Shown here: one piece after another, positions 1 to 64,000 of the stretch | How positions within the stretch are numbered: position 1 is the first letter of the stretch | Layout of the letters: the number at the start of each line of letters is the position of its first letter | NCBI GenBank assembly: GCA_026387835.1 | Contig: JAPLKZ010000013.1 | Span: 89,254 to 153,253 of the forward strand | Source: Candidatus Saganbacteria bacterium | Lineage (GTDB): Bacteria; Margulisbacteria; WOR-1; JAKLHX01 | Direction: 5' to 3' | DNA length: 64,000 nucleotides | The notes under the pieces: model-generated | The model's database searches: none | What the model was told of the DNA's origin: nothing | What the model saw: only the letters and a program-made list of their open reading frames with translations | Position numbers and translations under genes: made by a program

Positions 1-605
1 CGGGACCTCTTGTCAGAAAATTGTATGTTGATGGCGGCGGAGTGCCGGCTTTGATAGCGGTGTTCCAGGATGCTTCAGGGAAAGCAAAAAAGATAGCTCT
101 CGCGCATGCCAAGGGCATCGGAGCGACACGCGCCGGAGTGCTTGAGACGACATTCAAGGAAGAAACGGAGACCGACCTTTTCGGGGAGCAGGCGGTCCTT
201 TGTGGCGGATGCACGGCGCTTGTGATCGCGGGGTTCGAGACGCTGGTCAACGCGGGCTACCAGCCCGAGATAGCTTATTTTGAATGCATGCACGAACTGA
301 AGCTGATAGTCGACCTGATGTATGAAAAAGGTATGTCCGGGATGAGGGCGGCGATCAGCAACACGGCCGAGTACGGTGATTTCACAGTCGGGCCGTTCGT
401 CATCGATGAGTCGGTCAGACAGAGGATGCAGTACGTGCTTTCAAGGATCCAGACTGGAGCTTTCGCCAAAGAATGGATACTTGAGAACCAGGCGGGAAGG
501 CCGGTATTCCTGGCGCACAGAAGAAGAGGCATCGAACATCTGATAGAAAAAGTCGGCAAAGAGCTCCGCAAGATGATGAGCTGGATACCGAAGACGAACG
601 CTTAA
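1..605 (+). CDS. ilvC: ketol-acid reductoisomerase, C-terminal part (5-prime end lies outside window)
   Basis: ORF 21..605 is open in frame to the window start; translation resembles IlvC C-terminal domain; stop TAA 603-605. Confidence 0.8.
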
Positions 606-619
606 GAGATCGTACTGCA

Positions 620-1771
620 GTGAAAAAACGCATCGCAGTACTGGGTTCAACAGGATCTATCGGAAAGCAGGTACTGGAAGCAGTATCTGCCTTTCCTTCT
701 TTATTTACCATAAACGGGCTTGCCACTAAAGGTTATCTCGATATTTTCAAAAAGCAGATAAAAGAATTTAAACCAAAGCATGCTATTGTCAACGATGAGA
801 AAGGATTGATAAAAATTGCTACAGATCCCGGCACGGATATCGTAGTGATGTCGATCGTCGGGACAGCGGGACTTCCGGCAACCATAGCCGCAATAAAAAA
901 AGGAAAGACGATCCTTCTTGCAAGCAAAGAAATACTTGTTGCTGCCGGGGATATTGTGATGCCTCTGGCAAAGAAGTACAGAGCTAAGATTCTTCCTCTG
1001 GATAGCGAGCACAGCGCGGTATTTCAGTGTCTTGGAGGAAAATCCGAAATCCGAAGCACGAAATCCCCCTCGACTTCGCTCGGGGCAAGCGAAAAAAATT
1101 CAAAATTCAAAATTCAAAACAACAGAATAAAAAAAATAATCCTCACTGCATCAGGCGGGCCGTTCAGGGCATATTCAAAAGCCCAACTGAAAAAAGTGAC
1201 CGCAAAACAGGCCCTGGCGCATCCTACATGGAAGATGGGGCCGAAAATAACGATAGATTCTGCTACGCTGATGAACAAAGGACTTGAGGTCATTGAAGCG
1301 CATCATCTTTTCGGGGTTCCTTATGACAAGATCGAGGTCGTCGTTCATCCGCAGAGCATAATCCATTCGATGGTGGAATTCACCGACGGCTCTATTCTTG
1401 CTCAGATGGGAGCCCCTGATATGAGGACTCCGATACAGTATGCGCTTCATTATCCTGACAGGGCACCGAAGAGCTTTGAGACCATCGATATTTCAAAAGC
1501 CGGCCAATTAACATTTGAAAAACCGGACGCGGATAGGTTTCCGTGTCTAAAGATTGCATATCAAGCGGGAAAAACAGGCGGGACCATGCCGGCCGTGATG
1601 TCCGCGGCGAACGATACTGCGGTCGAGATGTTCCTTAAAGGCAAGATCAGGTTCACGGATATTCCGAAGATAGTTTTATCGGTAATGAAAAAGCATGAGT
1701 TTATCAGAAAACCTTCACTTGCTCAGATACTCAAAGCGGAGAAATGGGCGAGAACTGAAGCGGGTGTATAA
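620..1771 (+). CDS. dxr: 1-deoxy-D-xylulose 5-phosphate reductoisomerase
   Basis: GTG start; N-terminal LGSTGSIG NADPH motif, LPLDSEHSA, ILTASGGPF, HPTWKMG, HPQSIIHSMVEF; carries a low-complexity loop insertion at 1040-1125. Confidence 0.9.
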   Translation: MKKRIAVLGSTGSIGKQVLEAVSAFPSLFTINGLATKGYLDIFKKQIKEFKPKHAIVNDEKGLIKIATDPGTDIVVMSIVGTAGLPATIAAIKKGKTILLASKEILVAAGDIVMPLAKKYRAKILPLDSEHSAVFQCLGGKSEIRSTKSPSTSLGASEKNSKFKIQNNRIKKIILTASGGPFRAYSKAQLKKVTAKQALAHPTWKMGPKITIDSATLMNKGLEVIEAHHLFGVPYDKIEVVVHPQSIIHSMVEFTDGSILAQMGAPDMRTPIQYALHYPDRAPKSFETIDISKAGQLTFEKPDADRFPCLKIAYQAGKTGGTMPAVMSAANDTAVEMFLKGKIRFTDIPKIVLSVMKKHEFIRKPSLAQILKAEKWARTEAGV

Positions 1772-1778
1772 TATACCT

Positions 1779-3479
1779 ATGGACAAAGGACAATTAGAAG
1801 TATTGCGCCATTCCACCTCCCACATAATGGCGATGGCGGTAAAGGAACTTTTTCCGGAAGCAAAGCTGGCTATAGGCCCCGCGATAGAAGAAGGTTTTTA
1901 TTATGATTTTGAGATCCCCAGCGTACTTACACCGGAAGACCTCAAGAAGATCGAAGACAAGATGAAAGAAATAATCAAAAGGGACATTAAATTCGAGCGG
2001 ATCGAGATGGACAAGGGAAAAGCGATAAAAGAGATGGAAAAACTCGGGGAAAAATATAAAGTAGAGCTTTTAAAAGAAATTGAAGGTGACAAGGTTACTT
2101 TTTATAGGAATGCGGGCTTTACAGATCTTTGCAGAGGGCCGCATATCGAATCTACGGGAAAAGCAAAAGCTTTCAAGCTGCTCAAACTTGCAGGAGCATA
2201 CTGGAGAGGAAGCGAAAAGAATAAAATGCTCCAGAGGATTTACGGGACATCTTTTGACACGGAAAAAGAACTTGAAGATCATATTAAAAGGATGGAAGAA
2301 GCCGAGAAAAGAGACCACAGGCGTCTCGGAAAAGAGCTTGATCTTTTTAATATCTACCATGAAGAAGCGGGAGCCGGACTTGTGTTTTATCATCCGAAAG
2401 GCGCAGTCTTAAGGGGGGTGATAGAGGATTACCTGAAAGCAGAGCACAGAAAACGCGGCTACCAGACGGTCATCATCCCTCATATTGCGAAAATGGATCT
2501 CTGGCAGACATCAGGCCACGCGGATTATTACAAAGACAACATGTATTTCATGGATATCGACGAACAAAAGTATGTGCTGAAACCGATGAACTGCCCGGGA
2601 CATATTTTGATATACAAAAGGAAACTGAACAGCTACCGTGACCTGCCGGTAAGGTTTTTCGAACTTGGGACAGTATACAGGCATGAAAGGTCCGGCGTGC
2701 TCCACGGACTTCTAAGGGTCCGCGGTTTCACGCAGGATGACGCGCATATCTTCTGCAGGCCGGACCAGCTGCAGGATGAGATCAAAAAAGTGATCGACTT
2801 TGCTTTTGACATGCTTAGGAAGTTCGGTTTCGAGGAGTTCGAAGTCTATCTTTCCACAAGGCCGGAAGGATCGGTCGGTTCCGACGACAACTGGAACCAC
2901 GCGACTGCCGCCCTTGAAGAAGCGTTGAAAAGCAAAAAAATAAAGTATGAGGTCGATCCCGGTGCTGGAGTTTTTTACGGACCGAAGATCGATGTTAAGC
3001 TGAAAGACGCGATAGGCCGCGCGTGGCAGGGGCCGACCATCCAGGTGGACTTCAACCTTCCCGAAAGGTTCGACCTTTCATATATAGGCGAGGACGGGGC
3101 AAAACACCGGCCGGTCATGATCCATAGAGTAGTGTTAGGTAGCATGGAACGCTTTATCGGGGCTTTGACCGAACATTATGCCGGAGCATTCCCGTTCTGG
3201 CTAGCTCCGGTCCAAGTCATCATTCTCCCGATATCGGACAGGCATATCAATTATGCTGAAGAGGTTATCAGGAAATTAGGCGATCAGGATATCAGGGCTG
3301 AACTTGACGCTAGAAGAGAGAAGATAGGACTAAAAATCAGAGAAGCCCAGCTACAGAAGGTCCCGTACATGCTCGTGATAGGCGACAAGGAAGTCGAAGC
3401 AAAGACTGTTGCTGTCCGCTCCAGGGAAAAAGGCGACCTGGGCGCAAAACCCCTGGAAGAGTTCATCCGCTCGATATAA
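1779..3479 (+). CDS. thrS: threonyl-tRNA synthetase lacking the N-terminal TGS domain
   Basis: ATG 1779 directly after dxr stop; RHSTSHIMA editing-domain motif, class II catalytic core and anticodon-binding domain; the upstream ORF extension from 1695 overlaps dxr and was not used. Confidence 0.9.
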   Translation: MDKGQLEVLRHSTSHIMAMAVKELFPEAKLAIGPAIEEGFYYDFEIPSVLTPEDLKKIEDKMKEIIKRDIKFERIEMDKGKAIKEMEKLGEKYKVELLKEIEGDKVTFYRNAGFTDLCRGPHIESTGKAKAFKLLKLAGAYWRGSEKNKMLQRIYGTSFDTEKELEDHIKRMEEAEKRDHRRLGKELDLFNIYHEEAGAGLVFYHPKGAVLRGVIEDYLKAEHRKRGYQTVIIPHIAKMDLWQTSGHADYYKDNMYFMDIDEQKYVLKPMNCPGHILIYKRKLNSYRDLPVRFFELGTVYRHERSGVLHGLLRVRGFTQDDAHIFCRPDQLQDEIKKVIDFAFDMLRKFGFEEFEVYLSTRPEGSVGSDDNWNHATAALEEALKSKKIKYEVDPGAGVFYGPKIDVKLKDAIGRAWQGPTIQVDFNLPERFDLSYIGEDGAKHRPVMIHRVVLGSMERFIGALTEHYAGAFPFWLAPVQVIILPISDRHINYAEEVIRKLGDQDIRAELDARREKIGLKIREAQLQKVPYMLVIGDKEVEAKTVAVRSREKGDLGAKPLEEFIRSI

Positions 3480-3514
3480 TTTACTGCCGGAACAATTCAT
3501 TTTCAGTTATTTTC

Positions 3515-3558
3515 AAAATAAGTGAAATTTATCCATGAAATCTACGATACTCTAATAG
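3515..3558 (+). promoter_or_regulatory. conserved upstream element AAAAT-N-AGTGAAATT-N15-CGATAC-N2-TAATAG (copy 1 of 3)
   Basis: Same spaced architecture recurs at 11263-11307 and 28626-28670, each upstream of an ORF start. Confidence 0.4.
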
Positions 3559-3577
3559 AACGACTTAAGGAGAAAAA

Positions 3578-4216
3578 ATGACACAACAAATGAGGATCGA
3601 ACGCAGTTTAATACTTCGCCCGATCGCGATGACGCTGACAAGGATGATAATGGGACAGCCCAAAACGCTCGGTAGGAAATGGTTCGAAGGTGTCGGTGAG
3701 GGTCATGTGGCGACAGGCACCACAGGCGGCCGCACTACTTTTGATCTTCCGTTGCTGTTCAAGCCCGATACACCCTTAAAAGATGTAAAACCGGCAGTCT
3801 CAGGACTGTGCTTTGACCAGGCATCAAAACTTCTGAACAGAGGAAGAGCTGTTTTTACCGCGAGAGGAAATTACACGCAGGCAGCAATGGATACATACAG
3901 GGCGGAGTTCCTTGCACTTCCGCATGAGGGATCTGACGAAAGGCTTTTTGCGCTGTTCATGATGATGGCCGCATTCCCGTTCACACTAGATAATATGATT
4001 GCAGAAACAGGTTCTAATGTCATGATCGGAACGATAAGACCACTGGAAGGCCCGAGGGTAGTTCTTGATTTTGAAAGGCACAAAGGGAAAGTCGATGTGC
4101 AATCCGTTGCAAACATGTTCCTTGCGCACTTGAATATCATCTCAGGCATCGAGCCTAAACTCGTAGAAAGAACGGATGGCGATCCTTTGCTTAGACTTGT
4201 TTTTCCGAAAGAATAG
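3578..4216 (+). CDS. hypothetical protein (212 aa), no recognised domain
   Basis: ORF with RBS aaggag 8 nt upstream of ATG and a promoter-like element at 3515-3558. Confidence 0.5.
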   Translation: MTQQMRIERSLILRPIAMTLTRMIMGQPKTLGRKWFEGVGEGHVATGTTGGRTTFDLPLLFKPDTPLKDVKPAVSGLCFDQASKLLNRGRAVFTARGNYTQAAMDTYRAEFLALPHEGSDERLFALFMMMAAFPFTLDNMIAETGSNVMIGTIRPLEGPRVVLDFERHKGKVDVQSVANMFLAHLNIISGIEPKLVERTDGDPLLRLVFPKE

Positions 4217-4230
4217 GGCAGAGCTACTGT

Positions 4231-4330
4231 TTTATTACGATATTAATTAATCTTCTGTTTGCAAAGATTATCTTTACGATCTCTTTGTTTTCAATGTTCT
4301 GTTTGATTTTTTCCGACATGAGGGCTTTTT
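4231..4330 (-). pseudogene. diverged duplicate of the leuS 3-prime terminus (orphan fragment)
   Basis: Reverse-complement translation gives ...[29 protein letters not shown], versus true LeuS C-terminus ...[28 protein letters not shown] at 5164-5268; about 80 percent DNA identity over about 85 bp. Confidence 0.75.
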
Positions 4331-4379
4331 TTACTGAAATTCTCCATTATTTTAACGATATATAAATAGAGGGCAAAAA

Positions 4380-5162
4380 ATGGGCGAGATCAACAGAACA
4401 GAGACTAAACAAAACGTTGCAGCGCAGGCAGGAAAAACAAACGAAAGAACAATTAACCTGCCCGATGAAAAAAGCAGGAGTTCGATGTCCGGGCCGGTCA
4501 TCGATGACGGACTGGACAGGTTCGACCGCGACATCTGGAGTAAGGCCCACGGCTGGGCAAACGGAGCCCCGTTCAATAACGGGTGGAGATCGGACCATGT
4601 GGCGTTCGAGAACGGCAGGATGGTTCTGACGCTCGACAACACCGCGAGTTCAGGAAAACCGTACACTTCCGGTGAATACAGGACAAAAGACTTTTACGGA
4701 TACGGCACGCTTGAGGCAAGCATCAAAGCGGCTGCGGGCGAAGGCATAATGGGGGGGTCATTGTTCTTCTGCACCGGCCCTTACGACAATAACCCGTGGG
4801 ACGAGATAGACATCGAGATCATCAAAGGGAAAATGCAGGTCAATTATATTACTAACGGTAACGGGAACAACGAAAGAACGATCGAGCTTGGATTTGATCC
4901 TTCAAAAGCTTTTCACACGTATAAAATAGAATGGCGGCCTGACATGATCATCTGGTCGGTCGACGAAAAAGAGGTGCACAGAGAGAACGGTTCCCGCAGT
5001 CCTCTTCCGAAGACCCCCGGAAGGATCATCGCTAATTTGTGGACAGGTAAAGATGTTGACGGTTGGCTGGGGAAGTTTGAATACAGATCCCCGTTGAGAG
5101 CCGAATATGACTGGATAAAATACACGCCTTTTAAAGACAAGACGTCCGGCTGCAATAAATAG
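4380..5162 (+). CDS. glycoside hydrolase family 16-like (beta-glucanase/laminarinase type), no signal peptide seen
   Basis: WDEIDIEI catalytic-type motif and jelly-roll-like context; sits between the two leuS 3-prime copies. Confidence 0.65.
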   Translation: MGEINRTETKQNVAAQAGKTNERTINLPDEKSRSSMSGPVIDDGLDRFDRDIWSKAHGWANGAPFNNGWRSDHVAFENGRMVLTLDNTASSGKPYTSGEYRTKDFYGYGTLEASIKAAAGEGIMGGSLFFCTGPYDNNPWDEIDIEIIKGKMQVNYITNGNGNNERTIELGFDPSKAFHTYKIEWRPDMIIWSVDEKEVHRENGSRSPLPKTPGRIIANLWTGKDVDGWLGKFEYRSPLRAEYDWIKYTPFKDKTSGCNK

Positions 5163-5163
5163 T

Positions 5164-7584
5164 TTATTTTACGACTATATTTATCAGTCTTCTGTTTGCG
5201 AAGATTATCTTCACGATCTCTTTATCCCCGATATTCTGTTTGATCTTTTCCAGTGCTAAGGCTTTTTCTCTTGCTTCTTTTTCGCTTATATCAGCCGGAA
5301 CGGTCATCTTGTCGCGCAGCTTGCCGTTCACCTGAATCGGGATCTCGATCTCTGTATCTTTGGCAAGAGTACTGTCAAAAGACGGCCATGCCTGATCAGA
5401 TATGCTGCCTTTTCCCCCTGCAACACTCCAGAGCTCTTCGGCGATATGAGGAGCGAAAGGGGAAAGAAGAAGGATCAGTTTCTGTGCAGCCTCCGGGCTA
5501 AGTTCCTGTCCCTGTAAAGTATTTGACAGCTCCATTATCTTTGCGATCGCGGTGTTGAACGAGAATTTCTCTATGTCTTCGGTCACGCATTTGATGGTTT
5601 TATGGAGTTTTTGGACAGCTTCTTTGTCTGCTGCCGGCAGGACATTTCCTGCATTCTTGTTTTGCACAAGTTTCCAGATCCTGTTAAGGAACCTGTAGCA
5701 GCCTTCCACCCCGGCGTCGCTCCATTCAAGTTCCCTTTCAGGCGGTGAAGCAAATAATATGAATAGTCTTGCCGTGTCGGCCCCGTATCTTTCGATTATA
5801 TAGTCAGGGTCTATTACGTTGCCTTTTGACTTGCTCATCTTTGCTCCGTCTTTTACGACCATGCCTTGAGTCAGAAGATTTTTGAACGGTTCATCTACCG
5901 GTACGAGTTTCAGGTCAAACAGGACTTTAGTAAAGAACCGTGAATAGAGAAGATGCAGTATCGCGTGTTCTATTCCACCGATATATTGATCGACAGGGAA
6001 CCAGTATTTCAGGTCATCAGAGTTGAAAGGCTTGCCGGTCTCTTTCGGGTTCACGTACCTGAAGAAATACCATGAGGAGCAGTTGAAAGTGTCCAGAGTG
6101 TCCGTTTCTCTTTTTCCCGGTCCGCCGCACTTCGGGCATTTTGTGTTGACAAAATCTTTGACTTTAGAAAGAGGGGATCCTCCTTCACCTGTGAATTTAA
6201 CTTCGTACGGAAGTTTAACCGGCAAGTCTTTCTCGGGAACAGGGACTGCTCCGCATTTTTTGCAATATACAATTGGTATCGGGGCTCCCCAATACCTCTG
6301 CCGTGAAATCAGCCAGTCCCGCATCTTGAAGTTGACTTCCCTTTTTCCGCTGCCATTATCTATAAGCCAGTCGGTTATTGCTTTTATCGCATCGTTGCTT
6401 TTTAGCCCGTTGAACCGGTCGGAATTTACCATGATGCCTTCATCAACAAAAGCGCATTCCATATCGTTAAAGGGCGCACGACCGTGCGCCCCTACAGGGG
6501 CAATTACTTCTTTAATTGGCAGGTTGAATGTTTTTGCGAACTCAAAATCTCTCTGATCATGTGCGGGCACCGCCATCACTGCTCCTGTCCCGTACTCCAT
6601 CAGAACATAATCTGATGTCCATACGGGGATCTTTTCCCCTGTCGCCGGATTGACCGCGTATGCACCGGTGAACTCCCCTGTCTTTTCCGTGGCTTTTTCG
6701 CGTGACGAAGCGGACTCTTTCTTAACGCTATCTATATATGTAAGGACGGCTTTTTCCTGCTTTGTCCCTTTTGAAAGCTCTTTTGTGTATGGATGTTCGG
6801 GAGCAAGAGTCATATATGTCACCCCGAACAGAGTGTCGGGCCTTGTGGTGAACACCTCCAACTCTTTGTCCGAGCCGTCGATCTTGAATTTGATGCTCAT
6901 TCCTTCTGACCTGCCGATCCAGTTGCGCTGCATGATCTTGACGCTGTCAGGCCAGCCAGCAAGTTTTTCGATGTCATCGAGAAGCCTTTGAGCGTATGCT
7001 GTTATTTTGAAGAACCATTGCTCCAGGTCCTTTTCGCCGACAACGGACTCACACCTCCAGCATTTGCCGTCCTTGACCTGCTCGTTGGCCAGTACGGTCT
7101 CGCATTTAGGGCACCAGTTGACGAGAGATTTCTTCTTGTAGGCGAGCCCCGCTTCGTAGAACTTGATGAATATCCACTGCGTCCATTTATAATAATCTTC
7201 TTTGCTGGTAGTGACCTCCCTGCTCCAGTCATAAGAAAGCCCGAGCCGCTTGAGCTGGGACTTCATCTGAATTATGCACTTTTCCGTCCAGTCCTTTGGA
7301 TGCGAATTGTTCTTTATCGCGGCGTTCTCAGCGGGCATGCCGAAAGCATCCCAGCCGATCGGGTGAAGCACGTTGAACCCTTTCATCTTTTTATAGCGCG
7401 CGATGATGTCGCCGATGGCATAATTGCGCACGTGGCCCATGTGGATCGCGCCGGAAGGATAGGGGAACATAACAAGGTCGTAAAATTTAGGTTTCCCTGA
7501 CTTGTTCGGCACCTCGAATGATCTGTTCTTTTCCCAGAAGGACTGCCATCTGGATTCGATATCTTTGTGGTTATAATCGGGCAT
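5164..7584 (-). CDS. leuS: leucyl-tRNA synthetase
   Basis: 806 aa; class I HIGH-type motif (HMGHVRNY), KMSKSKGN, editing domain present. Confidence 0.95.
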
Positions 7585-7623
7585 ATAAATAAGTATAATC
7601 CATCATGATATAATAATCAAAAT

Positions 7624-8799
7624 ATGTATAACTTGCCAGATAAAAACGGATATTTCGGGAAATACGGAGGGACATTTGTACCTGAAACACTGATGCCGTG
7701 CGTCGAAGAACTCAAAGAAGCATATTACTCGTTAAAACATGACCAAAGCCTTAAAAAAGAAATAGGTCATTATCTCAGGGATTTTGCAGGCAGACCGACC
7801 CCTCTTTATCTTGCACAAAACCTTTCAAGAAAACACGGTTTCAAGATCTATCTGAAAAGGGAAGACCTATGCCACACCGGAGCGCACAAGATAAATAATT
7901 GCATCGGGCAGATCCTTCTCGCAAGAAAAATGGGAAAGAAAAGGATAATAGCAGAGACCGGGGCCGGCCAGCACGGCGTCGCGACAGCGACTGTTGCGGC
8001 TTTGTTCGGTCTGAAATGCATCGTCTATATGGGCTCTGAGGATATCAGGCGGCAGGCTTTGAACGTTTACAGGATGGAGCTTCTCGGCGCGGAGGTAAGG
8101 CCGGTAAAGACGGGCAGCAGGACTTTAAAAGAGGCGATAAACGAAGCGCTCCGCGACTGGATGGCGAACGTGAAAGACACTTATTATCTCATCGGTTCAT
8201 GCGTCGGCCCGCATCCATATCCGATGATGGTCAGGGATTTCCAGAAAGTGATAGGGGAGGAAACAAAAAAACAGGTCAAAGCCGCGGAGGACAGACTACC
8301 TGATATCGCAGCCGCGTGCGTCGGCGGCGGCAGCAATTCCATCGGGATGTTCTATCCGTTCATCGACGACGCTTCAGTCAGGCTGGTCGGACTTGAGGCC
8401 GGCGGCAGGAGCATGAAGATCGGCGAAAACGGGGCGGCACTCGCAAAAGGAAAGACCGGGATACTCCACGGGTCAAAAAGCTATGTCCTGCAGACGGCAG
8501 ACGGTCAGATCGCGGGTACGCATTCTATCTCAGCGGGGCTGGACTATCCGGGCGTCGGGCCCGAGCACGCGTATTTGAAAGACTGCGGAAGAGTGAAATA
8601 TGAAAGTATCAGTGATAAAGAAGCCGCGGCCGCTTTTGAATATCTGGCAAAAGAAGAGGGAATAATCCCCGCGCTTGAATCCGCCCACGCGGTAGCTTAC
8701 CTGAAAAAATTGTCCGGGAAACTATCAAAAGATAAGATAGTCGTGATATGCCTGTCGGGACGCGGCGATAAAGATATCGATATGACAAGGAAAAGATGA
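7624..8799 (+). CDS. trpB: tryptophan synthase beta chain
   Basis: 391 aa; [12 protein letters not shown]-lysine motif, [15 protein letters not shown]. Confidence 0.9.
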
Positions 8800-8809
8800 A
8801 TGCCGTCCT

Positions 8810-10261
8810 CTAAACGGTCCTTCTAAACTTATCCAGCCCCTGGATCTTAAGCAAATTGTTGACCATTCCCACGGCATCCTTTTTCAGGTCCGATACGGAA
8901 GATGCCAATTCGATGTAATCTTTTTTGTAGATCAGATCAGAGCCGGGGATGGAGGCAAAAACATTATAATAATCCTTGGTGACGGGGTTGTTCTTTACCG
9001 TTTCGGCGAAGTGTCTTATTGAAGCCGCGGAATCGCCCGCTTCATGGTACACTTCGCTGATCGCATACCTCGGCTCCTTGATCTCCATATTTATCATCAC
9101 GCGCATACCGGGCACACAAACGCGGACAGCCGGGATGTCCAATTTGAGATGGGTCTTGTCGATGACAACGGTCTTGTATCCGGATTTTTCCAGTATCCCC
9201 ATAATATAGAGTATCTCTTCCTTTATATCAGGCTTGCACGCGCTGGGGACCTCATCCATCGTGACGCTTTTTTTACTTTTCAGGAGCATCTCCGTGTTAT
9301 ATAAAGGAAGGAAACCCGTATGTTTTTTAGGCAGCGCGGACATGACCTCTTTCCAGTTGACATTCAGCTCTTCCTGAGAAACGCACATAAGGGAAAAACC
9401 CTCAAAATATTCTGCCAGGGCCCTGATCAGCGCTTTTTGCGGGTCCGTGCTAGCCCCCTGGCCGACCCCCTGATAAGTAAGTTTGTCTTTGTCCTGTTCG
9501 CGGATGCCGTAAGCTATGAAGGTCGGCACTTTGAAATCAAAAGAGATGTCCTTTATTGTGAATTTGATCCCGTTCTTCTGAGAATTTTCCAGAACTCTTG
9601 TCACAAGAAGATTATTGATGCTTTCAAGCTTCAGGTCATTTCCCGGTTCCATGTCCATGAAAAGACGGCAGATGTTCTCCCTTTCTATGACCTCGCAAAG
9701 GGCCTGCAGTATAGCCTCTTCCATCGTGTTGCCGGCTGCGAGCCCGTTGGACCCGACCACCATGTTATGCCAGTTCACCGGATAATAGAACGGTTTCCGG
9801 TCGTTAAGGCACGTGCCCAGGACCCATTTAAGAGGTATGTCCTTTATTTCCCTGAGCAGTTCATCGCGGTCTTTCAGGTCGATGAAATTGCAGAGGAAAT
9901 ATGATTCGTCAACTGTCTGGATATCCCCCTTTTTGATCTCGTTAAAGCTTTTCAGGCAATATCCCTCATAATGTTCATAATCAAAATGCAGCCACGAATA
10001 CCGTTCCGCGAATTCCATGACCGCGCTGGCCTTTGATTGTTCCGGAGTGAGGCCCTTGCCGCTGGTCTTAAGTTTGTCGCTTATGCTTGAAAAAGAATAA
10101 GCGCCTTCAATGGCGTCTTTCCTGGGTTCGATCCTGAAACTTGACAGGTCAAGCATTGTTTCCAGATGTTTTAAGGCGTTTTCTATTGTCGAGGAAGGGT
10201 CCGTGACCTTGTCCTGGTCAAGCGTGTATTTTTTCGGGCAACTTTTAAGTTCGATCACCAT
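8810..10261 (-). CDS. YcaO-domain protein (stand-alone)
   Basis: 483 aa; YcaO-like motifs (GKGLTPEQSKASAVMEFAERYSW, GSNGLAAGNTMEEAILQALCEVIERE); no TfuA or precursor gene adjacent. Confidence 0.65.
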   Translation of the reverse strand: MVIELKSCPKKYTLDQDKVTDPSSTIENALKHLETMLDLSSFRIEPRKDAIEGAYSFSSISDKLKTSGKGLTPEQSKASAVMEFAERYSWLHFDYEHYEGYCLKSFNEIKKGDIQTVDESYFLCNFIDLKDRDELLREIKDIPLKWVLGTCLNDRKPFYYPVNWHNMVVGSNGLAAGNTMEEAILQALCEVIERENICRLFMDMEPGNDLKLESINNLLVTRVLENSQKNGIKFTIKDISFDFKVPTFIAYGIREQDKDKLTYQGVGQGASTDPQKALIRALAEYFEGFSLMCVSQEELNVNWKEVMSALPKKHTGFLPLYNTEMLLKSKKSVTMDEVPSACKPDIKEEILYIMGILEKSGYKTVVIDKTHLKLDIPAVRVCVPGMRVMINMEIKEPRYAISEVYHEAGDSAASIRHFAETVKNNPVTKDYYNVFASIPGSDLIYKKDYIELASSVSDLKKDAVGMVNNLLKIQGLDKFRRTV

Positions 10262-10305
10262 AGGTCATTTCAATTATATATGTTCGCTGTCTTTATTCAA
10301 GAGGA

Positions 10306-11010
10306 TCAAACGGTCCCGGATAGATAAGCTTTCCTTGTCTTTTCAGGGAACTTTTCTATCGCGTACCTCAGCATGGTTCGAGGCATCTTCTTGTAATGCC
10401 CCTTTAAAAAATCCTCTTCTGTCTTTTGTGAGCATCTTTTTCCCGTCTCACGAAGCATCCAGCCGACGGCTTTGTGTATGAGGTCGTGCCCGTCATTTAA
10501 AAGGACCTTTGCGACCTTCAGGGTTTCTTTCGGATCGCCTCTTTTAATATAGTTAAAGGTCGATAATATCGAGATCCTTCTTTCCCAGAGAGAGCTTGAT
10601 CGCGCAAATTTATACAGGAGGCTTTTATCCTTGTCAGAAAGATATTCACCTACTATCTGTTCCGCAGTAAGGTCTATCAGGTCCCAGTTGTTGATGAACC
10701 TCGTGTTATTAATGTATATATTAAATATCTTCTGCTTTTCGGCCTTGTCTGCCTTGCTATACTTCAAAACCAATATCAAAAGAGTGGTTAACCTTTCCTC
10801 ATGATATTTGGAATGAAGAAGCTTTATGCAGTCGGGCAACGTGATATCTCTGAACTTTTTTACAATGTTTCTGACATCCGGCACAACGATACCAAGGAAA
10901 ACGTCTCCTTCCCCGTACTGCCCGGGCCCGGTCTTGAAGAACCCTGCCAGTATCTTTGCCTTTTGCGGGGAAGCGCAGTCGCGAAGGTCTTTTTTCAGTT
11001 TTGAAAGCAT
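10306..11010 (-). CDS. DNA alkylation repair protein, AlkD-like HEAT-repeat glycosylase family
   Basis: 235 aa from ATG at 11010; the longer ORF to 11382 would overlap tRNA-Ser so was trimmed; family-typical helical repeat sequence. Confidence 0.65.
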   Translation of the reverse strand: MLSKLKKDLRDCASPQKAKILAGFFKTGPGQYGEGDVFLGIVVPDVRNIVKKFRDITLPDCIKLLHSKYHEERLTTLLILVLKYSKADKAEKQKIFNIYINNTRFINNWDLIDLTAEQIVGEYLSDKDKSLLYKFARSSSLWERRISILSTFNYIKRGDPKETLKVAKVLLNDGHDLIHKAVGWMLRETGKRCSQKTEEDFLKGHYKKMPRTMLRYAIEKFPEKTRKAYLSGTV

Positions 11011-11030
11011 GATGAAATTATTGTTAAAAT

Positions 11031-11117
11031 CGGAAGGAGCAGGATTTGAACCTGCGGTGCGCTTGCACGCACAGTAGTTTTCAAGACTACCGCCATAAAC
11101 CACTCGGCCATCCTTCC
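11031..11117 (-). tRNA. tRNA-Ser (anticodon TGA), type II with long variable arm
   Basis: GGAAGGATGGCCGAGTGG...CTTGAAA anticodon loop...TTCAAATCC T-loop; 7-bp acceptor stem GGAAGGA/TCCTTCC; no encoded CCA. Confidence 0.85.
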
Positions 11118-11262
11118 ATGTCCCGCTCGCTTGCCCCGAGCCTGTCGAGGGGGCCACCTCTCCGTAAAATATTGTATCACGGCTGTAGGTGCGTAGGATA
11201 TCAGCACGACCTCCGGCAAATGACCAAATAATCCCGTTCCCGCGACATTTTTTGGAAAAATC

Positions 11263-11307
11263 AAAATTGAGTGAAATTTCAAAAAATACCTGTCGAGAAG
11301 AATATGG
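11263..11307 (+). promoter_or_regulatory. conserved upstream element (copy 2 of 3), AAAATTGAGTGAAATT-N15-CGAGAA-N2-ATATGG
   Basis: Same spacing as copies at 3515 and 28626; about 135 nt upstream of ATG 11442. Confidence 0.35.
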
Positions 11308-11441
11308 CAAGAAATAACAGGCATGTAAAAAATACATCGCCGGTGAACAAAGAAAAAACTGAAAGGAGGACTGGAAATACAAAAAAATTGAAGTTTCATA
11401 AATGTCCGGGGGCGAAAATATTTAAAGTAAGGAGATAACAG

Positions 11442-12515
11442 ATGATAGCAGTAAAAGGTTCCACAACAGTCCCGAAATTAGGATTACTGACCGTTCCCCT
11501 GCATTTTAAAGAATGCAAGCCAAGGCTCACCGGTATTCAAGATGCGGCAAGATTTGCAAAGAGCGCGGGATACGATACCCTTCAGGTAGCGATGTTCCCG
11601 ACAGTAAGCAAAGACGGTACCATAAGGGATTTTTCCGCTATGACAGCTGATCCCAAGTTCCTTTTGGACAAAGCGAATGCTGCCGAGATCACGGAAGGAT
11701 TAGCTGCAATAAAGGCTGAAACAGGAGTAGGCATCGATTCTGTATGCTTCTGCGCCAACCCGCTTGGCAACCTTGAAGACAGAGAACATTTAAAGGCGGT
11801 TATCGATGCAGGTGCAGTTCTGGGAGCAAGGTCCGTGGTTACTTTCATAGGTAATCCGTTCCCATTAGCCGGCAAACCTCTTTCCGGTGCAGATCTGAGA
11901 AAGTTCTTTGTTGATAAGCTGGCGACCGACTATGCGCCGCTGGTCAATCAGACAACGCAACTCGGTCTCGAGTTCGACGTTGAAGACTGCCCGATGTACT
12001 TCACGATGTCACCCAACGGATCGACACCGATCACGAACATGTTCTTCACTCCCGCACTGAAAAGATTAGTTCTAAGTGTATTGCCGGACATAAAGATCCA
12101 CTTTGATGGGTCGCACACAAGGAATTACCGCGGTGCGAGGGAAGAGAACCCGGCTGCTTCAAGGACAATAGCCGAGATCATTGCAGAATTCGGCGATGCT
12201 TTCGGGCAATCGATCCACCTGAAGGACGGAGTTGATGATCCTAAGGGAATGGCTGATCATCTGGGAGCCGGCGACATGTTCGAGCCGAACACTCACACAC
12301 AGGGATTATGGATCGCAAGAGCACCGGGCAGGGGAGCAATCGACTGGCTGCACTTTGAAATGGCAATGAAAGCATTTGCCCCACGGTCAACGGCAAGGAT
12401 AGTAGAGCTGGAAGATACAAGCGCGTCTTCAAGGGCGGACAACGAACAGTTGTTCATCGGTGTCGCACAGTTCTACAGAAATATATTTGAACAGGTTTAC
12501 GGGTCCAAAGGCTGA
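11442..12515 (+). CDS. putative sugar phosphate isomerase/epimerase-like protein (TIM-barrel type), uncertain
   Basis: 357 aa ORF with RBS aaggag; assignment rests on weak similarity and on the typical pairing with a downstream Gfo/Idh/MocA oxidoreductase. Confidence 0.4.
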   Translation: MIAVKGSTTVPKLGLLTVPLHFKECKPRLTGIQDAARFAKSAGYDTLQVAMFPTVSKDGTIRDFSAMTADPKFLLDKANAAEITEGLAAIKAETGVGIDSVCFCANPLGNLEDREHLKAVIDAGAVLGARSVVTFIGNPFPLAGKPLSGADLRKFFVDKLATDYAPLVNQTTQLGLEFDVEDCPMYFTMSPNGSTPITNMFFTPALKRLVLSVLPDIKIHFDGSHTRNYRGAREENPAASRTIAEIIAEFGDAFGQSIHLKDGVDDPKGMADHLGAGDMFEPNTHTQGLWIARAPGRGAIDWLHFEMAMKAFAPRSTARIVELEDTSASSRADNEQLFIGVAQFYRNIFEQVYGSKG

Positions 12516-12526
12516 TCTGACAATCA

Positions 12527-12550
12527 GGGCGGTCGCCTCGGCGACCGCCC
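12527..12550 (+). other. perfect GC-rich hairpin (10-bp stem GGGCGGTCGC / GCGACCGCCC, 4-nt loop) in the intergenic gap
   Basis: Directly visible palindrome; no downstream T-tract so not a canonical intrinsic terminator. Confidence 0.5.
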
Positions 12551-12583
12551 AGGTTCCGGAATAAGAAGAAAGGAGAAAAGAAG

Positions 12584-13774
12584 ATGCCAATAAGTACGAC
12601 CGAAGTAGCAAACAGCAATTACAGAGTTAGAGTCGGGATAGTCGGCGGAGGAAGGGGTTTTATCGGTGGAGCTCATAAGGTTGCGATAGGCATGGGCAAT
12701 AGAGAACTTGTCGCAGGAGCATTGCACCAGAACCCCACAATAGCCGAATCAGAAGCTAAGGTTTGGGGTCTTAAGCGCGGATATCCTAATTATGAACAGA
12801 TGATCAGGGAAGAAGCTTTGCTTCCCGCGGAGCAAAAGATCCAATATCTTACGATAGTTACCCCTAACGTCACACACTTTGGAATAGCAAAAATGGCCCT
12901 TGAGAACGGGATCCCGGTGTTCTGCGAGAAGCCGCTGACGTTCGACCTCGCGCAGGCAATCGCACTTCAAAGGCTCGCGAAAGAAAAGAACCTTCCTTTT
13001 GGCGTGGCATACACGTACACGGGTTTCTGGGCGACAATGAAGGCAAGGGACCTGGTTATGAGCGGAGCTCTCGGTAACATAACAAGTGCCGACAGCTGGT
13101 ACAATCAGGGCTGGCTGGACAAGGCGCTTGAATCAGCAGAGATGGCCAATGTCGGCGGTCATCAGCAGGCTGAATGGCGCACTGACCCGGCAAGAGCAGG
13201 CATTTCATGCTGCGGCGGTGATATCGGCACCCATGCGTTTCAGAATATCCGTTTCATAACAGGGCTTGAAGCTCTGAGCGTATACGGATTCCTGAGAAAA
13301 GTCGTTCCGGGCCGAAAGCTGGACGATGAATTCCTGGCAGTAGCAAATCTCAGTAACGGCGTACAGGCGACAGTCAGAGCATCGCAGATAAGGAGCGGAA
13401 AACAGAACGATGTGGGTTTTATGATCAGCGGCACAAAAGGCACGCTCACTTGGGACATGCAGAGTTTCACGGAGCTCAGCCTTGAGGGCCAGGGGCCTAA
13501 ACAGATATTCAGACAGGGGGATGAAGTGTCTGCAGCGCAGGCGCCTTTTGTCGGTCTTCCCGGTGCACACTGGCATGCACACTATGATGCGTTCGCGGCT
13601 CTCCATACAACAATGGAAGCACGCGTAAGGGCTCTCAATGGAGAGGCAGCGTCGATCTATCCGCACCCAACGGTCGCGGACGGAGTGGCAGGGATGGCGT
13701 TCATCAAGGCAACGGTCGAAAGCAACGAGAGAGGTCATATAGTTGCACCTGTTGAACAGAACCCGACGAATTGA
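12584..13774 (+). CDS. Gfo/Idh/MocA family oxidoreductase
   Basis: 396 aa; N-terminal Rossmann motif VGIVGGGRGFIGGAHK, CEKPL motif. Confidence 0.8.
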   Translation: MPISTTEVANSNYRVRVGIVGGGRGFIGGAHKVAIGMGNRELVAGALHQNPTIAESEAKVWGLKRGYPNYEQMIREEALLPAEQKIQYLTIVTPNVTHFGIAKMALENGIPVFCEKPLTFDLAQAIALQRLAKEKNLPFGVAYTYTGFWATMKARDLVMSGALGNITSADSWYNQGWLDKALESAEMANVGGHQQAEWRTDPARAGISCCGGDIGTHAFQNIRFITGLEALSVYGFLRKVVPGRKLDDEFLAVANLSNGVQATVRASQIRSGKQNDVGFMISGTKGTLTWDMQSFTELSLEGQGPKQIFRQGDEVSAAQAPFVGLPGAHWHAHYDAFAALHTTMEARVRALNGEAASIYPHPTVADGVAGMAFIKATVESNERGHIVAPVEQNPTN

Positions 13775-13794
13775 TCGATAGTCCGATAATATTA

Positions 13795-13827
13795 GGCGGG
13801 CCGCAAGCGGCCCGCCTTTTCTTTTTC
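13795..13827 (+). terminator. rho-independent terminator
   Basis: GGCGGGCCGCAAGCGGCCCGCC hairpin followed by TTTTCTTTTTC. Confidence 0.7.
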
Positions 13828-13913
13828 ATAGGTCCGCCTTGCTTGATTTGACCTGCCTTTTGCAATACAATAGAAATAAAGAAGCATTAATTATTCCGGA
13901 GGGGGTGAGTTTG

Positions 13914-14132
13914 ATGAAGAAAATGATAGCGATGATCGCCGTTTTGATGTTCGTTGCGGTTGTTTATACCGGGTGCGCACCGTCAACAGAAAAAAAGACC
14001 GAGACAACAACAACGACAACAATGTCAACAACAGAAACTACAGTGGTAACAAAGGAAGCAGCAGCCAAACCGGCAGCAAAAACAGGAAAACATTTAAGGC
14101 ACAAGAAACACAGCAAACACAGAATGAAATAA
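13914..14132 (+). CDS. small Thr-rich lipoprotein (72 aa)
   Basis: Signal peptide MKKMIAMIAVLMFVAVVYTGC with lipobox-like YTGC; RBS ggaggggg upstream; basic C-terminus. Confidence 0.5.
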   Translation: MKKMIAMIAVLMFVAVVYTGCAPSTEKKTETTTTTTMSTTETTVVTKEAAAKPAAKTGKHLRHKKHSKHRMK

Positions 14133-14160
14133 TAATTTTTTACCAGACTTAAAACAAGAA

Positions 14161-14194
14161 GCCGCTGGCAGAAACGTCAGCGGTTTTTTTGTTT
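14161..14194 (+). terminator. rho-independent terminator
   Basis: GCCGCTGGCAGAAACGTCAGCGG hairpin followed by TTTTTTTGTTTTG. Confidence 0.6.
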
Positions 14195-14285
14195 TGTTAG
14201 ATAAGTTATTCACTAGACCAAAAAACTGAACTATGTATATGTTCGATACTTGCTATTTCACATAAATAGATTAATATAGAAATAT

Positions 14286-15881
14286 ATGAACATATTACCC
14301 TTTTTAAAGAAACCCTCGACGGGTTCGGCATATGAAGACGAACGAAATATCTATGTCGGCAACCTGAGCCTGGATGACCGGCCGGCAAGCGATCTGAAAG
14401 ACCTGAGCGGCTTTTTCAAGAGAATACTTCACAAGAGGATAGACAGGTTCTGTCCCGACAAAAGAAAGGTCATCACCAGATTTCTCGAAATAAGTGACGC
14501 GGCCCATCTGGGATCCATCATTAAAAGGGCTCTCGATCTTGATAAGGGCCGGATATCGGCAAAACTCCGCGAGGTCATGGCCGAATTTTCCAAAAGGCAT
14601 AGATCCATCGAGAATATATTTATGCGGAATTACCTGAAAGTCGCGGCTGCCGCCGAGTCCATATCACCCTCCCCGTCAAAAGAAAAAAAGCTTCTCATAG
14701 GATCCCTTTTCACTATGGAATATTCTTATGAATCAACAAGCCTGTTCAATCCTTCTGTTGTGCTGTATCCAAAGCAGAACGGCCTTAAAAAGGGGCAGGT
14801 CAGGGTCGTTTTCTGTTTCAGGGCCACAGGGGAGGGGCATATCTCATCGATCATCTTCAGGAGCGCGGTGATAGATAAGAACAATGACATCTATCTTGAG
14901 CCGATAAGCCGCTTTGCCTCGACCCCCGCAGTTAACATGGACCCTACATACGAGAAGAAGATCTTCGCTGAAAAATTAAAAGACATAGGTTCGCTGGACG
15001 AAACAGCGGCGGCGATACTCGGCCGTCTCCCGGATAATTTTTCGTATAACGAACTTATGAACGAGATAAAAGACTTTCTCCCTTCAGGATCAAATGACGT
15101 CGGCATGGCATCTAAGCTTTCTCCGGTCAAGATGAAGTGGCTTGCCGACTGTAATTATGAGGTCTCATTTCCGCCTGATCAGCTGATATCCGAGAGAGTT
15201 TTATTCCCTGTCTCACCTACCGAAAGCAACGGAATGGAGGATGCCAGGTTCGTGCGTTTTACGCGGGACAGCGGAGATTTTATTTATTACGCGACGTATA
15301 CGGCATATAACGGCATCTCTATTCTGCCGCAGATACTTGAGACAAAAGATTTTCATCATTTCAAGATGTCAACACTGAACGGGCCTTTTGCAAAAGACAA
15401 AGGCATGGCGCTTTTTCCCAGAAAAATAAACGGCAGATACGCGATGATATCAAGGTCCGACGGTGAAAATCTTTTTCTGATGTATTCCGATAATCTGAAT
15501 TTCTGGTACGAAGCAGTAAAGATGCAGGAACCGAGCCGGACATGGGAGATGGTCAAGATAGGCAACTGCGGCTCTCCGATAGAGACAAAGGAAGGCTGGC
15601 TGCTTTTGACGCATGGCATCGGTCCGATGAGAAAATACTGCATAGGGATAGAACTTCTTGACCTGAACGACCCGTCAAAGGTGATCGCGAAGATGGAAGA
15701 GCCCCTTTTAAGCCCCACGGAAGAAGAGCGGGACGGTTACGTGCCGAATGTCGTATATAGCTGCGGTTCTATCCTTATCCGCGATAAGCTGATCATCCCG
15801 TATGCCGAATCCGATTCGGTCTCAAGCATAGCGGTGATAAGGCTTAATGAACTTCTTGATAAACTCTTGAAAAAGCGCTGA
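14286..15881 (+). CDS. GH130-like glycosidase/phosphorylase domain protein with about 280 aa N-terminal extension
   Basis: C-terminal half resembles GH130 beta-propeller (GMEDARFVRF..., YYATYTAYNG, repeated blade-like segments); N-terminal region unrecognised. Confidence 0.55.
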   Translation: MNILPFLKKPSTGSAYEDERNIYVGNLSLDDRPASDLKDLSGFFKRILHKRIDRFCPDKRKVITRFLEISDAAHLGSIIKRALDLDKGRISAKLREVMAEFSKRHRSIENIFMRNYLKVAAAAESISPSPSKEKKLLIGSLFTMEYSYESTSLFNPSVVLYPKQNGLKKGQVRVVFCFRATGEGHISSIIFRSAVIDKNNDIYLEPISRFASTPAVNMDPTYEKKIFAEKLKDIGSLDETAAAILGRLPDNFSYNELMNEIKDFLPSGSNDVGMASKLSPVKMKWLADCNYEVSFPPDQLISERVLFPVSPTESNGMEDARFVRFTRDSGDFIYYATYTAYNGISILPQILETKDFHHFKMSTLNGPFAKDKGMALFPRKINGRYAMISRSDGENLFLMYSDNLNFWYEAVKMQEPSRTWEMVKIGNCGSPIETKEGWLLLTHGIGPMRKYCIGIELLDLNDPSKVIAKMEEPLLSPTEEERDGYVPNVVYSCGSILIRDKLIIPYAESDSVSSIAVIRLNELLDKLLKKR

Positions 15882-15959
15882 CTGCTATTAACTTCCACGT
15901 TTCGCTATTGAACACCTTACTGGTGTTGAAAAAATCAACAGTATTGATGGGATAAGTTG

Positions 15960-16048
15960 TCACGAATTGTCTCACGAATGAGTTTATCGCGAATAACGCC
16001 AATAAGAATTTTGCTAATTGTCGCGAATTATCACTAATCACACGAATC
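15960..16048 (+). repeat. left terminal inverted repeat and array of five CACGAAT/CGCGAAT heptamers
   Basis: TCACGAATTGTCTCACGAAT at 15960-15979 matches the reverse complement of 16523-16546 apart from a 4-nt indel; heptamers start at 15961, 15974, 15988, 16022, 16042. Confidence 0.65.
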
Positions 16049-16093
16049 GGGCGGGGAAATTGCTGGTAGGTCCATCATAGGAGGAAATTAATT

Positions 16094-16474
16094 ATGGGCG
16101 CAAAACTTATCCATGCCGAATTGAGCTATAAGTTGGTCGGGGTTCTTTACAAAGTATATAACGAGCTTGGCGGCGGGTATCAGGAAAAAATATATCAATC
16201 TGCGGTCAGAAAAGAGTTGAAAAAAAGCGGGATAAATTTTACCGAACAATTGGGAATAGATCTGTTATATGACGACAAAAAAATAGGCAGATATTTTCTT
16301 GATTTTGTCATTGAGAACAAAATCGTGCTGGAGCTCAAGGTTGTCCCAAGATTTTCACCCCGCGACATAATGCAGGTGCTCGGTTATCTTAAACAGACCG
16401 GACTGGAGCTCGGCATTCTTGCCAGCATGAACAGAAATGGCATTATTATGAAACGTATACTGAAAGGAAATTAG
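16094..16474 (+). CDS. GxxExxY family protein (PD-(D/E)XK-like small protein)
   Basis: 126 aa; family-typical N-terminus ...HAELSYKLVGVLYKVYNELGGGYQEKIYQ...; RBS aggagg. Confidence 0.75.
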   Translation: MGAKLIHAELSYKLVGVLYKVYNELGGGYQEKIYQSAVRKELKKSGINFTEQLGIDLLYDDKKIGRYFLDFVIENKIVLELKVVPRFSPRDIMQVLGYLKQTGLELGILASMNRNGIIMKRILKGN

Positions 16475-16478
16475 CGTT

Positions 16479-16556
16479 ATTCGTGTAAATTCGAGTTAAT
16501 AAGTGAGATCTCTATTCGTGTGATTCGTGATACAGACAATTCGTGAAAGATTCGTG
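16479..16556 (+). repeat. right terminal inverted repeat and array of ATTCGTG heptamers (reverse complement of left array)
   Basis: ATTCGTG at 16479, 16514, 16523, 16539, 16550 plus a degenerate copy at 16489. Confidence 0.65.
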
Positions 16557-16627
16557 ATAAATAGGCCTACACACAATTCTCATAATCTGCACTTAACTCA
16601 TCCTCCATTGCGAAAGTGAGAAGAACT

Positions 16628-18871
16628 TTACTCCAAGTTCTCCAGCTCGTATTCTTCCATCATCGCAAGTAGTGCAAGAAGGAAAGATACCGTGCTCTCG
16701 GCTCCCTGGTTCATGCTGGCGCCGCCCTGCATAAGGCCGTCGGAGCATCCTTTTGAGGCCATATCATACATGGGAACTCCCAGATCGTTCTCTCCAAGGA
16801 ACCAGTCGAACGCCTGTTTCATCTTCTTCAGGTATCCGGTGTCATGCGTCACCCTGTAGGCCGATTGCAGCGCCATTACCATCGAAGCGGCATCTATGGA
16901 CTGCTGGTCAAACTGGGCTTTTTTGCCGCCTTTGGTGAACCAGCCGTTACTTCCCACGACTGAAAGGATGCCGTCCTTAAAAACGATCTTTTCCAAAAAG
17001 GCCAGAGATTCTTTCGCGGTCTTCAGCAGTTTTTCGTCTTTAAGGATACTATAAGCATTAAACAGCGACATGGGCATGATCGCGTTATCATAGCAAAGGA
17101 TATCCTCGAACCATTTCCACTGATCGCCCGCATGCTTCTGATATGCACCCTCCAGGTCATTTATTATTTTTTTCAACAGCTCATATGCCTGTTCGTCCGA
17201 ATTAAATATCCTCAGGTAGCACACTATCCCCAGGGCAGCAAAGGCTTTGCCTCTAAGATTAAGCTTAGGGATAATATTGAACGATTTCTTGATCATTTCC
17301 GCGGCAAAAGACCTGTAGGCCTCGTTCTTTGTCCTCCAGATAAGAAACCCAAGCGACCAGATCGCCCTGCCGTTACTGTCGTCCGAGCCCTTTTCCTCCA
17401 GATGGTTCCTTTTATAATCTATAAAATTGGCAAAGCCGCCGTCTTCTTTCTGCATGTACTTGACAAAACTGCAATAGATGGAAAGCAGGTCCTCGGCTTC
17501 TTTGTCCTCCAGAAGAGATGCCGCCCACGCGGCAAGCATTATCGCTCTTGCGTTATCGTCAAGGCAGTAGCCGGTGCTCCTGTCAGGCACGAGATATTTT
17601 GCGTGCTGGATCATCCCCGTATCATCGGTCAGCCTTTTTATGTGGGTCAGGTCAAAGGCCGGCAATCCCATCACCGACGTTGACTTGGGGTAATGCGAAA
17701 AGACCGGTTTCTTTTCGGAGGAGACTTTTGAAAGGAGCTCCGCGTATTTTGCTGATATCTTCTTCCATGTCATCTGCCTTCCGGACTCATAAGCTTTTTT
17801 TTGCAGGGCCTTGAGTTTTTTTTCGTTCATTAAGAGGTCCCTGAGTATCTCCGAGAGTTTTTCTGAGTCGTTAAAATCAAACAAATATCCCCTGCCGCCT
17901 GACAGCATCTCTTCGGCGTACCAGTAGGGGGTGGAGATTATCGCATTGCCGGCGCCGATCGCGTACGAAAGAGTGCCGCTGACGACCTGAGCTTTGTTCA
18001 TATAAGGAGTGATATAGATGTCAGATGCCGAAAGCCAAGCGTAAAGCTCTTCTATTGTCACGAACCTGTCATCGAAAATGACATAAGGCCTGAGGTTCAG
18101 CTTGCCGACAAGCTTGATAAGGCTTTCCCTGTATCTCTCTCCCTGTTCTTTTTGGACATGAGGATGGGTCTTTCCCAGTATCACGTAAGTGAGGTCGGGA
18201 AAATCTTTTATCACGGAAGGCAGTGACTTTATGACCGTCTCTATCCCCTTGTTGGGGGCTAAAAGGCCGAACGTCAGTATCATCTTTTTGCCTTCAAGCT
18301 TGAAGCGTTTTTTATAATGTGAGGAGTCAAGAGAAGTGAAATCCGGCGTCCCGTGAAGTATCAGCTCTATTTTTTCGCCCGGCGCGTTATAGACATCTTT
18401 CAGCAGTTCAATGCTTTTTCTGCTCATGACGACGATATTGTTGGAGCGCTGGATGATCTCCGACATTATCCTCTTCTGGTTGGCGTTGGGATTTTGAAGC
18501 ACGGTATGAAGTGTCGTGATAAGCGGCACGTTAAGCCTTGACAGAAGAGAAAGTATATATATTCCATCCCATCCGCCGAATATGCCGAATTCATGCTGCA
18601 GGCAGACAACCTGGGCGTTGCTGGTGTTTATTATGTTGGCGGCATCAAGATAATCCTTCTGCCTGTTCTGGTTGATAGAAAAGATCACTTCTTTGGGATA
18701 ATCGTAGATCCGGCCCTCGTCATTTAAAGCGATGGCAAAGATGCTTGACTTATCGGACAGCCTTTCGGTGACGGCGTTGCACAGGTCGCTGGTGAAGGTG
18801 GCGATGCCGCATATGCGCGGAAGATAGTTCCCGATGAACGCGACATTAAGTTTTTTCTTGCAGTGGAACAT
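16628..18871 (-). CDS. GT4-family glycosyltransferase fused to a C-terminal domain of unknown function (about 350 aa)
   Basis: N-terminal half has group-1 glycosyltransferase features; ATG at 18871 chosen, an in-frame TTG at 18901 would add 10 aa. Confidence 0.7.
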   Translation of the reverse strand: MFHCKKKLNVAFIGNYLPRICGIATFTSDLCNAVTERLSDKSSIFAIALNDEGRIYDYPKEVIFSINQNRQKDYLDAANIINTSNAQVVCLQHEFGIFGGWDGIYILSLLSRLNVPLITTLHTVLQNPNANQKRIMSEIIQRSNNIVVMSRKSIELLKDVYNAPGEKIELILHGTPDFTSLDSSHYKKRFKLEGKKMILTFGLLAPNKGIETVIKSLPSVIKDFPDLTYVILGKTHPHVQKEQGERYRESLIKLVGKLNLRPYVIFDDRFVTIEELYAWLSASDIYITPYMNKAQVVSGTLSYAIGAGNAIISTPYWYAEEMLSGGRGYLFDFNDSEKLSEILRDLLMNEKKLKALQKKAYESGRQMTWKKISAKYAELLSKVSSEKKPVFSHYPKSTSVMGLPAFDLTHIKRLTDDTGMIQHAKYLVPDRSTGYCLDDNARAIMLAAWAASLLEDKEAEDLLSIYCSFVKYMQKEDGGFANFIDYKRNHLEEKGSDDSNGRAIWSLGFLIWRTKNEAYRSFAAEMIKKSFNIIPKLNLRGKAFAALGIVCYLRIFNSDEQAYELLKKIINDLEGAYQKHAGDQWKWFEDILCYDNAIMPMSLFNAYSILKDEKLLKTAKESLAFLEKIVFKDGILSVVGSNGWFTKGGKKAQFDQQSIDAASMVMALQSAYRVTHDTGYLKKMKQAFDWFLGENDLGVPMYDMASKGCSDGLMQGGASMNQGAESTVSFLLALLAMMEEYELENLE

Positions 18872-18973
18872 GATCTTGGCCTTTTGTATCCTTGAATCCA
18901 ATTATATACTAATAATGGGAGGATAAACTCAAAACTCCGGTTTTGGCTATGTTATAATTATTTTTGTATACCT

Positions 18974-19046
18974 GAGCCACTAGCTCATCTGGTAGAGCAC
19001 TTGCCTTTTAAGCAAGTGGTGCCGCGTTCGAGTCGCGGGTGGCTCA
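18974..19046 (+). tRNA. tRNA-Lys (anticodon TTT)
   Basis: Acceptor GAGCCAC/GTGGCTC, anticodon loop CTTTTAA, T-loop TTCGAGT. Confidence 0.85.
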
Positions 19047-19052
19047 AATTAT

Positions 19053-19128
19053 GGGCCCGTGGTGTAGCCTGGTCTAACACGCATGCCTGTCACGCATGAG
19101 ATCGAGGGTTCAAATCCCTTCGGGCCCG
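19053..19128 (+). tRNA. tRNA-Asp (anticodon GTC)
   Basis: Acceptor GGGCCCG/CGGGCCC, anticodon loop CTGTCAC, T-loop TTCAAAT. Confidence 0.85.
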
Positions 19129-19134
19129 TTTGTT

Positions 19135-19207
19135 GGCGGGTTAGCTCAGTTGGTAGAGCAGTAGCCTGAAAAGCTATGTGTCCTCAGTTCAATTCTGAGA
19201 CCCGCCA
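19135..19207 (+). tRNA. tRNA-Phe (anticodon GAA)
   Basis: Acceptor GGCGGGT/ACCCGCC, anticodon loop CTGAAAA, T-loop TTCAATT. Confidence 0.85.
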
Positions 19208-19259
19208 AATTATCTTTTTTGCTGTGGGCTTGCGCCGAGCGAGTGAAGCGAGTCGAGGC

Positions 19260-19332
19260 GCCGACGTAGCTCAGCTGGTAGAGCAGCTGTTTCGTAAACA
19301 GCAGGTCGTCAGTTCAATCCTGACCGTCGGCT
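19260..19332 (+). tRNA. tRNA-Thr (anticodon CGT)
   Basis: Acceptor GCCGACG/CGTCGGC, anticodon loop TTCGTAA, T-loop TTCAATC. Confidence 0.85.
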
Positions 19333-19376
19333 TTAATAAGTTTTATGTTAGAATATGCTATCTGAAAGGAAGAAAT

Positions 19377-19751
19377 ATGTCAAAAAAAATACTTGTGATC
19401 GATGATGAAAATGATGTGGTGGAGATACTCAAGACGATCCTTGAGCATGAAAAATATGAAGTGATAAGCAGTTACGGCGGTGAAGACGGGCTTAAAAAAG
19501 CGATAGCATCTAAGCCCGACCTCATAATCACGGACATAATGATGCCGGGGATGGACGGTTTCGAGTTCGTGCAAAAGCTTAAAGAGAACATGGAGACGTT
19601 CAATATCCCCGTGATCATGCTGACCGCAAAGGACCAGGGAGTTGACAGGGAAAAAGGCCTGGCGCTCGGCGTGATAGCTTACATAGTAAAACTGTTCGAT
19701 CTTGAAGAGCTTATATCCACGGTAAAAGACGCAGTCGAAAAGAAAAAATGA
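19377..19751 (+). CDS. single-domain response regulator (CheY-like receiver)
   Basis: 124 aa from ATG 19377 with RBS gaaaggaag; receiver motifs (ILVIDDE, phospho-acceptor Asp in IITDIMMPGMDG, Lys in AYIVKLF); the longer ORF from 19176 would read through tRNA genes. Confidence 0.8.
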   Translation: MSKKILVIDDENDVVEILKTILEHEKYEVISSYGGEDGLKKAIASKPDLIITDIMMPGMDGFEFVQKLKENMETFNIPVIMLTAKDQGVDREKGLALGVIAYIVKLFDLEELISTVKDAVEKKK

Positions 19752-19763
19752 ATGAGCCGAAGC

Positions 19764-19836
19764 GCTGGCGTAGCTCAGCTGGTAGAGCAGCGGTTTTGTA
19801 AACCGCAGGTCGTCAGTTCAATCCTGACCGCCAGCT
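19764..19836 (+). tRNA. tRNA-Thr (anticodon TGT)
   Basis: Acceptor GCTGGCG/CGCCAGC, anticodon loop TTTGTAA, T-loop TTCAATC. Confidence 0.85.
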
Positions 19837-19873
19837 TTTTTAAAGTCCAAGCTTAATCCTTACAGTTAAGAAT

Positions 19874-20527
19874 ATGAAAATCCATACCATTATTGTCGGC
19901 CCGATACAAACGAACTGCTCTATCATATTTGATGAAGGTTCAAAAGAGGGCATCATAATAGATCCCGGAGAAGAAGCCGAAAAAATACTGTCTTTTGTCA
20001 ACGGCAATTCACTGAAGATCACATCGATAATCGCGACCCACGGCCATTTCGACCATGTGACAGCCGTGTCGGAACTGAAAGAAAAGCTAAAGGCACCTTT
20101 CTCTGTACATAAAAAAGATGCGTTTTTATTGTCGGAAGCGGTTGCTCCTTTCGCGGCGATGCTGGGTTTTAAGGCCGGACGGGCAAAGATCGACAGGCTT
20201 TTGAAGGACCATGACTTGATAGAGTTCAAAAATAACCAGTTCGAGGTCATACACACTCCGGGCCATACGCAGGGTTCGGTCTGTTTCTATAATAGAAAGG
20301 GAAACGTCCTTTTTTCAGGCGACACGCTTTTCAAGGGAGATGTCGGAAGGACGGACCTTCCCGGAGGGTCTACCCGCCAGATAACGCAGTCCGTAAAGAA
20401 AAGGCTTTTCGTGTTGCCTGATGAAACGTTTGTAATACCGGGGCACGGTCAGACAACAAATATCTTGAGCGAGAAGAACGATCCTTATTTAAAAGGGCTG
20501 ATATACGGAGAGAACAGTGGGCAGTAA
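19874..20527 (+). CDS. MBL-fold metallo-hydrolase
   Basis: 217 aa; metal-binding motif ATHGHFDH and downstream His/Asp ligands. Confidence 0.75.
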   Translation: MKIHTIIVGPIQTNCSIIFDEGSKEGIIIDPGEEAEKILSFVNGNSLKITSIIATHGHFDHVTAVSELKEKLKAPFSVHKKDAFLLSEAVAPFAAMLGFKAGRAKIDRLLKDHDLIEFKNNQFEVIHTPGHTQGSVCFYNRKGNVLFSGDTLFKGDVGRTDLPGGSTRQITQSVKKRLFVLPDETFVIPGHGQTTNILSEKNDPYLKGLIYGENSGQ

Positions 20528-21473
20528 GAACATCTTCTTCTTTTACGGTGACGAAGATTATTTGATGGAAGAAGAGATCGACAGGCTGAAAAGCATGATG
20601 ACAACAGAAACCGTCAACATAGCAGTGGAGCGCTTCACGCCGGACGACTGTGATCCCATGAACCTTTTACAGGTCATATTTACTCCTTCGCTCTTTCAAA
20701 ACGAACGTTTGATCGTGGTGTCGGGATACGGCGAAGAAGATTACCTGGAAATATTAAACGGCGCGGAAAACATCCCTTCGGGCATCATATTGGTCATCAC
20801 AGAGAAAAAAACCGATAAAAGGACAAAGTTCTTCAAGGAAGTCCAGAAAAGAGCTGTAGTGAAAGAGTTCAAGGCTTTTGCGCAGTGGGAGACGGCAAAG
20901 ATTATCTCCCGGATCATCTCAAGATCATCGGCTTCTAGCAAAAAGATGGATGAAAAAACAGCTGCTTTGCTGAACGAGGTGTCAGGGCCTTCGCTCAGGC
21001 AGCTCGCTTCCGAGATCGAGAAACTCTCCACTTACGCCGGAGGAAGAGACAGTATAACTTCAGAGGACGTGAGGCGCCTCGCGGTATCGGGAGAGCTCGG
21101 GGCTTTTGCCGTAGAGAACGCGCTGGCTTCAAGAGATATCAAAGGCGCGTTAAGTGCTTTGACGGTCCTGATGAGGTCAAAAGAACGGGCCGAAGCGATA
21201 CTGGGAAGGATCGCTTCAAGGATCAGGACCTATCTGATGATAAAAAGCCTGCAAAGCGCGGGAAGATCAAGGGACGAGATCATAAAGAGGATGGGGATGA
21301 ACCCTTATTATTTTGAAAGATGCGAAGACGGCGCGTCGTCTTACTGCTTGGACGAACTTTGCGCGGCGGTCAACAAGCTGTCAAAAGCCGATCTCGACCT
21401 TAAGACCACAATGAAGCCCGCGGATGTCGTCATGCAGCTGCTGATCACGGATATACTGGCAAAAGGGGACTGA
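20517..21473 (+). CDS. holA: DNA polymerase III delta subunit
   Basis: 318 aa; delta-subunit-like sequence; identification by overall resemblance. Confidence 0.65.
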   Translation: MGSKNIFFFYGDEDYLMEEEIDRLKSMMTTETVNIAVERFTPDDCDPMNLLQVIFTPSLFQNERLIVVSGYGEEDYLEILNGAENIPSGIILVITEKKTDKRTKFFKEVQKRAVVKEFKAFAQWETAKIISRIISRSSASSKKMDEKTAALLNEVSGPSLRQLASEIEKLSTYAGGRDSITSEDVRRLAVSGELGAFAVENALASRDIKGALSALTVLMRSKERAEAILGRIASRIRTYLMIKSLQSAGRSRDEIIKRMGMNPYYFERCEDGASSYCLDELCAAVNKLSKADLDLKTTMKPADVVMQLLITDILAKGD

Positions 21474-21477
21474 ACAC

Positions 21478-23166
21478 ATGGAAAACAAAAGGGCCGTATA
21501 TCTATTAATGGCATTTATCTTCTTTTTTCTCTGCATCGCGGCAAAACTGTCGTACCTGCAGTTGTTCAGGCACGCCGATTTTGAAGAAATGTCGCTTGAT
21601 CAGCACATGAGGATAATCGAACTGTCACCGGACAGGGGGGATATCTGCGACAGGAACGGAAATATCCTGGCCACATCGGTCGACAGGTGGTCGGTCTATG
21701 TAAGGCCGAAAGCGATAAAGGACAAGGGCGCCATAATAAGGCAATTGTCGGAGATATTTCCCGAAGAAAAAGCTTTGATATCGGCAAAGATGAACGGGAC
21801 GGCCAATTTCTGGCTTAAAAGAAAAGCCGATAAAATATTTTCAGATAAAGTCCGGGCTTTAGGATGCACGGGGATAGACATAACGATGGAAAAGAAAAGG
21901 ATCTATCCCAAAGGGAAGCTTGCCTCGCAGCTTATAGGGTTTGCCGGGCTCGACAATCAGGGATTATCCGGGATAGAGATAGGATTTGAAGACAGTCTGA
22001 AGGGAAAAGCGGGCAGGCTGCTTTTTGAAAAAGATATGGCGGGAAGGCAGATCGCTACCGGTAGTTTCAGACAGCTTGAGATGCCGGAAGAAGGCATGAA
22101 CGTCTATCTCACGATCGATGAAGCGATCCAGCACATCGCGCAGGTGTCATTGAAAGAAGCCGTAACGGGCAGCGGGGCTGTTTCCGGTTCGATCATTGTT
22201 GTCGATGTCAGGACCGGGGAAATACTGGCGATAGCCGGTTATCCGGATTTTGACCCGAACGATTATTCAAAATATCCGGACGAGAGCAGAAAACTGCCTC
22301 CCGTGACGAATATCTATGAACCGGGCTCTACTTTCAAGATAATAACGGCCTGCGCCGGAATAGAAGAAAATGTCGTAAGTCCGGATTCTGTCATCCCGAC
22401 GCCGGCGCAGATAAAAGTCGAGGGAATAAAAGTGAACAATTCCCATCCCGTAAGATATTACGGAAAAAAATCCAAGACTTTTGCTGACGTGATCGCCGAA
22501 TCCATCAACACCGGTACTTCATATGTCGGACTAAAGCTGGGGTTTGGCAGGTTCTATAAATACATAACCGCTTTTGGCTTCGGTACAAAGACCGGGATAG
22601 ATTATCCCGGTGAAGTGAGAGGTTTTGTCAGATCACCGGAAAACCGGGAAAGCGGGGATGTCGTCACATACACTTTCGGGCAATCGATCGCCGTCACGCC
22701 TATCCAGCTCGTCTATGCTATCGCCGCGATAGCCAATGATGGTATCAGGGTAAAGCCAAAGATAATAAAGAGGATCGAAAGTCCCGATAAGAACGTGATC
22801 CGCTCGGACGTCCCGGAGGAATTAGGCAGGGTCATCTCAAAAGAGACCGTAAAAAAAGTAAATGAACTTATGAAAGGCGTCGTTTACATGGACCACGGGA
22901 CAGGGCACAAGGCAAAGATGGCGCAGTTTACGGTCGCCGCAAAGAGCGGCACCGCACAAATATCCGTCCCCGGGAAAGGATATCTCAAGGGCCGGTTCGT
23001 AGCTTCTTTCGTGGGATTCATCCCTGCGGACAGACCGAGGATCGCGATGCTGATAATAATAAACAAGCCGAGCACGTCGAACTGGGGGGCGGTCGTCGCG
23101 GCGCCGGTATTTAAAGAAGTCGGAGAATTTGCCCTGAGATATTTGAACGTAGCTCCTGACCTGTGA
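21478..23166 (+). CDS. penicillin-binding protein (class B transpeptidase, FtsI/PBP2-like)
   Basis: 562 aa; N-terminal membrane anchor, active-site STFK and KSGT motifs. Confidence 0.85.
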   Translation: MENKRAVYLLMAFIFFFLCIAAKLSYLQLFRHADFEEMSLDQHMRIIELSPDRGDICDRNGNILATSVDRWSVYVRPKAIKDKGAIIRQLSEIFPEEKALISAKMNGTANFWLKRKADKIFSDKVRALGCTGIDITMEKKRIYPKGKLASQLIGFAGLDNQGLSGIEIGFEDSLKGKAGRLLFEKDMAGRQIATGSFRQLEMPEEGMNVYLTIDEAIQHIAQVSLKEAVTGSGAVSGSIIVVDVRTGEILAIAGYPDFDPNDYSKYPDESRKLPPVTNIYEPGSTFKIITACAGIEENVVSPDSVIPTPAQIKVEGIKVNNSHPVRYYGKKSKTFADVIAESINTGTSYVGLKLGFGRFYKYITAFGFGTKTGIDYPGEVRGFVRSPENRESGDVVTYTFGQSIAVTPIQLVYAIAAIANDGIRVKPKIIKRIESPDKNVIRSDVPEELGRVISKETVKKVNELMKGVVYMDHGTGHKAKMAQFTVAAKSGTAQISVPGKGYLKGRFVASFVGFIPADRPRIAMLIIINKPSTSNWGAVVAAPVFKEVGEFALRYLNVAPDL

Positions 23167-23183
23167 TATACTTTATTTGAAAA

Positions 23184-24161
23184 ATGTCCAGAATTTTATC
23201 GGGAATACAGCCTTCCGGAAAGCTCCATCTCGGGAACCTGATAGGAGCGCTTTCAAACTGGGTCAAACTTCAGCATGAGCACGAATCTTTTTTTGAGATA
23301 GCCGATCTCCACGCTCTGACGACCGGATATCTCGATATCTCGGAACTGAAGGACAATATAAAAGAGCTTGCGATCGACATGGTTTCTGCTGGACTTGACC
23401 CCAATGTCTGTTCAATATTCATCCAGTCAGAGATCCCGGAGCACAGCGAGCTCCATCTGCTCTTCTCGATGATAACTCCTATTTCCTGGCTTGAAAGGGT
23501 CCCGACGTATAAGAGCAAGATAGAGGAATTAAAAGGTGTTGACCTCGGAACGTACGGATTTTTGGGATATCCCGTGCTTCAGGCGGCGGACATCCTAATA
23601 TATAAAGCCGACCTTGTACCTGTCGGCCAGGACCAGCTTCCTCATCTCGAGCTGACAAGGGAGATCGCAAGAAGGTTCAACAATCTTTACGGGAATGTTT
23701 TCCCTGAGCCGAAGGAACAGATGACGAATGTTCCTGTTATGCCCGGACTTGACGGACTGAAAATGAGCAAAAGTTACGGGAACACGATAGCTATCTCCGA
23801 CCCTCCTGAAACGATAAGGCGGAAAGTCAGCACGATGATAACAGATCCCGCCAGGATCAAAAAGGACGATCCGGGGCACCCGGAAGTCTGCGCGGTTTTT
23901 TCTTATCACAAGATCTATTCTCTGCCTGATGCGGCGTCGATCGCTTCATCGTGCAAAAAAGGTTCGATAGGCTGCGTAGAATGCAAAAAGGCGCTCGCGG
24001 AGAAGATAATCAGCTCGCTGTCGCAGATACATAAAAAAAGAAAAGAACTTGAATCCGACCCGAAAAAAATAGATGCTATCCTTGAAAAAGGACGCTTAAA
24101 AGCTTCAAAGGTCGCCAAGGCGACACTGGACGAGGCAAAACACGCGATGGGGCTTAAGTGA
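23184..24161 (+). CDS. trpS: tryptophanyl-tRNA synthetase
   Basis: 325 aa; class I motifs (GIQPSGKLHLGN, KMSKS). Confidence 0.9.
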   Translation: MSRILSGIQPSGKLHLGNLIGALSNWVKLQHEHESFFEIADLHALTTGYLDISELKDNIKELAIDMVSAGLDPNVCSIFIQSEIPEHSELHLLFSMITPISWLERVPTYKSKIEELKGVDLGTYGFLGYPVLQAADILIYKADLVPVGQDQLPHLELTREIARRFNNLYGNVFPEPKEQMTNVPVMPGLDGLKMSKSYGNTIAISDPPETIRRKVSTMITDPARIKKDDPGHPEVCAVFSYHKIYSLPDAASIASSCKKGSIGCVECKKALAEKIISSLSQIHKKRKELESDPKKIDAILEKGRLKASKVAKATLDEAKHAMGLK

Positions 24162-24988
24162 TGGAAAACATAGATATCCAAAATATCCCTCCGGGGTTAC
24201 AGACGGTCAAAATGCCGGATATCACAACGATACCGTCAGATATGCTTGAAGCGCATGAAGGCACCGGCGCTTTTACCGTGACGCTTCCGATCTTTGAAGG
24301 GCATTTTGACGCCCTTCTTGACATGTTAGAAAAAAAGAAGATGGATATCTGCGATATCAGCCTGACCGATATCACGCGCCAGTACCTGGAATACCTTTCC
24401 CTGGCGCAGTCCCTCAACCTGTCTTTTGCTTCGGAGTTCCTGGTCATTGCCGCATATCTGTTGGAACAAAAATCGAGGGCCGTGCTGCCGAAAGAGGAAG
24501 AAGAGCAGGAAGAAGAGGAAAAGATCGGGACATCTCTGGTGGACCATCTGATGCAGTACAGGGTGTTCAAGAGCATCTCGCAATCGTTGAAAGAGAAAAA
24601 AGAACTGTTCTCCAGGATATTCCACCGTTCCAAGGGAGAGCAGGGTCCTTCGGGCGAGAGGAATTACGTTTTGAGGGACCTCGGAGTGGAAGACCTGGTC
24701 AGCGCTTTCAGGAAGATCTGGCTTGAAGTCAGGGAACGCGGCGAAGAATTCGAAATAGCGGATGATGTGATGACCGTCGGTGACAAGATAAAGGAGATAA
24801 CCGGACTTCTTTCGGCTGCGACAGAAGGGGTTGTCTTTGAAGCGCTGTTCAGGACAAAGACAAGGCTTGAAGTGATAATAACGTTCCTGGCGCTGCTTGA
24901 GATGATAAGATCAAAGGCCGTTATCATAAAGCAGGAAAAGATGTTCGGGCAGATAATGATAATACCGGCGGGAGTGGAGTCTTTATGA
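24158..24988 (+). CDS. scpA: segregation and condensation protein A
   Basis: 276 aa; ScpA-like N-terminus (FEGHFDALLDMLEKKKMDICDISLTDITRQYLEY); overlaps trpS stop; precise start uncertain. Confidence 0.7.
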   Translation: MMENIDIQNIPPGLQTVKMPDITTIPSDMLEAHEGTGAFTVTLPIFEGHFDALLDMLEKKKMDICDISLTDITRQYLEYLSLAQSLNLSFASEFLVIAAYLLEQKSRAVLPKEEEEQEEEEKIGTSLVDHLMQYRVFKSISQSLKEKKELFSRIFHRSKGEQGPSGERNYVLRDLGVEDLVSAFRKIWLEVRERGEEFEIADDVMTVGDKIKEITGLLSAATEGVVFEALFRTKTRLEVIITFLALLEMIRSKAVIIKQEKMFGQIMIIPAGVESL

Positions 24989-25545
24989 GCGGCGTAAACA
25001 GCCGGACAAAGGATATAATCGAATCCCTTCTGTTCATATCCAAAAGACCGCTTTCCGCCGATGAGATGGACGAGATCTGCGGTCTCGGCAAAGAAGAGAT
25101 AGAAAAAAACCTGGGCGAATTGACGGAGGAATACGCCTCAAGGGGCCTGCAGATAATAAAACTGGCGCACGGATATGTGCTTGCGACAAGACCAGAGTAC
25201 AGCAGCTTCATCGAAAAATATCTTAACAGCCCTCTTTCGATAAGCCTGTCCCCCCAGGCGATCGAGGCGCTTTCGATAATCGCCTACAAGCAGCCGGTCA
25301 CAAAGCTCGAGGTGGAAAATATCAGGGGTGTCATGTGTGACGCGGTGATAAACACCCTGCTTGAAAAACGCCTGATAAAAGAAGCGGGAAGATCTGACCA
25401 GGTCGGGAGACCCATCCTTTACGTGACGACGATAGAGTTCCTGAAGCATTTCGGGCTTCACGACCTCGGCGAGCTCCCGAAGGTCGATCTTGAAGAGATC
25501 GCGGCACAGACGCATATCATGTCCGACGCGCAGCCCGGACTTTAA
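24985..25545 (+). CDS. scpB: segregation and condensation protein B
   Basis: 186 aa; ScpB winged-helix features (IIESLLFIS..., ALSIIAYKQPVTKLEVENIRGV). Confidence 0.8.
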   Translation: MSGVNSRTKDIIESLLFISKRPLSADEMDEICGLGKEEIEKNLGELTEEYASRGLQIIKLAHGYVLATRPEYSSFIEKYLNSPLSISLSPQAIEALSIIAYKQPVTKLEVENIRGVMCDAVINTLLEKRLIKEAGRSDQVGRPILYVTTIEFLKHFGLHDLGELPKVDLEEIAAQTHIMSDAQPGL

Positions 25546-25562
25546 GCAGGACGGTAACGTAA

Positions 25563-26255
25563 ATGAAAGAAGAAAAAAACCGTATCGGCAGGGTATTAAA
25601 GAGCGCAAGGCTTGAAAAAGGCATCACGCTGGAAAAAGCCTCAAAGGACACCAAGATAACCCAGAAATATCTGAAGTCGATCGAAGATGAACAGTTCTTG
25701 AATATTCCCGGAGAGGTGGTGCTGAAAGGTTTCCTGAGGATCTATGCGGATTACCTTAAGATAGATCCGGGCCCGTTGATAAGCGAGCTTTCGAAAAAGA
25801 TCAAGAAAGAACCGAAGGCTGAGATAAAAGATCAGCCCGTACAAAAAAAAGCCGATATTATTCCTCTTCTGAAAAACGCCATGATAGTGCTGTCGGCGGT
25901 TGCCGCGGCAGTGGTCATTATAATGGTGCTGAGGTCTCTTATACTGGTATCGGTAAGAACAGCGGATATCCGGCCTGCAGATAAAACGGGGACTTCGGAT
26001 ATTTCAAAAAAGATCTCCGGTTCCGTGGAGATCGAAGCCCGGATAATCGAAAAAACATGGATAATGGTCCTGTCAGACGGGAAAATGGTATTCAAGGATG
26101 TCGTCTTAAAAGGGCAGTCATTTTCGTGGAAAGCCAAGGATAGACTGCTGATAAAAATAGGCAATGCCGCAGGTGTTCACTTGTCGTCAAAAGGGAAAGT
26201 CGTCTTAGCGCCCGGGCCGAGGGGAAGCGTCATCACAAAAGAGTTCTCAAGATGA
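25563..26255 (+). CDS. rodZ: RodZ-like protein (HTH domain, TM segment, C-terminal DUF4115-like domain)
   Basis: 230 aa; N-terminal HTH (IGRVLKSARLEKGITLEKASKDTKI), one TM helix, C-terminal beta-rich domain. Confidence 0.6.
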   Translation: MKEEKNRIGRVLKSARLEKGITLEKASKDTKITQKYLKSIEDEQFLNIPGEVVLKGFLRIYADYLKIDPGPLISELSKKIKKEPKAEIKDQPVQKKADIIPLLKNAMIVLSAVAAAVVIIMVLRSLILVSVRTADIRPADKTGTSDISKKISGSVEIEARIIEKTWIMVLSDGKMVFKDVVLKGQSFSWKAKDRLLIKIGNAAGVHLSSKGKVVLAPGPRGSVITKEFSR

Positions 26256-27010
26256 GTATTTCAAGCGGTTATATTTCTTCGATATTCCAGAGCATACAGG
26301 GAGAAGGCGTCTATATCGGTGAAAGGCAGGTCTTTGTAAGGTTCTTAGGATGCAATCTATCATGCGCGTATTGCGATGAACAGGAAGCCCGGATCATAAA
26401 TGACAAGGACGGCCGGCCGCGGAAATGCCAGATCAAAGCGGATAAAAAAACGGAACAAGCCGATAATCCCGTAACAGCGGACGCAGCGCTGCAGTTCATT
26501 GAAAATTTTCTTTCAAAAAAAAATCTCTTCCATTCGGTATGTCTTACCGGAGGAGAACCCCTGCTGCAGGTTGATTTTCTAAAAGATCTTCTGCCTAAAA
26601 TAAAGCACAAAAAATATCTTGAGACGAACGGCGTCCTTTTTGAGAACCTCAGAGAGATGATCGGTCTTACGGACATTATAGCGATGGATTTCAAGCTGCC
26701 TTCCGCAACCAGGGCGGGGTCATATTTCGAGGACCACAGGCGGTTCATCAGAGTAGCCAGGGCAAAGGAACTGTTCATCAAGGCGGTTTTTTCAAAAGAG
26801 ACCACGGCCAAGGAGATCGACGATATCTCGCGCGTGATCTCAGAAGAAGGCAGTGATATTCCTCTCGTGCTGCAGCCTGTAACACCGAGCAGGGATTACA
26901 GGTCCCCGGCCTCAGCTGAACAGTGCCTGGCGTTCCAGGCCATAGCAAAAAGGAATTTGGACAAAGTACTCGTCATCCCGCAGACGCACAAGATCCTTGG
27001 ACTTGATTAG
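26252..27010 (+). CDS. queE: 7-carboxy-7-deazaguanine synthase-like radical SAM protein
   Basis: 252 aa; IFQSIQGEGVYIGERQVFVRFLGCNLSCAYCDE cluster motif, LTGGEPL. Confidence 0.7.
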   Translation: MSISSGYISSIFQSIQGEGVYIGERQVFVRFLGCNLSCAYCDEQEARIINDKDGRPRKCQIKADKKTEQADNPVTADAALQFIENFLSKKNLFHSVCLTGGEPLLQVDFLKDLLPKIKHKKYLETNGVLFENLREMIGLTDIIAMDFKLPSATRAGSYFEDHRRFIRVARAKELFIKAVFSKETTAKEIDDISRVISEEGSDIPLVLQPVTPSRDYRSPASAEQCLAFQAIAKRNLDKVLVIPQTHKILGLD

Positions 27011-28422
27011 CGGGCAGTCCTTCTGCTCAGAGACGCGGTTATCGCCGAAAGGTGCTGAATGTCACGGTTCCTGTTGGGATCAAAGCTGATCTTCTGGAGA
27101 GATCTCAGCAGTTCAAGCTTGTATATCGCGGTATCAAGAGCCAGTTTCTCAAGCCCCGTCTCGATCCATTTTATCCCTTCTTTAGGTATATCGTAGCCCA
27201 GCGTGTTGGATTTTTTAGTTAGTCTTGATATTTCTTTTGAGGCGACATCGAATTCGCGGGACGAGGTCGTAAGGATCCTGTTAAGATGGGACTGTTTGAG
27301 CATCGATATTATCTTAAGCCAGGCTATGCGGCGCGACTGCGTCCTGATGTTGTCGATATTTTCTTTTTCCATTCCCCTGTCCTTCAGGGTGTTTTCGAGC
27401 CTCCGGACCGTTACTCTTTCAGGAACCGCTTTAAAAATGTTGTCTTCGAGGAAAAGTTTTGTATGAGAAGTGCGGAGGTCGCCGACAACTACTGAGATGT
27501 CTTTCATCTGCGGCAGGTCGAAAAGATGAAAATACATATCGGCATTTTCCAGCCGGTTGATATGCACATTATCGCCCAGGAACATTTTCATCATCGAATC
27601 GATGTCAAGATTGAGATGTTCCGCGAGCTGGGCGAGGTCCGAGATATCAAGATTGTTCAGGATGACGGCCCTTTCGCTGAGCGAGATCGACTCTTTTTCG
27701 AGCGCGTTCAGGATATCGATGATAGATCTCGGATTTTTGGCATTGATTATCCAGTCTGACATGTGCAGGGTGCCGCTTGCGGAGCTGAAAAATTTATCTT
27801 TGATCAGTTTAAGGAATCTTTCTTTGATCATATCGAGGGTCTTTTGGTCGAGGTATTCCAGGTCGATCCCGATCAATCCGCCTTTCATAAGCGCTTCTTT
27901 CACGGCTGCCAGGCGGATCGTAACATTGTCCAGCTCGTCCTTAGGCCGCTGCATTACCATCTTTGCGGTAAGCGCCACATAATCTTTAAGAAGGGTCTCC
28001 TCGATGATCTTCGCTTTTTCCGTAAAGCTGATGTATTCCGCCGCGGCGGAAAGGCCTCCCGTTTCTCCGGGTGCTTTCGTTTCGCTCTCCTCCTCTTTTT
28101 TCTCCCCTTCCTTTTTCGGCCTTTTTTTCTCGGCCTTCTTGACCACGGAATCAAGCCTGCGCTCCGAGATCTTTGCTAATTCCTGTTGGTAAAACATTTC
28201 TTCTTCATGGGGTTTTCTCTGGCGTTTTGAGTTCACCTCGGAGACGCCGTCCGAAGAGATCATCTCTATCAGCAGGTCTTTGAATTTGGCCTTCGGATCG
28301 TTGTCCGGAGGCACCGCGTTCGGTTCGGTCCTCGCTTTCCTGTCAAATCCCGTGGAAAGTATACCGCCTGTCCCCGCGGCCGCGGCCTGCTGGTTGGAAG
28401 AAGGAAGCCCCTCTATTGGCAT
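27007..28422 (-). CDS. hypothetical protein (471 aa) with Lys/Glu-rich low-complexity N-terminal region
   Basis: Long ORF with no recognised domain; convergent with queE, divergent from the DGR target gene. Confidence 0.5.
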   Translation of the reverse strand: MPIEGLPSSNQQAAAAGTGGILSTGFDRKARTEPNAVPPDNDPKAKFKDLLIEMISSDGVSEVNSKRQRKPHEEEMFYQQELAKISERRLDSVVKKAEKKRPKKEGEKKEEESETKAPGETGGLSAAAEYISFTEKAKIIEETLLKDYVALTAKMVMQRPKDELDNVTIRLAAVKEALMKGGLIGIDLEYLDQKTLDMIKERFLKLIKDKFFSSASGTLHMSDWIINAKNPRSIIDILNALEKESISLSERAVILNNLDISDLAQLAEHLNLDIDSMMKMFLGDNVHINRLENADMYFHLFDLPQMKDISVVVGDLRTSHTKLFLEDNIFKAVPERVTVRRLENTLKDRGMEKENIDNIRTQSRRIAWLKIISMLKQSHLNRILTTSSREFDVASKEISRLTKKSNTLGYDIPKEGIKWIETGLEKLALDTAIYKLELLRSLQKISFDPNRNRDIQHLSAITASLSRRTAR

Positions 28423-28506
28423 AAAAGATCCCCGTTTCGAAAATTATACACCATCAGGTGGAAATAGGGTATAGGGCGAAGAAATGACTAATTAATGGAT
28501 TATATA

Positions 28507-28520
28507 AGCAGCAAGCAGTC
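28507..28520 (+). repeat. AGCAGCAAGCAGTC motif (copy 1), followed by an imperfect palindrome
   Basis: Related copies at 30394-30428 and 31141-31171. Confidence 0.5.
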
Positions 28521-28625
28521 AGCCCGCCTGCAACGCTTTGCGTAGCAATGCGGGCAGGCAGAACGCGGTACGTGCCGAGAGCATGTCAAGCATCCAAACA
28601 TTATACCCCCCCCTCCCCACATAAT

Positions 28626-28670
28626 AAAATTCAGTGAAATTCCCAATATTTCCATTCGATACATATATAG
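28626..28670 (+). promoter_or_regulatory. conserved upstream element (copy 3 of 3), AAAATTCAGTGAAATT-N15-CGATAC-N2-ATATAG
   Basis: Same architecture as 3515-3558; ends 26 nt upstream of ATG 28697. Confidence 0.4.
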
Positions 28671-28696
28671 ATGAAAATACCGAAAGGAGAAAAGTG

Positions 28697-29359
28697 ATGA
28701 ATAATATTAGAGGGATCATGCGTGGATGGACAAACGAAGGAAGACCGGCAACATGGGCGAATGTAAGAAATGCAATAGCGAATCAGACCGCGTGTTCTGT
28801 GGTTGTATCATCAGGATTGGGGCCGATCTTATCGCTTACAAGGCGGAGGGTGGAAGAAGGCCCCGTACAAAAACTTGCGCGGACTGCAACCCCTGCTTTT
28901 GATGTGGCAAAGTTCATGGAAGCCCACAATTTTATCGATGTTCCCGAAAGACCTTTTAGAATAATGGCAGACGAGCTTTCGGTAGGGCTATTCAACCGAT
29001 TTGTTAAAAGCACACAATACGAAATTATAGGCCATAATGCGGATTCTTTAAAAGGAGTTCTTGCCGGAACAGATCGACGCAGTATAGCAACATATTTAAG
29101 CTGGAATGACGGCACGGCTTATGCTAAATGGCTGAGCGCAGTAACTGGCAAAAGCATTATGCTTCCAACAGAGAAGAAATGGTTAGACGCCGTTGACAAA
29201 GTCCGAGATCAACTATCTGGGAACAATTGGGAATGGACGAAAACCCCATATTCCAGCAACGCCTTTGTTCTCCATCACCTGAACAATTCGCTCCGTTTCA
29301 ACTGCATCCCTGGGAATCGTTTTAACTTCAATGCGGTCCGTCTTGTTGAGGACAAATAA
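28697..29359 (+). CDS. DGR target-type protein with FGE/C-type-lectin-like fold and Asn-rich C-terminal VR-like segment
   Basis: Motifs ...LSWNDGTAYAKWLS...LPTEKKWLDAV...GNNWEWTKTP...NSLRFNCIPGNRFNFNAVRLV; RBS aaaggagaaaag; GTG at 28634 is an alternative upstream start. Confidence 0.65.
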   Translation: MNNIRGIMRGWTNEGRPATWANVRNAIANQTACSVVVSSGLGPILSLTRRRVEEGPVQKLARTATPAFDVAKFMEAHNFIDVPERPFRIMADELSVGLFNRFVKSTQYEIIGHNADSLKGVLAGTDRRSIATYLSWNDGTAYAKWLSAVTGKSIMLPTEKKWLDAVDKVRDQLSGNNWEWTKTPYSSNAFVLHHLNNSLRFNCIPGNRFNFNAVRLVEDK

Positions 29360-29429
29360 ATTATCCTTTGCTCTTTTATTCTTTTACTCTTTGAGTGGGA
29401 TGGGGTGGCCAGGAGTTTGAGGGAAATAA

Positions 29430-29768
29430 ATGGAAGGTCCAAAAGTTATAACCTTGGCCTATGATTTCATAAAATGGGCCATTCCTCATATTGTGAAGTT
29501 TCCAAGAAATCAAAGATACACGCTTGGGGAACGGGTTGAAAACAAACTATTCTTCCTTCTGGAACTTCTCATTGAAGCTCAGTATTCTAAAGACAAAGCT
29601 AATGTGCTTAAGAAAGCGAACATGGAAATTGAGCAGACACGATATTTATTCCGTTTATGCCATGACTTGCGGCTGATCAATTTAAAAACCTACGAATTGT
29701 CTTCAAGGCAGTTGATGGGAATTGGGGCGCAGGTCGGGGGATGGATCAAGCAGCAAAATACCAAATGA
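29430..29768 (+). CDS. avd: DGR accessory variability determinant (four-helix-bundle, 23S rRNA IVS protein family)
   Basis: 112 aa; family-typical N-terminus (LAYDFIKWAIPHIVKFPRNQRYTLGERVENKLF); stop overlaps the RT start (ATGA). Confidence 0.75.
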   Translation: MEGPKVITLAYDFIKWAIPHIVKFPRNQRYTLGERVENKLFFLLELLIEAQYSKDKANVLKKANMEIEQTRYLFRLCHDLRLINLKTYELSSRQLMGIGAQVGGWIKQQNTK

Positions 29769-30397
29769 AGCGCCACGGTTATTTATTCGATAAGATCACT
29801 TCTTTTGAAAATCTCTTAAAAGCCTCACGAAAAGCTCAGAGGGGTAAACGCTTCAAGAATTCCACGGCCGAATTTAACTTAAAAATAGAGTCCGAACTGC
29901 TGGAACTGCAAAGAGAACTGCAAGAGGCAACTTATCGAATAGGCAGCTATAAACAATTCTACATTTATGACCCAAAGAAACGGTTAATCAACGCCTTGTC
30001 TTACAGAGACAGGGTTGCTCAGCATGCTTTATGCAATGTTATCGAGCCGATATTCGATAACGGATTAATTTATGATAGTTACGCCTGCAGGAAAGATAAA
30101 GGCAGCCATAGGGCTGTCAGCCGGTTTGCGATGTATTGCCGCAAGAATAAATATGCCTTGAAGTGCGACATTAAAAGCTATTTTGCCTCAATAGATCACG
30201 GCCTCTTGTTTGACATGATCATGAAAAAAATTAAAGACCCGGATGTAATACAGCTGATTAACTTGATCCTTGATTCAACCCCTTCTCCCGGAATTCCAAT
30301 CGGGAATTTGGCCAGCCAAATATTCGCCAATCTTTATCTTAACGGACTTGACCATTATTTAAAGCAACCTTCGAGATTGAAATCGACCCCCGCTTAG
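29765..30397 (+). pseudogene. DGR-type reverse transcriptase, 3-prime truncated (N-terminal about 210 aa only)
   Basis: N-terminal RT motifs (MKRHGYLFDKI, YIYDPKKRLINALSYRDRVAQHALCNVIEPIF, DSYACRKDKGSHRAV, QIFANLYLNGLDHY); ORF stops before the YxDD active-site region. Confidence 0.75.
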
Positions 30398-30428
30398 CAG
30401 TCCGCAGCAAGCAGTCTGCAAGCTGCGG
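30394..30428 (+). repeat. TTAGCAG...GCAGCAAGCAGTC...CTGCGG motif (copy 2) at the RT breakpoint
   Basis: Overlaps the stop of the truncated RT ORF; related to copies 1 and 3. Confidence 0.5.
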
Positions 30429-30438
30429 TCCAACTCCC

Positions 30439-31038
30439 TCAAACAAACCCAAACTTCCCCTTCGGTTTGCTTTCGTCTTTCAATATCTTGTTGATCGCGC
30501 TGAAGAGACTGATGATGTCCTGGTCGTGCCGCCCGATCTTGTGCTCTATCTCTGACAGCTTCTGGATCAACTCTTTGTTGAATGTAAGCAACTGCCTAAT
30601 TTTTACGAATGCTCTCATTATGGCTATATTGACCTGGATGGCCCGTTTGCTTGTAAGTACAGAGGAAAGCATGGCTATTCCTTGTCCTGTAAATGCGTAT
30701 GGAAGGTATTTGATATGTCGTCCGCGCATGGAATTTGGGTCATGCTTGTGGTCGAATTTCTTTAAGGTTGCAAAATGCAACCTTAAACAATCCAATTCTT
30801 CCCATGTGAGTTGGAACATAAAATCTTTGGGAAATCTTGAAATATTTCTATTTACTTGCTGTTTTAATCTTTTGATGCTTTCCTCATATAATGGAGCCAG
30901 GTCGGCATCCAACATGACTTTCTGGCCTCTTAAAAGGAAGATACTGGACTCTATTGATTCGGCGGAAATAATCATACTGTTGGATTTTTCAACATCTTGG
31001 TCTACGGATGCCTTTTTGTTACGCACACTTTTTGGCAT
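30439..31038 (-). CDS. ORF6N-domain protein (KilA-N-like DNA-binding family common in mobile elements)
   Basis: 199 aa; ...RGQKVMLDADLAPLYEESIKRLKQQVNRNISRFPKDFMFQLT...KYLPYAFTGQGIAMLSSVL. Confidence 0.75.
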   Translation of the reverse strand: MPKSVRNKKASVDQDVEKSNSMIISAESIESSIFLLRGQKVMLDADLAPLYEESIKRLKQQVNRNISRFPKDFMFQLTWEELDCLRLHFATLKKFDHKHDPNSMRGRHIKYLPYAFTGQGIAMLSSVLTSKRAIQVNIAIMRAFVKIRQLLTFNKELIQKLSEIEHKIGRHDQDIISLFSAINKILKDESKPKGKFGFV

Positions 31039-31140
31039 AAATATCCTCTCTTTCCCGGATCAAGGCTTAAAGCCAGCAGCTTACAAATGGTCAATGAGCA
31101 ATTTATCCGCCACGACAAAGGCTCTATCGCTAGGGTTCTA

Positions 31141-31171
31141 TTAGCAGCAAGCAGTCCGCAGACTGCGGAAC
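31141..31171 (+). repeat. TTAGCAGCAAGCAGTCCGCAGACTGCGG motif (copy 3)
   Basis: Flanks the ORF6N gene on the side opposite copy 2; contains palindrome CCGCAGACTGCGG. Confidence 0.5.
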
Positions 31172-31217
31172 TTGTTTCATCATAATTATTTTTTTCACCG
31201 TGATATAATTAGTTGAA

Positions 31218-34200
31218 ATGCCGAAAAGAAACGACATAAAAAAAATAATGCTCATCGGTTCCGGGCCGATCGTCATCGGCCAGGCGTGCGAGTTCGATTA
31301 TTCGGGAACGCAGGCGTGCAAGGCCTTAAAAGAAGAAGGATACAAGATCATCCTTGTGAACAGCAACCCGGCGACAATAATGACGGACCCGGAGTTCGCT
31401 GACAGGACCTATATCGAACCGATAACACCGGAGATAGTTGAAAAAATAATAGCGATAGAAAGACCGGATGCTCTGCTTCCGACGATCGGGGGACAGACGG
31501 CCTTGAACACGACCGTGGCTTTAGGTGATTCAGGCGTCTTTAAAAAGTACGGAGTCGAACTTATAGGCGCCAGCCTCGACTCTATAAAAAAAGCGGAGGA
31601 CAGGCATCTTTTCAAGGAGGCCATGAAAAACATCGGCCTTAACATGCCGAAAAGCTATTCTGTCTACAGTTCCGAAGAAGCGGTCAAGATTATCGGTGAC
31701 ATAGGGTTCCCGGCGATAATCAGGCCGGCTTTCACCCTGGGAGGCACGGGCGGGGGGATCGCGTACAATATCGAAGAATTGAAAGAAAAAGTAGCTCAGG
31801 GTGTATTTCTGAGCAGGATCGGACAGGTCCTGATCGAGGAATCGGTCATAGGATGGAAGGAATACGAGCTTGAGGTGATGCGCGACCTGAAGGATAATGT
31901 AGTCATAATCTGCTCGATAGAGAACTTCGATCCTATGGGCATCCACACGGGAGACAGCATCACGGTCGCGCCCGCCCAGACGCTGACCGACAAGGAGTAC
32001 CAAAGATTAAGGAATTATTCCATAGCCGTGATGAGGGAGATCGGAGTTGATACCGGCGGTTCTAACATCCAGTTCGCCGTAAATCCGGAGAACGGCAGGG
32101 TAGTAATAATAGAGATGAACCCGCGCGTCTCCAGAAGTTCGGCGCTCGCTTCAAAAGCGACAGGATTCCCGATAGCAAAGATCGCCGCCAAGCTTGCCGT
32201 GGGGTACACTTTGGACGAGATCCCTAACGACATCACAAAAAAGACCCCAGCCTCGTTCGAACCGACGATAGATTATGTAGTCACCAAGATCCCGCGGTTC
32301 GCTTTCGAGAAATTTCCCGGAGCCGACCAGACGCTCAATATACAGATGAAATCAGTCGGAGAGGCAATGGCGATCGGAAGGACTTTTAAGGAATCGCTCC
32401 AGAAAGCTCTCAGATCGATCGAGACAGGCGCCTGCGGGCTTGATGATATCAAAGATGAAAAAGAAAAAAGCGTAAGCGGACACAGCGAAGATGAACAGTC
32501 GCTGCAATTATCGATCTATGACAGGCCTAAGACAGAGACCGGAGATATACCGCTTGAAAAAATAAAAGAAAAGATCAGTATCCCCAATCCGGAAAGGCTG
32601 TTCTATATCAAAAAAGCATTTCAATCCGGCATTTCACTGGAAGACGTCTGCAAATTATCAAAGATCGACAAATGGTTCCTGGACAATATTTTGCAGATCG
32701 TCTCGATGGAGGAAAAGATCAAGAACGGGAAGTCCTCTGTAAAGATGACCGGAGACAGGTACGATATTGATGCAAAATTATTACTGGAAGCGAAAAGATG
32801 CGGATTTTCTGACAAACAGATAGCAAGGATGTGGGATATGACCGAGCATGAGGTGGCAAGTGCCCGAAAGAATGCCGGCATCATTCCGGCGTATAAGACG
32901 GTCGATACTTGCGCGGCGGAGTTCGAGGCGTATACACCATATTACTATTCTACTTACGAAAAAGAGGACGAGGTCGCGCCGTGCAAAAAACCGAAGATCA
33001 TGATCCTCGGGGGAGGGCCCAACCGGATCGGACAGGGCATCGAGTTCGATTATTGCTGCTGCCATGCCTCGTTCGCCCTGAAAGAGGACGGCTACGAGAC
33101 TATAATGGTCAACTGCAATCCCGAAACTGTCTCGACAGATTACGATACTTCCGACAGGCTGTATTTTGAGCCTATGACTTTTGAGGACATAATGCACATA
33201 GCGGAGCGCGAAAAACCCATCGGCGCGATAGTCCAGTTCGGCGGCCAGACGCCCCTTAAACTGGCGGTCCCGCTTGAGAAAGCCGGGCTGAAGCTTCTGG
33301 GGACATCGTCCGAATCAATAGATATAGCAGAGGACAGGAAAAGGTTTGAACAGATGCTTGAAAAACTGGAAATACCCCGTCCCAACAACGGGATGGCCAT
33401 GTCTTACGAAGAAGCAAATGTTGTCGCAAAAAGAATCGGTTATCCAGTGCTGGTGAGGCCGTCATATGTCCTTGGAGGAAGAGCGATGCAGATAGTATAT
33501 GATGACGGGATGCTGCGCGATTATATGAAGAACGCGGTGAACGTGTCTCCCGACCATCCTGTCCTGATCGACCAGTTCCTGGAGGATGCGATCGAGATCG
33601 ACGTGGATTGTGTTTCGGACGGCAGGGATGTCATCATCGCAGGGATAATGGAGCACATTGAAGAAGCGGGGATACACAGCGGTGACAGCGCATGCGTGCT
33701 TCCTCCGTTCTCCATCGGAGAAGAAATAATAAAAAAAATAAAAGAATACACCTATGCCATGGCTAAAAAGCTGAAGGTCTCGGGGCTCATGAACGTCCAG
33801 TACGCTATCAAAAGCGATAAAGTATATGTGCTTGAAGTGAACCCGCGCGCGTCGCGCACTGTCCCGTTCGTAAGCAAAGCGACCGGTGTCTCATGGGCGA
33901 AGATCGCGGCAAGGGTCATGGCAGGCAAGACTTTAAAAGAACTGAAAGTGAAGGAGGCAGTGCCTGATCATTTGTCTGTCAAAGAAGTGGTCCTCCCGTT
34001 CATAAAGTTTTCCAAACAGGATACCGTTCTTGGCCCGGAGATGAAATCCACCGGCGAGGTCATGGGGATCTCGAACAACCTCGGTGAAGCGTTCGCAAAA
34101 GCCCAGATCGGTGCCGGAGAAAATATCCCGGTCAAAGGCACCGTTTTTATTTCTGTCAGGGACAGGGACAAACGTCCGATCGTCCCGATCGCAAAGATGC

Positions 34201-34532
34201 TGTCCACCCTGGGCTTTGATATCATCGCGACCGAAGGGACGGCAAATGCCCTCGGCAGGTCGGGTATAGATGTGAGAAAAATAAAAAAAGTCAGCGAAGG
34301 CAGGCCGAACATAGCGGATGAGATAAAATCCGGGAAGATCGATCTTGTTATCAACACACCTCAGGGCAAAGGCCCGAGATCCGACGAATATTCGATCAGA
34401 AGAGAGGCGCTGCTCGGCAAAATACTGGTGGTAACGACCATCCCCGGCGCGCAGGCGATCACCGGGGCGATCGAATATTTGACAAAGTCACAGTTGACAG
34501 TGAAGGCGCTTCAGGAGTATTTTAGTAAATAA
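31218..34532 (+). CDS. carB: carbamoyl-phosphate synthase large subunit
   Basis: 1104 aa; duplicated ATP-grasp halves and C-terminal MGS-like domain; no carA adjacent. Confidence 0.95.
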
Positions 34533-34578
34533 CCTTGGTGAAGACGCCACGGAAATATTTTTTGAGGGAGGTGAAAAG

Positions 34579-34722
34579 ATGGAAGCATACTGCGTGAAAT
34601 GCAAAAGCAAGAAAGAGATGAAAGATGCAAAGGAAGTCAAGCTTAAAAACGGGAGACCGGCTACGACAGGGACCTGCGGGACCTGCGGAACTAAAATGTT
34701 CAGAATAGGAGCGTCAAAGTAA
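34579..34722 (+). CDS. small zinc-ribbon protein (47 aa), not in the supplied ORF track
   Basis: MEAYCVKCKSKKEMKDAKEVKLKNGRPATTGTCGTCGTKMFRIGASK; CxxC-N25-CxxC; RBS gagggagg; stop abuts dnaE start. Confidence 0.5.
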   Translation: MEAYCVKCKSKKEMKDAKEVKLKNGRPATTGTCGTCGTKMFRIGASK

Positions 34723-34723
34723 A

Positions 34724-37700
34724 ATGTCCGGGGCCTCCGATTTTATCCACCTTCATGTCCACAGCGAATTCAGCCTTCTGGACGGAGCGTGCAGGATACG
34801 GGATATCATCAAGAAGGCCGGTAATCTGGGTATGGATGCGGTCGCGGTCACCGACCACGGTAACATGTATGCCGCGATCAGGTTCTACTTTGAAGCCAAA
34901 GCGGCCGGCATCCATCCCATAATCGGCTGCGAAGCGTATCTTGCGCCCAGGACGAGGTTTGATAAAGAGACAAAAGAAGACCGCTCGCCTTACCATATCA
35001 CCTTGATAGCAAAGGATCTGATCGGTTACCACAATCTTTTGTCTCTTGTCACGCTGTCAAATACCGAAGGATTTTACTCAAAGCCCCGTATAGACAAGGA
35101 CCTTTTGGCAAAATACGGCAAAGGACTTGTCGTGCTTTCGGGGTGTCTGGGGGGAGAGATACCTTCCCTTATTCTTTCGGGGAACCGGGACGAAGCGGAA
35201 AAGACCGCGTCCGATATGAAAGATATGTTCGGCGGCGATTTTTACCTCGAGGTCATGGACAACGACCTGCCGGAACAAAGACCGGTAAACAATGTTCTTT
35301 TTGAGATATCAAAAAAACTGGCCATCCCTTGTGTCGCCACCAATGACTGCCATTATATCGATAAAGACGATTCCCCCGCCCAGGACACGCTGCTGTGCAT
35401 AGGCACGGGAAGATTTGTCGACGAAGAATCCCGGATGAGGTTCGGAAGCAGCGAGTTCTACATGAAATCCGGGGAGGAAATGGCGGCGTTGTTCACGGAT
35501 ATGCCGGAAGCCATCAGCAATACCCGAGAAATAAGAGAAAAATGCGGTTTCAAGATCGAGACAGGGAAGCTCCATTTTCCTGATTTTCCGGTACCAAAAG
35601 GAGAGACTTCTTTTTCATTCCTTCGCGATCTTGCAGGAGAAGGGATAAAAAAGAGATACGGCAGTTCTCCGCGCAAAGAGGTCACGGACAGGCTGGAGTA
35701 TGAACTTTCCGTGATCGACAAGATGGGATACGCGCCATTCTTTCTGGTTGTCCAGGATTTTATCAATTACGCTAAAGATAAAGGAATTGAAGTAGGCCCC
35801 GGAAGAGGTTCGGCTGCCGGAAGCATAGTCTCCTACGCTGTCGGGATAACAGAGGTCGATCCCCTGAAATACAATCTGATCTTTGAAAGGTTCCTGAACA
35901 TCGAGAGAGTCACCATGCCTGATATCGATACCGATTTCTGCTTCCAGCGGCGCCAGGAAGTCATCGATTATGTGATAAAAAAATACGGGGAGGACCATGT
36001 CGCGCAAATAATCACGTTCGGCACAATAAAAGCGCGCGCATCGATCAGGGATGTCGGCAGAGTCCAGAGAATGCCGCTTTCCGATGTGGACAGGATAGCA
36101 AAGCTTATCCCTGATTCTGTCGACGCGACCATAGATAAAGCCCTTTCATCGGTAAAGGAATTCAAGGACTTGTACGAAAGCGATACTGCGACAAAGGACC
36201 TGATAGATACCGCGAGGACGCTCGAGGGACTGACAAGGCACGCGTCGGTCCATGCGGCCGGAGTGGTTATCTCGCAGAGGCCGCTTGTGGAATATGTCCC
36301 GTTGCAGCTCATGAACGAGACTCAGATGGTGACGCAATACTCTATGAAGGACCTGGAAAAAATAGGCCTACTGAAGATGGATTTTCTCGGCCTCAGGAAC
36401 CTGACGATGATTGCTGAAGCAGTAAAACTTATAGAAAAAAAGACGGGGGCCAGGCCCGACATAAAAAATATCCCGTTTGATGACCAGCAGACATTTGACC
36501 TGCTCTCCAAAGGCGAGACGATGGGGATATTTCAGCTTGAAAGCCGGGGGATGAGGGCCTTGATCAAAGAACTGAAACCTGACAGGTTCGAGGATATCAT
36601 TGCGTTGAACGCCCTCTACCGGCCGGGCCCTCTTGAAAGCGGTATGGCTAAGGATTTTACGGACAGGAAAAAAGGGCTGACAAAAACAAAATATGAACTT
36701 GCCGAACTTGAGCCGATACTAAAGGAGACATACGGCGTCATACTTTATCAGGAGCAGGTAATGGAGATCGCCAGTTCGATCGCCGGATTTACGATGGGTG
36801 AAGCTGACGTTCTGCGTTATGCCATGGGCAAAAAAAATACCCGCGAAATGGCAAAACAAAGGGAAAAGTTCATCAAAGGCACATTAGAAAAAGGGTTTTC
36901 TCAGAAGAAAGCTAAAGAGCTTTTTGATCTTTGTGAGCATTTCTCGGGATATGGCTTCAATAAATCACATAGCACAGCGTACTCGATAATCTCTTACCAG
37001 ACAGCATATCTCAAAGCTCATTATCCGAAAGAATTCATGGCGGCGCTGCTGACCTCGGTCATCGGGGACACCGACAAGATAACCTCCTATATCGTGGAAT
37101 GCTTGAGGATGGGCATCAGCGTCCTTCCGCCGGACATAAATGAGAGCGGGAGGGATTTTTCCGTGAGCGAAAAGGGTGTCCGTTTCGCGCTTGCGGCTGT
37201 GAAGAACATAGGGTTCAATGCGATAGACGCTATCGTCGCACAAAGGGCAGAATCGGGGAGTTTCGTTTCTTTTGAGAAATTTTGCGAGAGGATGGACCAG
37301 AGAGCGGTAAATAAAAAAGTCATCGAAAGCCTGATAAAATGCGGAGCTTTTGATTCTACCGGAGAGGACAGGGGCGTGCTGTTGTCACGATATGAAAAAG
37401 TATTATCCCGGGTCAACAAAGTTTCCTCTGTGCATCACAAGCGACAGACCAACCTGTTCGGCGAGAGCGTCAACCTGTCCGCTGTCCAGGAAGAACCTGA
37501 AGCGGAAAATGCCGCGGTATTTTCAAAAGAGCAGATACTAAGGATGGAGAAAGAAATGCTAGGGGTGTATCTTTCCGGGCATCCCATGCAGGGCGTGAGC
37601 GAGCAGATGGAATTACTGTCAAATACCAAGATCTCCGACATAGCGCATGAAAAAGAGGGTGCAAATGTCAGGGTCGGAGGGGTATTCAGCGGGGTGCGAA

Positions 37701-38146
37701 AGGTCACCACGCGCAAAAAAGAAACGATGGCGGTAGCGCGTTTTGAAGACCTTACGGGATCGATACAGGTCGTTATTTTTCCAAGGACCTATGAAAGGTA
37801 TTCTTCCATGATAGTCGAGGATGTCCCTGTTATACTGAAAGGGAGAGCTGATTTTAAGAACGATGAACTGCAGGTGATCTGCGAGGAGATAGAGATCCTT
37901 GACAGGGTGAAGACAAAAAGGGGTATGCATATAGAGATACCTCAAAGGCTTCTGCAGGAAGATATCTCAAGGCTCAAGACCGTATTTGCGGTATTCCCGG
38001 GAGCGGAGGCTACATTCCTGCATATCGGCGGCAAGGTGATATCGGCTTCAGAGAACTACAGGATATCGATCTCTCCGGCCCTCATCGACCAGGTGGAAAA
38101 GATCACGGGTAAAGGATCTACATGGATAACGTTCCACGAGACTTAA
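34724..38146 (+). CDS. dnaE: DNA polymerase III alpha subunit
   Basis: 1140 aa; PHP domain N-terminus (HLHVHSEFSLLDG), polymerase core, OB-fold. Confidence 0.95.
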   Translation: MSGASDFIHLHVHSEFSLLDGACRIRDIIKKAGNLGMDAVAVTDHGNMYAAIRFYFEAKAAGIHPIIGCEAYLAPRTRFDKETKEDRSPYHITLIAKDLIGYHNLLSLVTLSNTEGFYSKPRIDKDLLAKYGKGLVVLSGCLGGEIPSLILSGNRDEAEKTASDMKDMFGGDFYLEVMDNDLPEQRPVNNVLFEISKKLAIPCVATNDCHYIDKDDSPAQDTLLCIGTGRFVDEESRMRFGSSEFYMKSGEEMAALFTDMPEAISNTREIREKCGFKIETGKLHFPDFPVPKGETSFSFLRDLAGEGIKKRYGSSPRKEVTDRLEYELSVIDKMGYAPFFLVVQDFINYAKDKGIEVGPGRGSAAGSIVSYAVGITEVDPLKYNLIFERFLNIERVTMPDIDTDFCFQRRQEVIDYVIKKYGEDHVAQIITFGTIKARASIRDVGRVQRMPLSDVDRIAKLIPDSVDATIDKALSSVKEFKDLYESDTATKDLIDTARTLEGLTRHASVHAAGVVISQRPLVEYVPLQLMNETQMVTQYSMKDLEKIGLLKMDFLGLRNLTMIAEAVKLIEKKTGARPDIKNIPFDDQQTFDLLSKGETMGIFQLESRGMRALIKELKPDRFEDIIALNALYRPGPLESGMAKDFTDRKKGLTKTKYELAELEPILKETYGVILYQEQVMEIASSIAGFTMGEADVLRYAMGKKNTREMAKQREKFIKGTLEKGFSQKKAKELFDLCEHFSGYGFNKSHSTAYSIISYQTAYLKAHYPKEFMAALLTSVIGDTDKITSYIVECLRMGISVLPPDINESGRDFSVSEKGVRFALAAVKNIGFNAIDAIVAQRAESGSFVSFEKFCERMDQRAVNKKVIESLIKCGAFDSTGEDRGVLLSRYEKVLSRVNKVSSVHHKRQTNLFGESVNLSAVQEEPEAENAAVFSKEQILRMEKEMLGVYLSGHPMQGVSEQMELLSNTKISDIAHEKEGANVRVGGVFSGVRKVTTRKKETMAVARFEDLTGSIQVVIFPRTYERYSSMIVEDVPVILKGRADFKNDELQVICEEIEILDRVKTKRGMHIEIPQRLLQEDISRLKTVFAVFPGAEATFLHIGGKVISASENYRISISPALIDQVEKITGKGSTWITFHET

Positions 38147-38167
38147 TCTCTTCAAGGAGGTGTAAAG

Positions 38168-38479
38168 ATGGAATTAAGATTTAACAAAGACGGGCTTGTC
38201 CCGGCCATCGCCCAGGATCATAAGACAGGGGATGTCCTGATGCTCGCCTACATGAACGCCGAGTCGCTTGAAAAGACCCTGAAAGACAAGAAGGCGTGGT
38301 ACTGGAGCAGGAGCAGGAACAAACTATGGATGAAAGGGGAAACTTCCGGAAATGTCCAGCGGGTCAAGGAGGTCTTATATGACTGCGATGAGGACGCGAT
38401 ACTATTAAAGGTAGAGCAGACCGGACCTGCCTGCCATACCGGCAACCGCAGTTGTTTTTACAGGAAATTTGAATTATAA
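38168..38479 (+). CDS. hisI: phosphoribosyl-AMP cyclohydrolase
   Basis: 103 aa; [46 protein letters not shown]. Confidence 0.9.
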
Positions 38480-38486
38480 TTAATAT

Positions 38487-39233
38487 ATGGACAAAGTCGA
38501 ACTGGAAGTAAAATTAAGAAAAGACAAACCTAACCGCGTCAGAAACAGCGGGGCAGTGCCTGCGGTAATCTACGGTAAGGATTTTGAGACCCTTTCCGTG
38601 GAAGTGGACGCTAAAAAGATGTCGACGCTTTTCGGCGCGGGATCAAATAAAAACGTCCTGATAACACTGAAAGTCCATGACGGGAAAAAATTGTCGGACT
38701 TTCCGGTCCTGGCGCACGAAATACAAACTAATGCCTTGAACGACAATATCTCCCACATAGACTTCTTGAGAATAAACATGAAAGAAGAAATAAAGACAAA
38801 AGTATCCGTAATATCGATCGGTGAAGCCACAGGCGTGAAACTTGACGGCGGAATACTGGTACAGGCGCTCAGGCAGATAGAAGTAAAATGTCTGCCGGCA
38901 GACATACCCGGCAAGATCGAAATAGATGTAACGGCTTTGAAGATCGGCGATTCGATCCATGTCGGAGATATCACTCCTCCAAAAGGCGTGACGATCACGT
39001 CTACCAGGGACGATGTGGTCATCACGGTCACGATGCCGACCAAGGAAGAGGAAGTGGCCCCTGTTGCGGCCGCTGTCGTTGAAGGTGTGGTAACGGAGGA
39101 AGGCGCAGTGCCGGCAGAAGGTGCAGCGGCGGTTGAAGGCGCCGAACCGCAAAAAGACAAAGATAAAGACAAGGAAAAAGTTCCTGCAGAAGCAGCGGCA
39201 AAAGCAAAAGCTCCTCAAAAACCATCTAAATAA
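38487..39233 (+). CDS. rplY: 50S ribosomal protein L25 (Ctc form) with Ala/Glu/Lys-rich C-terminal tail
   Basis: 248 aa; L25 beta-barrel N-terminal domain plus low-complexity extension. Confidence 0.85.
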   Translation: MDKVELEVKLRKDKPNRVRNSGAVPAVIYGKDFETLSVEVDAKKMSTLFGAGSNKNVLITLKVHDGKKLSDFPVLAHEIQTNALNDNISHIDFLRINMKEEIKTKVSVISIGEATGVKLDGGILVQALRQIEVKCLPADIPGKIEIDVTALKIGDSIHVGDITPPKGVTITSTRDDVVITVTMPTKEEEVAPVAAAVVEGVVTEEGAVPAEGAAAVEGAEPQKDKDKDKEKVPAEAAAKAKAPQKPSK

Positions 39234-39319
39234 AACAGAAAAATCACCCGCAAGTTTAAGACCTTAGAAAGCGATATATTATATAGACAGCGGTGTTTTT
39301 GTCAGCCGCATTAGTTTCG

Positions 39320-39348
39320 TTGACTTTATTGCGGCGAGAAGGTATCAT
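39320..39348 (+). promoter_or_regulatory. sigma-70-like promoter candidate (TTGACT-17 bp-TATCAT)
   Basis: Located about 25 nt upstream of the RBS of the ORF at 39371. Confidence 0.4.
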
Positions 39349-39370
39349 TTTGAAAAAGGAGGAGTAAGTC

Positions 39371-40681
39371 ATGGGCGAGATGGCCACAAGCGGAGGAGGC
39401 ATCCATCCGGGTGCGCCTATAATATGGCCCACATTAAAACCCACTTCTTCTTCGCAGTCTCAAAGCCAGCAAACGCAGACGACCCAGACAACGGAGCAAT
39501 CTTCGACGACATCTACGGCGCAGAGCAGCAGCCAGGCTGCCGCAACATCGCAGTCATCTGCTGTCTCTCAGTCGGCGACCTCATCGGTCACAGTGACGAG
39601 CTCAGCTTCACCTCAGGTCAGGGAACTCACCGTAAATGACATAAAAACCCATCTATTGTCTTTGCAGCTCGTAGATTCCGAAACAAACGTAAAACTGGCC
39701 TCACTGATGCTCAGGTTCGGCATCGAACTAAGCAGGGAAAATTTTGTAAAAGCCCTGGGGATGCTGGAGGGGACCGATAAATCGCTGAGTACCCAGGAAT
39801 CAGCCCTTGTCCTATTGTCAAAGGGCATCACTGGGTCAAAAGAGGCTTTGACGATGCTCTCATCGCACCTGGCAGAGACTCCTGCGATCAGCAGCCAGCT
39901 TTCCTCTATCAAGAGCGCGATGAACCAGCTTTCCGGAGTCCTGGCATCCAACCAGGCGCTTCTTTCACCGGTGATGGTATCCCAGCTGGCCGCCTTGCTG
40001 GCTCAATTCTCCGATGTGATCGAAGGGCTGCCAAAAAAATATAAATTCGGCAGTGAGAGCACGAATTCCATCGGAAGGGATGACCTGATAAATGATGTAA
40101 GAGCGTTAAAATCCCTGCTCGACGGTGTCCAGGAGAAAAACCTGTCGCAGGAAAACAAGACGACATCCGAAAACGAGGTTTTAAGATCAACAATGATGAC
40201 GACTGCAAAAAAACTTGAAGGCCTTTTGGACAACCTTCTTTCGCAGGTCATTCTGAGCAAGAAATCCGCTGACGGTCAGCTGGGCAAGCAGGATTACCTT
40301 TATTATCAGATACCCAACAGCCTTGCGGACCCGGTAAAGACGATAGACCTTATCATCAAGCGCGATCCAAACAGCAAAAACGCGGTGAACCCGGAAGATA
40401 CGCAGATGGTGATAGGTCTTGAGACAGAGAACCTGGGCAAGATGGTGATAGCTGTGACCCTGAAGGATAAATCAGTTAAGTTCCTTTTTAATACGGAGGT
40501 CGAAGCGACCAAAAAACTTGTCGATGAACAAAATATATTGATAAAAGAGACTCTCTCAGACAAAGGATATCATGTCGAGAATGTCTCTTCCCGCGTCAAT
40601 ACATCGATGTGCATAATCAAGCCTTACCTGATCCCGCTTCTGGGGCTTGACCATCTGTTCAGGATAGACAGTACTATTTAG
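39371..40681 (+). CDS. putative flagellar hook-length control protein (FliK-like)
   Basis: 436 aa; Ser/Thr/Gln-rich N-terminus and C-terminal Flg_hook-like segment; followed by an FlhB-C-like gene. Confidence 0.5.
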   Translation: MGEMATSGGGIHPGAPIIWPTLKPTSSSQSQSQQTQTTQTTEQSSTTSTAQSSSQAAATSQSSAVSQSATSSVTVTSSASPQVRELTVNDIKTHLLSLQLVDSETNVKLASLMLRFGIELSRENFVKALGMLEGTDKSLSTQESALVLLSKGITGSKEALTMLSSHLAETPAISSQLSSIKSAMNQLSGVLASNQALLSPVMVSQLAALLAQFSDVIEGLPKKYKFGSESTNSIGRDDLINDVRALKSLLDGVQEKNLSQENKTTSENEVLRSTMMTTAKKLEGLLDNLLSQVILSKKSADGQLGKQDYLYYQIPNSLADPVKTIDLIIKRDPNSKNAVNPEDTQMVIGLETENLGKMVIAVTLKDKSVKFLFNTEVEATKKLVDEQNILIKETLSDKGYHVENVSSRVNTSMCIIKPYLIPLLGLDHLFRIDSTI

Positions 40682-40695
40682 ATCGGAAACGGAAA

Positions 40696-41061
40696 ATGGC
40701 CGAAAAAAAAGAAGCAGGGCCGGAACAAAAACCCGACATCGAATTGATCCCGGCGGAAAAAAAACGCACAGCCGTCGCATTGAGATATGATATCGAAAAA
40801 GACGCGGCCCCTCTTGTCCTGGCTTCGGGAAGAGGTCTCGTCGCCGATGAGATCCTCAGGATCGCTGAAGAGAACGAGATCCCCCTTTACGAAAATCCGC
40901 GGCTTGCAGATATACTTTCAAAGCTTGAGCTTGATACACAGATACCTCAGGAGATGTACATACTTGTGGCCGAGGTCCTCTACTTTGTCTATCAACTGGA
41001 CAGGATGGCGGAGAAAAGACAAAATCTGGTAAAAAAGATAAAAGATGAGACAAAAAAGTAG
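40696..41061 (+). CDS. FlhB C-terminal domain-like small protein
   Basis: 121 aa; ...AVALRYDIEKDAAPLVLASGRGLVADEILRIAEENEIPLYENPRLADIL...IPQEMYILVAEVLYFVY. Confidence 0.7.
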   Translation: MAEKKEAGPEQKPDIELIPAEKKRTAVALRYDIEKDAAPLVLASGRGLVADEILRIAEENEIPLYENPRLADILSKLELDTQIPQEMYILVAEVLYFVYQLDRMAEKRQNLVKKIKDETKK

Positions 41062-41143
41062 AGGACAGACTTACTGATCAGCCGTTTTGACACCCCTCGC
41101 CCCCCCTAAAAATAACGCCCTTTAAAAACAAACAAAAAAGTTC

Positions 41144-41171
41144 TTGAAATTTTGCAACGCTTGTGTATAAT
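41144..41171 (+). promoter_or_regulatory. near-consensus sigma-70 promoter (TTGAAA-16 bp-TATAAT) upstream of flgF
   Basis: Hexamers at 41144-41149 and 41166-41171. Confidence 0.5.
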
Positions 41172-41213
41172 ATATAACAAATGATAGATACAGAAATGAG
41201 GGCGGAATAATTA

Positions 41214-41972
41214 ATGCCTGACCGGATATTATCAATAGGGCAAAGTGCTCTCGAGAGCTCTGACGCAAAAGTCAAAGCGATGATGAATAATATCGTCAAT
41301 GCCCAGACGCCGGGCTATAAAAAGTCAGATGTTTCTATAAAATCTTTCCCGCTGATGCTGGAGAACGAGACGCAGTCGCTTGAATCAGGCGGCCGTTCCG
41401 GAGCGATGATGCCCAAGGTGACCGGAGTATTCCGCGATCAGGCTCACGGTCCGATATTCAAGACCGGCGGAGCAACGGATGCGGCAATAGGAGGCGACGG
41501 ATATTTTGTCCTCCAGGGAAACGAAGGCGAGGTCTTTACAAGGGACGGAAGGTTCACTCTTGACCAGGACGGGAAGCTTATCAGTATTTCCGGAAAATAT
41601 CCGGTCCTCGGAAAGAGCGGCCCTATCGTGGTGATCCCGGGATCAAGTATCGCGATCTCACAGAACGGAAGTGTTCTTGTAGATGATGTACAGGTCGACA
41701 TGCTCAGGGTCGTGGTATTTAACGACCCTAAAAAGCTCGAACCGATAAATAATTCGCTTTTTAAAGCATCTTCTATTGATGAAGCGACATACGAGGAAGA
41801 TGATAACCCGCGGGTCATACAGGGCTATATCGAATCTTCGAACGTGAGCATCATGGACGAATACATGGAAATGATATTGTTAAGCAGGATGTATGATGGA
41901 AATACAAAGATCATTCAGTCTAGAGATGCAGCGTTGGCTAAGGCCATCGAGCTTGGAAAACCGGCACAATGA
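41214..41972 (+). CDS. flgF: flagellar basal-body rod protein (FlgF-like)
   Basis: 252 aa; N-terminal rod motif (NNIVNAQTPGYKK) and C-terminal rod motif. Confidence 0.7.
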   Translation: MPDRILSIGQSALESSDAKVKAMMNNIVNAQTPGYKKSDVSIKSFPLMLENETQSLESGGRSGAMMPKVTGVFRDQAHGPIFKTGGATDAAIGGDGYFVLQGNEGEVFTRDGRFTLDQDGKLISISGKYPVLGKSGPIVVIPGSSIAISQNGSVLVDDVQVDMLRVVVFNDPKKLEPINNSLFKASSIDEATYEEDDNPRVIQGYIESSNVSIMDEYMEMILLSRMYDGNTKIIQSRDAALAKAIELGKPAQ

Positions 41973-42006
41973 TAAATAGCAGGATAACAAAGGGAGGATA
42001 ATAAAT

Positions 42007-42813
42007 ATGTTCCAGCCATTATACGTGGCCGCGACCGGGCTTAACACTTTCGAGGATGAAATAACCGACATCACAAACAATCTCGCAAATTCCAAGACAG
42101 TCGGTTTCAAAAAGGGGCGGACTGAAAAAGAAAGCCTTTTTGTCATGGAAAAGAATTTCTCGTCGCATTTAAATGAAGCGATAAGAAGGCAGCAGGAGGA
42201 AGGGGTAGGGACAAGCGCGGTCGAGTTCGGTACCGGAGTCAGGGTCGTTTCCACCCCGAAGGACTTTACCCAGGGCACTATTGAGACGACGAACAATCCT
42301 ACAGATATTGCCATATCGGGGGAAGGTTTTTTCCAGATAAGTATGCCTGACGGCAAGATAGCCTATAGCAGAGCAGGAGGCTTCCATGTTGACAGCGATG
42401 GTAACTTCGTAGACCCGAACGGCCATTTGTTGGACCCGCCGGTGATATTGCCGCAGAATACGACAAGCATTCTTATAAAGGAAAACGGCATGGTGTTTGT
42501 TTCGATAAACAACTCGATAGACCTCACGGAAGTAGGGCAGATAAATCTTGCAAAGTTCACAAGTCCCGCCGGACTGAAAAGCCTCGGACAAAACCTTTAT
42601 GAAGAGACGACAGCGTCGGGGTCTCCGATGATCGGACTGCCTACTCAGGAAGGATACGGATCGTTGCAGCAGTCGGCGCTGGAACAGTCAAATGTGGACG
42701 TCATTTCGGAAATGATGAGAATGATAATGGTCCAAAGGGTTTTTGATACAGTTACAAAAGCCGTGCAAACCTATGATGCGATGCTAACATCCGTAGAAAG
42801 GATGAAGGCGTAG
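42007..42813 (+). CDS. flgG: flagellar basal-body rod protein FlgG
   Basis: 268 aa; N-terminal NNLANSKTVGFKK, C-terminal rod heptad region. Confidence 0.8.
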   Translation: MFQPLYVAATGLNTFEDEITDITNNLANSKTVGFKKGRTEKESLFVMEKNFSSHLNEAIRRQQEEGVGTSAVEFGTGVRVVSTPKDFTQGTIETTNNPTDIAISGEGFFQISMPDGKIAYSRAGGFHVDSDGNFVDPNGHLLDPPVILPQNTTSILIKENGMVFVSINNSIDLTEVGQINLAKFTSPAGLKSLGQNLYEETTASGSPMIGLPTQEGYGSLQQSALEQSNVDVISEMMRMIMVQRVFDTVTKAVQTYDAMLTSVERMKA

Positions 42814-42837
42814 AAAGATGAAGGGCTAATCAACGGG

Positions 42838-43554
42838 ATGCTTTTAAAAAAGTCATCAACGCTATTGGTTTTTGGTATACTTTTATTAGTATTGCCTTGT
42901 TTTGCTGCTATGTCCGTAGAAGAAAATATTTCGGAAGCGGTAAAAAATGAGATTGTCAGAAGAAACCAGGCGTTGGAAGACAGCAGGATCGATGTCGGGT
43001 TCAAAGATCCTGATGCGATCTTTGAGGGCCTGACAAGTAAAAAAGAAAAATTGACTTACAAAATAGGTATTCCGGAAAATAGAAGGCTTTCGGGAAATTT
43101 AGTGATACCTGTAAATGTCTATGCCGGCAGAAACTTTATTGAACAAGTAAACGTCAATTGTTCAATAAAAATATTCAAAAAGATATTGGTCAGTTCGGCG
43201 AAGATAAACAAAGGAGCAATATTGACTGGGAAAGAGATGTCTTTGATCGAGAAGGATATTTCTGTCCTGCCCTCGACAGTCATATTTGAGCAGGACAGCA
43301 TACTGGGCAAAGAGGCTATGACTTTTATTCCTAAAGGGACAGTCCTTCTCGACTGGATGTTCAAGGAGGTCCCTGTCGTGAGGAAAGGCGATATCGTAGA
43401 ACTTTATAAAGCGGTTTCGGGTGTCAATGTAAGCGTGAAAGCGGTCGTGCTTGAAGACAGCTATCTGGGTAAAAACGTCAGAGTGAGGAACCTGTCTTCG
43501 CAAAAGACGGTGGAGGGCATTGTCAGAAGTTCAAAAGAAGTAGAGGCATTATGA
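42838..43554 (+). CDS. flgA: flagellar P-ring assembly chaperone FlgA
   Basis: 238 aa; signal peptide and C-terminal SAF-like domain. Confidence 0.65.
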   Translation: MLLKKSSTLLVFGILLLVLPCFAAMSVEENISEAVKNEIVRRNQALEDSRIDVGFKDPDAIFEGLTSKKEKLTYKIGIPENRRLSGNLVIPVNVYAGRNFIEQVNVNCSIKIFKKILVSSAKINKGAILTGKEMSLIEKDISVLPSTVIFEQDSILGKEAMTFIPKGTVLLDWMFKEVPVVRKGDIVELYKAVSGVNVSVKAVVLEDSYLGKNVRVRNLSSQKTVEGIVRSSKEVEAL

Positions 43555-43922
43555 TATTCAGGCAGATGTTAAAAGCAAAGATCCACCGCTTGACGGTCAC
43601 GGAGTCAAGGCTTGATTATGAGGGAAGCATAACGATAGACAAAACCCTGCTGGAAACTTCAGGGATAGTCGAATCGGAAAAAGTACATGTCGTGAATGTC
43701 TCGACCGGAGACAGGTTTGAGACATATGTAATGACCGGAAAAAAGAATTCGGGGATCGTATGCCTGAACGGAGGAGCCGCAAGGATGGGAAGTCCGGGAG
43801 ATCTCATCATCGTCATCTCGTATGCCGCAGTAGATGAAGATTCCCTTTTGAAGTATTGTTCCAGGAAAGTTCTGGTGGACGGTAAAAACAGGGTCAAAAG
43901 GATCATACAGGAGAAAAAATGA
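43551..43922 (+). CDS. panD: aspartate 1-decarboxylase (pyruvoyl-dependent)
   Basis: 123 aa; KIHRLTVTE...YEGSITID with Gly-Ser self-cleavage site, VHVVNV, GIVCLNGGAAR; ATGA overlaps with both flgA and flgH. Confidence 0.9.
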   Translation: MIFRQMLKAKIHRLTVTESRLDYEGSITIDKTLLETSGIVESEKVHVVNVSTGDRFETYVMTGKKNSGIVCLNGGAARMGSPGDLIIVISYAAVDEDSLLKYCSRKVLVDGKNRVKRIIQEKK

Positions 43923-44524
43923 AAAGGATACTGTCTTTCATTTTGATCGCCGCAGTTTTTTCTCAGTTGGCCGTGCCGGCATTGTCGGATTCTTTGTGGA
44001 ACGAAAACAGTTCTTCTTTATACGCGACGCAGAAACCGTTCAAACCGGGCGATATCATAATGGTTATTGTCGTGGAAAATACTTCTGCTGCCCAGAAAGC
44101 GGGCACGGATACGTCAAATCAGGACAATCTGAGTCTCAGCTTTACACACACGATCAACAAACTGACGCAGTATTTAGGTCCGCTGGGTACGCCTCAATCA
44201 CTATCGGGTCAGGCGTCCTCAGCTTATAAAGGATCAGGCGACACTTCCAGGTCAAACAATGTTCTTGCCGTCGTGACCGCAACAGTCCAAAATGTTCTGC
44301 CGAACGGGAATGTTGTTATTTTTGGCACACACAAGGTGACTGTAAATGAAGAAATTCAGGAGGTATTGATCAAAGGAATCGTGAGGCCGGCGGATGTAAC
44401 GAGCTGGAATACGGTATATTCATTTCAAGTTGCGGATTCGACCGTTTCAGTTAAAGGTACCGGTACTGTCGATGAAGCCTCGTCGCCGGGGGTTGTCAGG
44501 AGAGTGCTTAATTGGATATTCTAA
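43919..44524 (+). CDS. flgH: flagellar L-ring protein FlgH
   Basis: 201 aa; signal peptide; FlgH-like sequence. Confidence 0.75.
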   Translation: MKRILSFILIAAVFSQLAVPALSDSLWNENSSSLYATQKPFKPGDIIMVIVVENTSAAQKAGTDTSNQDNLSLSFTHTINKLTQYLGPLGTPQSLSGQASSAYKGSGDTSRSNNVLAVVTATVQNVLPNGNVVIFGTHKVTVNEEIQEVLIKGIVRPADVTSWNTVYSFQVADSTVSVKGTGTVDEASSPGVVRRVLNWIF

Positions 44525-45720
44525 GCAAAATGACAAGAAAAATATCTGTGGCAGTCCTTTTTACGGTGCTAGTCGTGACAGTCTCCTCATTTGCCGCGTC
44601 TCCGTCCGTAAGGATAAAAGACATCGCAACAATAGACCAGGCGCGCGAGAACCAACTTATAGGATTCGGGCTTGTAGCGGGGCTCCGGCAGTCAGGGGAC
44701 AGCCAGCAGACCGAGTTTACAAAACAGGCGATAGCAAATCTTCTATCCCGCATGGGGATGTCTCCCCCGTCGCCCATAACAAGCTCAACGTCACGATCAC
44801 TTACAAATCTATATAATTTTTCAACGATCCCTAAATCGCAGGAATACAGGTCAAAGAACGTCGCCGCAGTGATGGTGACTGCTACGCTCCCTCCGTTCAT
44901 GAAACCGGGGCAGAAAATAGATGTAACCGTGGCAAGTATAGGGGACGCCGCTAGCCTTAAAGGCGGCAACCTTCTGGCAACGCAGCTGCTGGGGATGGAC
45001 GGTCAGACATATGCGGTGGCGCAGGGGCCTGTCTCTCTGGGCGGGGTCAGCGATTCGAACTTTTTACCTTTCAGAACGGATATAGCTACAACGGGAAGAG
45101 TTCCCGGGGGAGGGCTGGTCGAAAAGGAGATCCCCGTCAGTATTGAAGAAGAGCTGGCTCAGACAGACACGGCTGAAGCCTCCAGTTCGATCACGGGGTT
45201 CAAAATACTTTTGAACGAACCTGATTTTACGACAGCTTCAAGAGTTGCATACACAATAGCGAAAGAAGGCATCGATGTCCAGGCCCTTGATGCAGCTTCG
45301 ATAATGGTCAGGGTCACTCCGGGAGATGACGCGATATCACTTATCTCAAAGATCGAAACACTGAGGGTCATTCCTGACGTGAAAGCAAAAATTGTGATCA
45401 ACGAAAGGACCGGCACGATAGTGATCGGCGAAAATATCAGGATCGCGCCGGTAGCCGTCACTTACGGGAATTTCACCGTGACAATAGGGCCGGCATCTCT
45501 TACGTCAGGATTGAGCGAGACAGGGGGCATTCCTTTATCTTCAACGAATGTAATGATAAAGGAAAGCAATAAAAAACTTGTCATCTTGAAGGAATCCGCG
45601 AATTTATCAGACCTTGTGAGATCGCTGAACTCGATAGGAGCCACTCCAAAAGACCTGATAGCTATCATTCAGGCTATAAAGCAATCCGGCGCATTGACCG
45701 CCGACCTGGAGATCATGTGA
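44512..45720 (+). CDS. flgI: flagellar P-ring protein FlgI
   Basis: 402 aa; signal peptide; carries a Ser/Pro/Thr-rich insertion of about 25 aa. Confidence 0.85.
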   Translation: MDILSKMTRKISVAVLFTVLVVTVSSFAASPSVRIKDIATIDQARENQLIGFGLVAGLRQSGDSQQTEFTKQAIANLLSRMGMSPPSPITSSTSRSLTNLYNFSTIPKSQEYRSKNVAAVMVTATLPPFMKPGQKIDVTVASIGDAASLKGGNLLATQLLGMDGQTYAVAQGPVSLGGVSDSNFLPFRTDIATTGRVPGGGLVEKEIPVSIEEELAQTDTAEASSSITGFKILLNEPDFTTASRVAYTIAKEGIDVQALDAASIMVRVTPGDDAISLISKIETLRVIPDVKAKIVINERTGTIVIGENIRIAPVAVTYGNFTVTIGPASLTSGLSETGGIPLSSTNVMIKESNKKLVILKESANLSDLVRSLNSIGATPKDLIAIIQAIKQSGALTADLEIM

Positions 45721-46043
45721 TGGATAATTTTATCCCGCCGGTGATCTTTAATCGCAACAGCGCGTACACCGGCAGCGTCACGCAGCCCGGTCCGGTGCAG
45801 GGCGATGCCGTGACGGCGGTCTCTTCGCTGTTTTTGCAGACCATGCTGAAAGAGATCTATAAAAACCAGTTTAAAAACGAACTTTTTACGACGGAAAACA
45901 ATCCATCATCCTCGGTTTTTTCCGATATGTTCGTAGAACAGATGATAAATGAGATGGCAAATGCCGATACTTTCGGACTTAACAAGATGATCTCTTCGGC
46001 GATTGAGCCGCGGGATGTAATAGAGGAAAGCAAATGCCCGTAA
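45717..46043 (+). CDS. rod-binding protein (FlgJ N-terminal domain-like)
   Basis: 108 aa; position between flgI and fliA and rod-binding-like sequence. Confidence 0.5.
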   Translation: MMDNFIPPVIFNRNSAYTGSVTQPGPVQGDAVTAVSSLFLQTMLKEIYKNQFKNELFTTENNPSSSVFSDMFVEQMINEMANADTFGLNKMISSAIEPRDVIEESKCP

Positions 46044-46783
46044 GACCGAAACAAGAATCGTTAAAACAGCAACAGCCTTACAGGCCTGCCATGGCCATGG
46101 AGGCGTACCTGCCGCTAGTCCATTCGATAGCGGCTATGATCTCAGGGAAAGGCCTCCCGCCGAACATAGATTATAACGATCTTGTAAGCGACGGCACTAT
46201 AGGGCTGATGAAAGCGTGGGATAATTTCGATCCTAAAAGGGGGGTCAAGTTCGAGACTTATGCTTCTTACAGGGTCAGGGGCGAGATACTGGACGGGCTC
46301 AAATATTACAATCCCGTTCCTTACAGGATACAGGTGATGATAAGGGACCTTGCGAAAAAAGGATACGACACAATACTAAAACGCGGCGAAAAAGAGTCCG
46401 GCATCTCGACAAAGGATTCAAAGCTTCTCGAAAAAAAGAGCCTCAGCGAGTCGGAATTCAAAGCGGCTGTCACAAAGATCCAGAAGATAGTATCTGCTTC
46501 GGCTTTGATGTACCTTGTTTCACTGGAACAGGCTTCCGATTCTTCGGAGATCCAGGTATCCGGAGAAAGGACCCCTGTCGAGGAGCTTGAATCCAGCGAT
46601 CTTAAATTAAGGCTTGATAACGAGATAAAAAGCCTTCCGAAGATGGAACGAACGGTGCTCGAACTTTTTTTCAAAAAAGGCCTTAGCCAGAAGGATATTG
46701 CAAAGGACCACAAACTGTCAAGAAGCAAGGTCAACAGGCTTATCGCGAGGGCAATAAACAGGCTGAAGGAAAAGTTGAAATAG
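46034..46783 (+). CDS. fliA: flagellar sigma factor (sigma-28, FliA/WhiG family)
   Basis: 249 aa; sigma-70 region 2 and region 4 HTH. Confidence 0.75.
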   Translation: MPVRPKQESLKQQQPYRPAMAMEAYLPLVHSIAAMISGKGLPPNIDYNDLVSDGTIGLMKAWDNFDPKRGVKFETYASYRVRGEILDGLKYYNPVPYRIQVMIRDLAKKGYDTILKRGEKESGISTKDSKLLEKKSLSESEFKAAVTKIQKIVSASALMYLVSLEQASDSSEIQVSGERTPVEELESSDLKLRLDNEIKSLPKMERTVLELFFKKGLSQKDIAKDHKLSRSKVNRLIARAINRLKEKLK

Positions 46784-46792
46784 GGCATAAAT

Positions 46793-47086
46793 ATGGAAAT
46801 ATTCGATCCTACGATGTCAAATATTGAAAGTGCGATGGCGAGGAGCATAAAGATCCAGGAAGTTACCGCGCACAATATCGCCAACGCGCAGACGCCCGGC
46901 TTTACGGCTAAAAAATTTGACGAGGTACTGAACAAAGCCGTCGAGCGCGAAGAAAATAAAACAGTGAATCTGGAAGAAGAAATGGCCGAAATGGCGAAGA
47001 ACAACACCAGGTATTCGACATATGCAAAACTAATGTCGGCAAAGCTCGCCGTGCTGAGAAATGTGATATCGCAGGGGAGAAAATAA
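46793..47086 (+). CDS. flgB: flagellar basal-body rod protein FlgB
   Basis: 97 aa; N-terminal rod motif HNIANAQTPGF. Confidence 0.8.
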   Translation: MEIFDPTMSNIESAMARSIKIQEVTAHNIANAQTPGFTAKKFDEVLNKAVEREENKTVNLEEEMAEMAKNNTRYSTYAKLMSAKLAVLRNVISQGRK

Positions 47087-47089
47087 GAC

Positions 47090-47530
47090 ATGGGATTAAA
47101 CAGCGCGTTGGATATCTCTGTTTCCGCGATAAACGCCGAACGGCTTCATATGGAGCTTATAGCAAGCAATATCGCAAATATCAATACTACGAAGACCGTT
47201 GACGGGGGCATCTACAGGAGAAAGGTGCTTTCCTATACGGAAAAACCGGTAACGTTTGAAGATGTCCTTGCCGGCGCGCAGAAAAAGGCCGAGATAAAAA
47301 CAGGCGGGGGAGTAGATGTGTCCGTTACTGAAGATATGAGCGCCCCTATGCAGAAAATATTCAACCCCGGTCATCCGGATGCCGATGAGAAGGGATACGT
47401 GACGCTTCCGAACGTGTCGTTGTCTACGGAGATGACGGACCTTATATTTGCGGGAAGACTTTATGAGACGAATGTTACGGTCTTTAGCGCGACAAAAAAA
47501 ATGCAAACTGAAGCTCTCCAGATACAGTAA
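47090..47530 (+). CDS. flgC: flagellar basal-body rod protein FlgC
   Basis: 146 aa; SNIANINTTKT and GYVTLPNV motifs. Confidence 0.85.
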   Translation: MGLNSALDISVSAINAERLHMELIASNIANINTTKTVDGGIYRRKVLSYTEKPVTFEDVLAGAQKKAEIKTGGGVDVSVTEDMSAPMQKIFNPGHPDADEKGYVTLPNVSLSTEMTDLIFAGRLYETNVTVFSATKKMQTEALQIQ

Positions 47531-47543
47531 AGGAGACCGATAA

Positions 47544-47894
47544 ATGGCTGAAGGCATAAGCAGGATAGACCCGAATTTGCTGGCCCAGATCATGGGGCCC
47601 GAGACAACTCCTGCCGCCCCTGAAGTGGGCCAACCGTCAGCGGCATCCCCCGAGATAAAATCCTCCGGCATGACGTTCGACGATATCTTAGGTAAAGCCG
47701 TTAATGCGCTTGACGGGGTGAGCAATGTCGAGAACGATGCGAATTTAATGATGGAAAAATACATGAAAGGCCAGGTCGACGTATCGGACGTCATGATAGC
47801 CACGGCGAAGATGAACATTGCGGTCCAGCTTGCGGTGGCTACCGTCACTTCCGCCGTGAACACGTTCAAAGAAATAACTCAGATGCAGATCTGA
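47544..47894 (+). CDS. fliE: flagellar hook-basal body complex protein FliE
   Basis: 116 aa; C-terminal FliE motif. Confidence 0.75.
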   Translation: MAEGISRIDPNLLAQIMGPETTPAAPEVGQPSAASPEIKSSGMTFDDILGKAVNALDGVSNVENDANLMMEKYMKGQVDVSDVMIATAKMNIAVQLAVATVTSAVNTFKEITQMQI

Positions 47895-47910
47895 TAAAAA
47901 GGAGTGATCG

Positions 47911-49518
47911 ATGGGAGAGGCCAGAGCCCCGGGAAGAATGTCGGACACTAACAGGAATCTTATTATTTCGACTTCTGTTGTAGTGGTCGTTTCGCTTATA
48001 GTCCTGCTGGTGTTCTTCAGGTCGTGCGGCTTGTACGACAGGAATGCAGGTTATAAAGTTATCTACTCCAATCTCGACTTGAAAGATGCCGCGAACGTCG
48101 TCACCGTCCTTAAGGTCATGAAGATACCTTACCAGATAAGGGATGACGGCCGTACTGTAGCGGTCCCGAAAGACAAGGCCGATGACGCGAAGCTGGGTCT
48201 CGCGGAAAAAAATCTGCCTACGGGCGGGTCGGTAGGATGGGAGATATTTGACCAGTCAAAGCTGGGGACCACCGATTTTGACCGAAGGGTACAGTTTGTA
48301 AGAGCGATTTCGGGAGAGCTTGCGAGGACGATAATGAGGATAGATGCGGTACTGGATGCAAGGGTGCAGATAGTCATTCCTCAAACCTCACTTTTTGAGG
48401 TGGCAAAAGCTCCTGTCACGGCTTCAGTCCTGCTGCAGCTTCGTACCGGAAGAAAGATTTCCCGCGAGCAGGTTAACGGGATAGTATACCTTGTCGCGAG
48501 CAGCGTGGAAAATCTAAGACCGGAAAACGTCATAATAGTCGATATCTACGGCAACATCTTAAGCGGCCCCGGTGTGGGTTCCGTGGAAGCCAATGTCGTC
48601 GCCTCGCCTGTCACAGAGCAGATGTATATCGCCCCGACACAAGAAGTTGCGGAAAAAGCTCCGGTAAAAGAGATCTTGATCTCAAAGACCGTGCCCACAG
48701 GAATAAAAGAGACGGCAGCCATAGCTCAGCTCGCCGCCACAAAAGAGACAGAGACCATTTCTTTGCCGCAGAAGAAACTGACCGTCGAAGAGAAAGTGGT
48801 CGTGAAGTTCAAGGCAAAGGAAGAATTCGAGAACATGCTCTCCAGCAAGGTCCAGAAAGTTGTGAATAATTTTTATCCGCCGAACAGCATCCTGGTGAAA
48901 GTAAATGTCGACCTGGCGGAATATAAAGAAAGCCCGAAAAAACACACTGCAACTGCGGTAAAAGCAAAAAAACATGTCATTTCCAGCATGGAGAACGGCA
49001 AAAAACCAGTCCCGTCAAAAATGTTGACGGAAGATAATATCAAGAAGATGACCGTCATAGTCCTTGTGGACAACAGGTTCAATCTTACAAAACAGCAAAA
49101 AAAGACTACTTATGAGATGATAGGCAACGCGATTTCATACCACCCCAGCAGGGGGGACAGGATCATTTTAAGGCAGGTCCCGTTCCATTATGCTACAGCC
49201 TTTCAGCCGGGAATGATGCAAAAAGGATCTGCATCTAAGATGGAAAGTAAGAGATCACTTCCGGAAAAAATGATCTCACTACTCGGCCAAAACACTGCGG
49301 TGTCAGTTTTGGCGGCGTTGTTTATCTTCCTTTTGGCGGTGCTGGCCGCGAGGACATTTTCGAGAAGAAGGTCTTTGGAACAGGAAGCCGAGGAGATGAG
49401 CGAACCGGATGAAAGAATGAGGACAGCTTCTTCGGCGATAGAGCAGATAAGGACAGTGGTCGCGCAGTCTCCAGACCGCGTGGCGGAGCTCATGAAAAAC
49501 TGGCTGAGCGAAAAATAA
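47911..49518 (+). CDS. fliF: flagellar M-ring protein FliF
   Basis: 535 aa; N-terminal TM, periplasmic ring-building motifs, C-terminal TM and FliG-binding tail. Confidence 0.85.
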   Translation: MGEARAPGRMSDTNRNLIISTSVVVVVSLIVLLVFFRSCGLYDRNAGYKVIYSNLDLKDAANVVTVLKVMKIPYQIRDDGRTVAVPKDKADDAKLGLAEKNLPTGGSVGWEIFDQSKLGTTDFDRRVQFVRAISGELARTIMRIDAVLDARVQIVIPQTSLFEVAKAPVTASVLLQLRTGRKISREQVNGIVYLVASSVENLRPENVIIVDIYGNILSGPGVGSVEANVVASPVTEQMYIAPTQEVAEKAPVKEILISKTVPTGIKETAAIAQLAATKETETISLPQKKLTVEEKVVVKFKAKEEFENMLSSKVQKVVNNFYPPNSILVKVNVDLAEYKESPKKHTATAVKAKKHVISSMENGKKPVPSKMLTEDNIKKMTVIVLVDNRFNLTKQQKKTTYEMIGNAISYHPSRGDRIILRQVPFHYATAFQPGMMQKGSASKMESKRSLPEKMISLLGQNTAVSVLAALFIFLLAVLAARTFSRRRSLEQEAEEMSEPDERMRTASSAIEQIRTVVAQSPDRVAELMKNWLSEK

Positions 49519-49531
49519 TGACGGAGTCAAA

Positions 49532-50065
49532 ATGGTCTTAACTGGAAGAGAAAAAGCGACGATATTGTTATCGTTATTGGGCGCCGACCTGTCGGCGCAG
49601 ATACTGAGAAGCCTGCCTCCCGATATGGCGGACCTTATTGCTTCGGGAATAAACAATCTTCCGAACCCGTCTTCGGATGTAATATCGTCCGTACTCGAAG
49701 AGTTCGCGTCTTTTATTGCTCTTCCGGATGCTTCTCAAAAGAGAGGGATCGAACAGCAGGCATCTGCCAGGAGCACTCAGGCACCGCCAAAAGCGAACAG
49801 AAGCCCGTACGACACCCTTTTTTATTCCAAACCGAAAAAAGTGGCCATGGCACTTTCAGCAGAAAGATCGTCCGTCACTGCGTTCGTAATGTCGATGCTC
49901 CCGGCCGTGCAGGCAAGGGATGTTTTGGCATTCATGCCGGACAGGAAAAATGAGATCGAAGATATCATGAGAGACCTAAGGCAGACCCCGATGTCAGAAA
50001 AGGTCAAGGAAGACGTAATCGCGATACTGGCTGAACGGATCGAAAGGATGTATTCGGAAGGTTAA
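49532..50065 (+). CDS. fliG: FliG-like protein, short (177 aa)
   Basis: N-terminus GREKATILLSLLGADLSAQILRSL resembles FliG N-domain; ORF ends 6 nt before fliH. Confidence 0.55.
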   Translation: MVLTGREKATILLSLLGADLSAQILRSLPPDMADLIASGINNLPNPSSDVISSVLEEFASFIALPDASQKRGIEQQASARSTQAPPKANRSPYDTLFYSKPKKVAMALSAERSSVTAFVMSMLPAVQARDVLAFMPDRKNEIEDIMRDLRQTPMSEKVKEDVIAILAERIERMYSEG

Positions 50066-50070
50066 ATATT

Positions 50071-50817
50071 ATGGCATTGATAAAAAGATCGCAAGTCATT
50101 GAAAGAGGTTGTATAGACCTGAAGACAGAGGTCCCTGCCATCAGGCAGCAGCCGTCGGCCGATTTTTCCGGGGAAGAAGCGCAGGCTTTTGAAGAGATAA
50201 AAGAAGAGATCGTTTCTCATACAGTGGATGAAGCTTATGAAAAAACAGGGGAGATAATCGCCCAGGCCCAGGCAGAGGCCAAAGAGCTATTAAAAAAGGC
50301 CAATCAAGAGGCGGAGACCCTGTTCTTAAGGACAAAGGAAGAAGCGGTGCAGGCGGGCAAGGCCGAAGGCGAAGCCAGCGTGAGCGAGAACATAACCGCT
50401 TCGCTTGAGACACTGAACAACGCGATAAAGGAAAGAAAAAGGATCATCAAGGATTCGGAAGGGGAGATCCTGCGGCTTTCACTGAAGATAGCGGAACAGG
50501 TGATAAGAAGCGAAGTGTCGCTGCACAAGGATGTGGTGATGAACATCGTGGCCGAGGCGGTGAACAAGGTCAGCGACAGGGAGAATGTAATAATAAAGGT
50601 CAACAGGGAAGATGCCGAGCATATAAAAAAATACAAGGACAGGCTGTCAGGGATAGTGGATGGCGTGAAAAACCTTTCTATAATAGAAGACAGCCAGGTA
50701 GAACCCGGAGGCTGTGTTATCGAGACGAATCTCGGGTTTGTCGACGCGCGCGTCAGCACAAAACTCTCGCTGATAGAGCAATCGCTTATGAAGGCGCAGG
50801 CAAGTGTCACAGAATAA
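50071..50817 (+). CDS. fliH: flagellar assembly protein FliH
   Basis: 248 aa; coiled-coil N-terminal half and C-terminal FliH motif. Confidence 0.7.
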
Positions 50818-52153
50818 TTCTCTCCAGGAAAACACTTCTTTGATAGATTTTGAAAAATACCACAAAGCCGTAGAACGTTCCGAAGGAATAAGGGTCATCG
50901 GAAAGGTCATCCAGGTCGTCGGATTGATCCTTGAGGCGCAGGTGCAGGGGGTCTCAATAGGAGACCTCTGTATCATCAGGCTGAATAAGGGAAACGCCGA
51001 TGACATCAGGTATGGGGAGGTCGTCGGATTCAAGGAAGGAAGGGTCCTTCTGATGCCGCTCGGCACGACCACGGGGATATCTCCGGGTTCCGAAGTCCTT
51101 GCCGCGGGACATCCTCTGATGGTAAAAGTAGGCCAAGGGCTTTTGGGCAGGGTGCTCGGAGGTCTGGGAGAGCCTATTGATGATAAAGGCCCTTTGATAA
51201 CCGAAGAAGAAAGGCCTCTTGACGCCGATCCTCCGGACCCGGTGAAAAGACCGAGGGTGACGGAAATAATCAGGGCCGGGATCCGGGCGATAGACGGGCT
51301 GCTTACTTTGGGAAGAGGGCAAAGGATCGGGATCTTTGCCGGTTCAGGAGTGGGTAAATCGACGTTGATGGGCATGCTCGCGAGGAACGCGGAAGCGGAT
51401 GTAAACGTCATAGCGCTCATCGGAGAGCGCGGAAGAGAAGTAAGGGATTTTATCGAGGAATCGCTGGGAGAAGAGGGCCTGAAAAAATCCGTCGTAGTGG
51501 TGGCGACATCGGACCAGCCGCCTCTGGTCAGGCTAAAAGCGTCTTTTGTGGCTACGGCTATAGCGGAATATTTCAGGGACCAGGACAAAAAGGTCATCTT
51601 CATGATGGATTCGGTGACGCGCTTTGCGTACGCGCAAAGGGACGTGGGGCTGGCGTCCGGAGAGCCTCCCACGACGAGAGGTTATACTCCGTCGGTCTTT
51701 GCGATGCTGCCGAGGCTTATGGAAAGGTCAGGCACGGCGGAGATAGGTTCCATCACCGGACTTTACACCATACTTGTCGAAGGAGATGATTTCAACGAAC
51801 CTATAGCCGATCAGTCAAGGAGCATTCTTGACGGCCATATAATACTGTCCAGGGCGCTTGCGGCAAAGAACCATTATCCGGCGATAGATGTGCTTCCGAG
51901 CGTGAGCCGGTTGATGTCTAACCTTGTTTCGGATGAGCACAAAGAAGCGGCCGGAAAGCTCAGGGAGGTTCTGGCGCGCTACAGCGAAGCCGAAGACCTC
52001 ATCAATATCGGTGCTTATGTAAAAGGGTCCAACCCGAAGATCGACGAGGCGATCGCAAAGATCGACGCGGTCAACGAATTCCTCAAACAGGGCACTTTTG
52101 AACAGGTAATGTTCGAGGACATGCTTGACCAGCTCCTTTCAATATTTTACTGA
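50804..52153 (+). CDS. fliI: flagellum-specific ATP synthase FliI
   Basis: 449 aa; Walker A GSGVGKST. Confidence 0.9.
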
Positions 52154-52165
52154 TACAATATAATT

Positions 52166-54220
52166 ATGGCAAAGACCAACTTTTTACTTGAGATAGGAGT
52201 GGAGGAAGTGCCGGCAAGGTTCCTTGACGGGGTGCTTCAAAGCCTCTGCGAAAACGTAAAAAAGGCGCTCGAAGAACGCCGCGTCGGCTTTGACGCGATA
52301 CAAGTTTGCGGGACGATGAAAAGGCTGGTGCTTTTTGTCGAAGGCATTTTGGAAAAACAGCAGGACATGATGTCCGAAGTTAAAGGCCCGCCCAAGAAGA
52401 TCGCGTTCAACCCGGACGGCACAGCCACAAAAGCCGCTTTGGGATTTGCCGCTTCGCAGGACCTAAAACCAAAAGACCTTATTGTCAGGCAGACAAATGA
52501 AGGAGAGTATGTTTATGCCGTCAGGAACGAAAAAGGCATCAGCACTAAGAAAGTGCTTACAGACGTTATCCCGAAGGCAATACTCTCCATCCACCTGCCG
52601 ATATCGATGAAATGGCAGGACGGCGACATTTCTTTCATAAGGCCCATACATTATATTATGGCGTTCCTGGGCAAAGACCCGGTGAGATTTTCGGTAGGAA
52701 AAATATCCGCGTCAGACAAGACTTTGGGACACAGGTTTTTGTCGGACTCTGTGATGCACGCCTATAATGGCGGCGCCGATCTGCAAAAATTCGAAGAATT
52801 TCTTGAAAAACTCGGGGTCATGCTGGACCGGGAAAAAAGAAAAAGCCGGATAATCAAGGGCATAAAAAACCACGAGGAACGGACCAAGGAAAAAATATTC
52901 GCGGATGAAGACCTGATAAATGAAGTCTCAAATATCGTCGAATATCCGCAGGTGCTTGAAGGCAAGTTCGACAGGCAGTTCATAATGGTCCTGCCGCAGG
53001 ACGTGATCTATACGGTCGTGAAGAATCAGCAAAAATGCTTCCCTGCGCAGCAGAGCGGGTCCTTTTTGATCGTTGCCGACGGCGTGAAAGAGAAAGAGAT
53101 AATATCAGGTTACGAGCAGGTCGTGAACGCGAGGCTGCACGATGCCAAATTCTTTTATGACGAGGACGTGAAGATACCGCTCGACAAGAACATCGAGAAG
53201 ATGAAGAAGATCGTCTACCACGAAAAGATAGGGAGCATGTGGGACAAGACACGTAGGATCGTAAAACTATCCTGCTGGCTTGCGGCTCAGCTCACCGATA
53301 ACAAGGAGACGATCGCCCAGGTAGAGAGGGCCGCGGAGCTTTCAAAAGCCGACCTTGCAACGCATATGGTCGGCGAGTTCTCCAGCCTTGCCGGTGCGAT
53401 GGGCAGGGAATACAGTCTTGTTGCCGGTGAGGATATTCGGATAAGCCGCGCGATATATGAACATTATCTTCCCAGGTTCGCGGGCGATGCGGTCCCTACG
53501 GAGGTCCAGGGAGCGGTAATAGGGATAGCCGACCGGATGGATTCGATCGCATCCTGTTTCGCGGCGGATATTATCCCGACCGGGTCGGTAGACCCGTACG
53601 GGTTGAGAAGGGCGGCATCAGGCATCGTCTCCATAATGATGAAAAAAAACATCGGGATACCGCTTTCAAAGCTGGCCGAAAAAAGCATGGAGATCCTGAA
53701 TATATCGGATGCCGGCAAAAAAGGCAGGATCATTGATTTCATAAAACAAAGGTTAAAAGTCGTGCTTGAAGGGGAAGGTGTCAGATATGATGTCTGTGAT
53801 AGTGTCCTTGCGATCTCGGACGATCTCATCCCCGCGTACTGCAAGGCGTTCGAAATAATGAAAGCACTTGAAGATGCCTGGTTAAAGGCAGTGATCCTTG
53901 CTGCGGACAGGATAAACAGGATCGTCGGGGACGCCAAGACTTCAAATATCGATACCGAAGCATTCACGCAGAGTGAGGAAAGGGAACTTTACAGGAACTA
54001 TTGCCAGATAAAAGATATTGTAAAGGAACATCTTTCGGGAAAAGAATATGCCAAGGCCCTTTTTGACTATAAGGTCATGACAAGGCCGGTCGACGTGTTC
54101 TTTGAAAAAGTCCTTGTGATGCACCAGGATGATAAGGTCAGGGCTAACCGCCTGGCGCTTTTAAACGGTGTAAAAAGTCTCTATATGATGTTCGCTGATT
54201 TTTCAAAGATCGTTATTTAA
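52166..54220 (+). CDS. glyS: glycyl-tRNA synthetase beta subunit
   Basis: 684 aa; GlyS-like N-terminus (LLEIGVEEVPARF); no glyQ adjacent. Confidence 0.85.
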   Translation: MAKTNFLLEIGVEEVPARFLDGVLQSLCENVKKALEERRVGFDAIQVCGTMKRLVLFVEGILEKQQDMMSEVKGPPKKIAFNPDGTATKAALGFAASQDLKPKDLIVRQTNEGEYVYAVRNEKGISTKKVLTDVIPKAILSIHLPISMKWQDGDISFIRPIHYIMAFLGKDPVRFSVGKISASDKTLGHRFLSDSVMHAYNGGADLQKFEEFLEKLGVMLDREKRKSRIIKGIKNHEERTKEKIFADEDLINEVSNIVEYPQVLEGKFDRQFIMVLPQDVIYTVVKNQQKCFPAQQSGSFLIVADGVKEKEIISGYEQVVNARLHDAKFFYDEDVKIPLDKNIEKMKKIVYHEKIGSMWDKTRRIVKLSCWLAAQLTDNKETIAQVERAAELSKADLATHMVGEFSSLAGAMGREYSLVAGEDIRISRAIYEHYLPRFAGDAVPTEVQGAVIGIADRMDSIASCFAADIIPTGSVDPYGLRRAASGIVSIMMKKNIGIPLSKLAEKSMEILNISDAGKKGRIIDFIKQRLKVVLEGEGVRYDVCDSVLAISDDLIPAYCKAFEIMKALEDAWLKAVILAADRINRIVGDAKTSNIDTEAFTQSEERELYRNYCQIKDIVKEHLSGKEYAKALFDYKVMTRPVDVFFEKVLVMHQDDKVRANRLALLNGVKSLYMMFADFSKIVI

Positions 54221-54235
54221 ATTGGGAGAACAAAA

Positions 54236-55501
54236 GTGAAGATGAAAAACCTGCTTATACCGACACTGCGGGAAGATCCTTCCGAAGCCGAGGTGATAAG
54301 CCACCGCCTGATGCTGAGGGCCGGTTATATCAGAAAGCTTGCGGCAGGCATCTATTCATACCTTCCCCTGATGAACAGGGTGCTAAAAAAGATAGAAAAG
54401 ATCATCAGGCGCGAAATGGACGCGGCCGGAGCTCAGGAGCTGCTTTTGCCGGCGGTCCAGCCGGCGGAGCTCTGGCAGGAAACGGGAAGATGGGATATCT
54501 ACGGCAAAGAACTTATGAGGATAAAGGACCGCCACGAGCGGGACTTCTGCCTGGGCCCGACGCATGAAGAAGTCATCACCGACCTTGTAAGGAACAACAT
54601 CTCTTCTTACAAACAGCTTCCCGTCATGCTCTACCAGATACAGACCAAATTCCGCGACGAGATAAGGCCGAGGTTCGGGCTCATGCGAGGGAGAGAGTTC
54701 ATAATGAAGGACTGCTACAGCTTTGACAGGGACCAGAAAGGGCTGGATGAGAGCTACAAAAAGATGAACAAAGCGTACTGCAACATATTTGACCGCTGCG
54801 GCCTGCGTTACCGTGTCGTTGAGGCGGATCCCGGAGCTATCGGAGGAGGATTTTCCCAGGAATTCATGGTGCTTGCAAATACCGGAGAGGACGAGATCGT
54901 TTATTGCAGCGACTGTTCTTTTGCGGTCTCCAAGGCTTTGTCAAATATCGAATCAGACAATTCCTGCCCAAGATGTTCAAAAGGCGTGCTTAAGATAGAA
55001 AGAGGCATCGAGGTCGGGCACATATTCCAGCTCGGCACAAAATATTCCGAAAAAATGCAGGCGCTCTATCTTGACGAGGACGGCCTCCGCAAGCCCTATA
55101 TTATGGGATGCTACGGCATAGGCGTGGGAAGGACCGCCGCGGCAGCCATAGAACAAAACCATGACGATAACGGCATCATATGGCCGGTACAGATAGCTCC
55201 GTTCCATGTCGCTGTGATCCCGGTAAACACTTCTGACCCGAAACAGATCGAAGCAGCGGAAAAGATCTACGGCGTCCTGATAGCAATGGGCATCGAAGCT
55301 CTGCTTGATGACAGGGATGAAAGGGCGGGGGTCAAGTTTAAGGACATGGACCTGATCGGGATACCGGTCAAGGTGATCATCGGCAAGGCTCTTTCGGACG
55401 GGAATGTGGAAATAGTTCTGAGAGCAGGCGGAAAAAAAGAAATAGTCGCACTGGAGACCGCAGCGGAAGCGGTCAAAAAGGCAGTATCATGTCAGTCCTG
55501 A
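54236..55501 (+). CDS. proS: prolyl-tRNA synthetase, short form lacking the INS editing domain
   Basis: 421 aa; class II aaRS motifs, anticodon-binding domain. Confidence 0.8.
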
Positions 55502-56397
55502 TAGCGGGCACAGTAGCCCTTGACGACCTTAAGACCCCGTTCGGCGAAAGGAAGAACGTGCTCGGAGGCTCGGCGGTGCATGCAAGCGTTTCCGCCGGTT
55601 TTTTTTCACCGGTAAAGCTCCTCAGCATAGTAGGAAGGGATTTCCCGAAAAGACATCTGGACTTTTTAAGTTCAAGGCGCATAGACCTGAAAGGCCTTAA
55701 GATCTCGAAAGGAAAGACTTTCCACTGGGAAGGGTTCTATGAATATGACATGAACCAGGCCCATTCGGTCAGGACGGACCTTAATGTGTTGACGCTGTTC
55801 GATCACAAGCTCCCCCGGGGATATGAAAAATGCGAATATGTGTTCCTTGCCAATATCGATCCGGAAATACAGCTCAGGATAATATCACAATTAAAAAAGC
55901 CGAAGCTCATCGTCGCGGACACGATGAATTACTGGATATCGAACAAACGCAGAGCGCTTGAAAAAGTGATAAAAAAAGTAGATATCATGCTTTTAAACGA
56001 TATGGAAGCAAGGCAGCTGACGGGTAGTCCCAACCTGATACGCGCCGCCTCGGACGTGCTTAAAGCCGGGGCAAAGTATGTTATAATAAAAAAAGGAGAG
56101 CACGGAGCCCTTCTTTTTTCAAAAAAATCACATTTTTCGGCACCATCATACCCGCAGGAAAAATTGACGGACCCGACAGGAGCAGGCGACAGTTTCGCGG
56201 GCGGCTTCATAGGTTATCTTGCAAAGAGCGGGGATCTGAGCGGCAGGAATATGAGGAAAGCCGTGATAGTGGGAACGGTAATGGCGTCCTTTAACGTCGA
56301 GGATTTTTCGCTCGACGCTTTAAGGAGATTAAAATACAGAGATATCATCGGAAGATTCAAAAAAATAAAGAAATATTCGCATTTTGACGGAATTTAA
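55489..56397 (+). CDS. PfkB-family carbohydrate kinase
   Basis: 302 aa; [13 protein letters not shown] motif. Confidence 0.75.
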
Positions 56398-56439
56398 TAG
56401 AACTGTTCTGCAAAGCATTAAACCGAAAGGAGCCTAAAA

Positions 56440-57138
56440 GTGTTCAAAAGATTTGAGTCCGCGGCGAAGATCCTTTTTCAGTCAGGGTTAAATGATTCTC
56501 ACAGCGGCAACATCAGCTCAAAGGAAAGCGACGGCATATTCATCACATCAAGGTTCGCGATACCGGCGCTTTTAAAAGAGCAGGATATTATCCTGGTCGA
56601 CAGCGAAAAAAGCGGCGATAACGATGCTTTAGCTTCGCGGGATCTTCCTATACACAGGGCGATCTATCAAAGCTCTACGGCTAAAGCGGTAATACACGCG
56701 CATCTGCCGAGCGCATTGGCGCTGTCAATAACCGAGAACAAGATACTGCCGCAGGATACGAAAGGCCAGGCACTATTTCCCCAGGGGCTTTCAATACTTA
56801 AACCAAGGCAGGGCGCGGAAAAAGAAGAGCTGATCAGGATGATAATTCCCGTTCTTGGTCCGGTCCCGGGAGCCGTGGTGATAAAAGGATACGGGGTATT
56901 TGCTTACGGCAATTCGATCGAAGAAGCTCTTGAGATAATCACAGCTCTTGAGATGTCGTCCAAAGTCTGGCTTTCCACAAAACTGATACCGCAAAAAATA
57001 AGCCAGGGCCAAAGCATGGGCCATAACCAGGGACAGCGCACGTTCGAACACCGCAAAAGGACCGCTATTCCTCCGGGCATCGGAGTTATGGACCGCAGGA
57101 GCGGGATAAGCAGCTACCGCCGAGACAAGAACAGATAA
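56440..57138 (+). CDS. class II aldolase/adducin-like domain protein, uncertain
   Basis: 232 aa; HSGNIS and IHAHLPSALALS resemble class II aldolase metal-binding region. Confidence 0.45.
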   Translation: MFKRFESAAKILFQSGLNDSHSGNISSKESDGIFITSRFAIPALLKEQDIILVDSEKSGDNDALASRDLPIHRAIYQSSTAKAVIHAHLPSALALSITENKILPQDTKGQALFPQGLSILKPRQGAEKEELIRMIIPVLGPVPGAVVIKGYGVFAYGNSIEEALEIITALEMSSKVWLSTKLIPQKISQGQSMGHNQGQRTFEHRKRTAIPPGIGVMDRRSGISSYRRDKNR

Positions 57139-57143
57139 AGCCC

Positions 57144-59309
57144 ATGCAGGACATCACGGAACTTTTAGAAAAAATAAAGTTTTACGCTCCTTCCGCTGAT
57201 CTTGCGCTTGTCCAGAAAGCCGCGGATTTTTCCTCGAAAGTTCACGAGGGGCAAAAACGCCTTTCGGGAGACCCTTATATTTCGCATCCCATTGCCGTGG
57301 CAAAGATACTTGCCGAGCTGGAGCAGGACTCTACCACGATCGCAGCGGCCCTCCTTCACGATACCATTGAAGACGCTTCCGTAGACGAGAAGACCCTCAC
57401 AAGAGAGTTCGGCGGCACAATCACAAAACTGGTCGCGGGAATTACAAAACTGCGGCAGCTTACGTTCGAGTCAAGGGAACAGCGGCAGGCGGAAAATTTC
57501 AGGAAGATGTTCTTCGCGATGGCAGAGGATATCCGAATAATAATCATCAAGCTTGCCGACCGGCTGCACAATATGAAGACCCTCGATTTTTTATCCGGCG
57601 ACAGACAGCTCGACATTGCGGCTGAGACAAGAGAGATCTATGCTCCGCTTGCGCACAGGCTCGGCATGTGGCGCCTTAAGTGGGAGCTTGAAGACCTTTC
57701 ATTTTATTATCTTGAACGGGATAAATATGACAGCATCAAGAACCTGGTCAACCAGAAGAGGGAAGAGCGGGAAAAGTTCGTGAACGAGTTCATCGCTCAG
57801 GTGACCCAGGCGGTATTAAAAGTGGAGATCAACGCTTCGATAGCGGGAAGGTCAAAACATTTTTACAGCATATACAACAAGATCGTGCAGAAGAACGTCG
57901 AGTTCGACGACATATACGATCTCATCGCGATACGCGTCATAGTAGATTCCGTTAAGGATTGTTACGCGGTGCTTGGCGTCATCCATTCTATATGGAAACC
58001 TATCCCCGGCAGGTTCCGTGATTTTATTGCGATCCCTAAATCCAACGGCTACCAGTCGCTGCACACTACGGTGATGGGTTCCTTCGGAAAACCAGTGGAG
58101 ATACAGATCAGGACAAAAGAGATGCATAAAGTGGCAGAATACGGCGTTGCGGCGCACTGGCGGTATAAAGAAGGCGCGACCGACAGTGATTTTGACGCGA
58201 AACTCGCGTGGCTTAGGCAAATGCTCGAATACCAGAAAGAGGTGAAGGACGCAAAGGACTTTCTGGAGAACCTCAAAATAGACCTTTTCATTGACGAAGT
58301 CTTTGTATATTCGCCTAAAGGTGATGTGTATGACCTTCCTATAGACGCGACGCCGGTGGATTTCGCCTATCATGTCCACACCCAGGTCGGCCACAGGTGC
58401 GTAGGAGCTAAGGTGAACGGAAAGATCGTGCCGCTTGATCACAGGCTGAGCAACGGCGATATAGTTGAGATATTAACGAGCAATAAGGATAACCCCAAAC
58501 TCAACTGGCTCAATTTTGTCAGGACCTCTGGAGGAAAGACAAAGATAAAACAGTGGTTCAAGAAGCAGAAAAGGGAAGAAAACATTGACAGGGGAAAAGC
58601 TTCTTTCGAGGAAGAGTTAAAAAGCATCGGAGTAAACGACCTCTCGGTGATCACCGACAGCATATTAAAGGATATTTATGAAAAGCATAATGCCGGAACA
58701 AAGGAAGACCTTTTTGCTCTTATCGGGAACGGCGAACTTTCCTCCGTCCAGCTTGCCAGGGAGTGCAGAAAATCGTTAGAAAAGAACAATATCATCGAAA
58801 CGGCAGAAGAAGAGATCCCCAGGGTAAAAACCGCGCCGCAAAAAGAAAAAAAGACAAAGCAGGGTATAAATGTCCGCGGCATGGATAATATCCTGATACG
58901 GCTCGGGAAATGCTGTTTCCCGCTTCCGGGCGATGAAATAATCGGGTTCGTCACAAAGGGCCGCGGCATTACCGTCCACAGGCTTGACTGCAGTAACGTT
59001 GCCGAGGCAAAAGATATAAATAATAAAGTCGTGGAGGTGGAATGGGACAAACTCAGCGAGACCGCATATCCGGTCAATATTGAGATCGAGGCTTTTGACA
59101 GGGTAGGAGTATTAAAAGACATATTGTCCCAGATATCCGAGACAAAGACCAATATTGAATCGGCCGAGATCAGGACAAAGCGCGGCAGCAGCGCGATACT
59201 CAACCTTGTGGTCGACGTAAGGGATACAACGCACCTTAAGATCGTGACGGATGCCATACGCAAGATCTCGGACGTGTATGATGTCCATCGTTTTGCCGCG
59301 GTAAAATAA
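57144..59309 (+). CDS. rel: bifunctional (p)ppGpp synthetase/hydrolase RelA/SpoT family
   Basis: 721 aa; HD domain (HPIAVAKIL, LLHDTIED), synthetase domain, TGS and ACT regions. Confidence 0.9.
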   Translation: MQDITELLEKIKFYAPSADLALVQKAADFSSKVHEGQKRLSGDPYISHPIAVAKILAELEQDSTTIAAALLHDTIEDASVDEKTLTREFGGTITKLVAGITKLRQLTFESREQRQAENFRKMFFAMAEDIRIIIIKLADRLHNMKTLDFLSGDRQLDIAAETREIYAPLAHRLGMWRLKWELEDLSFYYLERDKYDSIKNLVNQKREEREKFVNEFIAQVTQAVLKVEINASIAGRSKHFYSIYNKIVQKNVEFDDIYDLIAIRVIVDSVKDCYAVLGVIHSIWKPIPGRFRDFIAIPKSNGYQSLHTTVMGSFGKPVEIQIRTKEMHKVAEYGVAAHWRYKEGATDSDFDAKLAWLRQMLEYQKEVKDAKDFLENLKIDLFIDEVFVYSPKGDVYDLPIDATPVDFAYHVHTQVGHRCVGAKVNGKIVPLDHRLSNGDIVEILTSNKDNPKLNWLNFVRTSGGKTKIKQWFKKQKREENIDRGKASFEEELKSIGVNDLSVITDSILKDIYEKHNAGTKEDLFALIGNGELSSVQLARECRKSLEKNNIIETAEEEIPRVKTAPQKEKKTKQGINVRGMDNILIRLGKCCFPLPGDEIIGFVTKGRGITVHRLDCSNVAEAKDINNKVVEVEWDKLSETAYPVNIEIEAFDRVGVLKDILSQISETKTNIESAEIRTKRGSSAILNLVVDVRDTTHLKIVTDAIRKISDVYDVHRFAAVK

Positions 59310-59346
59310 GCATTATTCCCCGCTTTTTTGATATAATCAAGATAAT

Positions 59347-60114
59347 ATGCCGTTCAATGATCTTAAGGGGGAAGACCGCGCAAAAAGGATGCTGCTTGGT
59401 GCATTCAACAGGCAGCGTATCGCGGGCGCCTACCTTTTTTGCGGCCAGGACATCGAAAAAATAATGCTCTTTACAAAAGAGTTTGCCAAGCTGTTGAATT
59501 GCGGGCAGTCCTGCGGCGGATGCCTGACCTGCAGGAAGATCGAGAACTCGGTCCATCCCGACTACATCGTGATAAGACCCGAAGGGAAAAAAGGCATCAT
59601 AAAGATCGACCGTATCAGAGAGCTGAAAGACAGGATATCAATAGGGCCTTCCGAAGGAAAGCGGCTTGTTGCGGTCATAGAGGGAGCGGATAATATCGAA
59701 GCGGCCGCCGCCAACAGTGCTTTGAAGATACTGGAAGAGCCTCCGGAAAAAGTGGTCATCATCCTTGTCGTATCGAGGATCGAGAACCTGCCGAAAACGG
59801 TCGTTTCGAGGTGCCAGAGGATCATATTTTCAGGTCTTCCGCAGGAAAGTCCGGAGCATGTCGATATCCCGGAAAGCAGCGAGATACCGGACCTTCTGGA
59901 TTATTCGGTCTCGATATCTTCCGGTTTCGGCGAAGGGGAAAGAAAGAATGTCGAGAATAAACTGGCGGCCCTTTTGATCAAATTCAGGGAGATGAAAAAA
60001 ATCAAAGAAGCAAAAGCCGTTCTGAACGCCGTCAGGGACATAAAGAGAATGGCAAACATGAGAATAACGCTTGACAACATGTCTCTTGCTTTCAGAGGAG
60101 CGTCCCATGAATAA
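59347..60114 (+). CDS. holB: DNA polymerase III delta-prime subunit
   Basis: 255 aa; AAA+ clamp-loader-like N-terminus, zinc module CGQSCGGCLTC. Confidence 0.7.
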   Translation: MPFNDLKGEDRAKRMLLGAFNRQRIAGAYLFCGQDIEKIMLFTKEFAKLLNCGQSCGGCLTCRKIENSVHPDYIVIRPEGKKGIIKIDRIRELKDRISIGPSEGKRLVAVIEGADNIEAAAANSALKILEEPPEKVVIILVVSRIENLPKTVVSRCQRIIFSGLPQESPEHVDIPESSEIPDLLDYSVSISSGFGEGERKNVENKLAALLIKFREMKKIKEAKAVLNAVRDIKRMANMRITLDNMSLAFRGASHE

Positions 60115-60763
60115 AGGTCTGGGAGTTAAATTCAGGAAGTTCAACAATATCTCTCCGCTCAAGGGCTACAAGCAGGAAAGCCTTAAGATCGGCGCGCCTG
60201 TGATCGTCGAGACCGATAGGGGCACCGAATACGGATGGATAGTGGTCATAAAAGGCGACAAAGGACGCCACGCCGGTACCGATATAAAATTGCGCAAGGT
60301 CCTGAGATACGCCGACGAAAAAGATACGGCCAAGGCCGACATGCTTGCTAAAAAGGAAAAAGAGCTTTTCTGCCAGGCCTGTTCCAGGATCACAACGAAC
60401 CATATACCGATAAAGCTGCTTAATGCGGAAATAATGTTTGACGAAAGCAGGATGATACTTTACTATAAAATAACCGACGCGAAAAAGAACTTCCAGACAA
60501 AGGATGTTATAAAAGAACTCTCCGGGCTTTTCGGGATGAGGATCGAGATGCACATGATAAGCGCGAGGGACGAAGCGAGGATATTCTCGGGTTTCGGCAT
60601 CTGCGGCCGTTCGCTATGCTGCAGCACTTTTCTTGAGGACTTTCCTCATGTGACGGTAAAGATATTGAAAGAGCAGGGAATAGCCATGAACCCGTCAAAA
60701 GTCTGCGGTATTTGCGGAAAACTGCTTTGTTGTCTAAAATATGAATATGAAGGGAAGGAGTAA
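60107..60763 (+). CDS. PSP1 domain protein (RicT/YaaT-like)
   Basis: ATG 60107 overlapping holB stop; PSP1-like core and Cys-rich C-terminus. Confidence 0.65.
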   Translation: MNKGLGVKFRKFNNISPLKGYKQESLKIGAPVIVETDRGTEYGWIVVIKGDKGRHAGTDIKLRKVLRYADEKDTAKADMLAKKEKELFCQACSRITTNHIPIKLLNAEIMFDESRMILYYKITDAKKNFQTKDVIKELSGLFGMRIEMHMISARDEARIFSGFGICGRSLCCSTFLEDFPHVTVKILKEQGIAMNPSKVCGICGKLLCCLKYEYEGKE

Positions 60764-60773
60764 GGATCCCGTC

Positions 60774-61112
60774 ATGACCGAATGTGTTTTTTGCAAAATT
60801 GCCGGAGGGAAGATAAAATCTGATATCATATATCAGGATGATGATGTCGTTGCTTTTAACGATATGGATCCCCAGGCGCCGGTTCATATTCTTTTGGTAC
60901 CTAAAGAGCATATTGAAAGGATCGAAAAGGTAAAGGATCATTCAGTAGTCCAAAAGATATTTAAGGCGGCAAATAAGATAGTCAGGGAAAAGGGCCTTGA
61001 AAAAGACGGGTTCAGGATCGTGGTAAATTCAGGGCGTCACGGGGGGCAGGCGGTATTTCACCTGCACTTCCATCTTTTAGGGGGCAGGCAGATGACCTGG
61101 CCTCCCGGATAG
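60774..61112 (+). CDS. HIT family protein
   Basis: CVFCKI N-terminus and histidine triad HLHFHLLGG. Confidence 0.8.
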   Translation: MTECVFCKIAGGKIKSDIIYQDDDVVAFNDMDPQAPVHILLVPKEHIERIEKVKDHSVVQKIFKAANKIVREKGLEKDGFRIVVNSGRHGGQAVFHLHFHLLGGRQMTWPPG

Positions 61113-61156
61113 CGGGGTTTTTAGTTTAAGATTTATTTTGAGAAGGGGGGATTAAA

Positions 61157-61357
61157 TTGGCCAAGATCGAGATAAGAAAAGAAGAATCGATCGACAAGGC
61201 TCTCAGGAAATTCAAAAGCAAGATAAGAAAAGAAGGCATACTCGAAGAGATGAAGAGAAGGGAATTCTACGAGAAACCGTCCCAAAGAAGAAGACGCGAA
61301 AAAGCCCAGGCCGTAAAGCGCGAAAGAAGAAGACAAAGAGAATCAGATCTTCAATGA
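61157..61357 (+). CDS. rpsU: 30S ribosomal protein S21
   Basis: 66 aa; ALRKFKSKIRKEGILEEMKRREFYEKPSQRRRREK. Confidence 0.9.
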   Translation: MAKIEIRKEESIDKALRKFKSKIRKEGILEEMKRREFYEKPSQRRRREKAQAVKRERRRQRESDLQ

Positions 61358-62427
61358 AAATCGTCGACCGTTATTTGATAAGCGAGCTTGGGATCCCGTT
61401 CCTTATCGGGATAATAGGTTTTGTCCTGATAATGACCACAGACCTTCTGTTCACGTTCGTCGACATGATAATAAACAAGGGGGTCCCAGCGTGGGCGATC
61501 ATCCGGCTGATCCTGTATAAACTTCCGTCCATAATGGTCCTGACTTTTCCCGTCTCCTTCCTTTTTGCCGCAGCGATCGTCCTCGGCCGCATGGCAAGAG
61601 AGAGCGAGCTCGCCGCGATGAGGACATCCGGCGTGAGTTTTTTCAGGATCGCAGCTCCGATACTCGCGGTATCGCTCGCGGTGAGCGCCGCGGCTTTCGT
61701 GACGAACGAGGCGGTAGTCCCGGTCGCGAACCGCATTTCAGACCGCATAATAAGGGAGATAGTATACAAACAGCCTCCGGCTGACGTTAAGGAGCAGGTA
61801 TTCTTCAGGGATAACTTCAACAGGTTCATTTATGTCAGGAGATTTTATCCCAGGACGTCTACCATGGATGACGTGATGATATATGACATGTCGGGCGGAA
61901 AATTTCCGAAAGTCATCACGGCGAAGACCGGATCGATAACTCCTGACAGGTGGTTCTTGAAGGACGGCGCGATCCACAGCTATGATGACACGGGTAAAAT
62001 AAATTACGCGGCCGGGTTTTCAGATATGGACATCACGGTAAAGGATGACTTCATGAATTTTTCGGACCAGAAGACCTCGGACGAGATGAGCAGCGGGGAG
62101 CTGTTCGGCACGATAAAGACCCTGAAGCAGGCGGGAGTGAACACCACGATGCTTGCGACGGATTTCCAGATGAAGTTTTCCATCCCGATGACGACACTAG
62201 TATTCGCGATGCTTTCTATCCCGCTCAGCATTCCCGCCCAGAGAGCAGGTAAGTCCTGGGGTTTTGCGCTCTCGATAATAGTCATTTTCACTTTTTACGT
62301 TTTCGCTTCGGTTTTCAGGTCTATGGGCAGGGGAGGCATGGTGTCCCCTATGATAGCTGCATGGCTTCCTCCTGTTTTAGTGTCTTTGATAGGCGGATCG
62401 CTTATTTTACGGGAAGGATCGAAATGA
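61354..62427 (+). CDS. LptF/LptG family permease (YjgP/YjgQ)
   Basis: 357 aa; N-terminal MKIVDRYLISE, multiple TM segments with periplasmic beta-jellyroll insert. Confidence 0.75.
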   Translation: MKIVDRYLISELGIPFLIGIIGFVLIMTTDLLFTFVDMIINKGVPAWAIIRLILYKLPSIMVLTFPVSFLFAAAIVLGRMARESELAAMRTSGVSFFRIAAPILAVSLAVSAAAFVTNEAVVPVANRISDRIIREIVYKQPPADVKEQVFFRDNFNRFIYVRRFYPRTSTMDDVMIYDMSGGKFPKVITAKTGSITPDRWFLKDGAIHSYDDTGKINYAAGFSDMDITVKDDFMNFSDQKTSDEMSSGELFGTIKTLKQAGVNTTMLATDFQMKFSIPMTTLVFAMLSIPLSIPAQRAGKSWGFALSIIVIFTFYVFASVFRSMGRGGMVSPMIAAWLPPVLVSLIGGSLILREGSK

Positions 62428-64000
62428 CAAAAGATGCCGGTACGGACGAACTTAAAAAACGGCTCAGGAAAAATCCCAGGAACGTTCAGACAAACCTGTT
62501 GATAGGCAACAGTTATCTTAAAGCGGGTAATTTTAAAGAAGCCGTAAAACATTACAGGATCTCCTCGATGTTCGATCCGAGGTCATTTTCAAGGGTGATG
62601 ATCGATTATGAAGAAGCCCTTCAGGATGATATCGGCAATGTGCAGGCAAGACTGAGCCTTGTCGACTTTCTCCTGTCGCAGGGCAGCCTTGACGCGGCGA
62701 TAGTGGAACTCGAAGAGCTTGTCGAGATCGCGCCGGAGACGGCACAGATCTACAACCTGCTCGGGAGGATATACCTCAAGCTGGGCAGGCTTGACGGGGC
62801 TATCTCGCTCCTTGAAAAAGCGAAAGAATCCGGCAAAGTCGATGTCTCGCTGCTTGAAGCCCTGGCAAATGCCTATATTGAAAAAGAGAGATACAGCGAC
62901 GCGGTCATGATCTATGAGGAACTTTTACGTTCTGACCCGTCGAGCAAGATAATACTGCGGACGCTGCGAGAGCTCTACAGCAAGCTCTCAAACTACGACA
63001 GCGCCGCGCAAAAATGCTCCCAGATGCTCAGCGATGATCCCGAAGTCCTTGCAGAGACGACGCTTAAGATGGAAGAACTGTCAAGGCTTTCGCCCAACAG
63101 CCCGTTCATCCTCGAGCAGCTGGCAAATGTATACATGCGTTCGCTAAAGCCGGCTCCGGCCGTGCTCCAGCTTCAAAGGATCATCGACCTTGACCCTGAA
63201 AAAACCGACACGGCGGTCTCGATGCTGAGAAAACTTTTGCAGACATATCCGGAAAACAGGGAATCCTTGTTCCTTCTGGCGGATTGCCTGGTGAAGAAGA
63301 ACGTTTTTAGCGAGGCAGTCGAGATCTACGACAGATTGACCGGCAGCGATCCGGCCCTTATCGACAAGTGCATAGAAAAGCTGAAAAAGATAATCGTTCT
63401 TTATCCGGACCAGGCGCTTGCCCATAAAAGCCTGGCCGATGCCTATATATCCAAAGGGTCGTTTAAAGAAGCACTTATGGAGCTCAGGTGTTTGGTAAGG
63501 CTGAATCCCGCCGAGATAGAAAACATAGAAAGAAAATGCAAGGAGATCCTGAAAGCAAACCCGGAACTTTCTCAGGGCGCGCTTGTGCTTGCGGAATCGT
63601 TTTTGGCAAGCGGAGAAGCAAGGAAAGCGATAGCTATCGCCGAGGAGCTCGTCGAAAAAGACAAGAAGAACACGGAAGCATACGTAGTGCTCGGCGAGGC
63701 GTATCTTAAGATAGACGTCCTTAACAGGGCAAAAGAAGCTTTTATCAAAGCGATGCAGCTGTCCCCGCTCGACCCGGATATCCAGAAAAAATATCAGAAT
63801 ATCAGCGAAAAGGAACTTGACAGGGAAGTGACCGCTGTAAAGGCTAAGATAGAACAGGACCCGTGGCGGGCAGGGCTCAATCTCGATCTTGCCAGGCTGT
63901 TATACAAAAAAGGAAGTCTTGAGCAGGCATTGAAAGCTCTCCAGTCGGCAGTAAAGGACGCCGCGAAGGCAGTCGCTTCTCATACTCTTATGGGGACCGT
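62424..64000 (+). CDS. TPR-repeat protein (3-prime end lies outside window; absent from the supplied ORF track)
   Basis: Open frame from ATG 62424 (overlaps lptF/G stop) to window end; repeated TPR-like helical hairpins (e.g. GNSYLKAGNFKEAVKHY, AYVVLGEAYLKID); the first 660 nt were translated by hand without stops, the rest inferred. Confidence 0.55.
   Translation, partial: MTKDAGTDELKKRLRKNPRNVQTNLLIGNSYLKAGNFKEAVKHYRISSMFDPRSFSRVMIDYEEALQDDIGNVQARLSLVDFLLSQGSLDAAIVELEELVEIAPETAQIYNLLGRIYLKLGRLDGAISLLEKAKESGKVDVSLLEALANAYIEKERYSDAVMIYEELLRSDPSSKIILRTLRELYSKLSNYDSAAQKCSQMLSDDPEVLAETTLKMEELSRLSPNSPFILEQLANVYMRSLKPAPAVLQLQRIIDLDPEKTDTAVSMLRKLLQTYPENRESLFLLADCLVKKNVFSEAVEIYDRLTGSDPALIDKCIEKLKKIIVLYPDQALAHKSLADAYISKGSFKEALMELRCLVRLNPAEIENIERKCKEILKANPELSQGALVLAESFLASGEARKAIAIAEELVEKDKKNTEAYVVLGEAYLKIDVLNRAKEAFIKAMQLSPLDPDIQKKYQNISEKELDREVTAVKAKIEQDPWRAGLNLDLARLLYKKGSLEQALKALQSAVKDAAKAVASHTLMGT

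Follow-up and report, generated by a model that had tools for sequence, protein, structure and literature searches.

A probable remnant of a Bordetella-phage-type diversity-generating retroelement, with its reverse transcriptase cut short beside an ORF6N gene, in Candidatus Saganbacteria

The prototype of the diversity-generating retroelements (DGRs) is that of Bordetella phage BPP-1, which comprises the reverse transcriptase (RT) bRT, its four-helix-bundle partner Avd, a template repeat (TR) located between avd and brt, and the target Mtd. Other DGRs reside in chromosomes and act on small targets with an FGE/C-type-lectin fold, among them elements with TvpA-like targets and elements of the CPR. 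Chromosomal DGRs of this kind have been surveyed (PMC5758913; PMC8144416), and DGRs with multiple or remote targets are established, secondary targets being treated in the second of these surveys (PMC8144416). Both surveys were seeded on full-length RTs and do not treat truncated elements, hence a remnant like the one described here would go uncatalogued.

The locus examined here very probably represents the inactivated remnant of a DGR of the Bordetella phage type (target, avd, RT and TR), carried by a horizontally acquired island of approximately 2.7 kb (Table 1). A preliminary description of the sequence had proposed an inactivated DGR deprived of half of its RT and of its TR, and the two observations that it named as fatal to this view were not made: avd and the RT fragment have the matches expected of a DGR, and none of the eight independent assemblies that cover the locus contains a full-length RT or a TR there. 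The window, i.e., the whole 64-kb stretch of DNA that was analysed, has a GC content of ~0.48-0.53 outside the island against 0.39-0.455 (mostly 0.41-0.45) within it. The island contains four ORFs (target, avd, RT fragment and ORF6N), none of them a recombinase gene, and lies between housekeeping genes that adjoin in two relatives, 99 and 178 nt apart (L103 and L105); the available empty sites belong to distant relatives (amino-acid identity 60% and 47%). On both sides of the island one can still recognise the flank sequences aattatacac..ggaaata and cgtgatataatt..gaaATG. The cassette is chromosomal, without phage genes nearby. Promoter and terminator predictions in the island are as numerous as in shuffled sequences, and a scan of positions 27500-32000 against Rfam returned nothing at E ≤1, tRNAs being the sole hits in the whole window.

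Table 1. Features of the island and its flanks (positions are those of the window; strand. = not assigned)
Feature	Position	Strand	Remarks
Left flank, 471-aa gene	27007-28422	-	
Inserted low-GC island	28470-31187 (approximate limits)	.	between divergent 471-aa gene and carB; delimited by GC content and adjacency of flanking genes in relatives
Repeat copy A (AGCAGCAAGCAGTC)	28507-28520	+	27-nt similarity (28497-28523) to copy C
38-nt imperfect hairpin	28522-28559	+	directly 3' of copy A
DGR target gene, intact, FGE/C-type-lectin-like	28697-29359	+	MCX5750005.1; profile matches, alignment with relative
Former variable region (VR)	29266-29349	+	equivalent to VR 1286-1369 of intact relative L009; ends in IMH-like GCGGTCCGTCTTGTTGA
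avd, intact	29430-29768	+	86% identical to Avd of intact relative; Pfam, NCBIfam, alignment
Truncated DGR RT ORF, 210 aa	29765-30397	+	RVT_1, homologues, solved relatives
Junction filler, end of RT homology to copy B	30373-30402	.	no significant similarity found
Repeat copy B and hairpin	30403-30428	+	1 mismatch; partial extra copy AGCAGTCCGCAG at 30396-30407
ORF6N-domain gene, 199 aa	30439-31038	-	Pfam PF10543
Palindrome in ORF6N coding sequence (TTTAAGGTTGCA ttt TGCAACCTTAAA)	30761-30787	.	encodes CLRLHFATLK
Repeat copy C and hairpin	31143-31168	+	106 nt upstream of ORF6N start, ~50 nt upstream of carB
Right flank, carB	31218+		

Two of the three cassette genes were recognized from profiles and relatives as the preliminary description had named them. 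The avd gene matches Pfam bAvd (6.8e-18), exceeds the cutoff of the NCBIfam equivalog NF033474 "DGR protein Avd" (103.4 bits, cutoff 80) and is translationally coupled to the RT gene, with which it overlaps in ATGA (29765-29768). The RT ORF is homologous to DGR RTs over 29765-30372, i.e., residues 1 to ~202 of 334, where it is 84% identical to the 334-aa homologues and retains the motifs through IGNLASQ..LDHYLK, including the IGNLASQ of motif 4 (DGR I/LGxxxSQ) at 30299-30319; its RVT_1 match is confined to profile positions 8-143 of 205. Its last ~8 codons (PSRLKSTPA) are unrelated sequence. YMDD is expected about 8 codons past the end of homology, yet nothing in the 64 kb corresponds to the relative's YMDD (residues 210-213), and no further RT pieces occur elsewhere in the window. 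The RT carries the N-terminal DGR motifs noticed earlier and stops short of the catalytic YxDD (motif 5); the thumb is missing too. Among solved structures, the best relative of the fragment is PDB 8ub7 chain A (E 2.8e-47; group II intron RTs reach 2.5e-11, and retron RTs that or weaker), a 328-aa chain named "Reverse transcriptase" that we take to be bRT and whose residues 3-202 align with residues 2-200 of the fragment. This comparison, the IGNLASQ motif and the 84% identity to RTs of loci with verified TR/VR pairs place the fragment in the DGR clade, closest to bRT. It shows five deviations at columns conserved at ≥90%, versus a median of three among 55 intact homologues.

The third gene, the target, encodes 220 aa behind an AGGAG located 8 nt upstream. 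It matches Pfam FGE-sulfatase above the gathering score (1.2e-9), its C-terminal 150 aa are 37% identical (E 3e-22) to the verified target of an intact relative, and both proteins end in AVRLVED; the profile of its family matches FGE, PvdO and CalU17 chains at ~1e-5. The target hence likely possesses the C-type-lectin/FGE-fold domain and the C-terminal VR typical of DGR targets, in agreement with the earlier reading of its C-terminus, although an AlphaFold2 model (3-sequence alignment, mean pLDDT 36) does not confirm the fold. The suggestion that it is a surface protein finds no support because no obvious signal peptide or membrane segment was seen when the sequence was read. As in BPP-1, the locus combines an Avd of the four-helix-bundle type, an IGxxxSQ motif and a VR at the extreme C-terminus of the target; it differs from the prototype in the gene order of its lineage (target, avd, RT, then TR past the RT), in its small FGE-type target instead of a phage tail fibre, and in its cut RT and lost TR. 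With the surveyed chromosomal DGRs it shares the chromosomal site, the FGE-sulfatase-type target ending in AVRLVED and the coupling of Avd to the RT, and its closest full elements belong to Saganbacteria/Margulisiibacteriota MAGs; unlike them, the present copy lacks a catalytic RT and a TR/VR pair.

What has been lost can be read from the intact relatives. The closest full-length RTs, with 84% identity, come from organisms named Saganbacteria or Margulisiibacteriota by their sources, and the intact loci (L009/L010/L011, L228 and L230) are arranged in the order target, avd, RT and TR. In these loci the RT continues with YMDD, the TR begins within 5 nt past the RT stop, and 17/17, 14/14 and 13/16 of the TR/VR mismatches fall at TR adenines. 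The DNA homology between the window and L009 extends from 29333 to 30372 (82.6%) and then ends, so that RT residues ~203-334 and the TR are absent here. No TR was found in the 64-kb window by exact search, as the preliminary description had noted by eye, and the best candidates of an adenine-tolerant scan of both strands, with at least 13 non-A mismatches per 60 nt, amount to noise. A 41-nt VR/TR pattern, with N at the positions assumed to be variable, had no match in JGI metagenomes. The 17-nt IMH-proximal core had at least 120 matches in JGI and one in IMG/VR, none of them TR-like among the matches listed; the 116 listed matches with enough upstream sequence are due to chance, with at least 42 non-A mismatches per 107 nt. 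A TR/VR pair with adenine-specific mismatches is thus lacking in the window and among the JGI and IMG/VR pattern matches listed.

In a functional member of this lineage, the RT and Avd would copy the TR, located directly past the RT stop, into cDNA with misincorporation at template adenines, and this cDNA would replace the 3'-terminal ~85-125 nt of the target gene. The RT encoded here stops after residue ~202, short of YMDD and the thumb, with the TR gone. With neither enzyme nor template in cis, the VR is likely frozen as an ordinary gene segment, and the target would no longer be diversified by this cassette. The VR keeps the many Asn codons remarked upon earlier (9 Asn in the last 45 residues of the target) and shares its GC-rich IMH-like end GCGGTCCGTCTTGTTGA with relatives; 3' of the VR, a stable hairpin is predicted neither here nor in the intact relatives (z-scores about 0). 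Since its own TR is lost, the VR could be compared only with TRs of other elements, from which it differs at 12/26 shared adenine positions versus 11/50 conserved non-A positions (Fisher p=0.038), and it likely underwent diversification in the past. This adenine enrichment is weak and lends the earlier suggestion of a recently diversified target weak support. Eight independent Logan contigs or assemblies (ERR15302170-224 and SRR20698651) agree with the window at 100% identity, VR and break included, which fixes the consensus VR and shows that the break is no assembly error; these are consensus contigs, probably from one study and one population. Likewise, clustering of the target and RT-fragment proteins at 90% identity brings together start-codon variants only and no VR variants. 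No ongoing diversification of the VR is therefore apparent among the consensus sequences compared. The loss was likely fairly recent, as target, avd and RT fragment all retain open reading frames and the divergence of the RT fragment hardly exceeds that of its intact relatives.

A DGR remnant is a known kind of element and matters modestly. The locus offers a clean, datable case of the death of a hypermutation cassette, in which the RT active site and the template would have been lost in one event while target and avd remained open, and a natural "frozen" VR with which to ask what a DGR target does after diversification ends. Remnants of this sort escape surveys seeded on full-length RTs, and public annotation hides the present one, the NCBI names being "SUMF1/EgtB/PvdO family nonheme iron enzyme" for the target and simply reverse transcriptase domain protein for the RT fragment. 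The decay of the cassette is of an ordinary kind; the ORF6N gene at the break is more curious.

The RT breaks off at a repeat motif and an ORF6N gene on the opposite strand, a coincidence already pointed out in the preliminary description. For the loss of the RT 3' part, an in-situ deletion linked with the entry of the ORF6N gene and its flanking repeats comes close to an even chance, the arrival of an already truncated, repeat-bounded fragment is a tentative second possibility, and other routes share the remaining probability. The 13-14 nt motif AGCAGCAAGCAGTC has only three copies in the window, all of them within the island, and three or more matches anywhere were obtained in only 2 of 100 shuffles. 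In its full form, the fragment reading holds that no DGR ever worked here, target, avd and the 5' half of the RT having come truncated between copies A and B, and the ORF6N gene having followed as a second unit between copies B and C, so as to form a small tandem array. We regard this as possible but unlikely. Its appeal lies in the three motif copies that bound exactly two segments and in the clean insertion of repeat-flanked ORF6N genes elsewhere; if the ORF6N gene inserted cleanly between copies B and C, the RT was already truncated beside the motif at an earlier time. The motif is moreover absent from 1.08 Mb of related loci, from the intact DGR relatives, from 80 other ORF6N loci and from the empty sites of the relatives, and was rejected as a feature that characterises DGR or ORF6N cassettes as a family. 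Nevertheless, such an array would have formed in an island that lacks a recombinase gene and by no known mechanism, the B-C repeat alone (26 bits) is unexceptional against the null, and the empty sites come from relatives as distant as those mentioned above. An integron-type cassette array is rejected: the repeats consist of a 13-14 nt core followed by dissimilar hairpins, without the GTTRRRY core of attC boxes, and no integrase is encoded among the four ORFs or their housekeeping flanks.

The ORF6N gene matches PF10543 over its full length (4e-29, profile positions 2-86 of 86) and displays the usual single-domain architecture of ~170-200 aa, as described for this family of KilA-N-like predicted DNA-binding domains of phage and plasmid proteins. 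The family counts 28,220 representatives (50% identity) at E ≤1e-3 among 1.84 billion proteins; it is rare in sequenced phages (5 of 50,697 records) and is carried by 25 plasmids and by chromosomes from a great many phyla. In ~80 genomes from very many phyla, a 25-35 bp palindrome with the centre CAAWTTG lies at the same ORF6N codons; the covariation between its arms involves all four Watson-Crick pairs and persists even where it changes the encoded amino acids. Homology between genomes at ORF6N loci is limited to the gene (~0.55 kb), about 1 in 8 loci has duplicated host sequence (16-289 nt) on both sides, and a few members have a second copy of the palindrome just outside the ORF. Carriers include the cultured Flavobacterium limi (L074) and the Legionella pneumophila plasmid NZ_CP048619.1, on which the palindrome is present twice. 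The family descriptions found include neither the conserved covarying palindrome nor the flanking duplications: no account of the palindrome was found in Rfam 15 or the searchable literature, none of the duplications or of mobility was found in the literature, and a search on KilA-N and palindromes returned nothing relevant.

There is an analogy with parS sites, palindromic protein-binding sites that lie within parB/spo0J, the coding sequences of DNA-binding proteins. The resemblance consists in a (near-)perfect palindrome inside the gene of a DNA-binding protein, with extra copies outside the ORF in some ORF6N members; there is no homology, and binding of ORF6N to its palindrome is putative. 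The ORF6N gene could conceivably be an undescribed single-gene mobile or selfish unit, a reading that we hold with considerable doubt, in which the palindrome would serve as a cis-acting binding or recombination site and the arrival of the gene would have removed the RT 3' half and the TR. No homologue of the RT, Avd or the target was found within 4 kb of the 80 other ORF6N loci, which rules out a general association of ORF6N with DGRs, and the resemblance of the RT/ORF6N junction (GCAACCTT...) to a palindrome arm was discarded, its alignment score of 20 lying within those of shuffles (mean 18, 95th percentile 22). The palindrome could matter more than the DGR remnant, as nucleic-acid-level conservation within a large family would indicate an unrecognised cis-acting element. 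Because this conserved palindrome sits in the reading frame, DNA structure and not protein function probably dictates some of the "conserved protein motif" that Pfam records for ORF6N.

A second intact DGR elsewhere in the genome, with an RT and a matching TR, might still diversify the target in trans and leave the local avd and RT fragment as redundant leftovers. The precedent of multi-target and remote-target DGRs, the intact target and avd, and the fact that the window covers 64 kb of a contig at least 166 kb long make this conceivable, but the invariance of the VR in the eight consensus assemblies and in the protein clusters, together with the lack of any TR-like match in the window or among the JGI and IMG/VR pattern matches listed, renders it quite improbable. 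The TRs of the closest named Saganbacteria DGRs (P0015 and P0027) differ from the VR at 11/50 non-adenine positions; as these DGRs sit in other assemblies, they are uninformative on trans-complementation.

That the locus is no DGR at all, but part of an RT of the group II intron, retron or defence type beside an unrelated enzyme of the FGE family, is highly improbable. The NCBI names of the target and the RT fragment would fit such a view, as would the best NCBIfam match of the fragment, a group II intron RT model, were this match not far under its cutoff (100.8 bits, cutoff 300). The structural and Avd equivalog matches reported above point instead to a DGR, as do the 84%-identical relatives, which have bona fide TR/VR pairs with adenine-specific mismatches and whose VR aligns with the 3' end of the target.

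Finally, a truncation created by assembly or binning, with two strains or contigs joined into a chimera, is scarcely credible: several Logan contigs do terminate at identical positions close to the island's left limit, but four independent contigs (L001-L004) span 30372-30440 without a single difference, and two of them, L001 and L002, continue into carB (L013 and L014 are L001-L004 records reversed and not extra contigs). The Logan contigs of at least five samples break at the 38-nt hairpin next to copy A, where flank contigs end at 28551 and island contigs begin at 28530, and the hairpin presumably acts as an exact repeat in the assembly graphs.

The open reading frames, sequences and profile matches of the segment between a gene for a 471-aa conserved hypothetical protein (27007-28422, minus strand) and carB (from 31218) bear out the four-gene layout and the families proposed in the preliminary description. 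The start codon of the reverse transcriptase (RT) ORF overlaps the avd stop codon in ATGA. The avd product is assigned to the NCBIfam equivalog 'diversity-generating retroelement protein Avd' (103 bits, cutoff 80), which together with its bAvd match upholds its naming as Avd. The RT fragment is likewise confirmed as that of a diversity-generating retroelement (DGR): its top solved relative is 8ub7_A, a 328-aa reverse transcriptase that we take to be Bordetella phage bRT (E = 2.8e-47, residues 2-200 against 3-202), far ahead of the group II intron and retron RTs of solved structure, which match at 1e-11 or weaker. Judged against its only two relatives (44% and 37% identity), the target protein is complete. 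NCBI annotates it as a SUMF1/EgtB/PvdO enzyme and the RT fragment as a 'reverse transcriptase domain-containing protein'.

Coordinates of the remnant, the ORF6N gene and its palindrome in the window, and of repeat-flanked ORF6N genes in comparison loci
Feature	Position	Strand	Basis or remark
DGR target gene, 220 aa	28697-29359	+	ORF; Pfam FGE-sulfatase 1.2e-9
avd, 112 aa	29430-29768	+	ORF; bAvd 6.8e-18
Truncated RT ORF, 210 aa	29765-30397	+	RVT_1 2.2e-9, profile positions 8-143 of 205 only
ORF6N gene, 199 aa	30439-31038	-	ORF6N 4e-29
Palindrome in ORF6N coding sequence	30761-30787		inside 30439-31038 (-)
ORF6N locus L069	3665-4651		flanking direct repeats
ORF6N locus L087	3759-4626		flanking direct repeats
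ORF6N loci L051, L036, L076, L066, L030, L025, L044			flanking direct repeats

A protein search with the RT fragment gave 1,524 relatives; among those of full length, the nearest have 334 aa and 84% identity, and several of them are named Saganbacteria or Margulisiibacteriota by their sources. The gene order target, avd, RT is found in the intact relatives L009, L010, L011, L228 and L230; L012 starts inside the gene upstream of RT, leaving only a partial upstream ORF and RT visible. In intact relatives the template repeat (TR) starts at most 5 nt past the RT stop, and mismatches between it and the variable region (VR) of the target fall at TR adenines in 17/17 cases in L009 (VR 1286-1369, TR 2782-2865), 14/14 in L228 and 13/16 in L230. 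At the DNA level, the window is homologous to L009 (82.6%) from its position 29333 up to 30372 and no further. The RT protein match covers residues 1 to ~202, with ...LDHYLK as the last shared residues, after which the relative reads ...HYIRYMDD... and the window PSRLKSTPA-stop; the RT is thus cut before its YxDD motif, as had been claimed, and the YMDD of the relatives is absent from the window. No further piece of RT, Avd or target is detectable elsewhere in the window, and a search with the target 3' end, exact or with all adenine mismatches forgiven, yielded no template-like copy on either strand, in line with the earlier inspection by eye. The C-terminal ~130 residues of the RT and the TR are therefore missing together, a block that spans about 0.5 kb in relatives. 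Since both a catalytic RT and a TR/VR pair are absent, the locus is classed as the remnant of a DGR rather than as a DGR; judging from its RT clade, its Avd and its target type, it derives from the bRT/Avd/C-type-lectin kind. Gene decay of this sort is expected, and what is new is only the present instance and its clean anatomy.

The break is not an assembly artefact. The exact Avd, ORF6N and flanking proteins were found on independently assembled contigs from at least 10 sequencing runs (ERR15302170-224, SRR20698651), all of them 100% identical to the window; four span the break, two of which run on into carB, and no full-length RT or TR emerged at the locus. The VR is also fixed, as no contig covering its equivalent (29266-29349) differs there, and among ~15 billion proteins only start-codon variants fall into the same 90%-identity clusters as the target and the RT fragment. 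That the target is nevertheless diversified in trans, through complementation by a DGR elsewhere in the genome, seems to us very improbable.

Because its own TR is lost, the VR was compared with the TRs from its two nearest intact relatives. At positions with adenine in both TRs it differs in 12 of 26 cases, against 11 of 50, mostly by transitions, at the other positions where the two TRs agree (Fisher p=0.038). Of the AAY codons in the relatives' TRs, about half still read Asn in the VR. These differences are weakly consistent with past adenine mutagenesis. The suggestion that the target was recently diversified is weakly supported, by this slight enrichment at adenine positions. Inactivation is itself probably fairly recent, given that the target is complete, that the RT fragment is free of frameshifts and internal stops and that it deviates at 5 columns at least 90% conserved (median of 3 among 55 intact homologues). 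P79S in motif 1 (29999-30001; ALPYRDR to ALSYRDR), at a position occupied by Pro in 55/55 close full-length homologues, is one of only two changes that are unique to the fragment in RT columns invariant elsewhere.

The spacer between target and avd (window 29360-29429; L009 1380-1441; L228 3603-3665) has been conserved in three elements, although identity between their target genes is only 37%. It carries a pyrimidine-rich run, CCTTT..CTTTTATTCTTTTAC, followed by the purine-rich GAG.GG.TGGGGTGGCC, and no stable hairpin is predicted in it. It may serve this DGR lineage as a cis element.

In relatives, the 471-aa gene and carB are adjacent and divergent, 99 nt (L103) or 178 nt (L105) apart, and the outer portions of these spacers are recognisable at both sides of the 2.8 kb spacer of the window. 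GC content drops from ~0.50 to 0.39-0.455 (mostly 0.41-0.45) over about 28400-31400. The DGR remnant and the ORF6N gene together thus make up an inserted island of ~2.7 kb. The motif AGCAGCAAGCAGTC occurs at 28507 (copy A), 30403 (copy B, one mismatch) and 31143 (copy C) and nowhere else in the 64 kb, each copy being followed by a different GC-rich hairpin. Copies A and C lie ~30 nt inside the two ends of the island, and copy B separates the DGR remnant from the ORF6N gene. As the preliminary description had noted, the break meets both a repeat motif, copy B being 24-30 nt away, and the opposite-strand ORF6N gene. Neither the intact DGR relatives nor 80 other ORF6N loci nor the two distant empty sites contain the motif, which makes it local to the island. 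The ORF6N gene lies between copies B and C: B begins 11 nt after the stop codon, and C ends 106 nt upstream of the start codon. The geometry is that of repeat-flanked ORF6N genes of other genomes. This suggests either an ORF6N insertion with adjacent deletion or a DGR fragment already truncated beside the motif; had the ORF6N unit inserted cleanly, the fragment would have been truncated beforehand, itself bracketed by copies A and B.

At the 38-nt hairpin after copy A (28522-28559), contigs of the Logan assemblies of at least 5 samples stop exactly at 28551, coming from the left flank, or begin at 28530, running into the island. An exact 38-nt repeat in two contexts would give such contig ends in a k=31 graph; no second copy was found in the window or IMG/VR.

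Relatives of the ORF6N protein (44-56% identity) occur in Omnitrophota, Margulisiibacteriota, Melainabacteria, Acidobacteriota, Planctomycetota, Bacteroidota, Proteobacteria, CPR phyla and others, and clustering at 50% identity gives the family 28,220 representatives. Members are seldom met in sequenced phages (5 records); 25 plasmids have them, with no annotation beyond 'ORF6N domain-containing protein'. Across genomes, DNA homology is limited to the ~0.55 kb gene, with dissimilar flanks, as would be expected for a gene moving alone: L075 (3986-4527) and L077 (3479-4018) are 89.5% identical over 542 nt with no similarity beyond, and L060 likewise matches L064, L068, L085 and L089 in the gene only. 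Flanking direct repeats of at least 32 bits were found at 9 of 71 ORF6N loci (~1 in 8), compared with 4 of 234 positions drawn at random from these loci (Fisher p=4e-4). They are duplicated host sequence, 16-289 nt long and 85-100% identical. In L069 the 5' end of a gene read from translated ORFs as ComF-like is duplicated (128 nt, first 39 codons), and in L087 the 3' end of the upstream gene (63 nt, last 21 codons), one intact copy of the gene being kept in each. On a Bacteroides ovatus plasmid (NZ_CP081918.1; L233, 1079-3522), two CDSs annotated as 'site-specific integrase' (410 and 191 aa) stand in a row immediately before an ORF6N gene, as if an integrase gene had been interrupted or duplicated in part.

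In nearly every ORF6N gene examined (loci L023-L102), the best palindrome lies at the same codons. It is 25-35 bp long, with arms of 11-19 bp and the centre CAAWTTG, and encodes LRSQ[IF]VTS-like residues; typical is TTGAGGTCACAAATTGTGACCTCAA, encoding LRSQIVTS. When 78 genes are aligned by their codons without gaps, 82.7% of cells pair, against 28-48% with partners slid, and 14 of 15 pairs have changes on both sides, one of them using all four Watson-Crick types (27 AU, 19 GC, 13 CG, 11 UA). None of 500 shuffles reached the observed covariation score. This covariation makes the encoded residues change with it, S/F/L/R/C at one codon being coupled to V/A/E/G three codons on, and G:T and A:C mismatches are about equal (25 and 19), which points to constraint at the DNA level rather than mRNA structure. 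We favour the reading that the palindrome would act in cis as a duplex-DNA site for the dimeric protein that the gene itself encodes, with a possible link to mobility of the gene as a single-gene unit. Second copies of a gene's own palindrome lie upstream of the ORF6N start in L058, at the stop in L070 and 5 nt past the stop on a Legionella pneumophila plasmid (NZ_CP048619.1, L232; copies at 3147-3171 and 3860-3884), and several Bacteroidota genes carry two tandem palindromes 36-42 nt apart. No description of the palindrome was found in the literature, and no Rfam 15 family is placed there. The only Rfam gathering-level matches in the window are tRNAs, namely tRNA-Ser at 11030-11118 and a five-tRNA cluster (Lys, Asp, Phe, Thr, Thr) at 18973-19836.

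Follow-up and report, generated by a model that had tools for sequence, protein, structure and literature searches.

Three related direct repeats, putative att-like junctions, at the borders and the seam of two small accessory modules inserted upstream of carB in a Candidatus Saganbacteria genome

The present analysis of a 64-kb stretch of a Candidatus Saganbacteria genome (64,000 nt, hereafter the window) identified three related direct repeats (copies A, B and C) that delimit two adjacent modules, a DGR remnant (1.9 kb) and an ORF6N module (0.7 kb), inserted between a conserved hypothetical gene and carB. We give an even chance to the hypothesis that these copies are att-like junctions remaining from two insertions that used the same heptad-plus-hairpin site. 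If so, the motif makes the history of the locus readable: a conserved housekeeping spacer of a Saganbacteria genome would be a hot spot at which two small accessory modules were gained, with the repeats as their footprints, and in these uncultivated lineages both solitary ORF6N genes and compact DGR cassettes would act as small insertions devoid of an integrase. The features of the locus (positions in the window) are the following:

27007..28422, - strand: conserved hypothetical gene (471 aa), left chromosomal flank; no Pfam match; homologues 60% and 47% identical, which likewise adjoin carB
28497..28523 (core 28507-28520), + strand: copy A, left border of the inserted block; core and left flank (GGaTTaTAta) common with C
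28522..28559, + strand: imperfect 38-nt hairpin found by folding, directly after core A; GCCCGCCTGC...GCGGGCAGGC
28697..29359, + strand: DGR target gene, FGE-sulfatase / C-type-lectin-like (PF03781, E = 1.4e-9); mechanical ORF start at 28634
29430..29768, + strand: bAvd accessory gene (PF22296, E = 6.8e-18)
29765..30397, + strand: truncated DGR reverse transcriptase (RT) gene, homologous to intact 334-aa relatives up to position 30372 (...LDHYLK)
30373..30393, no strand: 21-nt spacer between the RT break and copy B; no significant likeness to the 3' ends of intact DGR cassettes
30394..30428, + strand: copy B, made of five GCAGNNN-type heptads, at the seam of the two modules (DGR remnant and ORF6N)
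30439..31038, - strand: solitary gene of a DNA-binding ORF6N-domain protein (199 aa; PF10543, E = 4e-29)
30761..30787, no strand: perfect 27-nt palindrome TTTAAGGTTGCAaaaTGCAACCTTAAA within the ORF6N coding sequence (codons ~85-93)
31039..31132, - strand: ORF6N upstream region, from comparison with another locus (L095)
31133..31169 (core 31143-31156), + strand: copy C, four heptads; right border of the inserted block
31218..34532, + strand: carB, right chromosomal flank (Pfam)

The inserted block and its two modules

The 471-aa gene and carB are found in the same order in two relatives (L188 and L190), where they are separated by only 99 and 178 nt, respectively, compared to 2,795 nt in the window. 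Therefore, the A-to-C block (2,636 nt) is an insertion; removal of positions 28507-31142 leaves a spacer of 159 nt. The alignment of the empty sites by eye indicates that a TATAAT-like promoter region (31170-31217) is common to the window and these relatives. The first-pass annotation had proposed that the motif delimits two adjacent accessory modules, and this proposal is supported by the comparison: the relatives provide the empty site, A and C map to the borders of the inserted DNA and B to the inner seam of the modules. The composition of the block is foreign (GC3 of 0.43-0.50 for the inserted genes compared to 0.55-0.61 for the flanking core genes). It should also be emphasized that the relatives carrying empty sites show only 47-60% protein identity to the window genes, a divergence too large to tell if the spacer already held the core before the insertion.

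The target is an intergenic spacer located between divergent promoters, whereas integrative elements typically target a tRNA gene or the 3' end of a gene. No integrase, recombinase or transposase gene was found in the block or in the ~10 kb on either side of it in annotated syntenic contigs. Neither an excision product nor an empty allele was seen among Logan contigs from >10 samples, which are 100% identical and all occupied, and exact-protein look-ups in the source samples retrieved the occupied arrangement only, carB itself having no entry. The observation that carB has no carA partner here is correct; since the relatives also lack an adjacent carA, this absence is ancestral and unrelated to the insertion.

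All gene calls made initially in this region (ORF6N, truncated RT, bAvd, target gene and carB) are borne out by Pfam. Like DGRs of the target-Avd-RT-TR type, the first module encodes a target protein with an FGE/CLec-like fold and a C-terminal variable region (VR) of this type, a bAvd and the N-terminal part of an RT. Unlike intact DGRs, it is devoid of a template repeat (TR) and of the catalytic, YxDD-containing half of the RT. Over its 203 N-terminal residues, the RT shares 84% identity with intact relatives, and the alignment with these 334-aa proteins stops ahead of YIRYMDD. At the DNA level, homology to one of these cassettes (L184) covers positions 29333-30372 (82.6%), and the last 27 nt of the target gene are homologous to the ends of the target genes of intact relatives. 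The latter are compact target-avd-RT-TR cassettes, carrying the TR directly after the RT gene and located in other genomic contexts; no TR-like repeat of the VR or of the 3' end of the target gene was detected between 27 and 33 kb of the window, and none of the relatives displays the arrangement of the window with an intact RT. This DGR is dead, being unable to diversify, and shows that a DGR can persist as a remnant that keeps intact target and avd genes. The proposed insertion of the ORF6N gene at the RT breakpoint is right only as an approximation: copy B begins 21 nt after the break (30373-30393), and the flanks of the copies suggest that the ORF6N module came first (see below). When these 21 nt were compared with the 3' ends of intact DGR cassettes, 40 of 500 shuffles scored equally well.

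The three copies and their hairpins

In the 64-kb window, the core, (A/C)GCAGCAAGCAGTC, is present in three copies, all on the + strand and within 2.7 kb (28507, 30403 and 31143); no fourth copy was found. The exact 14-mer AGCAGCAAGCAGTC is carried by A (28507-28520) and C (31143-31156), and B (30403-30416) differs from it by one mismatch. These three occurrences compare to 0.38 expected, and only two of 100 shuffles reached this number. Alignments extend beyond the core, with 23 identical positions out of 27 between A and C (28497-28523 and 31133-31159) and 22 out of 25 between B and C (30404-30428 and 31144-31168), B having one extra 7-nt unit. The local alignment scores are 34 for A-C, 35 for B-C and 27 for A-B, compared to a maximum of 28 in ~5000 random pairs. 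The counts of the 14-mer and the random-pair alignments confirm that the three related sequences initially reported (28507-28520, 30394-30428 and 31141-31171) are real, and the shuffles and random pairs rule out chance or low complexity as their source. The motif ending in '...CTGCGG', as first described, applies to B and C, but this tail is missing from A. B and C contain runs of GCAGNNN heptads (five and four units, respectively; four matches compared to 0.18 expected), and only three places of the window carry heptad arrays. The 13-nt core is unchanged in the three copies, whereas their arms differ by about 15-25%. Furthermore, the sharing of flanks is nested: the left arm of A matches that of C at seven of 10 positions and the right arm of B matches that of C at nine of 12.

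Folding revealed a hairpin after each copy. The conservation of structure envisaged by the first-pass annotation is partial, the hairpins of B and C being related and that of A being a different sequence. The heptads of B form a 13+1+13 quasi-palindrome (30402-30428; fold z = -3.0 on the + strand and -4.5 on the - strand) and C includes a 7+1+7 palindrome (31155-31169). The 38-nt hairpin of A (in full, GCCCGCCTGCAACGCTTTGCGTAGCAATGCGGGCAGGC) is present as a single copy in the window. Logan contigs break at this hairpin (seven of those shown start at 28530 and four end at 28551), which, for an assembly with k = 31, would imply a 38-nt repeat spanning exactly 28522-28559. This hairpin therefore probably also occurs elsewhere in the source metagenomes. 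Contigs run through B and C without breaks, and the breaks concern the A hairpin and not the shared core. Further samples carry contigs identical to those shown. The 38-nt hairpin was not found in IMG/VR, nor, at up to eight mismatches, in any related locus fetched.

The core was equally sparse elsewhere. At up to two mismatches, it is absent from ~82 kb of related loci, including the carB spacers of the relatives. Scans of IMG/VR (63 single matches) and of the GTDB representatives (20 single matches in unrelated phyla; the source species is not among these representatives) gave results at chance level. With only three copies, clustered, in 64 kb, these scans led us to reject a reading of the core as an abundant dispersed repeat. 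A known structured RNA was also rejected: Rfam covariance models identified only tRNAs in the window and nothing with E < 0.8 in 28350-31300. Promoter and terminator scans gave no signal above shuffles, and no U-tract follows the hairpins, except a weak one after C.

Two successive insertions and competing explanations

According to the scenario that we favor, the ancestral sequence would have been a short run of GCAGNNN heptads followed by a small hairpin, located in the divergent spacer of ~160 nt that separates carB from the 471-aa gene. Foreign DNA would have entered twice at this same spot. As each event would have placed the site on both sides of the incoming DNA, the two modules would be bounded by three direct copies. 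The core would be the sequence of crossover between a short sequence of the incoming DNA and its chromosomal counterpart, i.e., an att-like site used for a Campbell-type integration catalyzed by an enzyme supplied in trans or by the host. An identical 13-nt core surrounded by drifted arms is what would be expected in this case. If the copies derive from the target, the spacer of an un-inserted relative would hold a single GGATTATATWAGCAGCAAGCAGTCCGCAGACTGCGG. C has its left arm in common with A and its right arm in common with B, a pattern suggesting that the ORF6N module was acquired before the DGR fragment; the similarity of the left arms of A and C, on which this order is based, has a p of ~0.01 according to a rough binomial estimate. 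The copies themselves would have no present function.

The outcome would resemble the tandem accretion of integrative elements stripped of their integrase. Such an accretion, involving decayed cis-mobilizable elements (CIMEs) that lack an integrase and are flanked by att sites, is documented for the ICESt1/ICESt3 family (PMC5704250). As in CIME accretion, three direct copies of a site delimit two adjacent modules at one chromosomal position, with repeats at the borders and a copy (B) at the junction between elements, the modules encode no recombinase, and the core is identical whereas the arms have diverged. However, the modules of the window are tiny (1.9 and 0.7 kb), their target is a spacer instead of a tRNA gene or a gene 3' end, and no cognate recombinase is encoded by the block and its flanking ~10 kb in syntenic annotated contigs; the modules are also not known to have an excision product or a transfer function. 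We thus point to a likeness and do not claim that these modules are CIMEs.

The nested sharing of flanks would also be expected from two successive target-site duplications at slightly shifted positions. A trans-acting integrase or transposase would have made nicks 14-36 nt apart, gap repair would have duplicated the target at both insertions and the copies would have drifted later. This origin, which agrees with the duplication of 25-170 nt of local target DNA by other ORF6N insertions, is in our opinion unlikely, although it deserves attention. Drift should have hit the core like the arms, yet the 13-nt core is intact (rough p = 0.02-0.05). Furthermore, the ends of both modules are devoid of terminal inverted repeats (scores of 10-12 compared to a null mean of 13), and the repeats (14-36 nt) are longer and more variable than those given by DDE transposases, instead of the short duplications of fixed length that accompany DDE transposons and insertion sequences. 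To our knowledge, known DDE transposases do not make target duplications this long and variable. Finally, the mosaic of differences between the repeat copies of another ORF6N locus (L152, see below) does not fit plain duplication followed by drift.

The first-pass annotation had hesitated between a recombination site and a genome-specific REP-like element: a role as insertion site fits the data, whereas the lack of further copies speaks against the second proposal. The copies could nevertheless belong to a dispersed REP- or MITE-like family of this genome, clustered here by chance and used as substrate for homologous recombination. As in REPs and BIMEs, a short intergenic sequence associates a hairpin with a conserved motif at each copy, and the breaks of the Logan contigs would imply that the 38-nt A hairpin occurs elsewhere in the same metagenomes. 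However, these breaks affect the A hairpin only, the contigs spanning B and C. In addition, the core is confined to three places and the 38-nt hairpin to one in 64 kb, the core is missing from the ~82 kb of related loci, neither sequence occurs in IMG/VR beyond chance and the GTDB matches are single and scattered. Unlike REPs or BIMEs, the copies are clustered and in a single orientation, they share no imperfect palindrome (the A hairpin is not homologous to those of B and C) and no RAYT gene was seen. Such a family is thus a distinctly improbable explanation.

It is very improbable that the heptad-plus-hairpin is a functional cis element, whether a terminator, an insulator or the operator of a regulator that binds heptads, possibly the ORF6N protein itself. 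Some repressors, such as omega of pSM19035, do use spaced 7-nt repeats, two of the copies (A and C) are located between divergent promoters, shuffled sequences fold less well than the hairpins, and CTGY/RCAG heptad runs also adjoin ORF6N in three other loci (L149, L152 and L153). Nonetheless, B lies between two convergent gene 3' ends and not at a promoter, whereas A and C are between divergent promoters, which rules out a regulatory role common to the three copies. The motif is also absent from the carB spacers of relatives, the scarcity of U-tracts and the absence of Rfam matches argue against a terminator or known RNA element, and heptad arrays of many unrelated sequences abound in the intergenic DNA of ORF6N-bearing contigs, whatever their distance from the ORF6N gene.

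An integron-like cassette array without integrase (CALIN), in which the copies would be attC sites, is barely credible: direct structured sites whose hairpin sequence varies do separate small accessory modules, but (i) inspection of 28497-28560, 30385-30440 and 31130-31185 found no R'' RYYYAAC and R' GTTRRRY boxes around an imperfect palindrome of 57-141 nt, (ii) the hairpins (15-38 nt) lack the usual bulged architecture, (iii) one "cassette" consists of three genes with their own promoter region and the other of an ORF6N gene inverted relative to the sites and having its own upstream region, instead of single promoterless co-oriented ORFs each followed by an attC, and (iv) no intI gene is found nearby.

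The Saganbacteria/Margulisiibacteriota lineage is related to Cyanobacteria. In the latter, STRR heptanucleotide tandem repeats were reportedly described by Mazel and coworkers in 1990. The arrays of the window share with STRRs a 7-nt tandem periodicity in intergenic DNA, and heptad arrays are frequent in ORF6N-bearing contigs. Unlike STRR1-3, they include only 4-5 units, have four fixed positions out of seven and differ in sequence.

The solitary ORF6N gene and its palindrome

More than 7,900 homologues of the ORF6N protein were found, those named originating from MAGs of Saganbacteria, Margulisiibacteriota, Omnitrophota and Elusimicrobiota. Upstream of the gene, GTGGCGGnTAAATTGCTCAT (31084-31103 on the + strand) is common to another ORF6N locus of Saganbacteria (L095). 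The closest homologue (L182, 75% identity) overlaps an upstream ORF, which makes the comparison of module boundaries uninformative.

Direct repeats surround other solitary ORF6N genes, with scores of at least 35 at 13 of 71 loci compared to a 99th percentile of 31 in controls. These insertions are associated with duplications of 25-170 nt of local DNA that start 1-25 nt past the ORF6N stop codon. The 3' end of a neighboring gene is duplicated at two loci: proC in L152 (120 nt) and hsdM in L132 (47 nt). In L152, the two repeat copies differ by five synonymous changes in 27 coding nt and by one change in the last 76 nt. Phage 21 and e14, which are 20-40 kb prophages encoding their own integrase, integrate into icd and supply this gene with a new 3' end that differs by synonymous changes. 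The duplicated gene ends in L152 and L132, whose differences are mostly synonymous, recall these prophages; however, the insert is a single gene of 0.6 kb, and non-coding DNA is duplicated in the window. Overall, the causes of the repeats at other ORF6N loci are diverse, with tandem gene arrays, heptad tracts and relic palindromes among them, and these repeats are a weak precedent for those of the window. CTGY/RCAG heptad runs flank the ORF6N genes in L149, L152 and L153; the idea that heptad arrays are an ORF6N-specific trait is weakened by the presence of such arrays, with many different sequences, across the intergenic regions of these contigs.

The coding sequence of the ORF6N gene includes an unusual palindrome whose position is conserved across 66 homologues while its sequence covaries: in 47 of these 66 genes, a perfect palindrome with arms of 8 bp or more is found at one codon position. 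Randomization of synonymous codons ruled out that it is a by-product of an amino-acid motif, and an RNA hairpin is disfavored since G.U-type pairs are almost absent. The symmetry is maintained by covariation at the DNA level, where the constraint is strong. If the encoded ORF6N protein uses the palindrome for binding or recombination, the gene would constitute a compact self-referential protein-DNA module, which would lend itself to an easy biochemical test. On a more speculative note, solitary ORF6N genes of this environmental clade could be single-gene mobile cassettes of an undescribed kind, B and C being one landing-site duplication and the ORF6N protein and its palindrome forming their own insertion or maintenance machinery that needs no integrase; we consider this rather improbable. 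The footprint at carB is that of a fairly ordinary insertion.

Several other observations were made on these genes. They adjoin gene 3' ends, terminators or heptad tracts, together with the local duplications of 25-170 nt. Tandem arrays of solitary ORF6N genes occur, and palindromes of the same type are also present in the flanks of ORF6N genes and in relic fragments.

Repeat copies and the inserted block

Three copies (A, B and C) of a short repeat, all on the + strand, are present upstream of carB: the 14-mer AGCAGCAAGCAGTC is found exactly at 28507 (A) and 31143 (C) and with one mismatch at 30403 (B). This corresponds to three copies in the 64-kb window compared to 0.38 expected from shuffling, and no further copy of the core was found in this window. 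Our sequence search confirmed the first-pass annotation, which had reported this motif around the ORF6N gene and upstream of the target gene of a diversity-generating retroelement (DGR). Copies A (28497-28523) and C (31133-31159) are identical at 23 of 27 positions and copies B (30404-30428) and C (31144-31168) at 22 of 25; the local alignment scores among the copies are 34, 35 and 27, compared to a maximum of 28 when ~5000 randomly paired segments from the window were aligned. B and C consist of runs of GCAGNNN heptads, B being one unit longer. Every core is followed on its 3′ side by a hairpin: a 7+1+7 palindrome for C, a 13+1+13 quasi-palindrome for B and, for A, a 38-nt hairpin unrelated to the two others. 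Therefore, the "...CTGCGG" tail initially attributed to the whole motif is restricted to B and C, A having in common with C the core and the left arm. The gene identities proposed previously were borne out by Pfam.

Genes around the three repeats
27007-28422, - strand, 471-aa protein, no Pfam domain
28634/28697-29359, + strand, FGE-sulfatase-like DGR target (Pfam)
29430-29768, + strand, bAvd (Pfam)
29765-30397, + strand, RVT_1 fragment, truncated reverse transcriptase (RT) (Pfam)
30439-31038, - strand, ORF6N gene (Pfam)
31218-34532, + strand, carB (Pfam)

The closest relatives available are the loci L188 and L190/L191, whose homologues of the 471-aa protein are 60% and 47% identical, respectively. 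Gene order is conserved in both (radical-SAM gene and 47x-aa gene, followed divergently by carB, dnaE, PRA-CH and L25), but their 47x-aa gene and carB are separated by 99 and 178 nt compared to 2,795 nt in the window, where the spacer minus 28507-31142 amounts to 159 nt. The short spacer of the relatives, the -10-like elements that they share with the window beside the 47x-aa gene and carB, and the low GC3 of the inserted genes (0.43-0.50 compared to 0.55-0.61 for the neighbouring core genes) show that the A-to-C block was inserted in this lineage, A and C being its borders and B the seam between the DGR and ORF6N modules. This occupied arrangement is identical in Logan assemblies from more than 10 samples of two studies, and database entries for the ORF6N and 471-aa proteins come from a Candidatus Saganbacteria MAG. 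The absence of a carA partner for carB, pointed out previously, is real; since adjacent carA is also missing in the relatives, it is ancestral and not linked to the block. The empty spacer of L190 (~9850-9960, from the 47x-aa gene to carB) has a long imperfect palindrome of its own, GGATGAAGTATGAAGAAAGGAA..TTCCTTTCCTTGTCATACATCATCC, with units resembling heptads. Such hairpin and heptad structures may be a recurrent trait of this spacer despite differing sequences.

The dead DGR and the origin of the repeats

Intact relatives of the window RT (334 aa, up to 84% identity) align with it until ...LDHYLK, ahead of YIRYMDD, and DNA homology to intact DGR cassettes extends from 29333 to 30372 (82.6%). 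In these relatives, the template repeat (TR) directly follows the RT stop (in L184, variable repeat at 2639-2722 and TR at 4135-4218); no such TR-type repeat was found in the window. The window DGR, with its RT cut ahead of YIRYMDD and no TR, is therefore dead. The RT break is separated from copy B by 21 nt (30373-30393) of unassigned origin, without significant similarity to the 3′ ends of intact DGR cassettes. The insertion itself may have truncated the RT, or an internal deletion may have done so later.

The intact cassette of L184 lies between 24-nt direct repeats (1688-1711 and 4462-4485) containing the palindrome CCTGCCTGCCGGCAGGCAGG. It adjoins a tRNA gene, and a second copy of the 3′ end of this gene, TGGAGAGGGAAGGATTTG, is found ~230 nt away (~4507 and ~4735), a configuration typical of integration hot spots. 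Furthermore, ~250 nt after the RT stop (TR plus ~170 nt) are conserved between intact cassettes in different contexts (L184 4135-4384; L186 7026-7293) and terminate in a long-range hairpin; this region probably belongs to the DGR RNA as a structured segment.

The three copies have an unchanged 13-nt core and arms that diverge by 15-25%. In att-type recombination, strand exchange needs identity, so that an unchanged core and drifted arms are typical. Flank sharing is nested, A and C having a common left arm (7/10 match) and B and C a common right arm (9/12 match). Two successive insertions at one site would give this pattern and are the most likely history of the block, with att-type recombination as the most likely mechanism. 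The ORF6N module (~30429-31132) would have entered first with a ~36-nt repeat, and the DGR fragment (28521-30393) would then have entered the left copy, the core being repeated. With the reverse order, GGGTTCTA would be expected on the left side of B, where it is not seen; the order proposed here is suggested by a similarity that reaches only about p = 0.01. The closest described counterpart of the A/B/C arrangement is the tandem accretion of integrative elements and integrase-less CIMEs (PMC5704250). The main rival explanation is that the repeats were made by target duplication at a staggered cut. No terminal inverted repeats were found at the module ends. Neither the block nor the adjoining ~10 kb contains a recombinase gene.

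A dispersed repeat was rejected as far as this is testable: no core copy with up to two mismatches was found in ~82 kb of sequence from related loci in Saganbacteria and Margulisiibacteriota, and IMG/VR and the GTDB representative genomes (the source species not being among them) gave only single matches, at chance level. A common regulatory role is unlikely since the 3′ ends of two genes converge on B, A and C being located in divergent promoter spacers. The motif matches no Rfam family, and an attC-type site was dismissed because attC boxes are lacking. The initial interpretation is thus supported in part: the motif appears to be a boundary and insertion-site repeat, a further instance of an already known kind of footprint, but not a REP family, no dispersed copies having been found.

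ORF6N genes and their coding palindrome

The ORF6N subfamily comprises more than 7,900 proteins (E up to 1e-10) and is rare among phage records (five unannotated gut contigs). Its genes are solitary and placed among unrelated housekeeping genes. At 13 of 71 loci, the two sides of an ORF6N gene, upstream and downstream, can be aligned with each other as direct repeats (score of at least 35; 99th percentile of non-cognate flank pairs: 31). No single cause accounts for these repeats, which reflect tandem ORF6N genes or relic fragments (L105, L121, L144, L099), heptad tracts (L149, L153) and duplications of the 3′ end of a neighbour. In L152, where ORF6N comes right after proC, the last eight proC codons and the terminator are included in a 120-nt direct repeat (231-350, 943-1067) whose copies show five synonymous changes in 27 coding nt compared to one change in the last 76 nt. 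In L132, ORF6N lies between hsdM and hsdS (type I R-M) and a 47-nt segment from the 3′ end of hsdM is repeated (2778-2824, 3558-3604); in both loci, differences between copies are mostly synonymous. These loci show that repeat-bracketed ORF6N insertions recur, without revealing one uniform mechanism. Co-oriented tandem arrays of two or three ORF6N copies with truncated relics are also often present (L105, L111, L121, L124, L126, L136, L144, L158).

More surprising than the boundary repeat is a perfect 27-nt palindrome (30761-30787) within the coding sequence of the minus-strand ORF6N gene, of which no description was found in the searchable literature. Its centre falls on the same nucleotide in 66 homologous genes (homologous position in L099-L182), which is position 1 of the codon that aligns with residue 89. 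Perfect arms reach at least 8 bp in 47 of these 66 genes, with 45 different sequences, and at least 13 bp in 29; the mean perfect arm is 10.6 bp compared to 3.3 bp after synonymous codon randomisation, and 45 of the 66 genes beat all 200 of their own randomisations. In the alignment of 64 genes, 95.6% of cells pair (at most 46% when the partner is shifted by 1-3 columns), nine of 12 pairs have changes on both sides, and double-change cells number 156 compared to 39.5 ± 10 in shuffles. Since G.T pairs are nearly absent (6/792 cells), the constraint acts on DNA symmetry and not on an RNA hairpin. The consensus, TTTRAGGTCRCAA-W-TTGYGACCTYAAA, encodes L-R-S-Q-F/I-V-T-L-K. The palindrome is absent from two gut "phage" ORF6N homologues. 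The simplest idea would be a putative operator-like binding by an ORF6N dimer.

Palindromes of the same type occur outside the ORF6N genes in at least nine loci, within ~150 nt upstream or just downstream and often paired; their match to the internal palindrome of the adjacent gene is not constant. They could be operators or surviving relics.

ORF6N-type palindromes outside genes
L099, 5590-5610
L132, 2827-2847 and 2877-2897
L136, 2897-2960
L145, 587-623
L150, 78-141 and 710-742
L172, 3649-3706
L173, 2860-2890
L174, 2963-2981

The 38-nt hairpin, heptad arrays and other window features

Logan contigs break at the hairpin of copy A: at least seven of them, from at least seven samples, begin at 28530, and four terminate at 28551; further samples carry identical contigs. 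Under k = 31 assembly, this pattern implies that the exact hairpin (28522-28559) would also be present at other places in these metagenomes, within different flanking sequence. In that case, copy A's hairpin, and not the shared core, would be a repeated element; this hairpin is single-copy in the window and was not found in IMG/VR.

Contigs that carry these ORF6N genes frequently have, in their intergenic DNA, tandem arrays of 7-nt units of many different sequences (34 arrays in ~75 loci); within the range of 5-10 nt, other periods are rare. They recall the STRR heptamer repeats of cyanobacteria.

Arrays with a 7-nt period
L149, 2583-2750 and 3611-3697
L153, 264-324
L178, 1-103
Window, 30394-30428 and 31141-31168
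L106, L113, L134, L165 and others

In the window, a ~100-nt in-frame stretch (1040-1140) of dxr (620-1771, DXP reductoisomerase) consists of two heptad arrays (AAATCCG x3.9 and AAAATTC x3.6) together with a small GC hairpin. This stretch lies inside the segment matched by PF08436, where 108 residues align to an 84-position profile, and resembles the in-frame insertion of a repeat element. The window also carries five tRNA genes within ~860 nt (18974-19836) and one further tRNA gene on the minus strand (11031-11117).

Follow-up and report, generated by a model that had tools for sequence, protein, structure and literature searches.

The window analyzed here is a stretch of 64,000 nucleotides from Candidatus Saganbacteria, the WOR-1 lineage, whose neighbors are Cyanobacteria and Melainabacteria. 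It contains a long array of genes read in one direction, in which a flagellar block is embedded (Table 1). The block begins with fliK (39371), a gene for an FlhB-C-terminal-like protein (40696), flgF, flgG, flgA, panD, flgH, and flgI, and continues through the rod-binding FlgJ-like gene to fliI. The same strand carries carB, dnaE, a lone hisI, and rplY upstream of fliK, and fliI is followed by glyS (after a gap of 12 nt), a class II aminoacyl-tRNA synthetase gene, a PfkB kinase gene, an aldolase gene, and relA/spoT. The whole series dnaE-hisI-rplY-fliK...fliI-glyS-aaRS-pfkB-aldolase-relA shares one orientation, and from flgF onward no gap exceeds 42 nt. The apparent transcription unit opens with flgF, which is preceded by a 152-nt gap containing a candidate sigma-70-like promoter, the best site in the region, proposed from its consensus match only. 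No convincing terminator was found on the plus strand within the flagellar block.

Table 1. Features of the window discussed in the text (positions count from the first letter of the window).
Feature	Position	Strand	Remarks
PLP-dependent enzyme gene	7624-8799	+	
YcaO-family gene	8810-10261	-	convergent with the preceding gene
Repeated motif, three copies	28497-28532, 30404-30428, 31133-31168		about 25-30 nt
FGE-sulfatase/C-type-lectin-like protein gene	28634-29359	+	retroelement-like set (28634-30397)
bAvd-like accessory protein gene	29430-29768	+	retroelement-like set
Short reverse-transcriptase ORF	29741-30397	+	218 aa; retroelement-like set
hisI, phosphoribosyl-AMP cyclohydrolase	38168-38479	+	103 aa
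FlhB C-terminal-only gene	40696-41061	+	121 aa; TIGR00789 (flhB_rel)
Candidate operon promoter, sigma-70-like	41144-41171	+	TTGAAA-16-TATAAT, 11/12 consensus match
flgF, rod protein	41214-41972	+	PF22692 / PF06429; first gene of the apparent transcription unit
flgG, rod protein	42007-42813	+	PF22692 / PF06429; second gene of the apparent transcription unit
flgA, P-ring assembly chaperone	42838-43554	+	PF13144, E 5.8e-23; TIGR03170, 91.3 bits (cutoff 54.65)
Shine-Dalgarno-like GTAGAGG (putative)	43540-43546	+	3' end of flgA; spacing of 4 nt to the panD ATG
ATGA overlap, flgA stop/panD start	43551-43554	+	TGA 43552-43554 over ATG 43551-43553
panD, pyruvoyl-dependent aspartate 1-decarboxylase proenzyme	43551-43922	+	ATG start, TGA stop, 123 aa; PF02261, TIGR00223
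Gly25-Ser26 codons, predicted self-processing site forming the pyruvoyl group	43623-43628	+	YEGS motif in the translation
Shine-Dalgarno-like AGGAG (putative)	43909-43913	+	3' end of panD; spacing of 5 nt to the flgH ATG
ATGA overlap, panD stop/flgH start	43919-43922	+	TGA 43920-43922 over ATG 43919-43921
flgH, L-ring protein	43919-44524	+	PF02107, E 3.1e-46
FlgH N-terminal segment	43919-44010	+	signal peptide-like
flgI, P-ring protein	44512-45720	+	PF02119, E 5.3e-106
Rest of the flagellar block	45717-52153	+	flgJ-like, FliA/WhiG-type sigma, flgB, flgC, fliE, fliF, short fliG, fliH, fliI
fliG	49532-50065	+	177 aa

Several genes of the array have features of their own. The fliG product matches the FliG_N and FliG_M domains (TIGR00207 positions 9-188 of 338) and is without the C-terminal torque-generating domain. 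It is equally short (170-183 aa) in all relatives examined, and thus the gene is not a frameshifted one. Directly 3' of fliK, a small gene encodes the C-terminal (autocleavage/switch) domain of FlhB alone, and this gene is kept in all relatives. The N-terminus of FlgH, MKRILSFILIAAVFSQLAVPALSDSLW, resembles a signal peptide, and inspection by eye found no lipobox cysteine in it, so the L-ring protein may not be a lipoprotein here. The flgI gene starts either with TTG at 44512 or with a downstream ATG (396 aa), as called on other assemblies. The stand-alone hisI gene between dnaE and rplY is another isolated biosynthetic gene amid unrelated genes of the array, and its placement is kept in relatives.

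Outside the array, three adjacent genes look like a remnant of a diversity-generating retroelement, and no long pair of template and variable repeats was found near them (28.6-30.4 kb). Three copies of a motif with the core AGCAGCAAGCAGTCNGC flank these genes and an ORF6N gene. Elsewhere in the window, a gene for a PLP-dependent enzyme is followed by a YcaO-family gene on the opposite strand.

The earlier note on this DNA had recognized a pyruvoyl-type aspartate 1-decarboxylase between flgA and flgH. Enzymes of this family decarboxylate L-aspartate, and the beta-alanine that results feeds into pantothenate and CoA synthesis. The profile searches agree with the assignment, with matches far stronger than chance would give. 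The protein matches PF02261 (Asp_decarbox) with an E value of 2.1e-44 and 150.5 bits (cutoff 25) over profile positions 2-114 of 115, and scores 130.6 bits against the cutoff of 106 for the panD equivalog TIGR00223 in an NCBIfam search. Structural matches include the aspartate 1-decarboxylase chains 2c45_A (E 3e-27 over panD residues 3-114) and 1ppy_A (E 5.3e-23 over residues 3-118) in PDB. The protein is full length, and no extra domain is present in it.

The residues required for self-processing and catalysis were compared in an alignment of the window protein, E. coli PanD, and 120 homologs from databases. Gly25-Ser26, the counterpart of Gly24-Ser25 of E. coli PanD, is the cleavage site whose loss would have spoken against the identification; it is intact here, and none of the 121 aligned homologs, those from a flagellar context among them, departs from the Gly-Ser pair. 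The catalytic and substrate-binding residues of the E. coli enzyme are K9, H11, Y22, R54, T57, Y58, N72, and I86. The window protein has equivalents of all of them as well as of G24 and S25. These positions are invariant or nearly so among the 121 homologs, and the same catalytic residues occur in PanD of the 10 flagellar-context relatives. Thus, judged by its sequence, the open reading frame certainly encodes a bona fide PanD proenzyme and not a PanD-like relic, and its chemistry is presumably that of canonical PanD; its metabolic role is presumed from family membership. A reading of the protein as a pseudo-enzyme was rejected in view of the conserved catalytic residues. A His-to-Arg substitution at E. 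coli position 77 was considered as a signature of the clade and dropped, since Arg is the majority residue (107 of 121 homologs).

The start and stop codons of panD overlap those of both neighbors, and the raw sequence bears out the earlier description of an ATGA at each junction. Upstream of both panD and flgH, a Shine-Dalgarno-like motif lies in the 3' end of the preceding gene. The 4-nt overlap between flgA and panD is identical in nine of nine relatives of the clade defined below as clade A, and a GGAGG/GAGG-like motif precedes panD at the equivalent position in all nine lineages. In one further relative (L100) the overlap is 1 nt. The junction between panD and flgH is less uniform: the two genes overlap in some relatives and are up to about 36 nt apart in others. 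Overlaps of 4 nt occur at six co-directional junctions of the window (24158/24161, 24985/24988, 26252/26255, 43551/43554, 43919/43922, and 45717/45720); being common, they are a mark of compact operon structure and nothing peculiar to panD. Given the overlaps, the Shine-Dalgarno-like motifs within the upstream genes, and the lack of a convincing plus-strand terminator, it is reasonable to infer that panD is co-transcribed with the ring genes and that its translation is coupled to that of flgA and flgH.

The same arrangement is found well beyond the window. The nearest database protein, from a Candidatus Saganbacteria MAG, is 99% identical to the window PanD. Ten independent assemblies of the same strain carry an identical PanD, with 0 nucleotide differences in panD, in the same flgA-panD-flgH context. 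The order flgA-panD-flgH recurs in about 10 further lineages with PanD proteins 52-78% identical to that of the window (L011/L012, L013/L014 (=L020), L015/L022, L017, L018 (=L019), L023, L024, L025, L029, and L100), and these divergent relatives with the same junctions come from NCBI, JGI, ENA, and Logan.

One might suspect that the arrangement is an artefact of assembly or binning, or a recent horizontal insertion, such as a chimeric contig or a mobile cassette. Nothing specific speaks for this beyond the general doubt attaching to any MAG-derived sequence, and the chance that it is correct is negligible. The identical sequence and junctions on 10 independent assemblies contradict it, as do the same junctions in many divergent relatives. 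The composition of panD (GC 0.45, GC3 0.55) is in line with that of the neighboring genes, the overlapping frames leave no space for the ends of a mobile element, and the nearest PanD homologs are from other Margulisbacteria. Taken together, the assemblies, the relatives, the composition, and the homologs refute an assembly chimera or a recent horizontal transfer.

To describe the distribution, a FlgI alignment scan with one genome per GTDB species yielded 80 loci, and tblastn was then used to look in them for PanD as well as for FlgA, FlgH, and further proteins of the flagellum. Among 15 loci of the Margulisbacteria type, seven have panD between flgA and flgH (L019, L020, L022-L025, and L029), one is truncated, and in seven flgA is followed directly by flgH (L026-L028 and L030-L033, some of them from MAGs named WOR-1 or Saganbacteria). 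In one of the latter (L027), flgA overlaps flgH by 4 nt (L027 9209-9212). No panD was found near flgI in any of the 65 loci from other phyla (tblastn, fetched flanks up to 10 kb). The placement of panD between flgA and flgH is real, old, and restricted by lineage. The synteny comparison suggested earlier shows that the arrangement is conserved within one Saganbacteria clade and is not a one-off; no paper describing it was found.

In a neighbor-joining tree of concatenated FlgG, FlgH, FlgI, and sigma factor sequences (1021 columns), two groups are of interest. Clade A has nine members, all with panD, and 100% bootstrap support. Clade B (86% bootstrap) comprises seven species without panD and, near its base, the panD-containing L029. 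Two histories fit the tree with L029 in this position: panD was inserted before the divergence of both clades and then lost, repeatedly, in most of clade B, or it entered the same junction on two independent occasions. The latter would argue for function. The PanD phylogeny (119 columns) does not separate a single from a double insertion, because bootstrap values are at most 0.29 for every relevant grouping. panD does not behave as a core flagellar gene, being missing from seven of the eight clade B operons as well as from the fetched flanks of flgI in the 65 loci of other phyla.

Within clade A, panD is under purifying selection: pN is 0.12-0.26 versus pS of 0.66-0.94, with synonymous sites saturated. 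The dN/dS ratio between the window and L011 is about 0.11 for panD and 0.12 for flgI. These values bear on the proposal that PanD has been co-opted as an inactive or moonlighting double-psi beta-barrel, serving as a structural, chaperone, or regulatory factor in L- and P-ring assembly. The only argument for such a role is the place of the gene between those for the P-ring chaperone and the L-ring protein, with tight coupling to both. Substitutions in panD follow the pattern of an enzyme kept by purifying selection, and all catalytic and self-processing residues are conserved in every flagellar-context copy. The protein scores above the equivalog cutoff at full length, with neither an additional domain nor a signal peptide. 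A co-opted PanD is thus very improbable.

The localization of the products points the same way. The translations of FlgA and FlgH begin, as judged by eye, with hydrophobic, signal-like segments, unlike PanD. The N-terminus of PanD, MIFRQMLKAKIHRLTV, is a conserved beta-strand of the family, and inspection by eye found no signal peptide in it; the panD product therefore does not share the export signal of its ring-gene neighbors FlgA, FlgH, and FlgI, whose sites are the periplasm or the outer membrane.

Other contexts of panD were considered for comparison. Both relatives from outside Margulisbacteria that were examined for context have the canonical one: a Syntrophales MAG (L099) with panC-panD and WOR-3 (L101) with panB-panC-panD. 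Together with the absence of panD from the flgI loci of other phyla, they support the earlier description of the flagellar context as unusual. No panB (PF02548) or panC (PF02569) is found in the 64-kb window, and tblastn searches with PanB and PanC of L099 and L101 against the window and 101 loci (flanks of at most 10 kb) gave no match in any Margulisbacteria locus. A different setting is seen in Margulisiibacteriota GCA_042562495.1, where a PanD homolog with 53% identity (L016 8001-8372) lies in a polysaccharide-biosynthesis cluster of genes for glycosyltransferases, WbqC, a FemAB-like protein, a deacetylase, and an epimerase, with no pan genes adjacent. This context may hint at a use of beta-alanine other than in CoA synthesis in Margulisiibacteriota.

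The earlier note had offered two alternatives, selfish hitch-hiking of panD or a functional link of motility with the supply of beta-alanine. In the latter scenario, beta-alanine or CoA supply would be co-expressed with the basal-body and ring genes, for example to meet a demand for acyl carriers and lipids while a structure spanning the envelope is assembled, or beta-alanine would serve a purpose outside CoA synthesis, such as the attachment of beta-alanyl groups to a component of the envelope or flagellum. The position of panD is stable over about 11 lineages, with the flgA/panD overlap and the Shine-Dalgarno-like motif conserved; L029, grouped with an otherwise panD-less clade, has the gene at the same site; and the L016 copy is situated among genes for polysaccharide synthesis. 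However, seven of the eight flagellated species of clade B build the operon without panD, and the arrangement occurs in none of the other phyla sampled (65 loci). FlgA, FlgH, and FlgI work in the periplasm, yet PanD lacks a signal peptide; no further pantothenate or modification gene is present in the block; and literature searches found no such link. The proposal is further weakened by the housekeeping genes dnaE, hisI, rplY, glyS, and relA/spoT in the same packed array. Nothing favors a functional link over simple hitch-hiking of the gene, and we consider it unlikely.

A bolder version of the proposal is less likely still. Here the PanD of the clade would serve beyond CoA synthesis, either as an orphan enzyme in genomes without panB and panC, or as a source of beta-alanine timed with expression of the ring genes for modification of the envelope or flagellum; the presence of panD in L029 would then reflect selection and not shared ancestry.

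The explanation that we prefer, with a probability of about 0.7, is that a functional panD was relocated into a compact flagellar operon and is held there by hitch-hiking, without a mechanistic role in building the flagellum. Most probably, the gene left a panC-linked position in an ancestor of the Saganbacteria (WOR-1) clade and was inserted between flgA and flgH, which overlap by their start and stop codons in relatives without the insertion. It would now share the transcript of the flgF-flgG-flgA-...-fliI block, and its translation would be coupled to that of its two neighbors. The PanD protein is predicted to cleave itself at Gly25-Ser26, forming the pyruvoyl cofactor, and to decarboxylate L-aspartate to beta-alanine. 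In a compact genome, hitch-hiking would provide a small housekeeping gene with a dependable promoter and ribosome hand-over, and panD would be kept at the junction because the enzyme is needed and its expression there is adequate.

The direction of the relocation and the lack of a functional link are both inferred. Some observations count against hitch-hiking. L029 has panD at the same site although it groups with clade B; the arrangement has also been held through saturation of synonymous sites, and the flgA/panD overlap persists in all nine clade A lineages. Selection for co-expression would yield the same stability. A specific flagellar role is nevertheless not favored, given the panD-less operon of the sister clade, the housekeeping genes in the array, and the cytoplasmic PanD among periplasmic neighbors.

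Full-text searches found no paper on panD in a flagellar operon, or on flagella or pantothenate metabolism in Saganbacteria, and the paper describing Saganbacteria mentions neither flagella nor pantothenate. The arrangement is apparently unreported; it combines a known enzyme with a variant of gene order and does not constitute a new kind of system. Most likely, it is an operon curiosity rather than new biology. If the preferred reading is correct, the locus matters little: it is a clean, datable case in which a flagellar operon of an uncultured lineage, sister to Cyanobacteria, has captured a housekeeping gene and coupled its translation to that of the operon. Synteny studies may use the placement to mark one Saganbacteria clade, and it may serve as a warning against annotation through guilt by association. 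Should panB and panC both prove to be absent from clade A genomes, or should panD have been inserted on two occasions, the locus would instead point to an unrecognized role of beta-alanine in the biogenesis of the envelope or flagellum.

Three known systems can be compared with the window. The first is the panD-less flagellar locus of WOR-1 RIFOXYB2_FULL_37_13 (L027). It shares the gene order from flgF to fliI, the upstream series dnaE-hisI-rplY-fliK, and the start/stop coupling; flgA is joined straight to flgH there, whereas in the clade of the window panD is interposed and both junctions are still compact. The second is canonical PanD, as represented by 2c45, 1ppy, and TIGR00223. The window protein resembles it in fold family, length, the Gly-Ser self-processing site, and the catalytic Lys, His, Tyr, Arg, Thr, Tyr, and Asn residues, and genomic context is the sole difference: canonical panD is usually found beside panC or panB-panC, whereas panD of the window is set apart from the pan genes within a flagellar basal-body operon. 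The third is Helicobacter pylori, in which flagellar genes are dispersed through multicistronic operons (PMC2883586). In both cases flagellar and non-flagellar genes share tight transcription units in a small genome, and a functional link between them is not required. However, the flagellar genes of H. pylori are scattered among others, whereas in the window a single metabolic gene lies inside an otherwise contiguous flagellar block, joined to each neighbor by overlapping start and stop codons and placed alike throughout the clade.

Follow-up and report, generated by a model that had tools for sequence, protein, structure and literature searches.

What is FliG for when the half of the protein that generates torque is absent? 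The question is raised by a locus in the genome of a Candidatus Saganbacteria bacterium, of which we analyzed a stretch of 64,000 nucleotides (GCA_026387835.1, JAPLKZ010000013.1:89254-153253), hereafter the window. To our knowledge, the C-terminal domain FliG_C is the rotor face that takes torque from the stators and is present in all characterised flagellar motors. An earlier note on this DNA had placed a protein of 177 aa, about half the normal length, at the FliG position. The ORF proved to be as described (49532-50065, plus strand), and Pfam agreed with the order fliE, fliF, short ORF, fliH, fliI. The results below identify the ORF as a truncated FliG-family variant and not a canonical FliG.

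The flagellar genes form one plus-strand cluster (39371-52153; Table 1), and the rest of the window carries housekeeping genes. Approximately 10 kb downstream of the window contained housekeeping genes only, and the flanks of the cluster in other genomes were likewise housekeeping. The short fliG starts 13 nt 3' of fliF, and fliH begins 5 nt after it. These gaps leave no space in which a remnant of the C domain could be hidden. When 40 E. coli flagellar and chemotaxis proteins were compared by phmmer with all window ORFs of at least 40 aa, no fliM, fliN, motA, motB, flhA, fliPQR, flgD/E/K/L or fliC/D/S was found. Pfam scans of the long ORFs were also negative for motAB and fliMN, so that their reported absence from the window stood. 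The export gate (FlhA/FlhB/FliPQR) was found neither in the window nor within ±10 kb of the cluster in 37 genomes.

Table 1. Features of the window. Positions are counted from its first nucleotide; residues refer to the short FliG.
Feature	Position	Strand	Remarks
FGE-sulfatase/C-type-lectin-fold protein	28634-29359	+	diversity-generating-retroelement (DGR)-like module
bAvd	29430-29768	+	DGR-like module
Short reverse transcriptase, 218 aa	29741-30397	+	DGR-like module
FliK-like protein with Flg_hook domain	39371-40681	+	overlooked by KO annotation
FlhB C-terminal-domain-only paralogue, 121 aa	40696-41061	+	TIGR00789 flhB_rel; without NPTH site
flgF	41214-41972	+	distal rod
flgG	42007-42813	+	distal rod
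flgA	42838-43554	+	
panD, embedded in flagellar operon	43551-43922	+	Pfam Asp_decarbox, 150 bits
flgH	43919-44524	+	L/P rings
flgI	44512-45720	+	L/P rings
FlgJ-like, rod-binding domain only	45717-46043	+	
fliA, sigma-28-type	46034-46783	+	
flgB	46793-47086	+	proximal rod
flgC	47090-47530	+	proximal rod
fliE	47544-47894	+	proximal rod
fliF, MS-ring protein, 535 aa	47911-49518	+	Pfam YscJ_FliF, YscJ_FliF_C
Short fliG	49532-50065	+	ATG start, 177 aa; FliG_N and FliG_M, without FliG_C
N-terminal four-helix ARM-like domain, predicted FliF-binding	49544-49717	+	residues 5-62; FliG_N
Variable Pro/Ser/Ala/Gln-rich linker	49721-49792	+	residues 64-87; predicted disordered, pLDDT <50
Middle ARM_M domain and one long C-terminal helix	49805-50059	+	residues 92-176; FliG_M, pLDDT about 79-95
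fliH, 248 aa	50071-50817	+	Pfam FliH, NCBIfam
fliI, type III export ATPase	50804-52153	+	glyS directly 3'

Several other features of the window were observed. panD lies between flgA and flgH and overlaps both by a few bases. The same insertion was seen in the related loci L001, L002, L004, L005, L007, L008, L013 and L035 and in Riflemargulisbacteria (L044, 3665-4018); it is common to distant members of the phylum and missing from most deeper Saganbacteria loci. The FlhB C-only protein begins after the NPTH autocleavage site and resembles a cleaved FlhB_CC fragment. Together with the adjoining FliK-like protein it could possibly form a stand-alone substrate-switch pair. Outside the flagellar cluster, a module resembling a diversity-generating retroelement occupies 28634-30397 on the plus strand. 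No template/variable repeat pair of at least 40 nt was found between 27000 and 31500; a degenerate module would explain this, as would repeats diverged beyond the reach of the repeat search.

The domain content of the short FliG was examined with Pfam and NCBIfam profiles. Residues 3-73 matched Pfam FliG_N at 49.4 bits (cutoff 25; profile positions 2-72 of 104), and residues 101-172 matched FliG_M at 44.8 bits (cutoff 25). The Pfam scan gave no match to FliG_C. The N-terminal likeness to FliG_N that had been noticed earlier therefore held, and the protein contains the middle domain as well, not the N domain alone; full coverage of the three FliG domains was absent. The equivalog model TIGR00207 reached 41.2 bits against a cutoff of 226.7 and ended at profile position 188 (9-188 of 338), compared to 507 bits for E. 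coli FliG. Profile-profile comparison aligned the short FliG family with residues 3-153 of enterobacterial FliG, and a profile search of the PDB agreed. Alignment to a FliG N+M profile extended to about residue 184 in the numbering of E. coli FliG. The short protein stops where the torque-generating C-terminal domain of canonical FliG would start, as had been suspected.

We also searched for a C domain encoded nearby. A FliG_C profile was made from 54 full-length FliGs (53 retrieved sequences and that of E. coli) and scored 154 bits with E. coli FliG as positive control. Across 787 kb, comprising the window and all related loci (±10 kb of the cluster in 37 genomes), its best match had an E value of 0.73. 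The N+M profile found every short FliG, with scores up to 105 bits. We did not file the protein as a canonical FliG, since it fails on the C domain, on the equivalog score and on the EHPQR/R160 motif considered below. The NCBI record of the exact protein, from a Candidatus Saganbacteria MAG (locus tag NTZ10_07335), reads 'hypothetical protein'. Most short FliG homologues carry the same label at NCBI, so that FliG and FliK are under-reported in flagellar inventories of the phylum.

A short ORF of this kind could arise if a normal fliG were split by a frameshift introduced in sequencing or assembly. Such an error was not the cause here, since the identical ORF recurred in independent assemblies and the short form is kept across the phylum. 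The ORF and its neighbours were found unchanged on 13 contigs, and nine places among the matches listed represent nine separate sequencing runs. The 5 nt gap to fliH leaves no space for the missing part, and FliG_C was found in no frame. The chance that an artefact explains the short gene is negligible.

All 39 word-indexed homologues, with identities down to 36%, were short and contained the N and M domains only. None exceeded 185 aa, and with the exception of a record of 103 aa that is flagged as partial, their lengths ranged from 147 to 185 aa. A similar picture emerged when 1.84 billion cluster representatives were searched exhaustively by HMM: all matches above about 70 bits were at most 188 aa long (roughly 60 clusters at 50% identity), and full-length FliGs (317-343 aa) began at 68 bits, aligning over their own residues ~1-185. 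In total, about 90 short homologues of 149-188 aa were collected, with identity down to ~35% and 23 invariant alignment columns. When one genome was scanned for each GTDB species, 37 loci with a short FliG were recovered, one of them on a curated complete 1.67 Mb genome. Wherever a taxon name was given it was Margulisiibacteriota, Saganbacteria or WOR-1; eleven of the 37 were labelled 'bacterium' only. Saganbacteria and their relatives are sister to Cyanobacteria. Gene order was identical and FliG measured 149-188 aa in all loci long enough to show them, and about 15 neighbouring flagellar genes were intact and syntenic in 37 species. One apparent FliF-FliG fusion, a 643 aa ORF in locus L025, was rejected as a data artefact that arises from a masked N run over the junction (about 6100-6110).

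In a neighbour-joining tree of 164 shared columns, the 88 short sequences and the 54 full-length FliGs fell without exception on opposite sides of one split, which lies on a short, non-bootstrapped branch. The conserved short form and the single split indicate that the truncation is old, that it probably happened once and that it has been maintained by selection. The N+M-only family is a real, conserved and apparently undescribed variant of FliG. We found no description of it in the searchable literature, including work on flagella of Margulisbacteria, Saganbacteria, Margulisiibacteriota and Termititenax. The sole relevant data on Saganbacteria FliG were uncommented rows of a supplementary KO table (PMC6349859).

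The fold of the short FliG was predicted with AlphaFold (AF2) from an alignment of 30 sequences, with a mean pLDDT of 76. The N domain was modeled as helices 5-16, 18-27, 30-40 and 48-62 at a pLDDT of ~70. The linker that follows differs in length and sequence across the family. It stands in place of the second half of canonical FliG_N and the N-M helix, both of which are missing from the short form, as are ARM_C and the torque-helix domain, which make up the C-terminal half. What remains is homologous to canonical FliG, with N and middle domains of the same folds and the same place after fliF. In a Foldseek search of the PDB, the top 21 matches were FliG chains; non-FliG matches ranked below and were weak. 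The N domain model superimposed on 5tdy_D, the T. maritima FliG_N of a FliF_C:FliG_N complex, with an rmsd of 1.1 A over 63 columns. The M domain model superimposed on FliG_M of FliG-FliM complexes at 1.9 A (4qrm_D), 2.3 A (3soh_B) and 3.4 A (4fq0_C). Entries 8umd, 5tdy and 4fq0 are taken by us to represent canonical FliG (Salmonella, T. maritima and H. pylori, respectively).

Most of the 23 invariant columns fall in the N domain (MxLTGREKATILLSLLG...), and its canonical partner is conserved too. The FliF tail motif NPEK[IV]AELLKKWL[ST]E was present in all loci that hold fliF. In the window, the C-terminal tail of FliF reads PDRVAELMKNWLSEK (nt about 49456-49515) and is predicted to form a FliG_N-binding helix; presumably it is one of the amphipathic helices of the kind known to insert into FliG_N. 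The spacing between fliF and fliG ranged from -4 to +19 nt across loci, and the two genes are translationally coupled. These features suggest that the N domain of the short FliG binds the C-terminal tail of FliF. The N-terminal peptide of FliH, M[GA]LIK[RK]..[IL]...G, was likewise conserved in all loci. In Salmonella, the N-terminal end of FliH docks on FliN.

The FliM-contact motif EHPQR of the middle domain gave a different result. Among the 54 full-length FliGs, E125 was present in 54, H126 in 38, P127 in 48, Q128 in 50 and R160 in 49. In the window protein the motif reads E-R-S-S, and R160 is replaced. All nine members of the window's sub-clade (the window and L001-L008) have the E and an Arg for the His; P was retained in two of the nine, R160 in one and Q in none. 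The deeper Saganbacteria clade showed E-R-P-Q in 16 of 20 aligned sequences, without R160. The motif has thus decayed in the sub-clade of the window.

The same sub-clade differs in the position of fliJ. This gene lies directly 3' of fliI in 25 of the 37 related loci and in Riflemargulisbacteria, and in the window and L001-L008 fliI is followed by glyS, not fliJ (52153-52166 in the window). In a lineage-restricted search with a FliJ profile, the best 120 of 424 matches included none tagged NTZ10_ and none that indicated another locus. In the sub-clade, fliJ has been either relocated or lost; its loss would be a further reduction beside the decayed EHPQR motif.

To place the short FliG in the context of whole genomes, we used the flagellar KOs tabulated for 26 Saganbacteria genomes (Supplementary Data 2 of Matheus Carnevali et al. 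2019, PMC6349859). The gene-content argument thus draws on 26 other Saganbacteria genomes, the window's own MAG having been seen as 64 kb plus about 10 kb downstream. Most of the 26 have the export components FlhA, FlhB, FliO/P/Q/R, FliH, FliJ and FliN/FliY, together with FliF, FliE, FlgB, FlgC, FlgG, FlgH, FlgI, FlgA, FlgE, FliA and the FlhB-like K04061 (PMC6349859). FliG (K02410), FliM, FliK, FlgK, FlgL, FliD, FlgM and FlgN were absent from all 26, and chemotaxis genes were mostly absent (PMC6349859). The rows for FliC and FliS are empty for every genome in the table, flagellated ones included, and MotA and MotB are not tabulated (PMC6349859). Neither the short FliG nor the FliK-like protein had been recognized by KO calling, and further absences in the table could likewise be false negatives. 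With the same KO models, however, sister lineages were positive for FliM, FlgK/L and FliD. The uniform lack of these proteins in Saganbacteria is consistent with the missing FliG_C and with the decayed FliM-contact motif. The earlier suggestion of a reduced or repurposed apparatus thus agrees with the KO table and with the decayed motif, though both bear on it indirectly.

These missing functions, the decayed EHPQR motif and the absence of fliJ after fliI in the window's sub-clade are what one would expect if the cluster were being lost and the short FliG were a functionless truncated gene. Against such decay stand the architecture and 23 invariant columns kept across about 90 sequences, the neighbouring genes that are intact and syntenic in 37 species, and the conservation of both the FliF tail and the FliH N-terminus. 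This conservation points to long-term purifying selection, and the reading as a relic is largely refuted; we regard it as very improbable.

A second possibility is that a normal fliG lies elsewhere; the 177 aa protein would then be additional and would regulate the MS ring or act on it as a spacer, for instance by competing for the tails of FliF. The portion of the genome seen, 64 kb and about 10 kb downstream, would leave room for such a gene, and a second FliG may exist in Riflemargulisbacteria (see below). The short gene, however, holds the canonical, translationally coupled place after fliF in every genome, and K02410 was matched in none of the 26 Saganbacteria. We consider an accessory role of this kind quite unlikely.

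The Riflemargulisbacteria complicate the picture. A diverged short FliG of 181 aa (P0077) was found in this group (GWD2_39_127 and relatives, RA1A). The cluster around it is the same and includes panD; genes for FliJ, a CheY-like receiver and a HEAT protein come next. In RA1A (GCA_003242895.1; L044, 13631-15602) the genes directly after fliJ encode the receiver (118 aa), the HEAT-repeat protein (174 aa) and a multi-pass membrane protein of 339 aa; these three genes have no counterpart in Saganbacteria loci. The KO set of Riflemargulisbacteria is full, with FliM, FlgK/L, FliD, FlgM/N and Che, and K02410 FliG was called as 'reliable' in GW1B and GW1C (PMC6349859). GW1B and GW1C share an identical short FliG protein, and a 'reliable' K02410 call in these two genomes indicates that Riflemargulisbacteria probably have a second, full-length FliG. 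They would then have either two machines or a short FliG that works beside a canonical one. Since a short FliG occurs here beside a full motility set, truncation alone is no proof of motility loss, and the truncation either predates the loss of motility genes in Saganbacteria or is independent of it.

This group also bears on whether the flagellum might still rotate. In such a split or dual-FliG rotor, the short FliG would be the half attached to FliF, and a protein encoded elsewhere in the genome, either a FliG_C on its own or a second, full-length FliG, would contribute the torque domain. The Riflemargulisbacteria short FliG adjoins fliF in genomes with the full motility KO set and the 'reliable' K02410 calls (GW1B, GW1C). 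The ARM_M surface left free in the short FliG is the one that stacks on ARM_C in canonical FliG rings, and the FliK-like protein, FliA and FlgE are retained. In Saganbacteria, however, the search of the window and of ±10 kb of the cluster in 37 genomes gave no FliG_C signal, and K02410, FliM, FlgK/L and FliD are missing from all 26 genomes. The FliM-contact motif has decayed in the window's clade. No Margulisbacteria full-length FliG was present among the best-scoring full-length matches with names checked, which belonged to Nitrospirota and Firmicutes. A rotor divided in this way, still turning, seems improbable to us.

A related evolutionary scheme has a slightly better, if still small, chance of being correct. 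Margulisbacteria would have a two-piece rotor, formed by an MS-ring-bound FliG_NM and a separate torque-bearing FliG, and Saganbacteria would be derived, having lost the torque half, FliM and the filament. If this were true, the short FliG would count among the ordinary parts of the rotor and would not be a remnant, and Saganbacteria would represent a free-living, phylum-wide intermediate between the flagellum and a dedicated type III secretion machine.

Our preferred explanation for Saganbacteria, likely if far from certain, is a basal body of flagellar origin that does not turn and is used for type III export, with the short FliG as an adaptor devoid of torque function. Without a C domain there is no charged torque helix for MotA-type stators, so that the protein is most likely a structural adaptor. 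The N domain would clamp or cap the C-terminal tail of FliF, with one short FliG per FliF. The linker-tethered M domain would hang under the MS ring and may serve to dock or space the export platform of FliN and FliH-FliI. In this way the short FliG could stabilise or cap FliF and keep cytoplasmic export components (FliH-FliI and a platform based on FliN) tethered. Rod and L/P rings, and probably also a hook, would belong to this basal body, which would not rotate and may function in type III export or secretion or form a structure at the surface or in the periplasm.

Some findings argue against a non-rotary machine. Saganbacteria still have the FliK-like ruler, the sigma-28 factor FliA and FlgE, which in normal flagella take part in completing the hook and in the switch to late genes. 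Riflemargulisbacteria combine a short FliG with an apparently complete motility set, and the deeper Saganbacteria clade retains E-R-P-Q in the M domain. A non-rotary, repurposed apparatus is nevertheless plausible, on a basis that consists in part of others' KO tables.

Similar export machines have been described in other bacteria. The flagellar basal bodies of Buchnera aphidicola are non-motile and are presumed to be protein transporters; full-length FliG (38 kDa) and FliM are kept. In both Buchnera and Saganbacteria the basal body, rod, rings and a type III export apparatus are retained, in Buchnera without motility. Buchnera, however, is an endosymbiont with a reduced genome, whereas the Saganbacteria hosts are free-living in groundwater and sediment, and in Saganbacteria FliG itself is shortened and FliM apparently lost. 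A greater resemblance was seen to the FT3SS-like system of Lysobacter enzymogenes OH11, whose gene pattern is close to the Saganbacteria KO pattern. FliF, FliN, rod, L/P rings, hook, gate and FliI are present in OH11, and FliG and FliM were not detected. Strain OH11 is non-flagellated, and secretion of FlgD and toxins through this system was demonstrated experimentally. The two differ in that FliG was 'not found' in OH11, while Saganbacteria keep an N+M FliG coupled to fliF, as well as FliH.

By analogy only, the short FliG may also be likened to SctK or the cytoplasmic domain of SctD in injectisomes, a non-torque adaptor that joins the inner-membrane ring to the SctQ/FliN-type platform and to the ATPase complex SctL/SctN (FliH/FliI); the comparison concerns the proposed role, not sequence or fold. 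The window cluster has FlgB/C/F/G, FliE, FlgH and FlgI in place of a secretin and needle, and no secretin or SctD was found in the window. With its flagellar rod and L/P rings, the Saganbacteria system is thus not an injectisome.

The short FliG shows a whole lineage that keeps only the FliF-binding and middle domains of FliG, under purifying selection and in an otherwise intact basal-body operon. Because KO annotation and the 'hypothetical protein' entries at NCBI miss the short FliG, flagellar inventories of these phyla are wrong in both directions. The lineage offers a natural experiment on the non-torque roles of FliG, such as MS-ring assembly and docking of the export platform. Conversion of a flagellum into an export device is a step postulated for the origin of the injectisome, and Saganbacteria are a candidate free-living case of a flagellum turned into a non-rotary export device.
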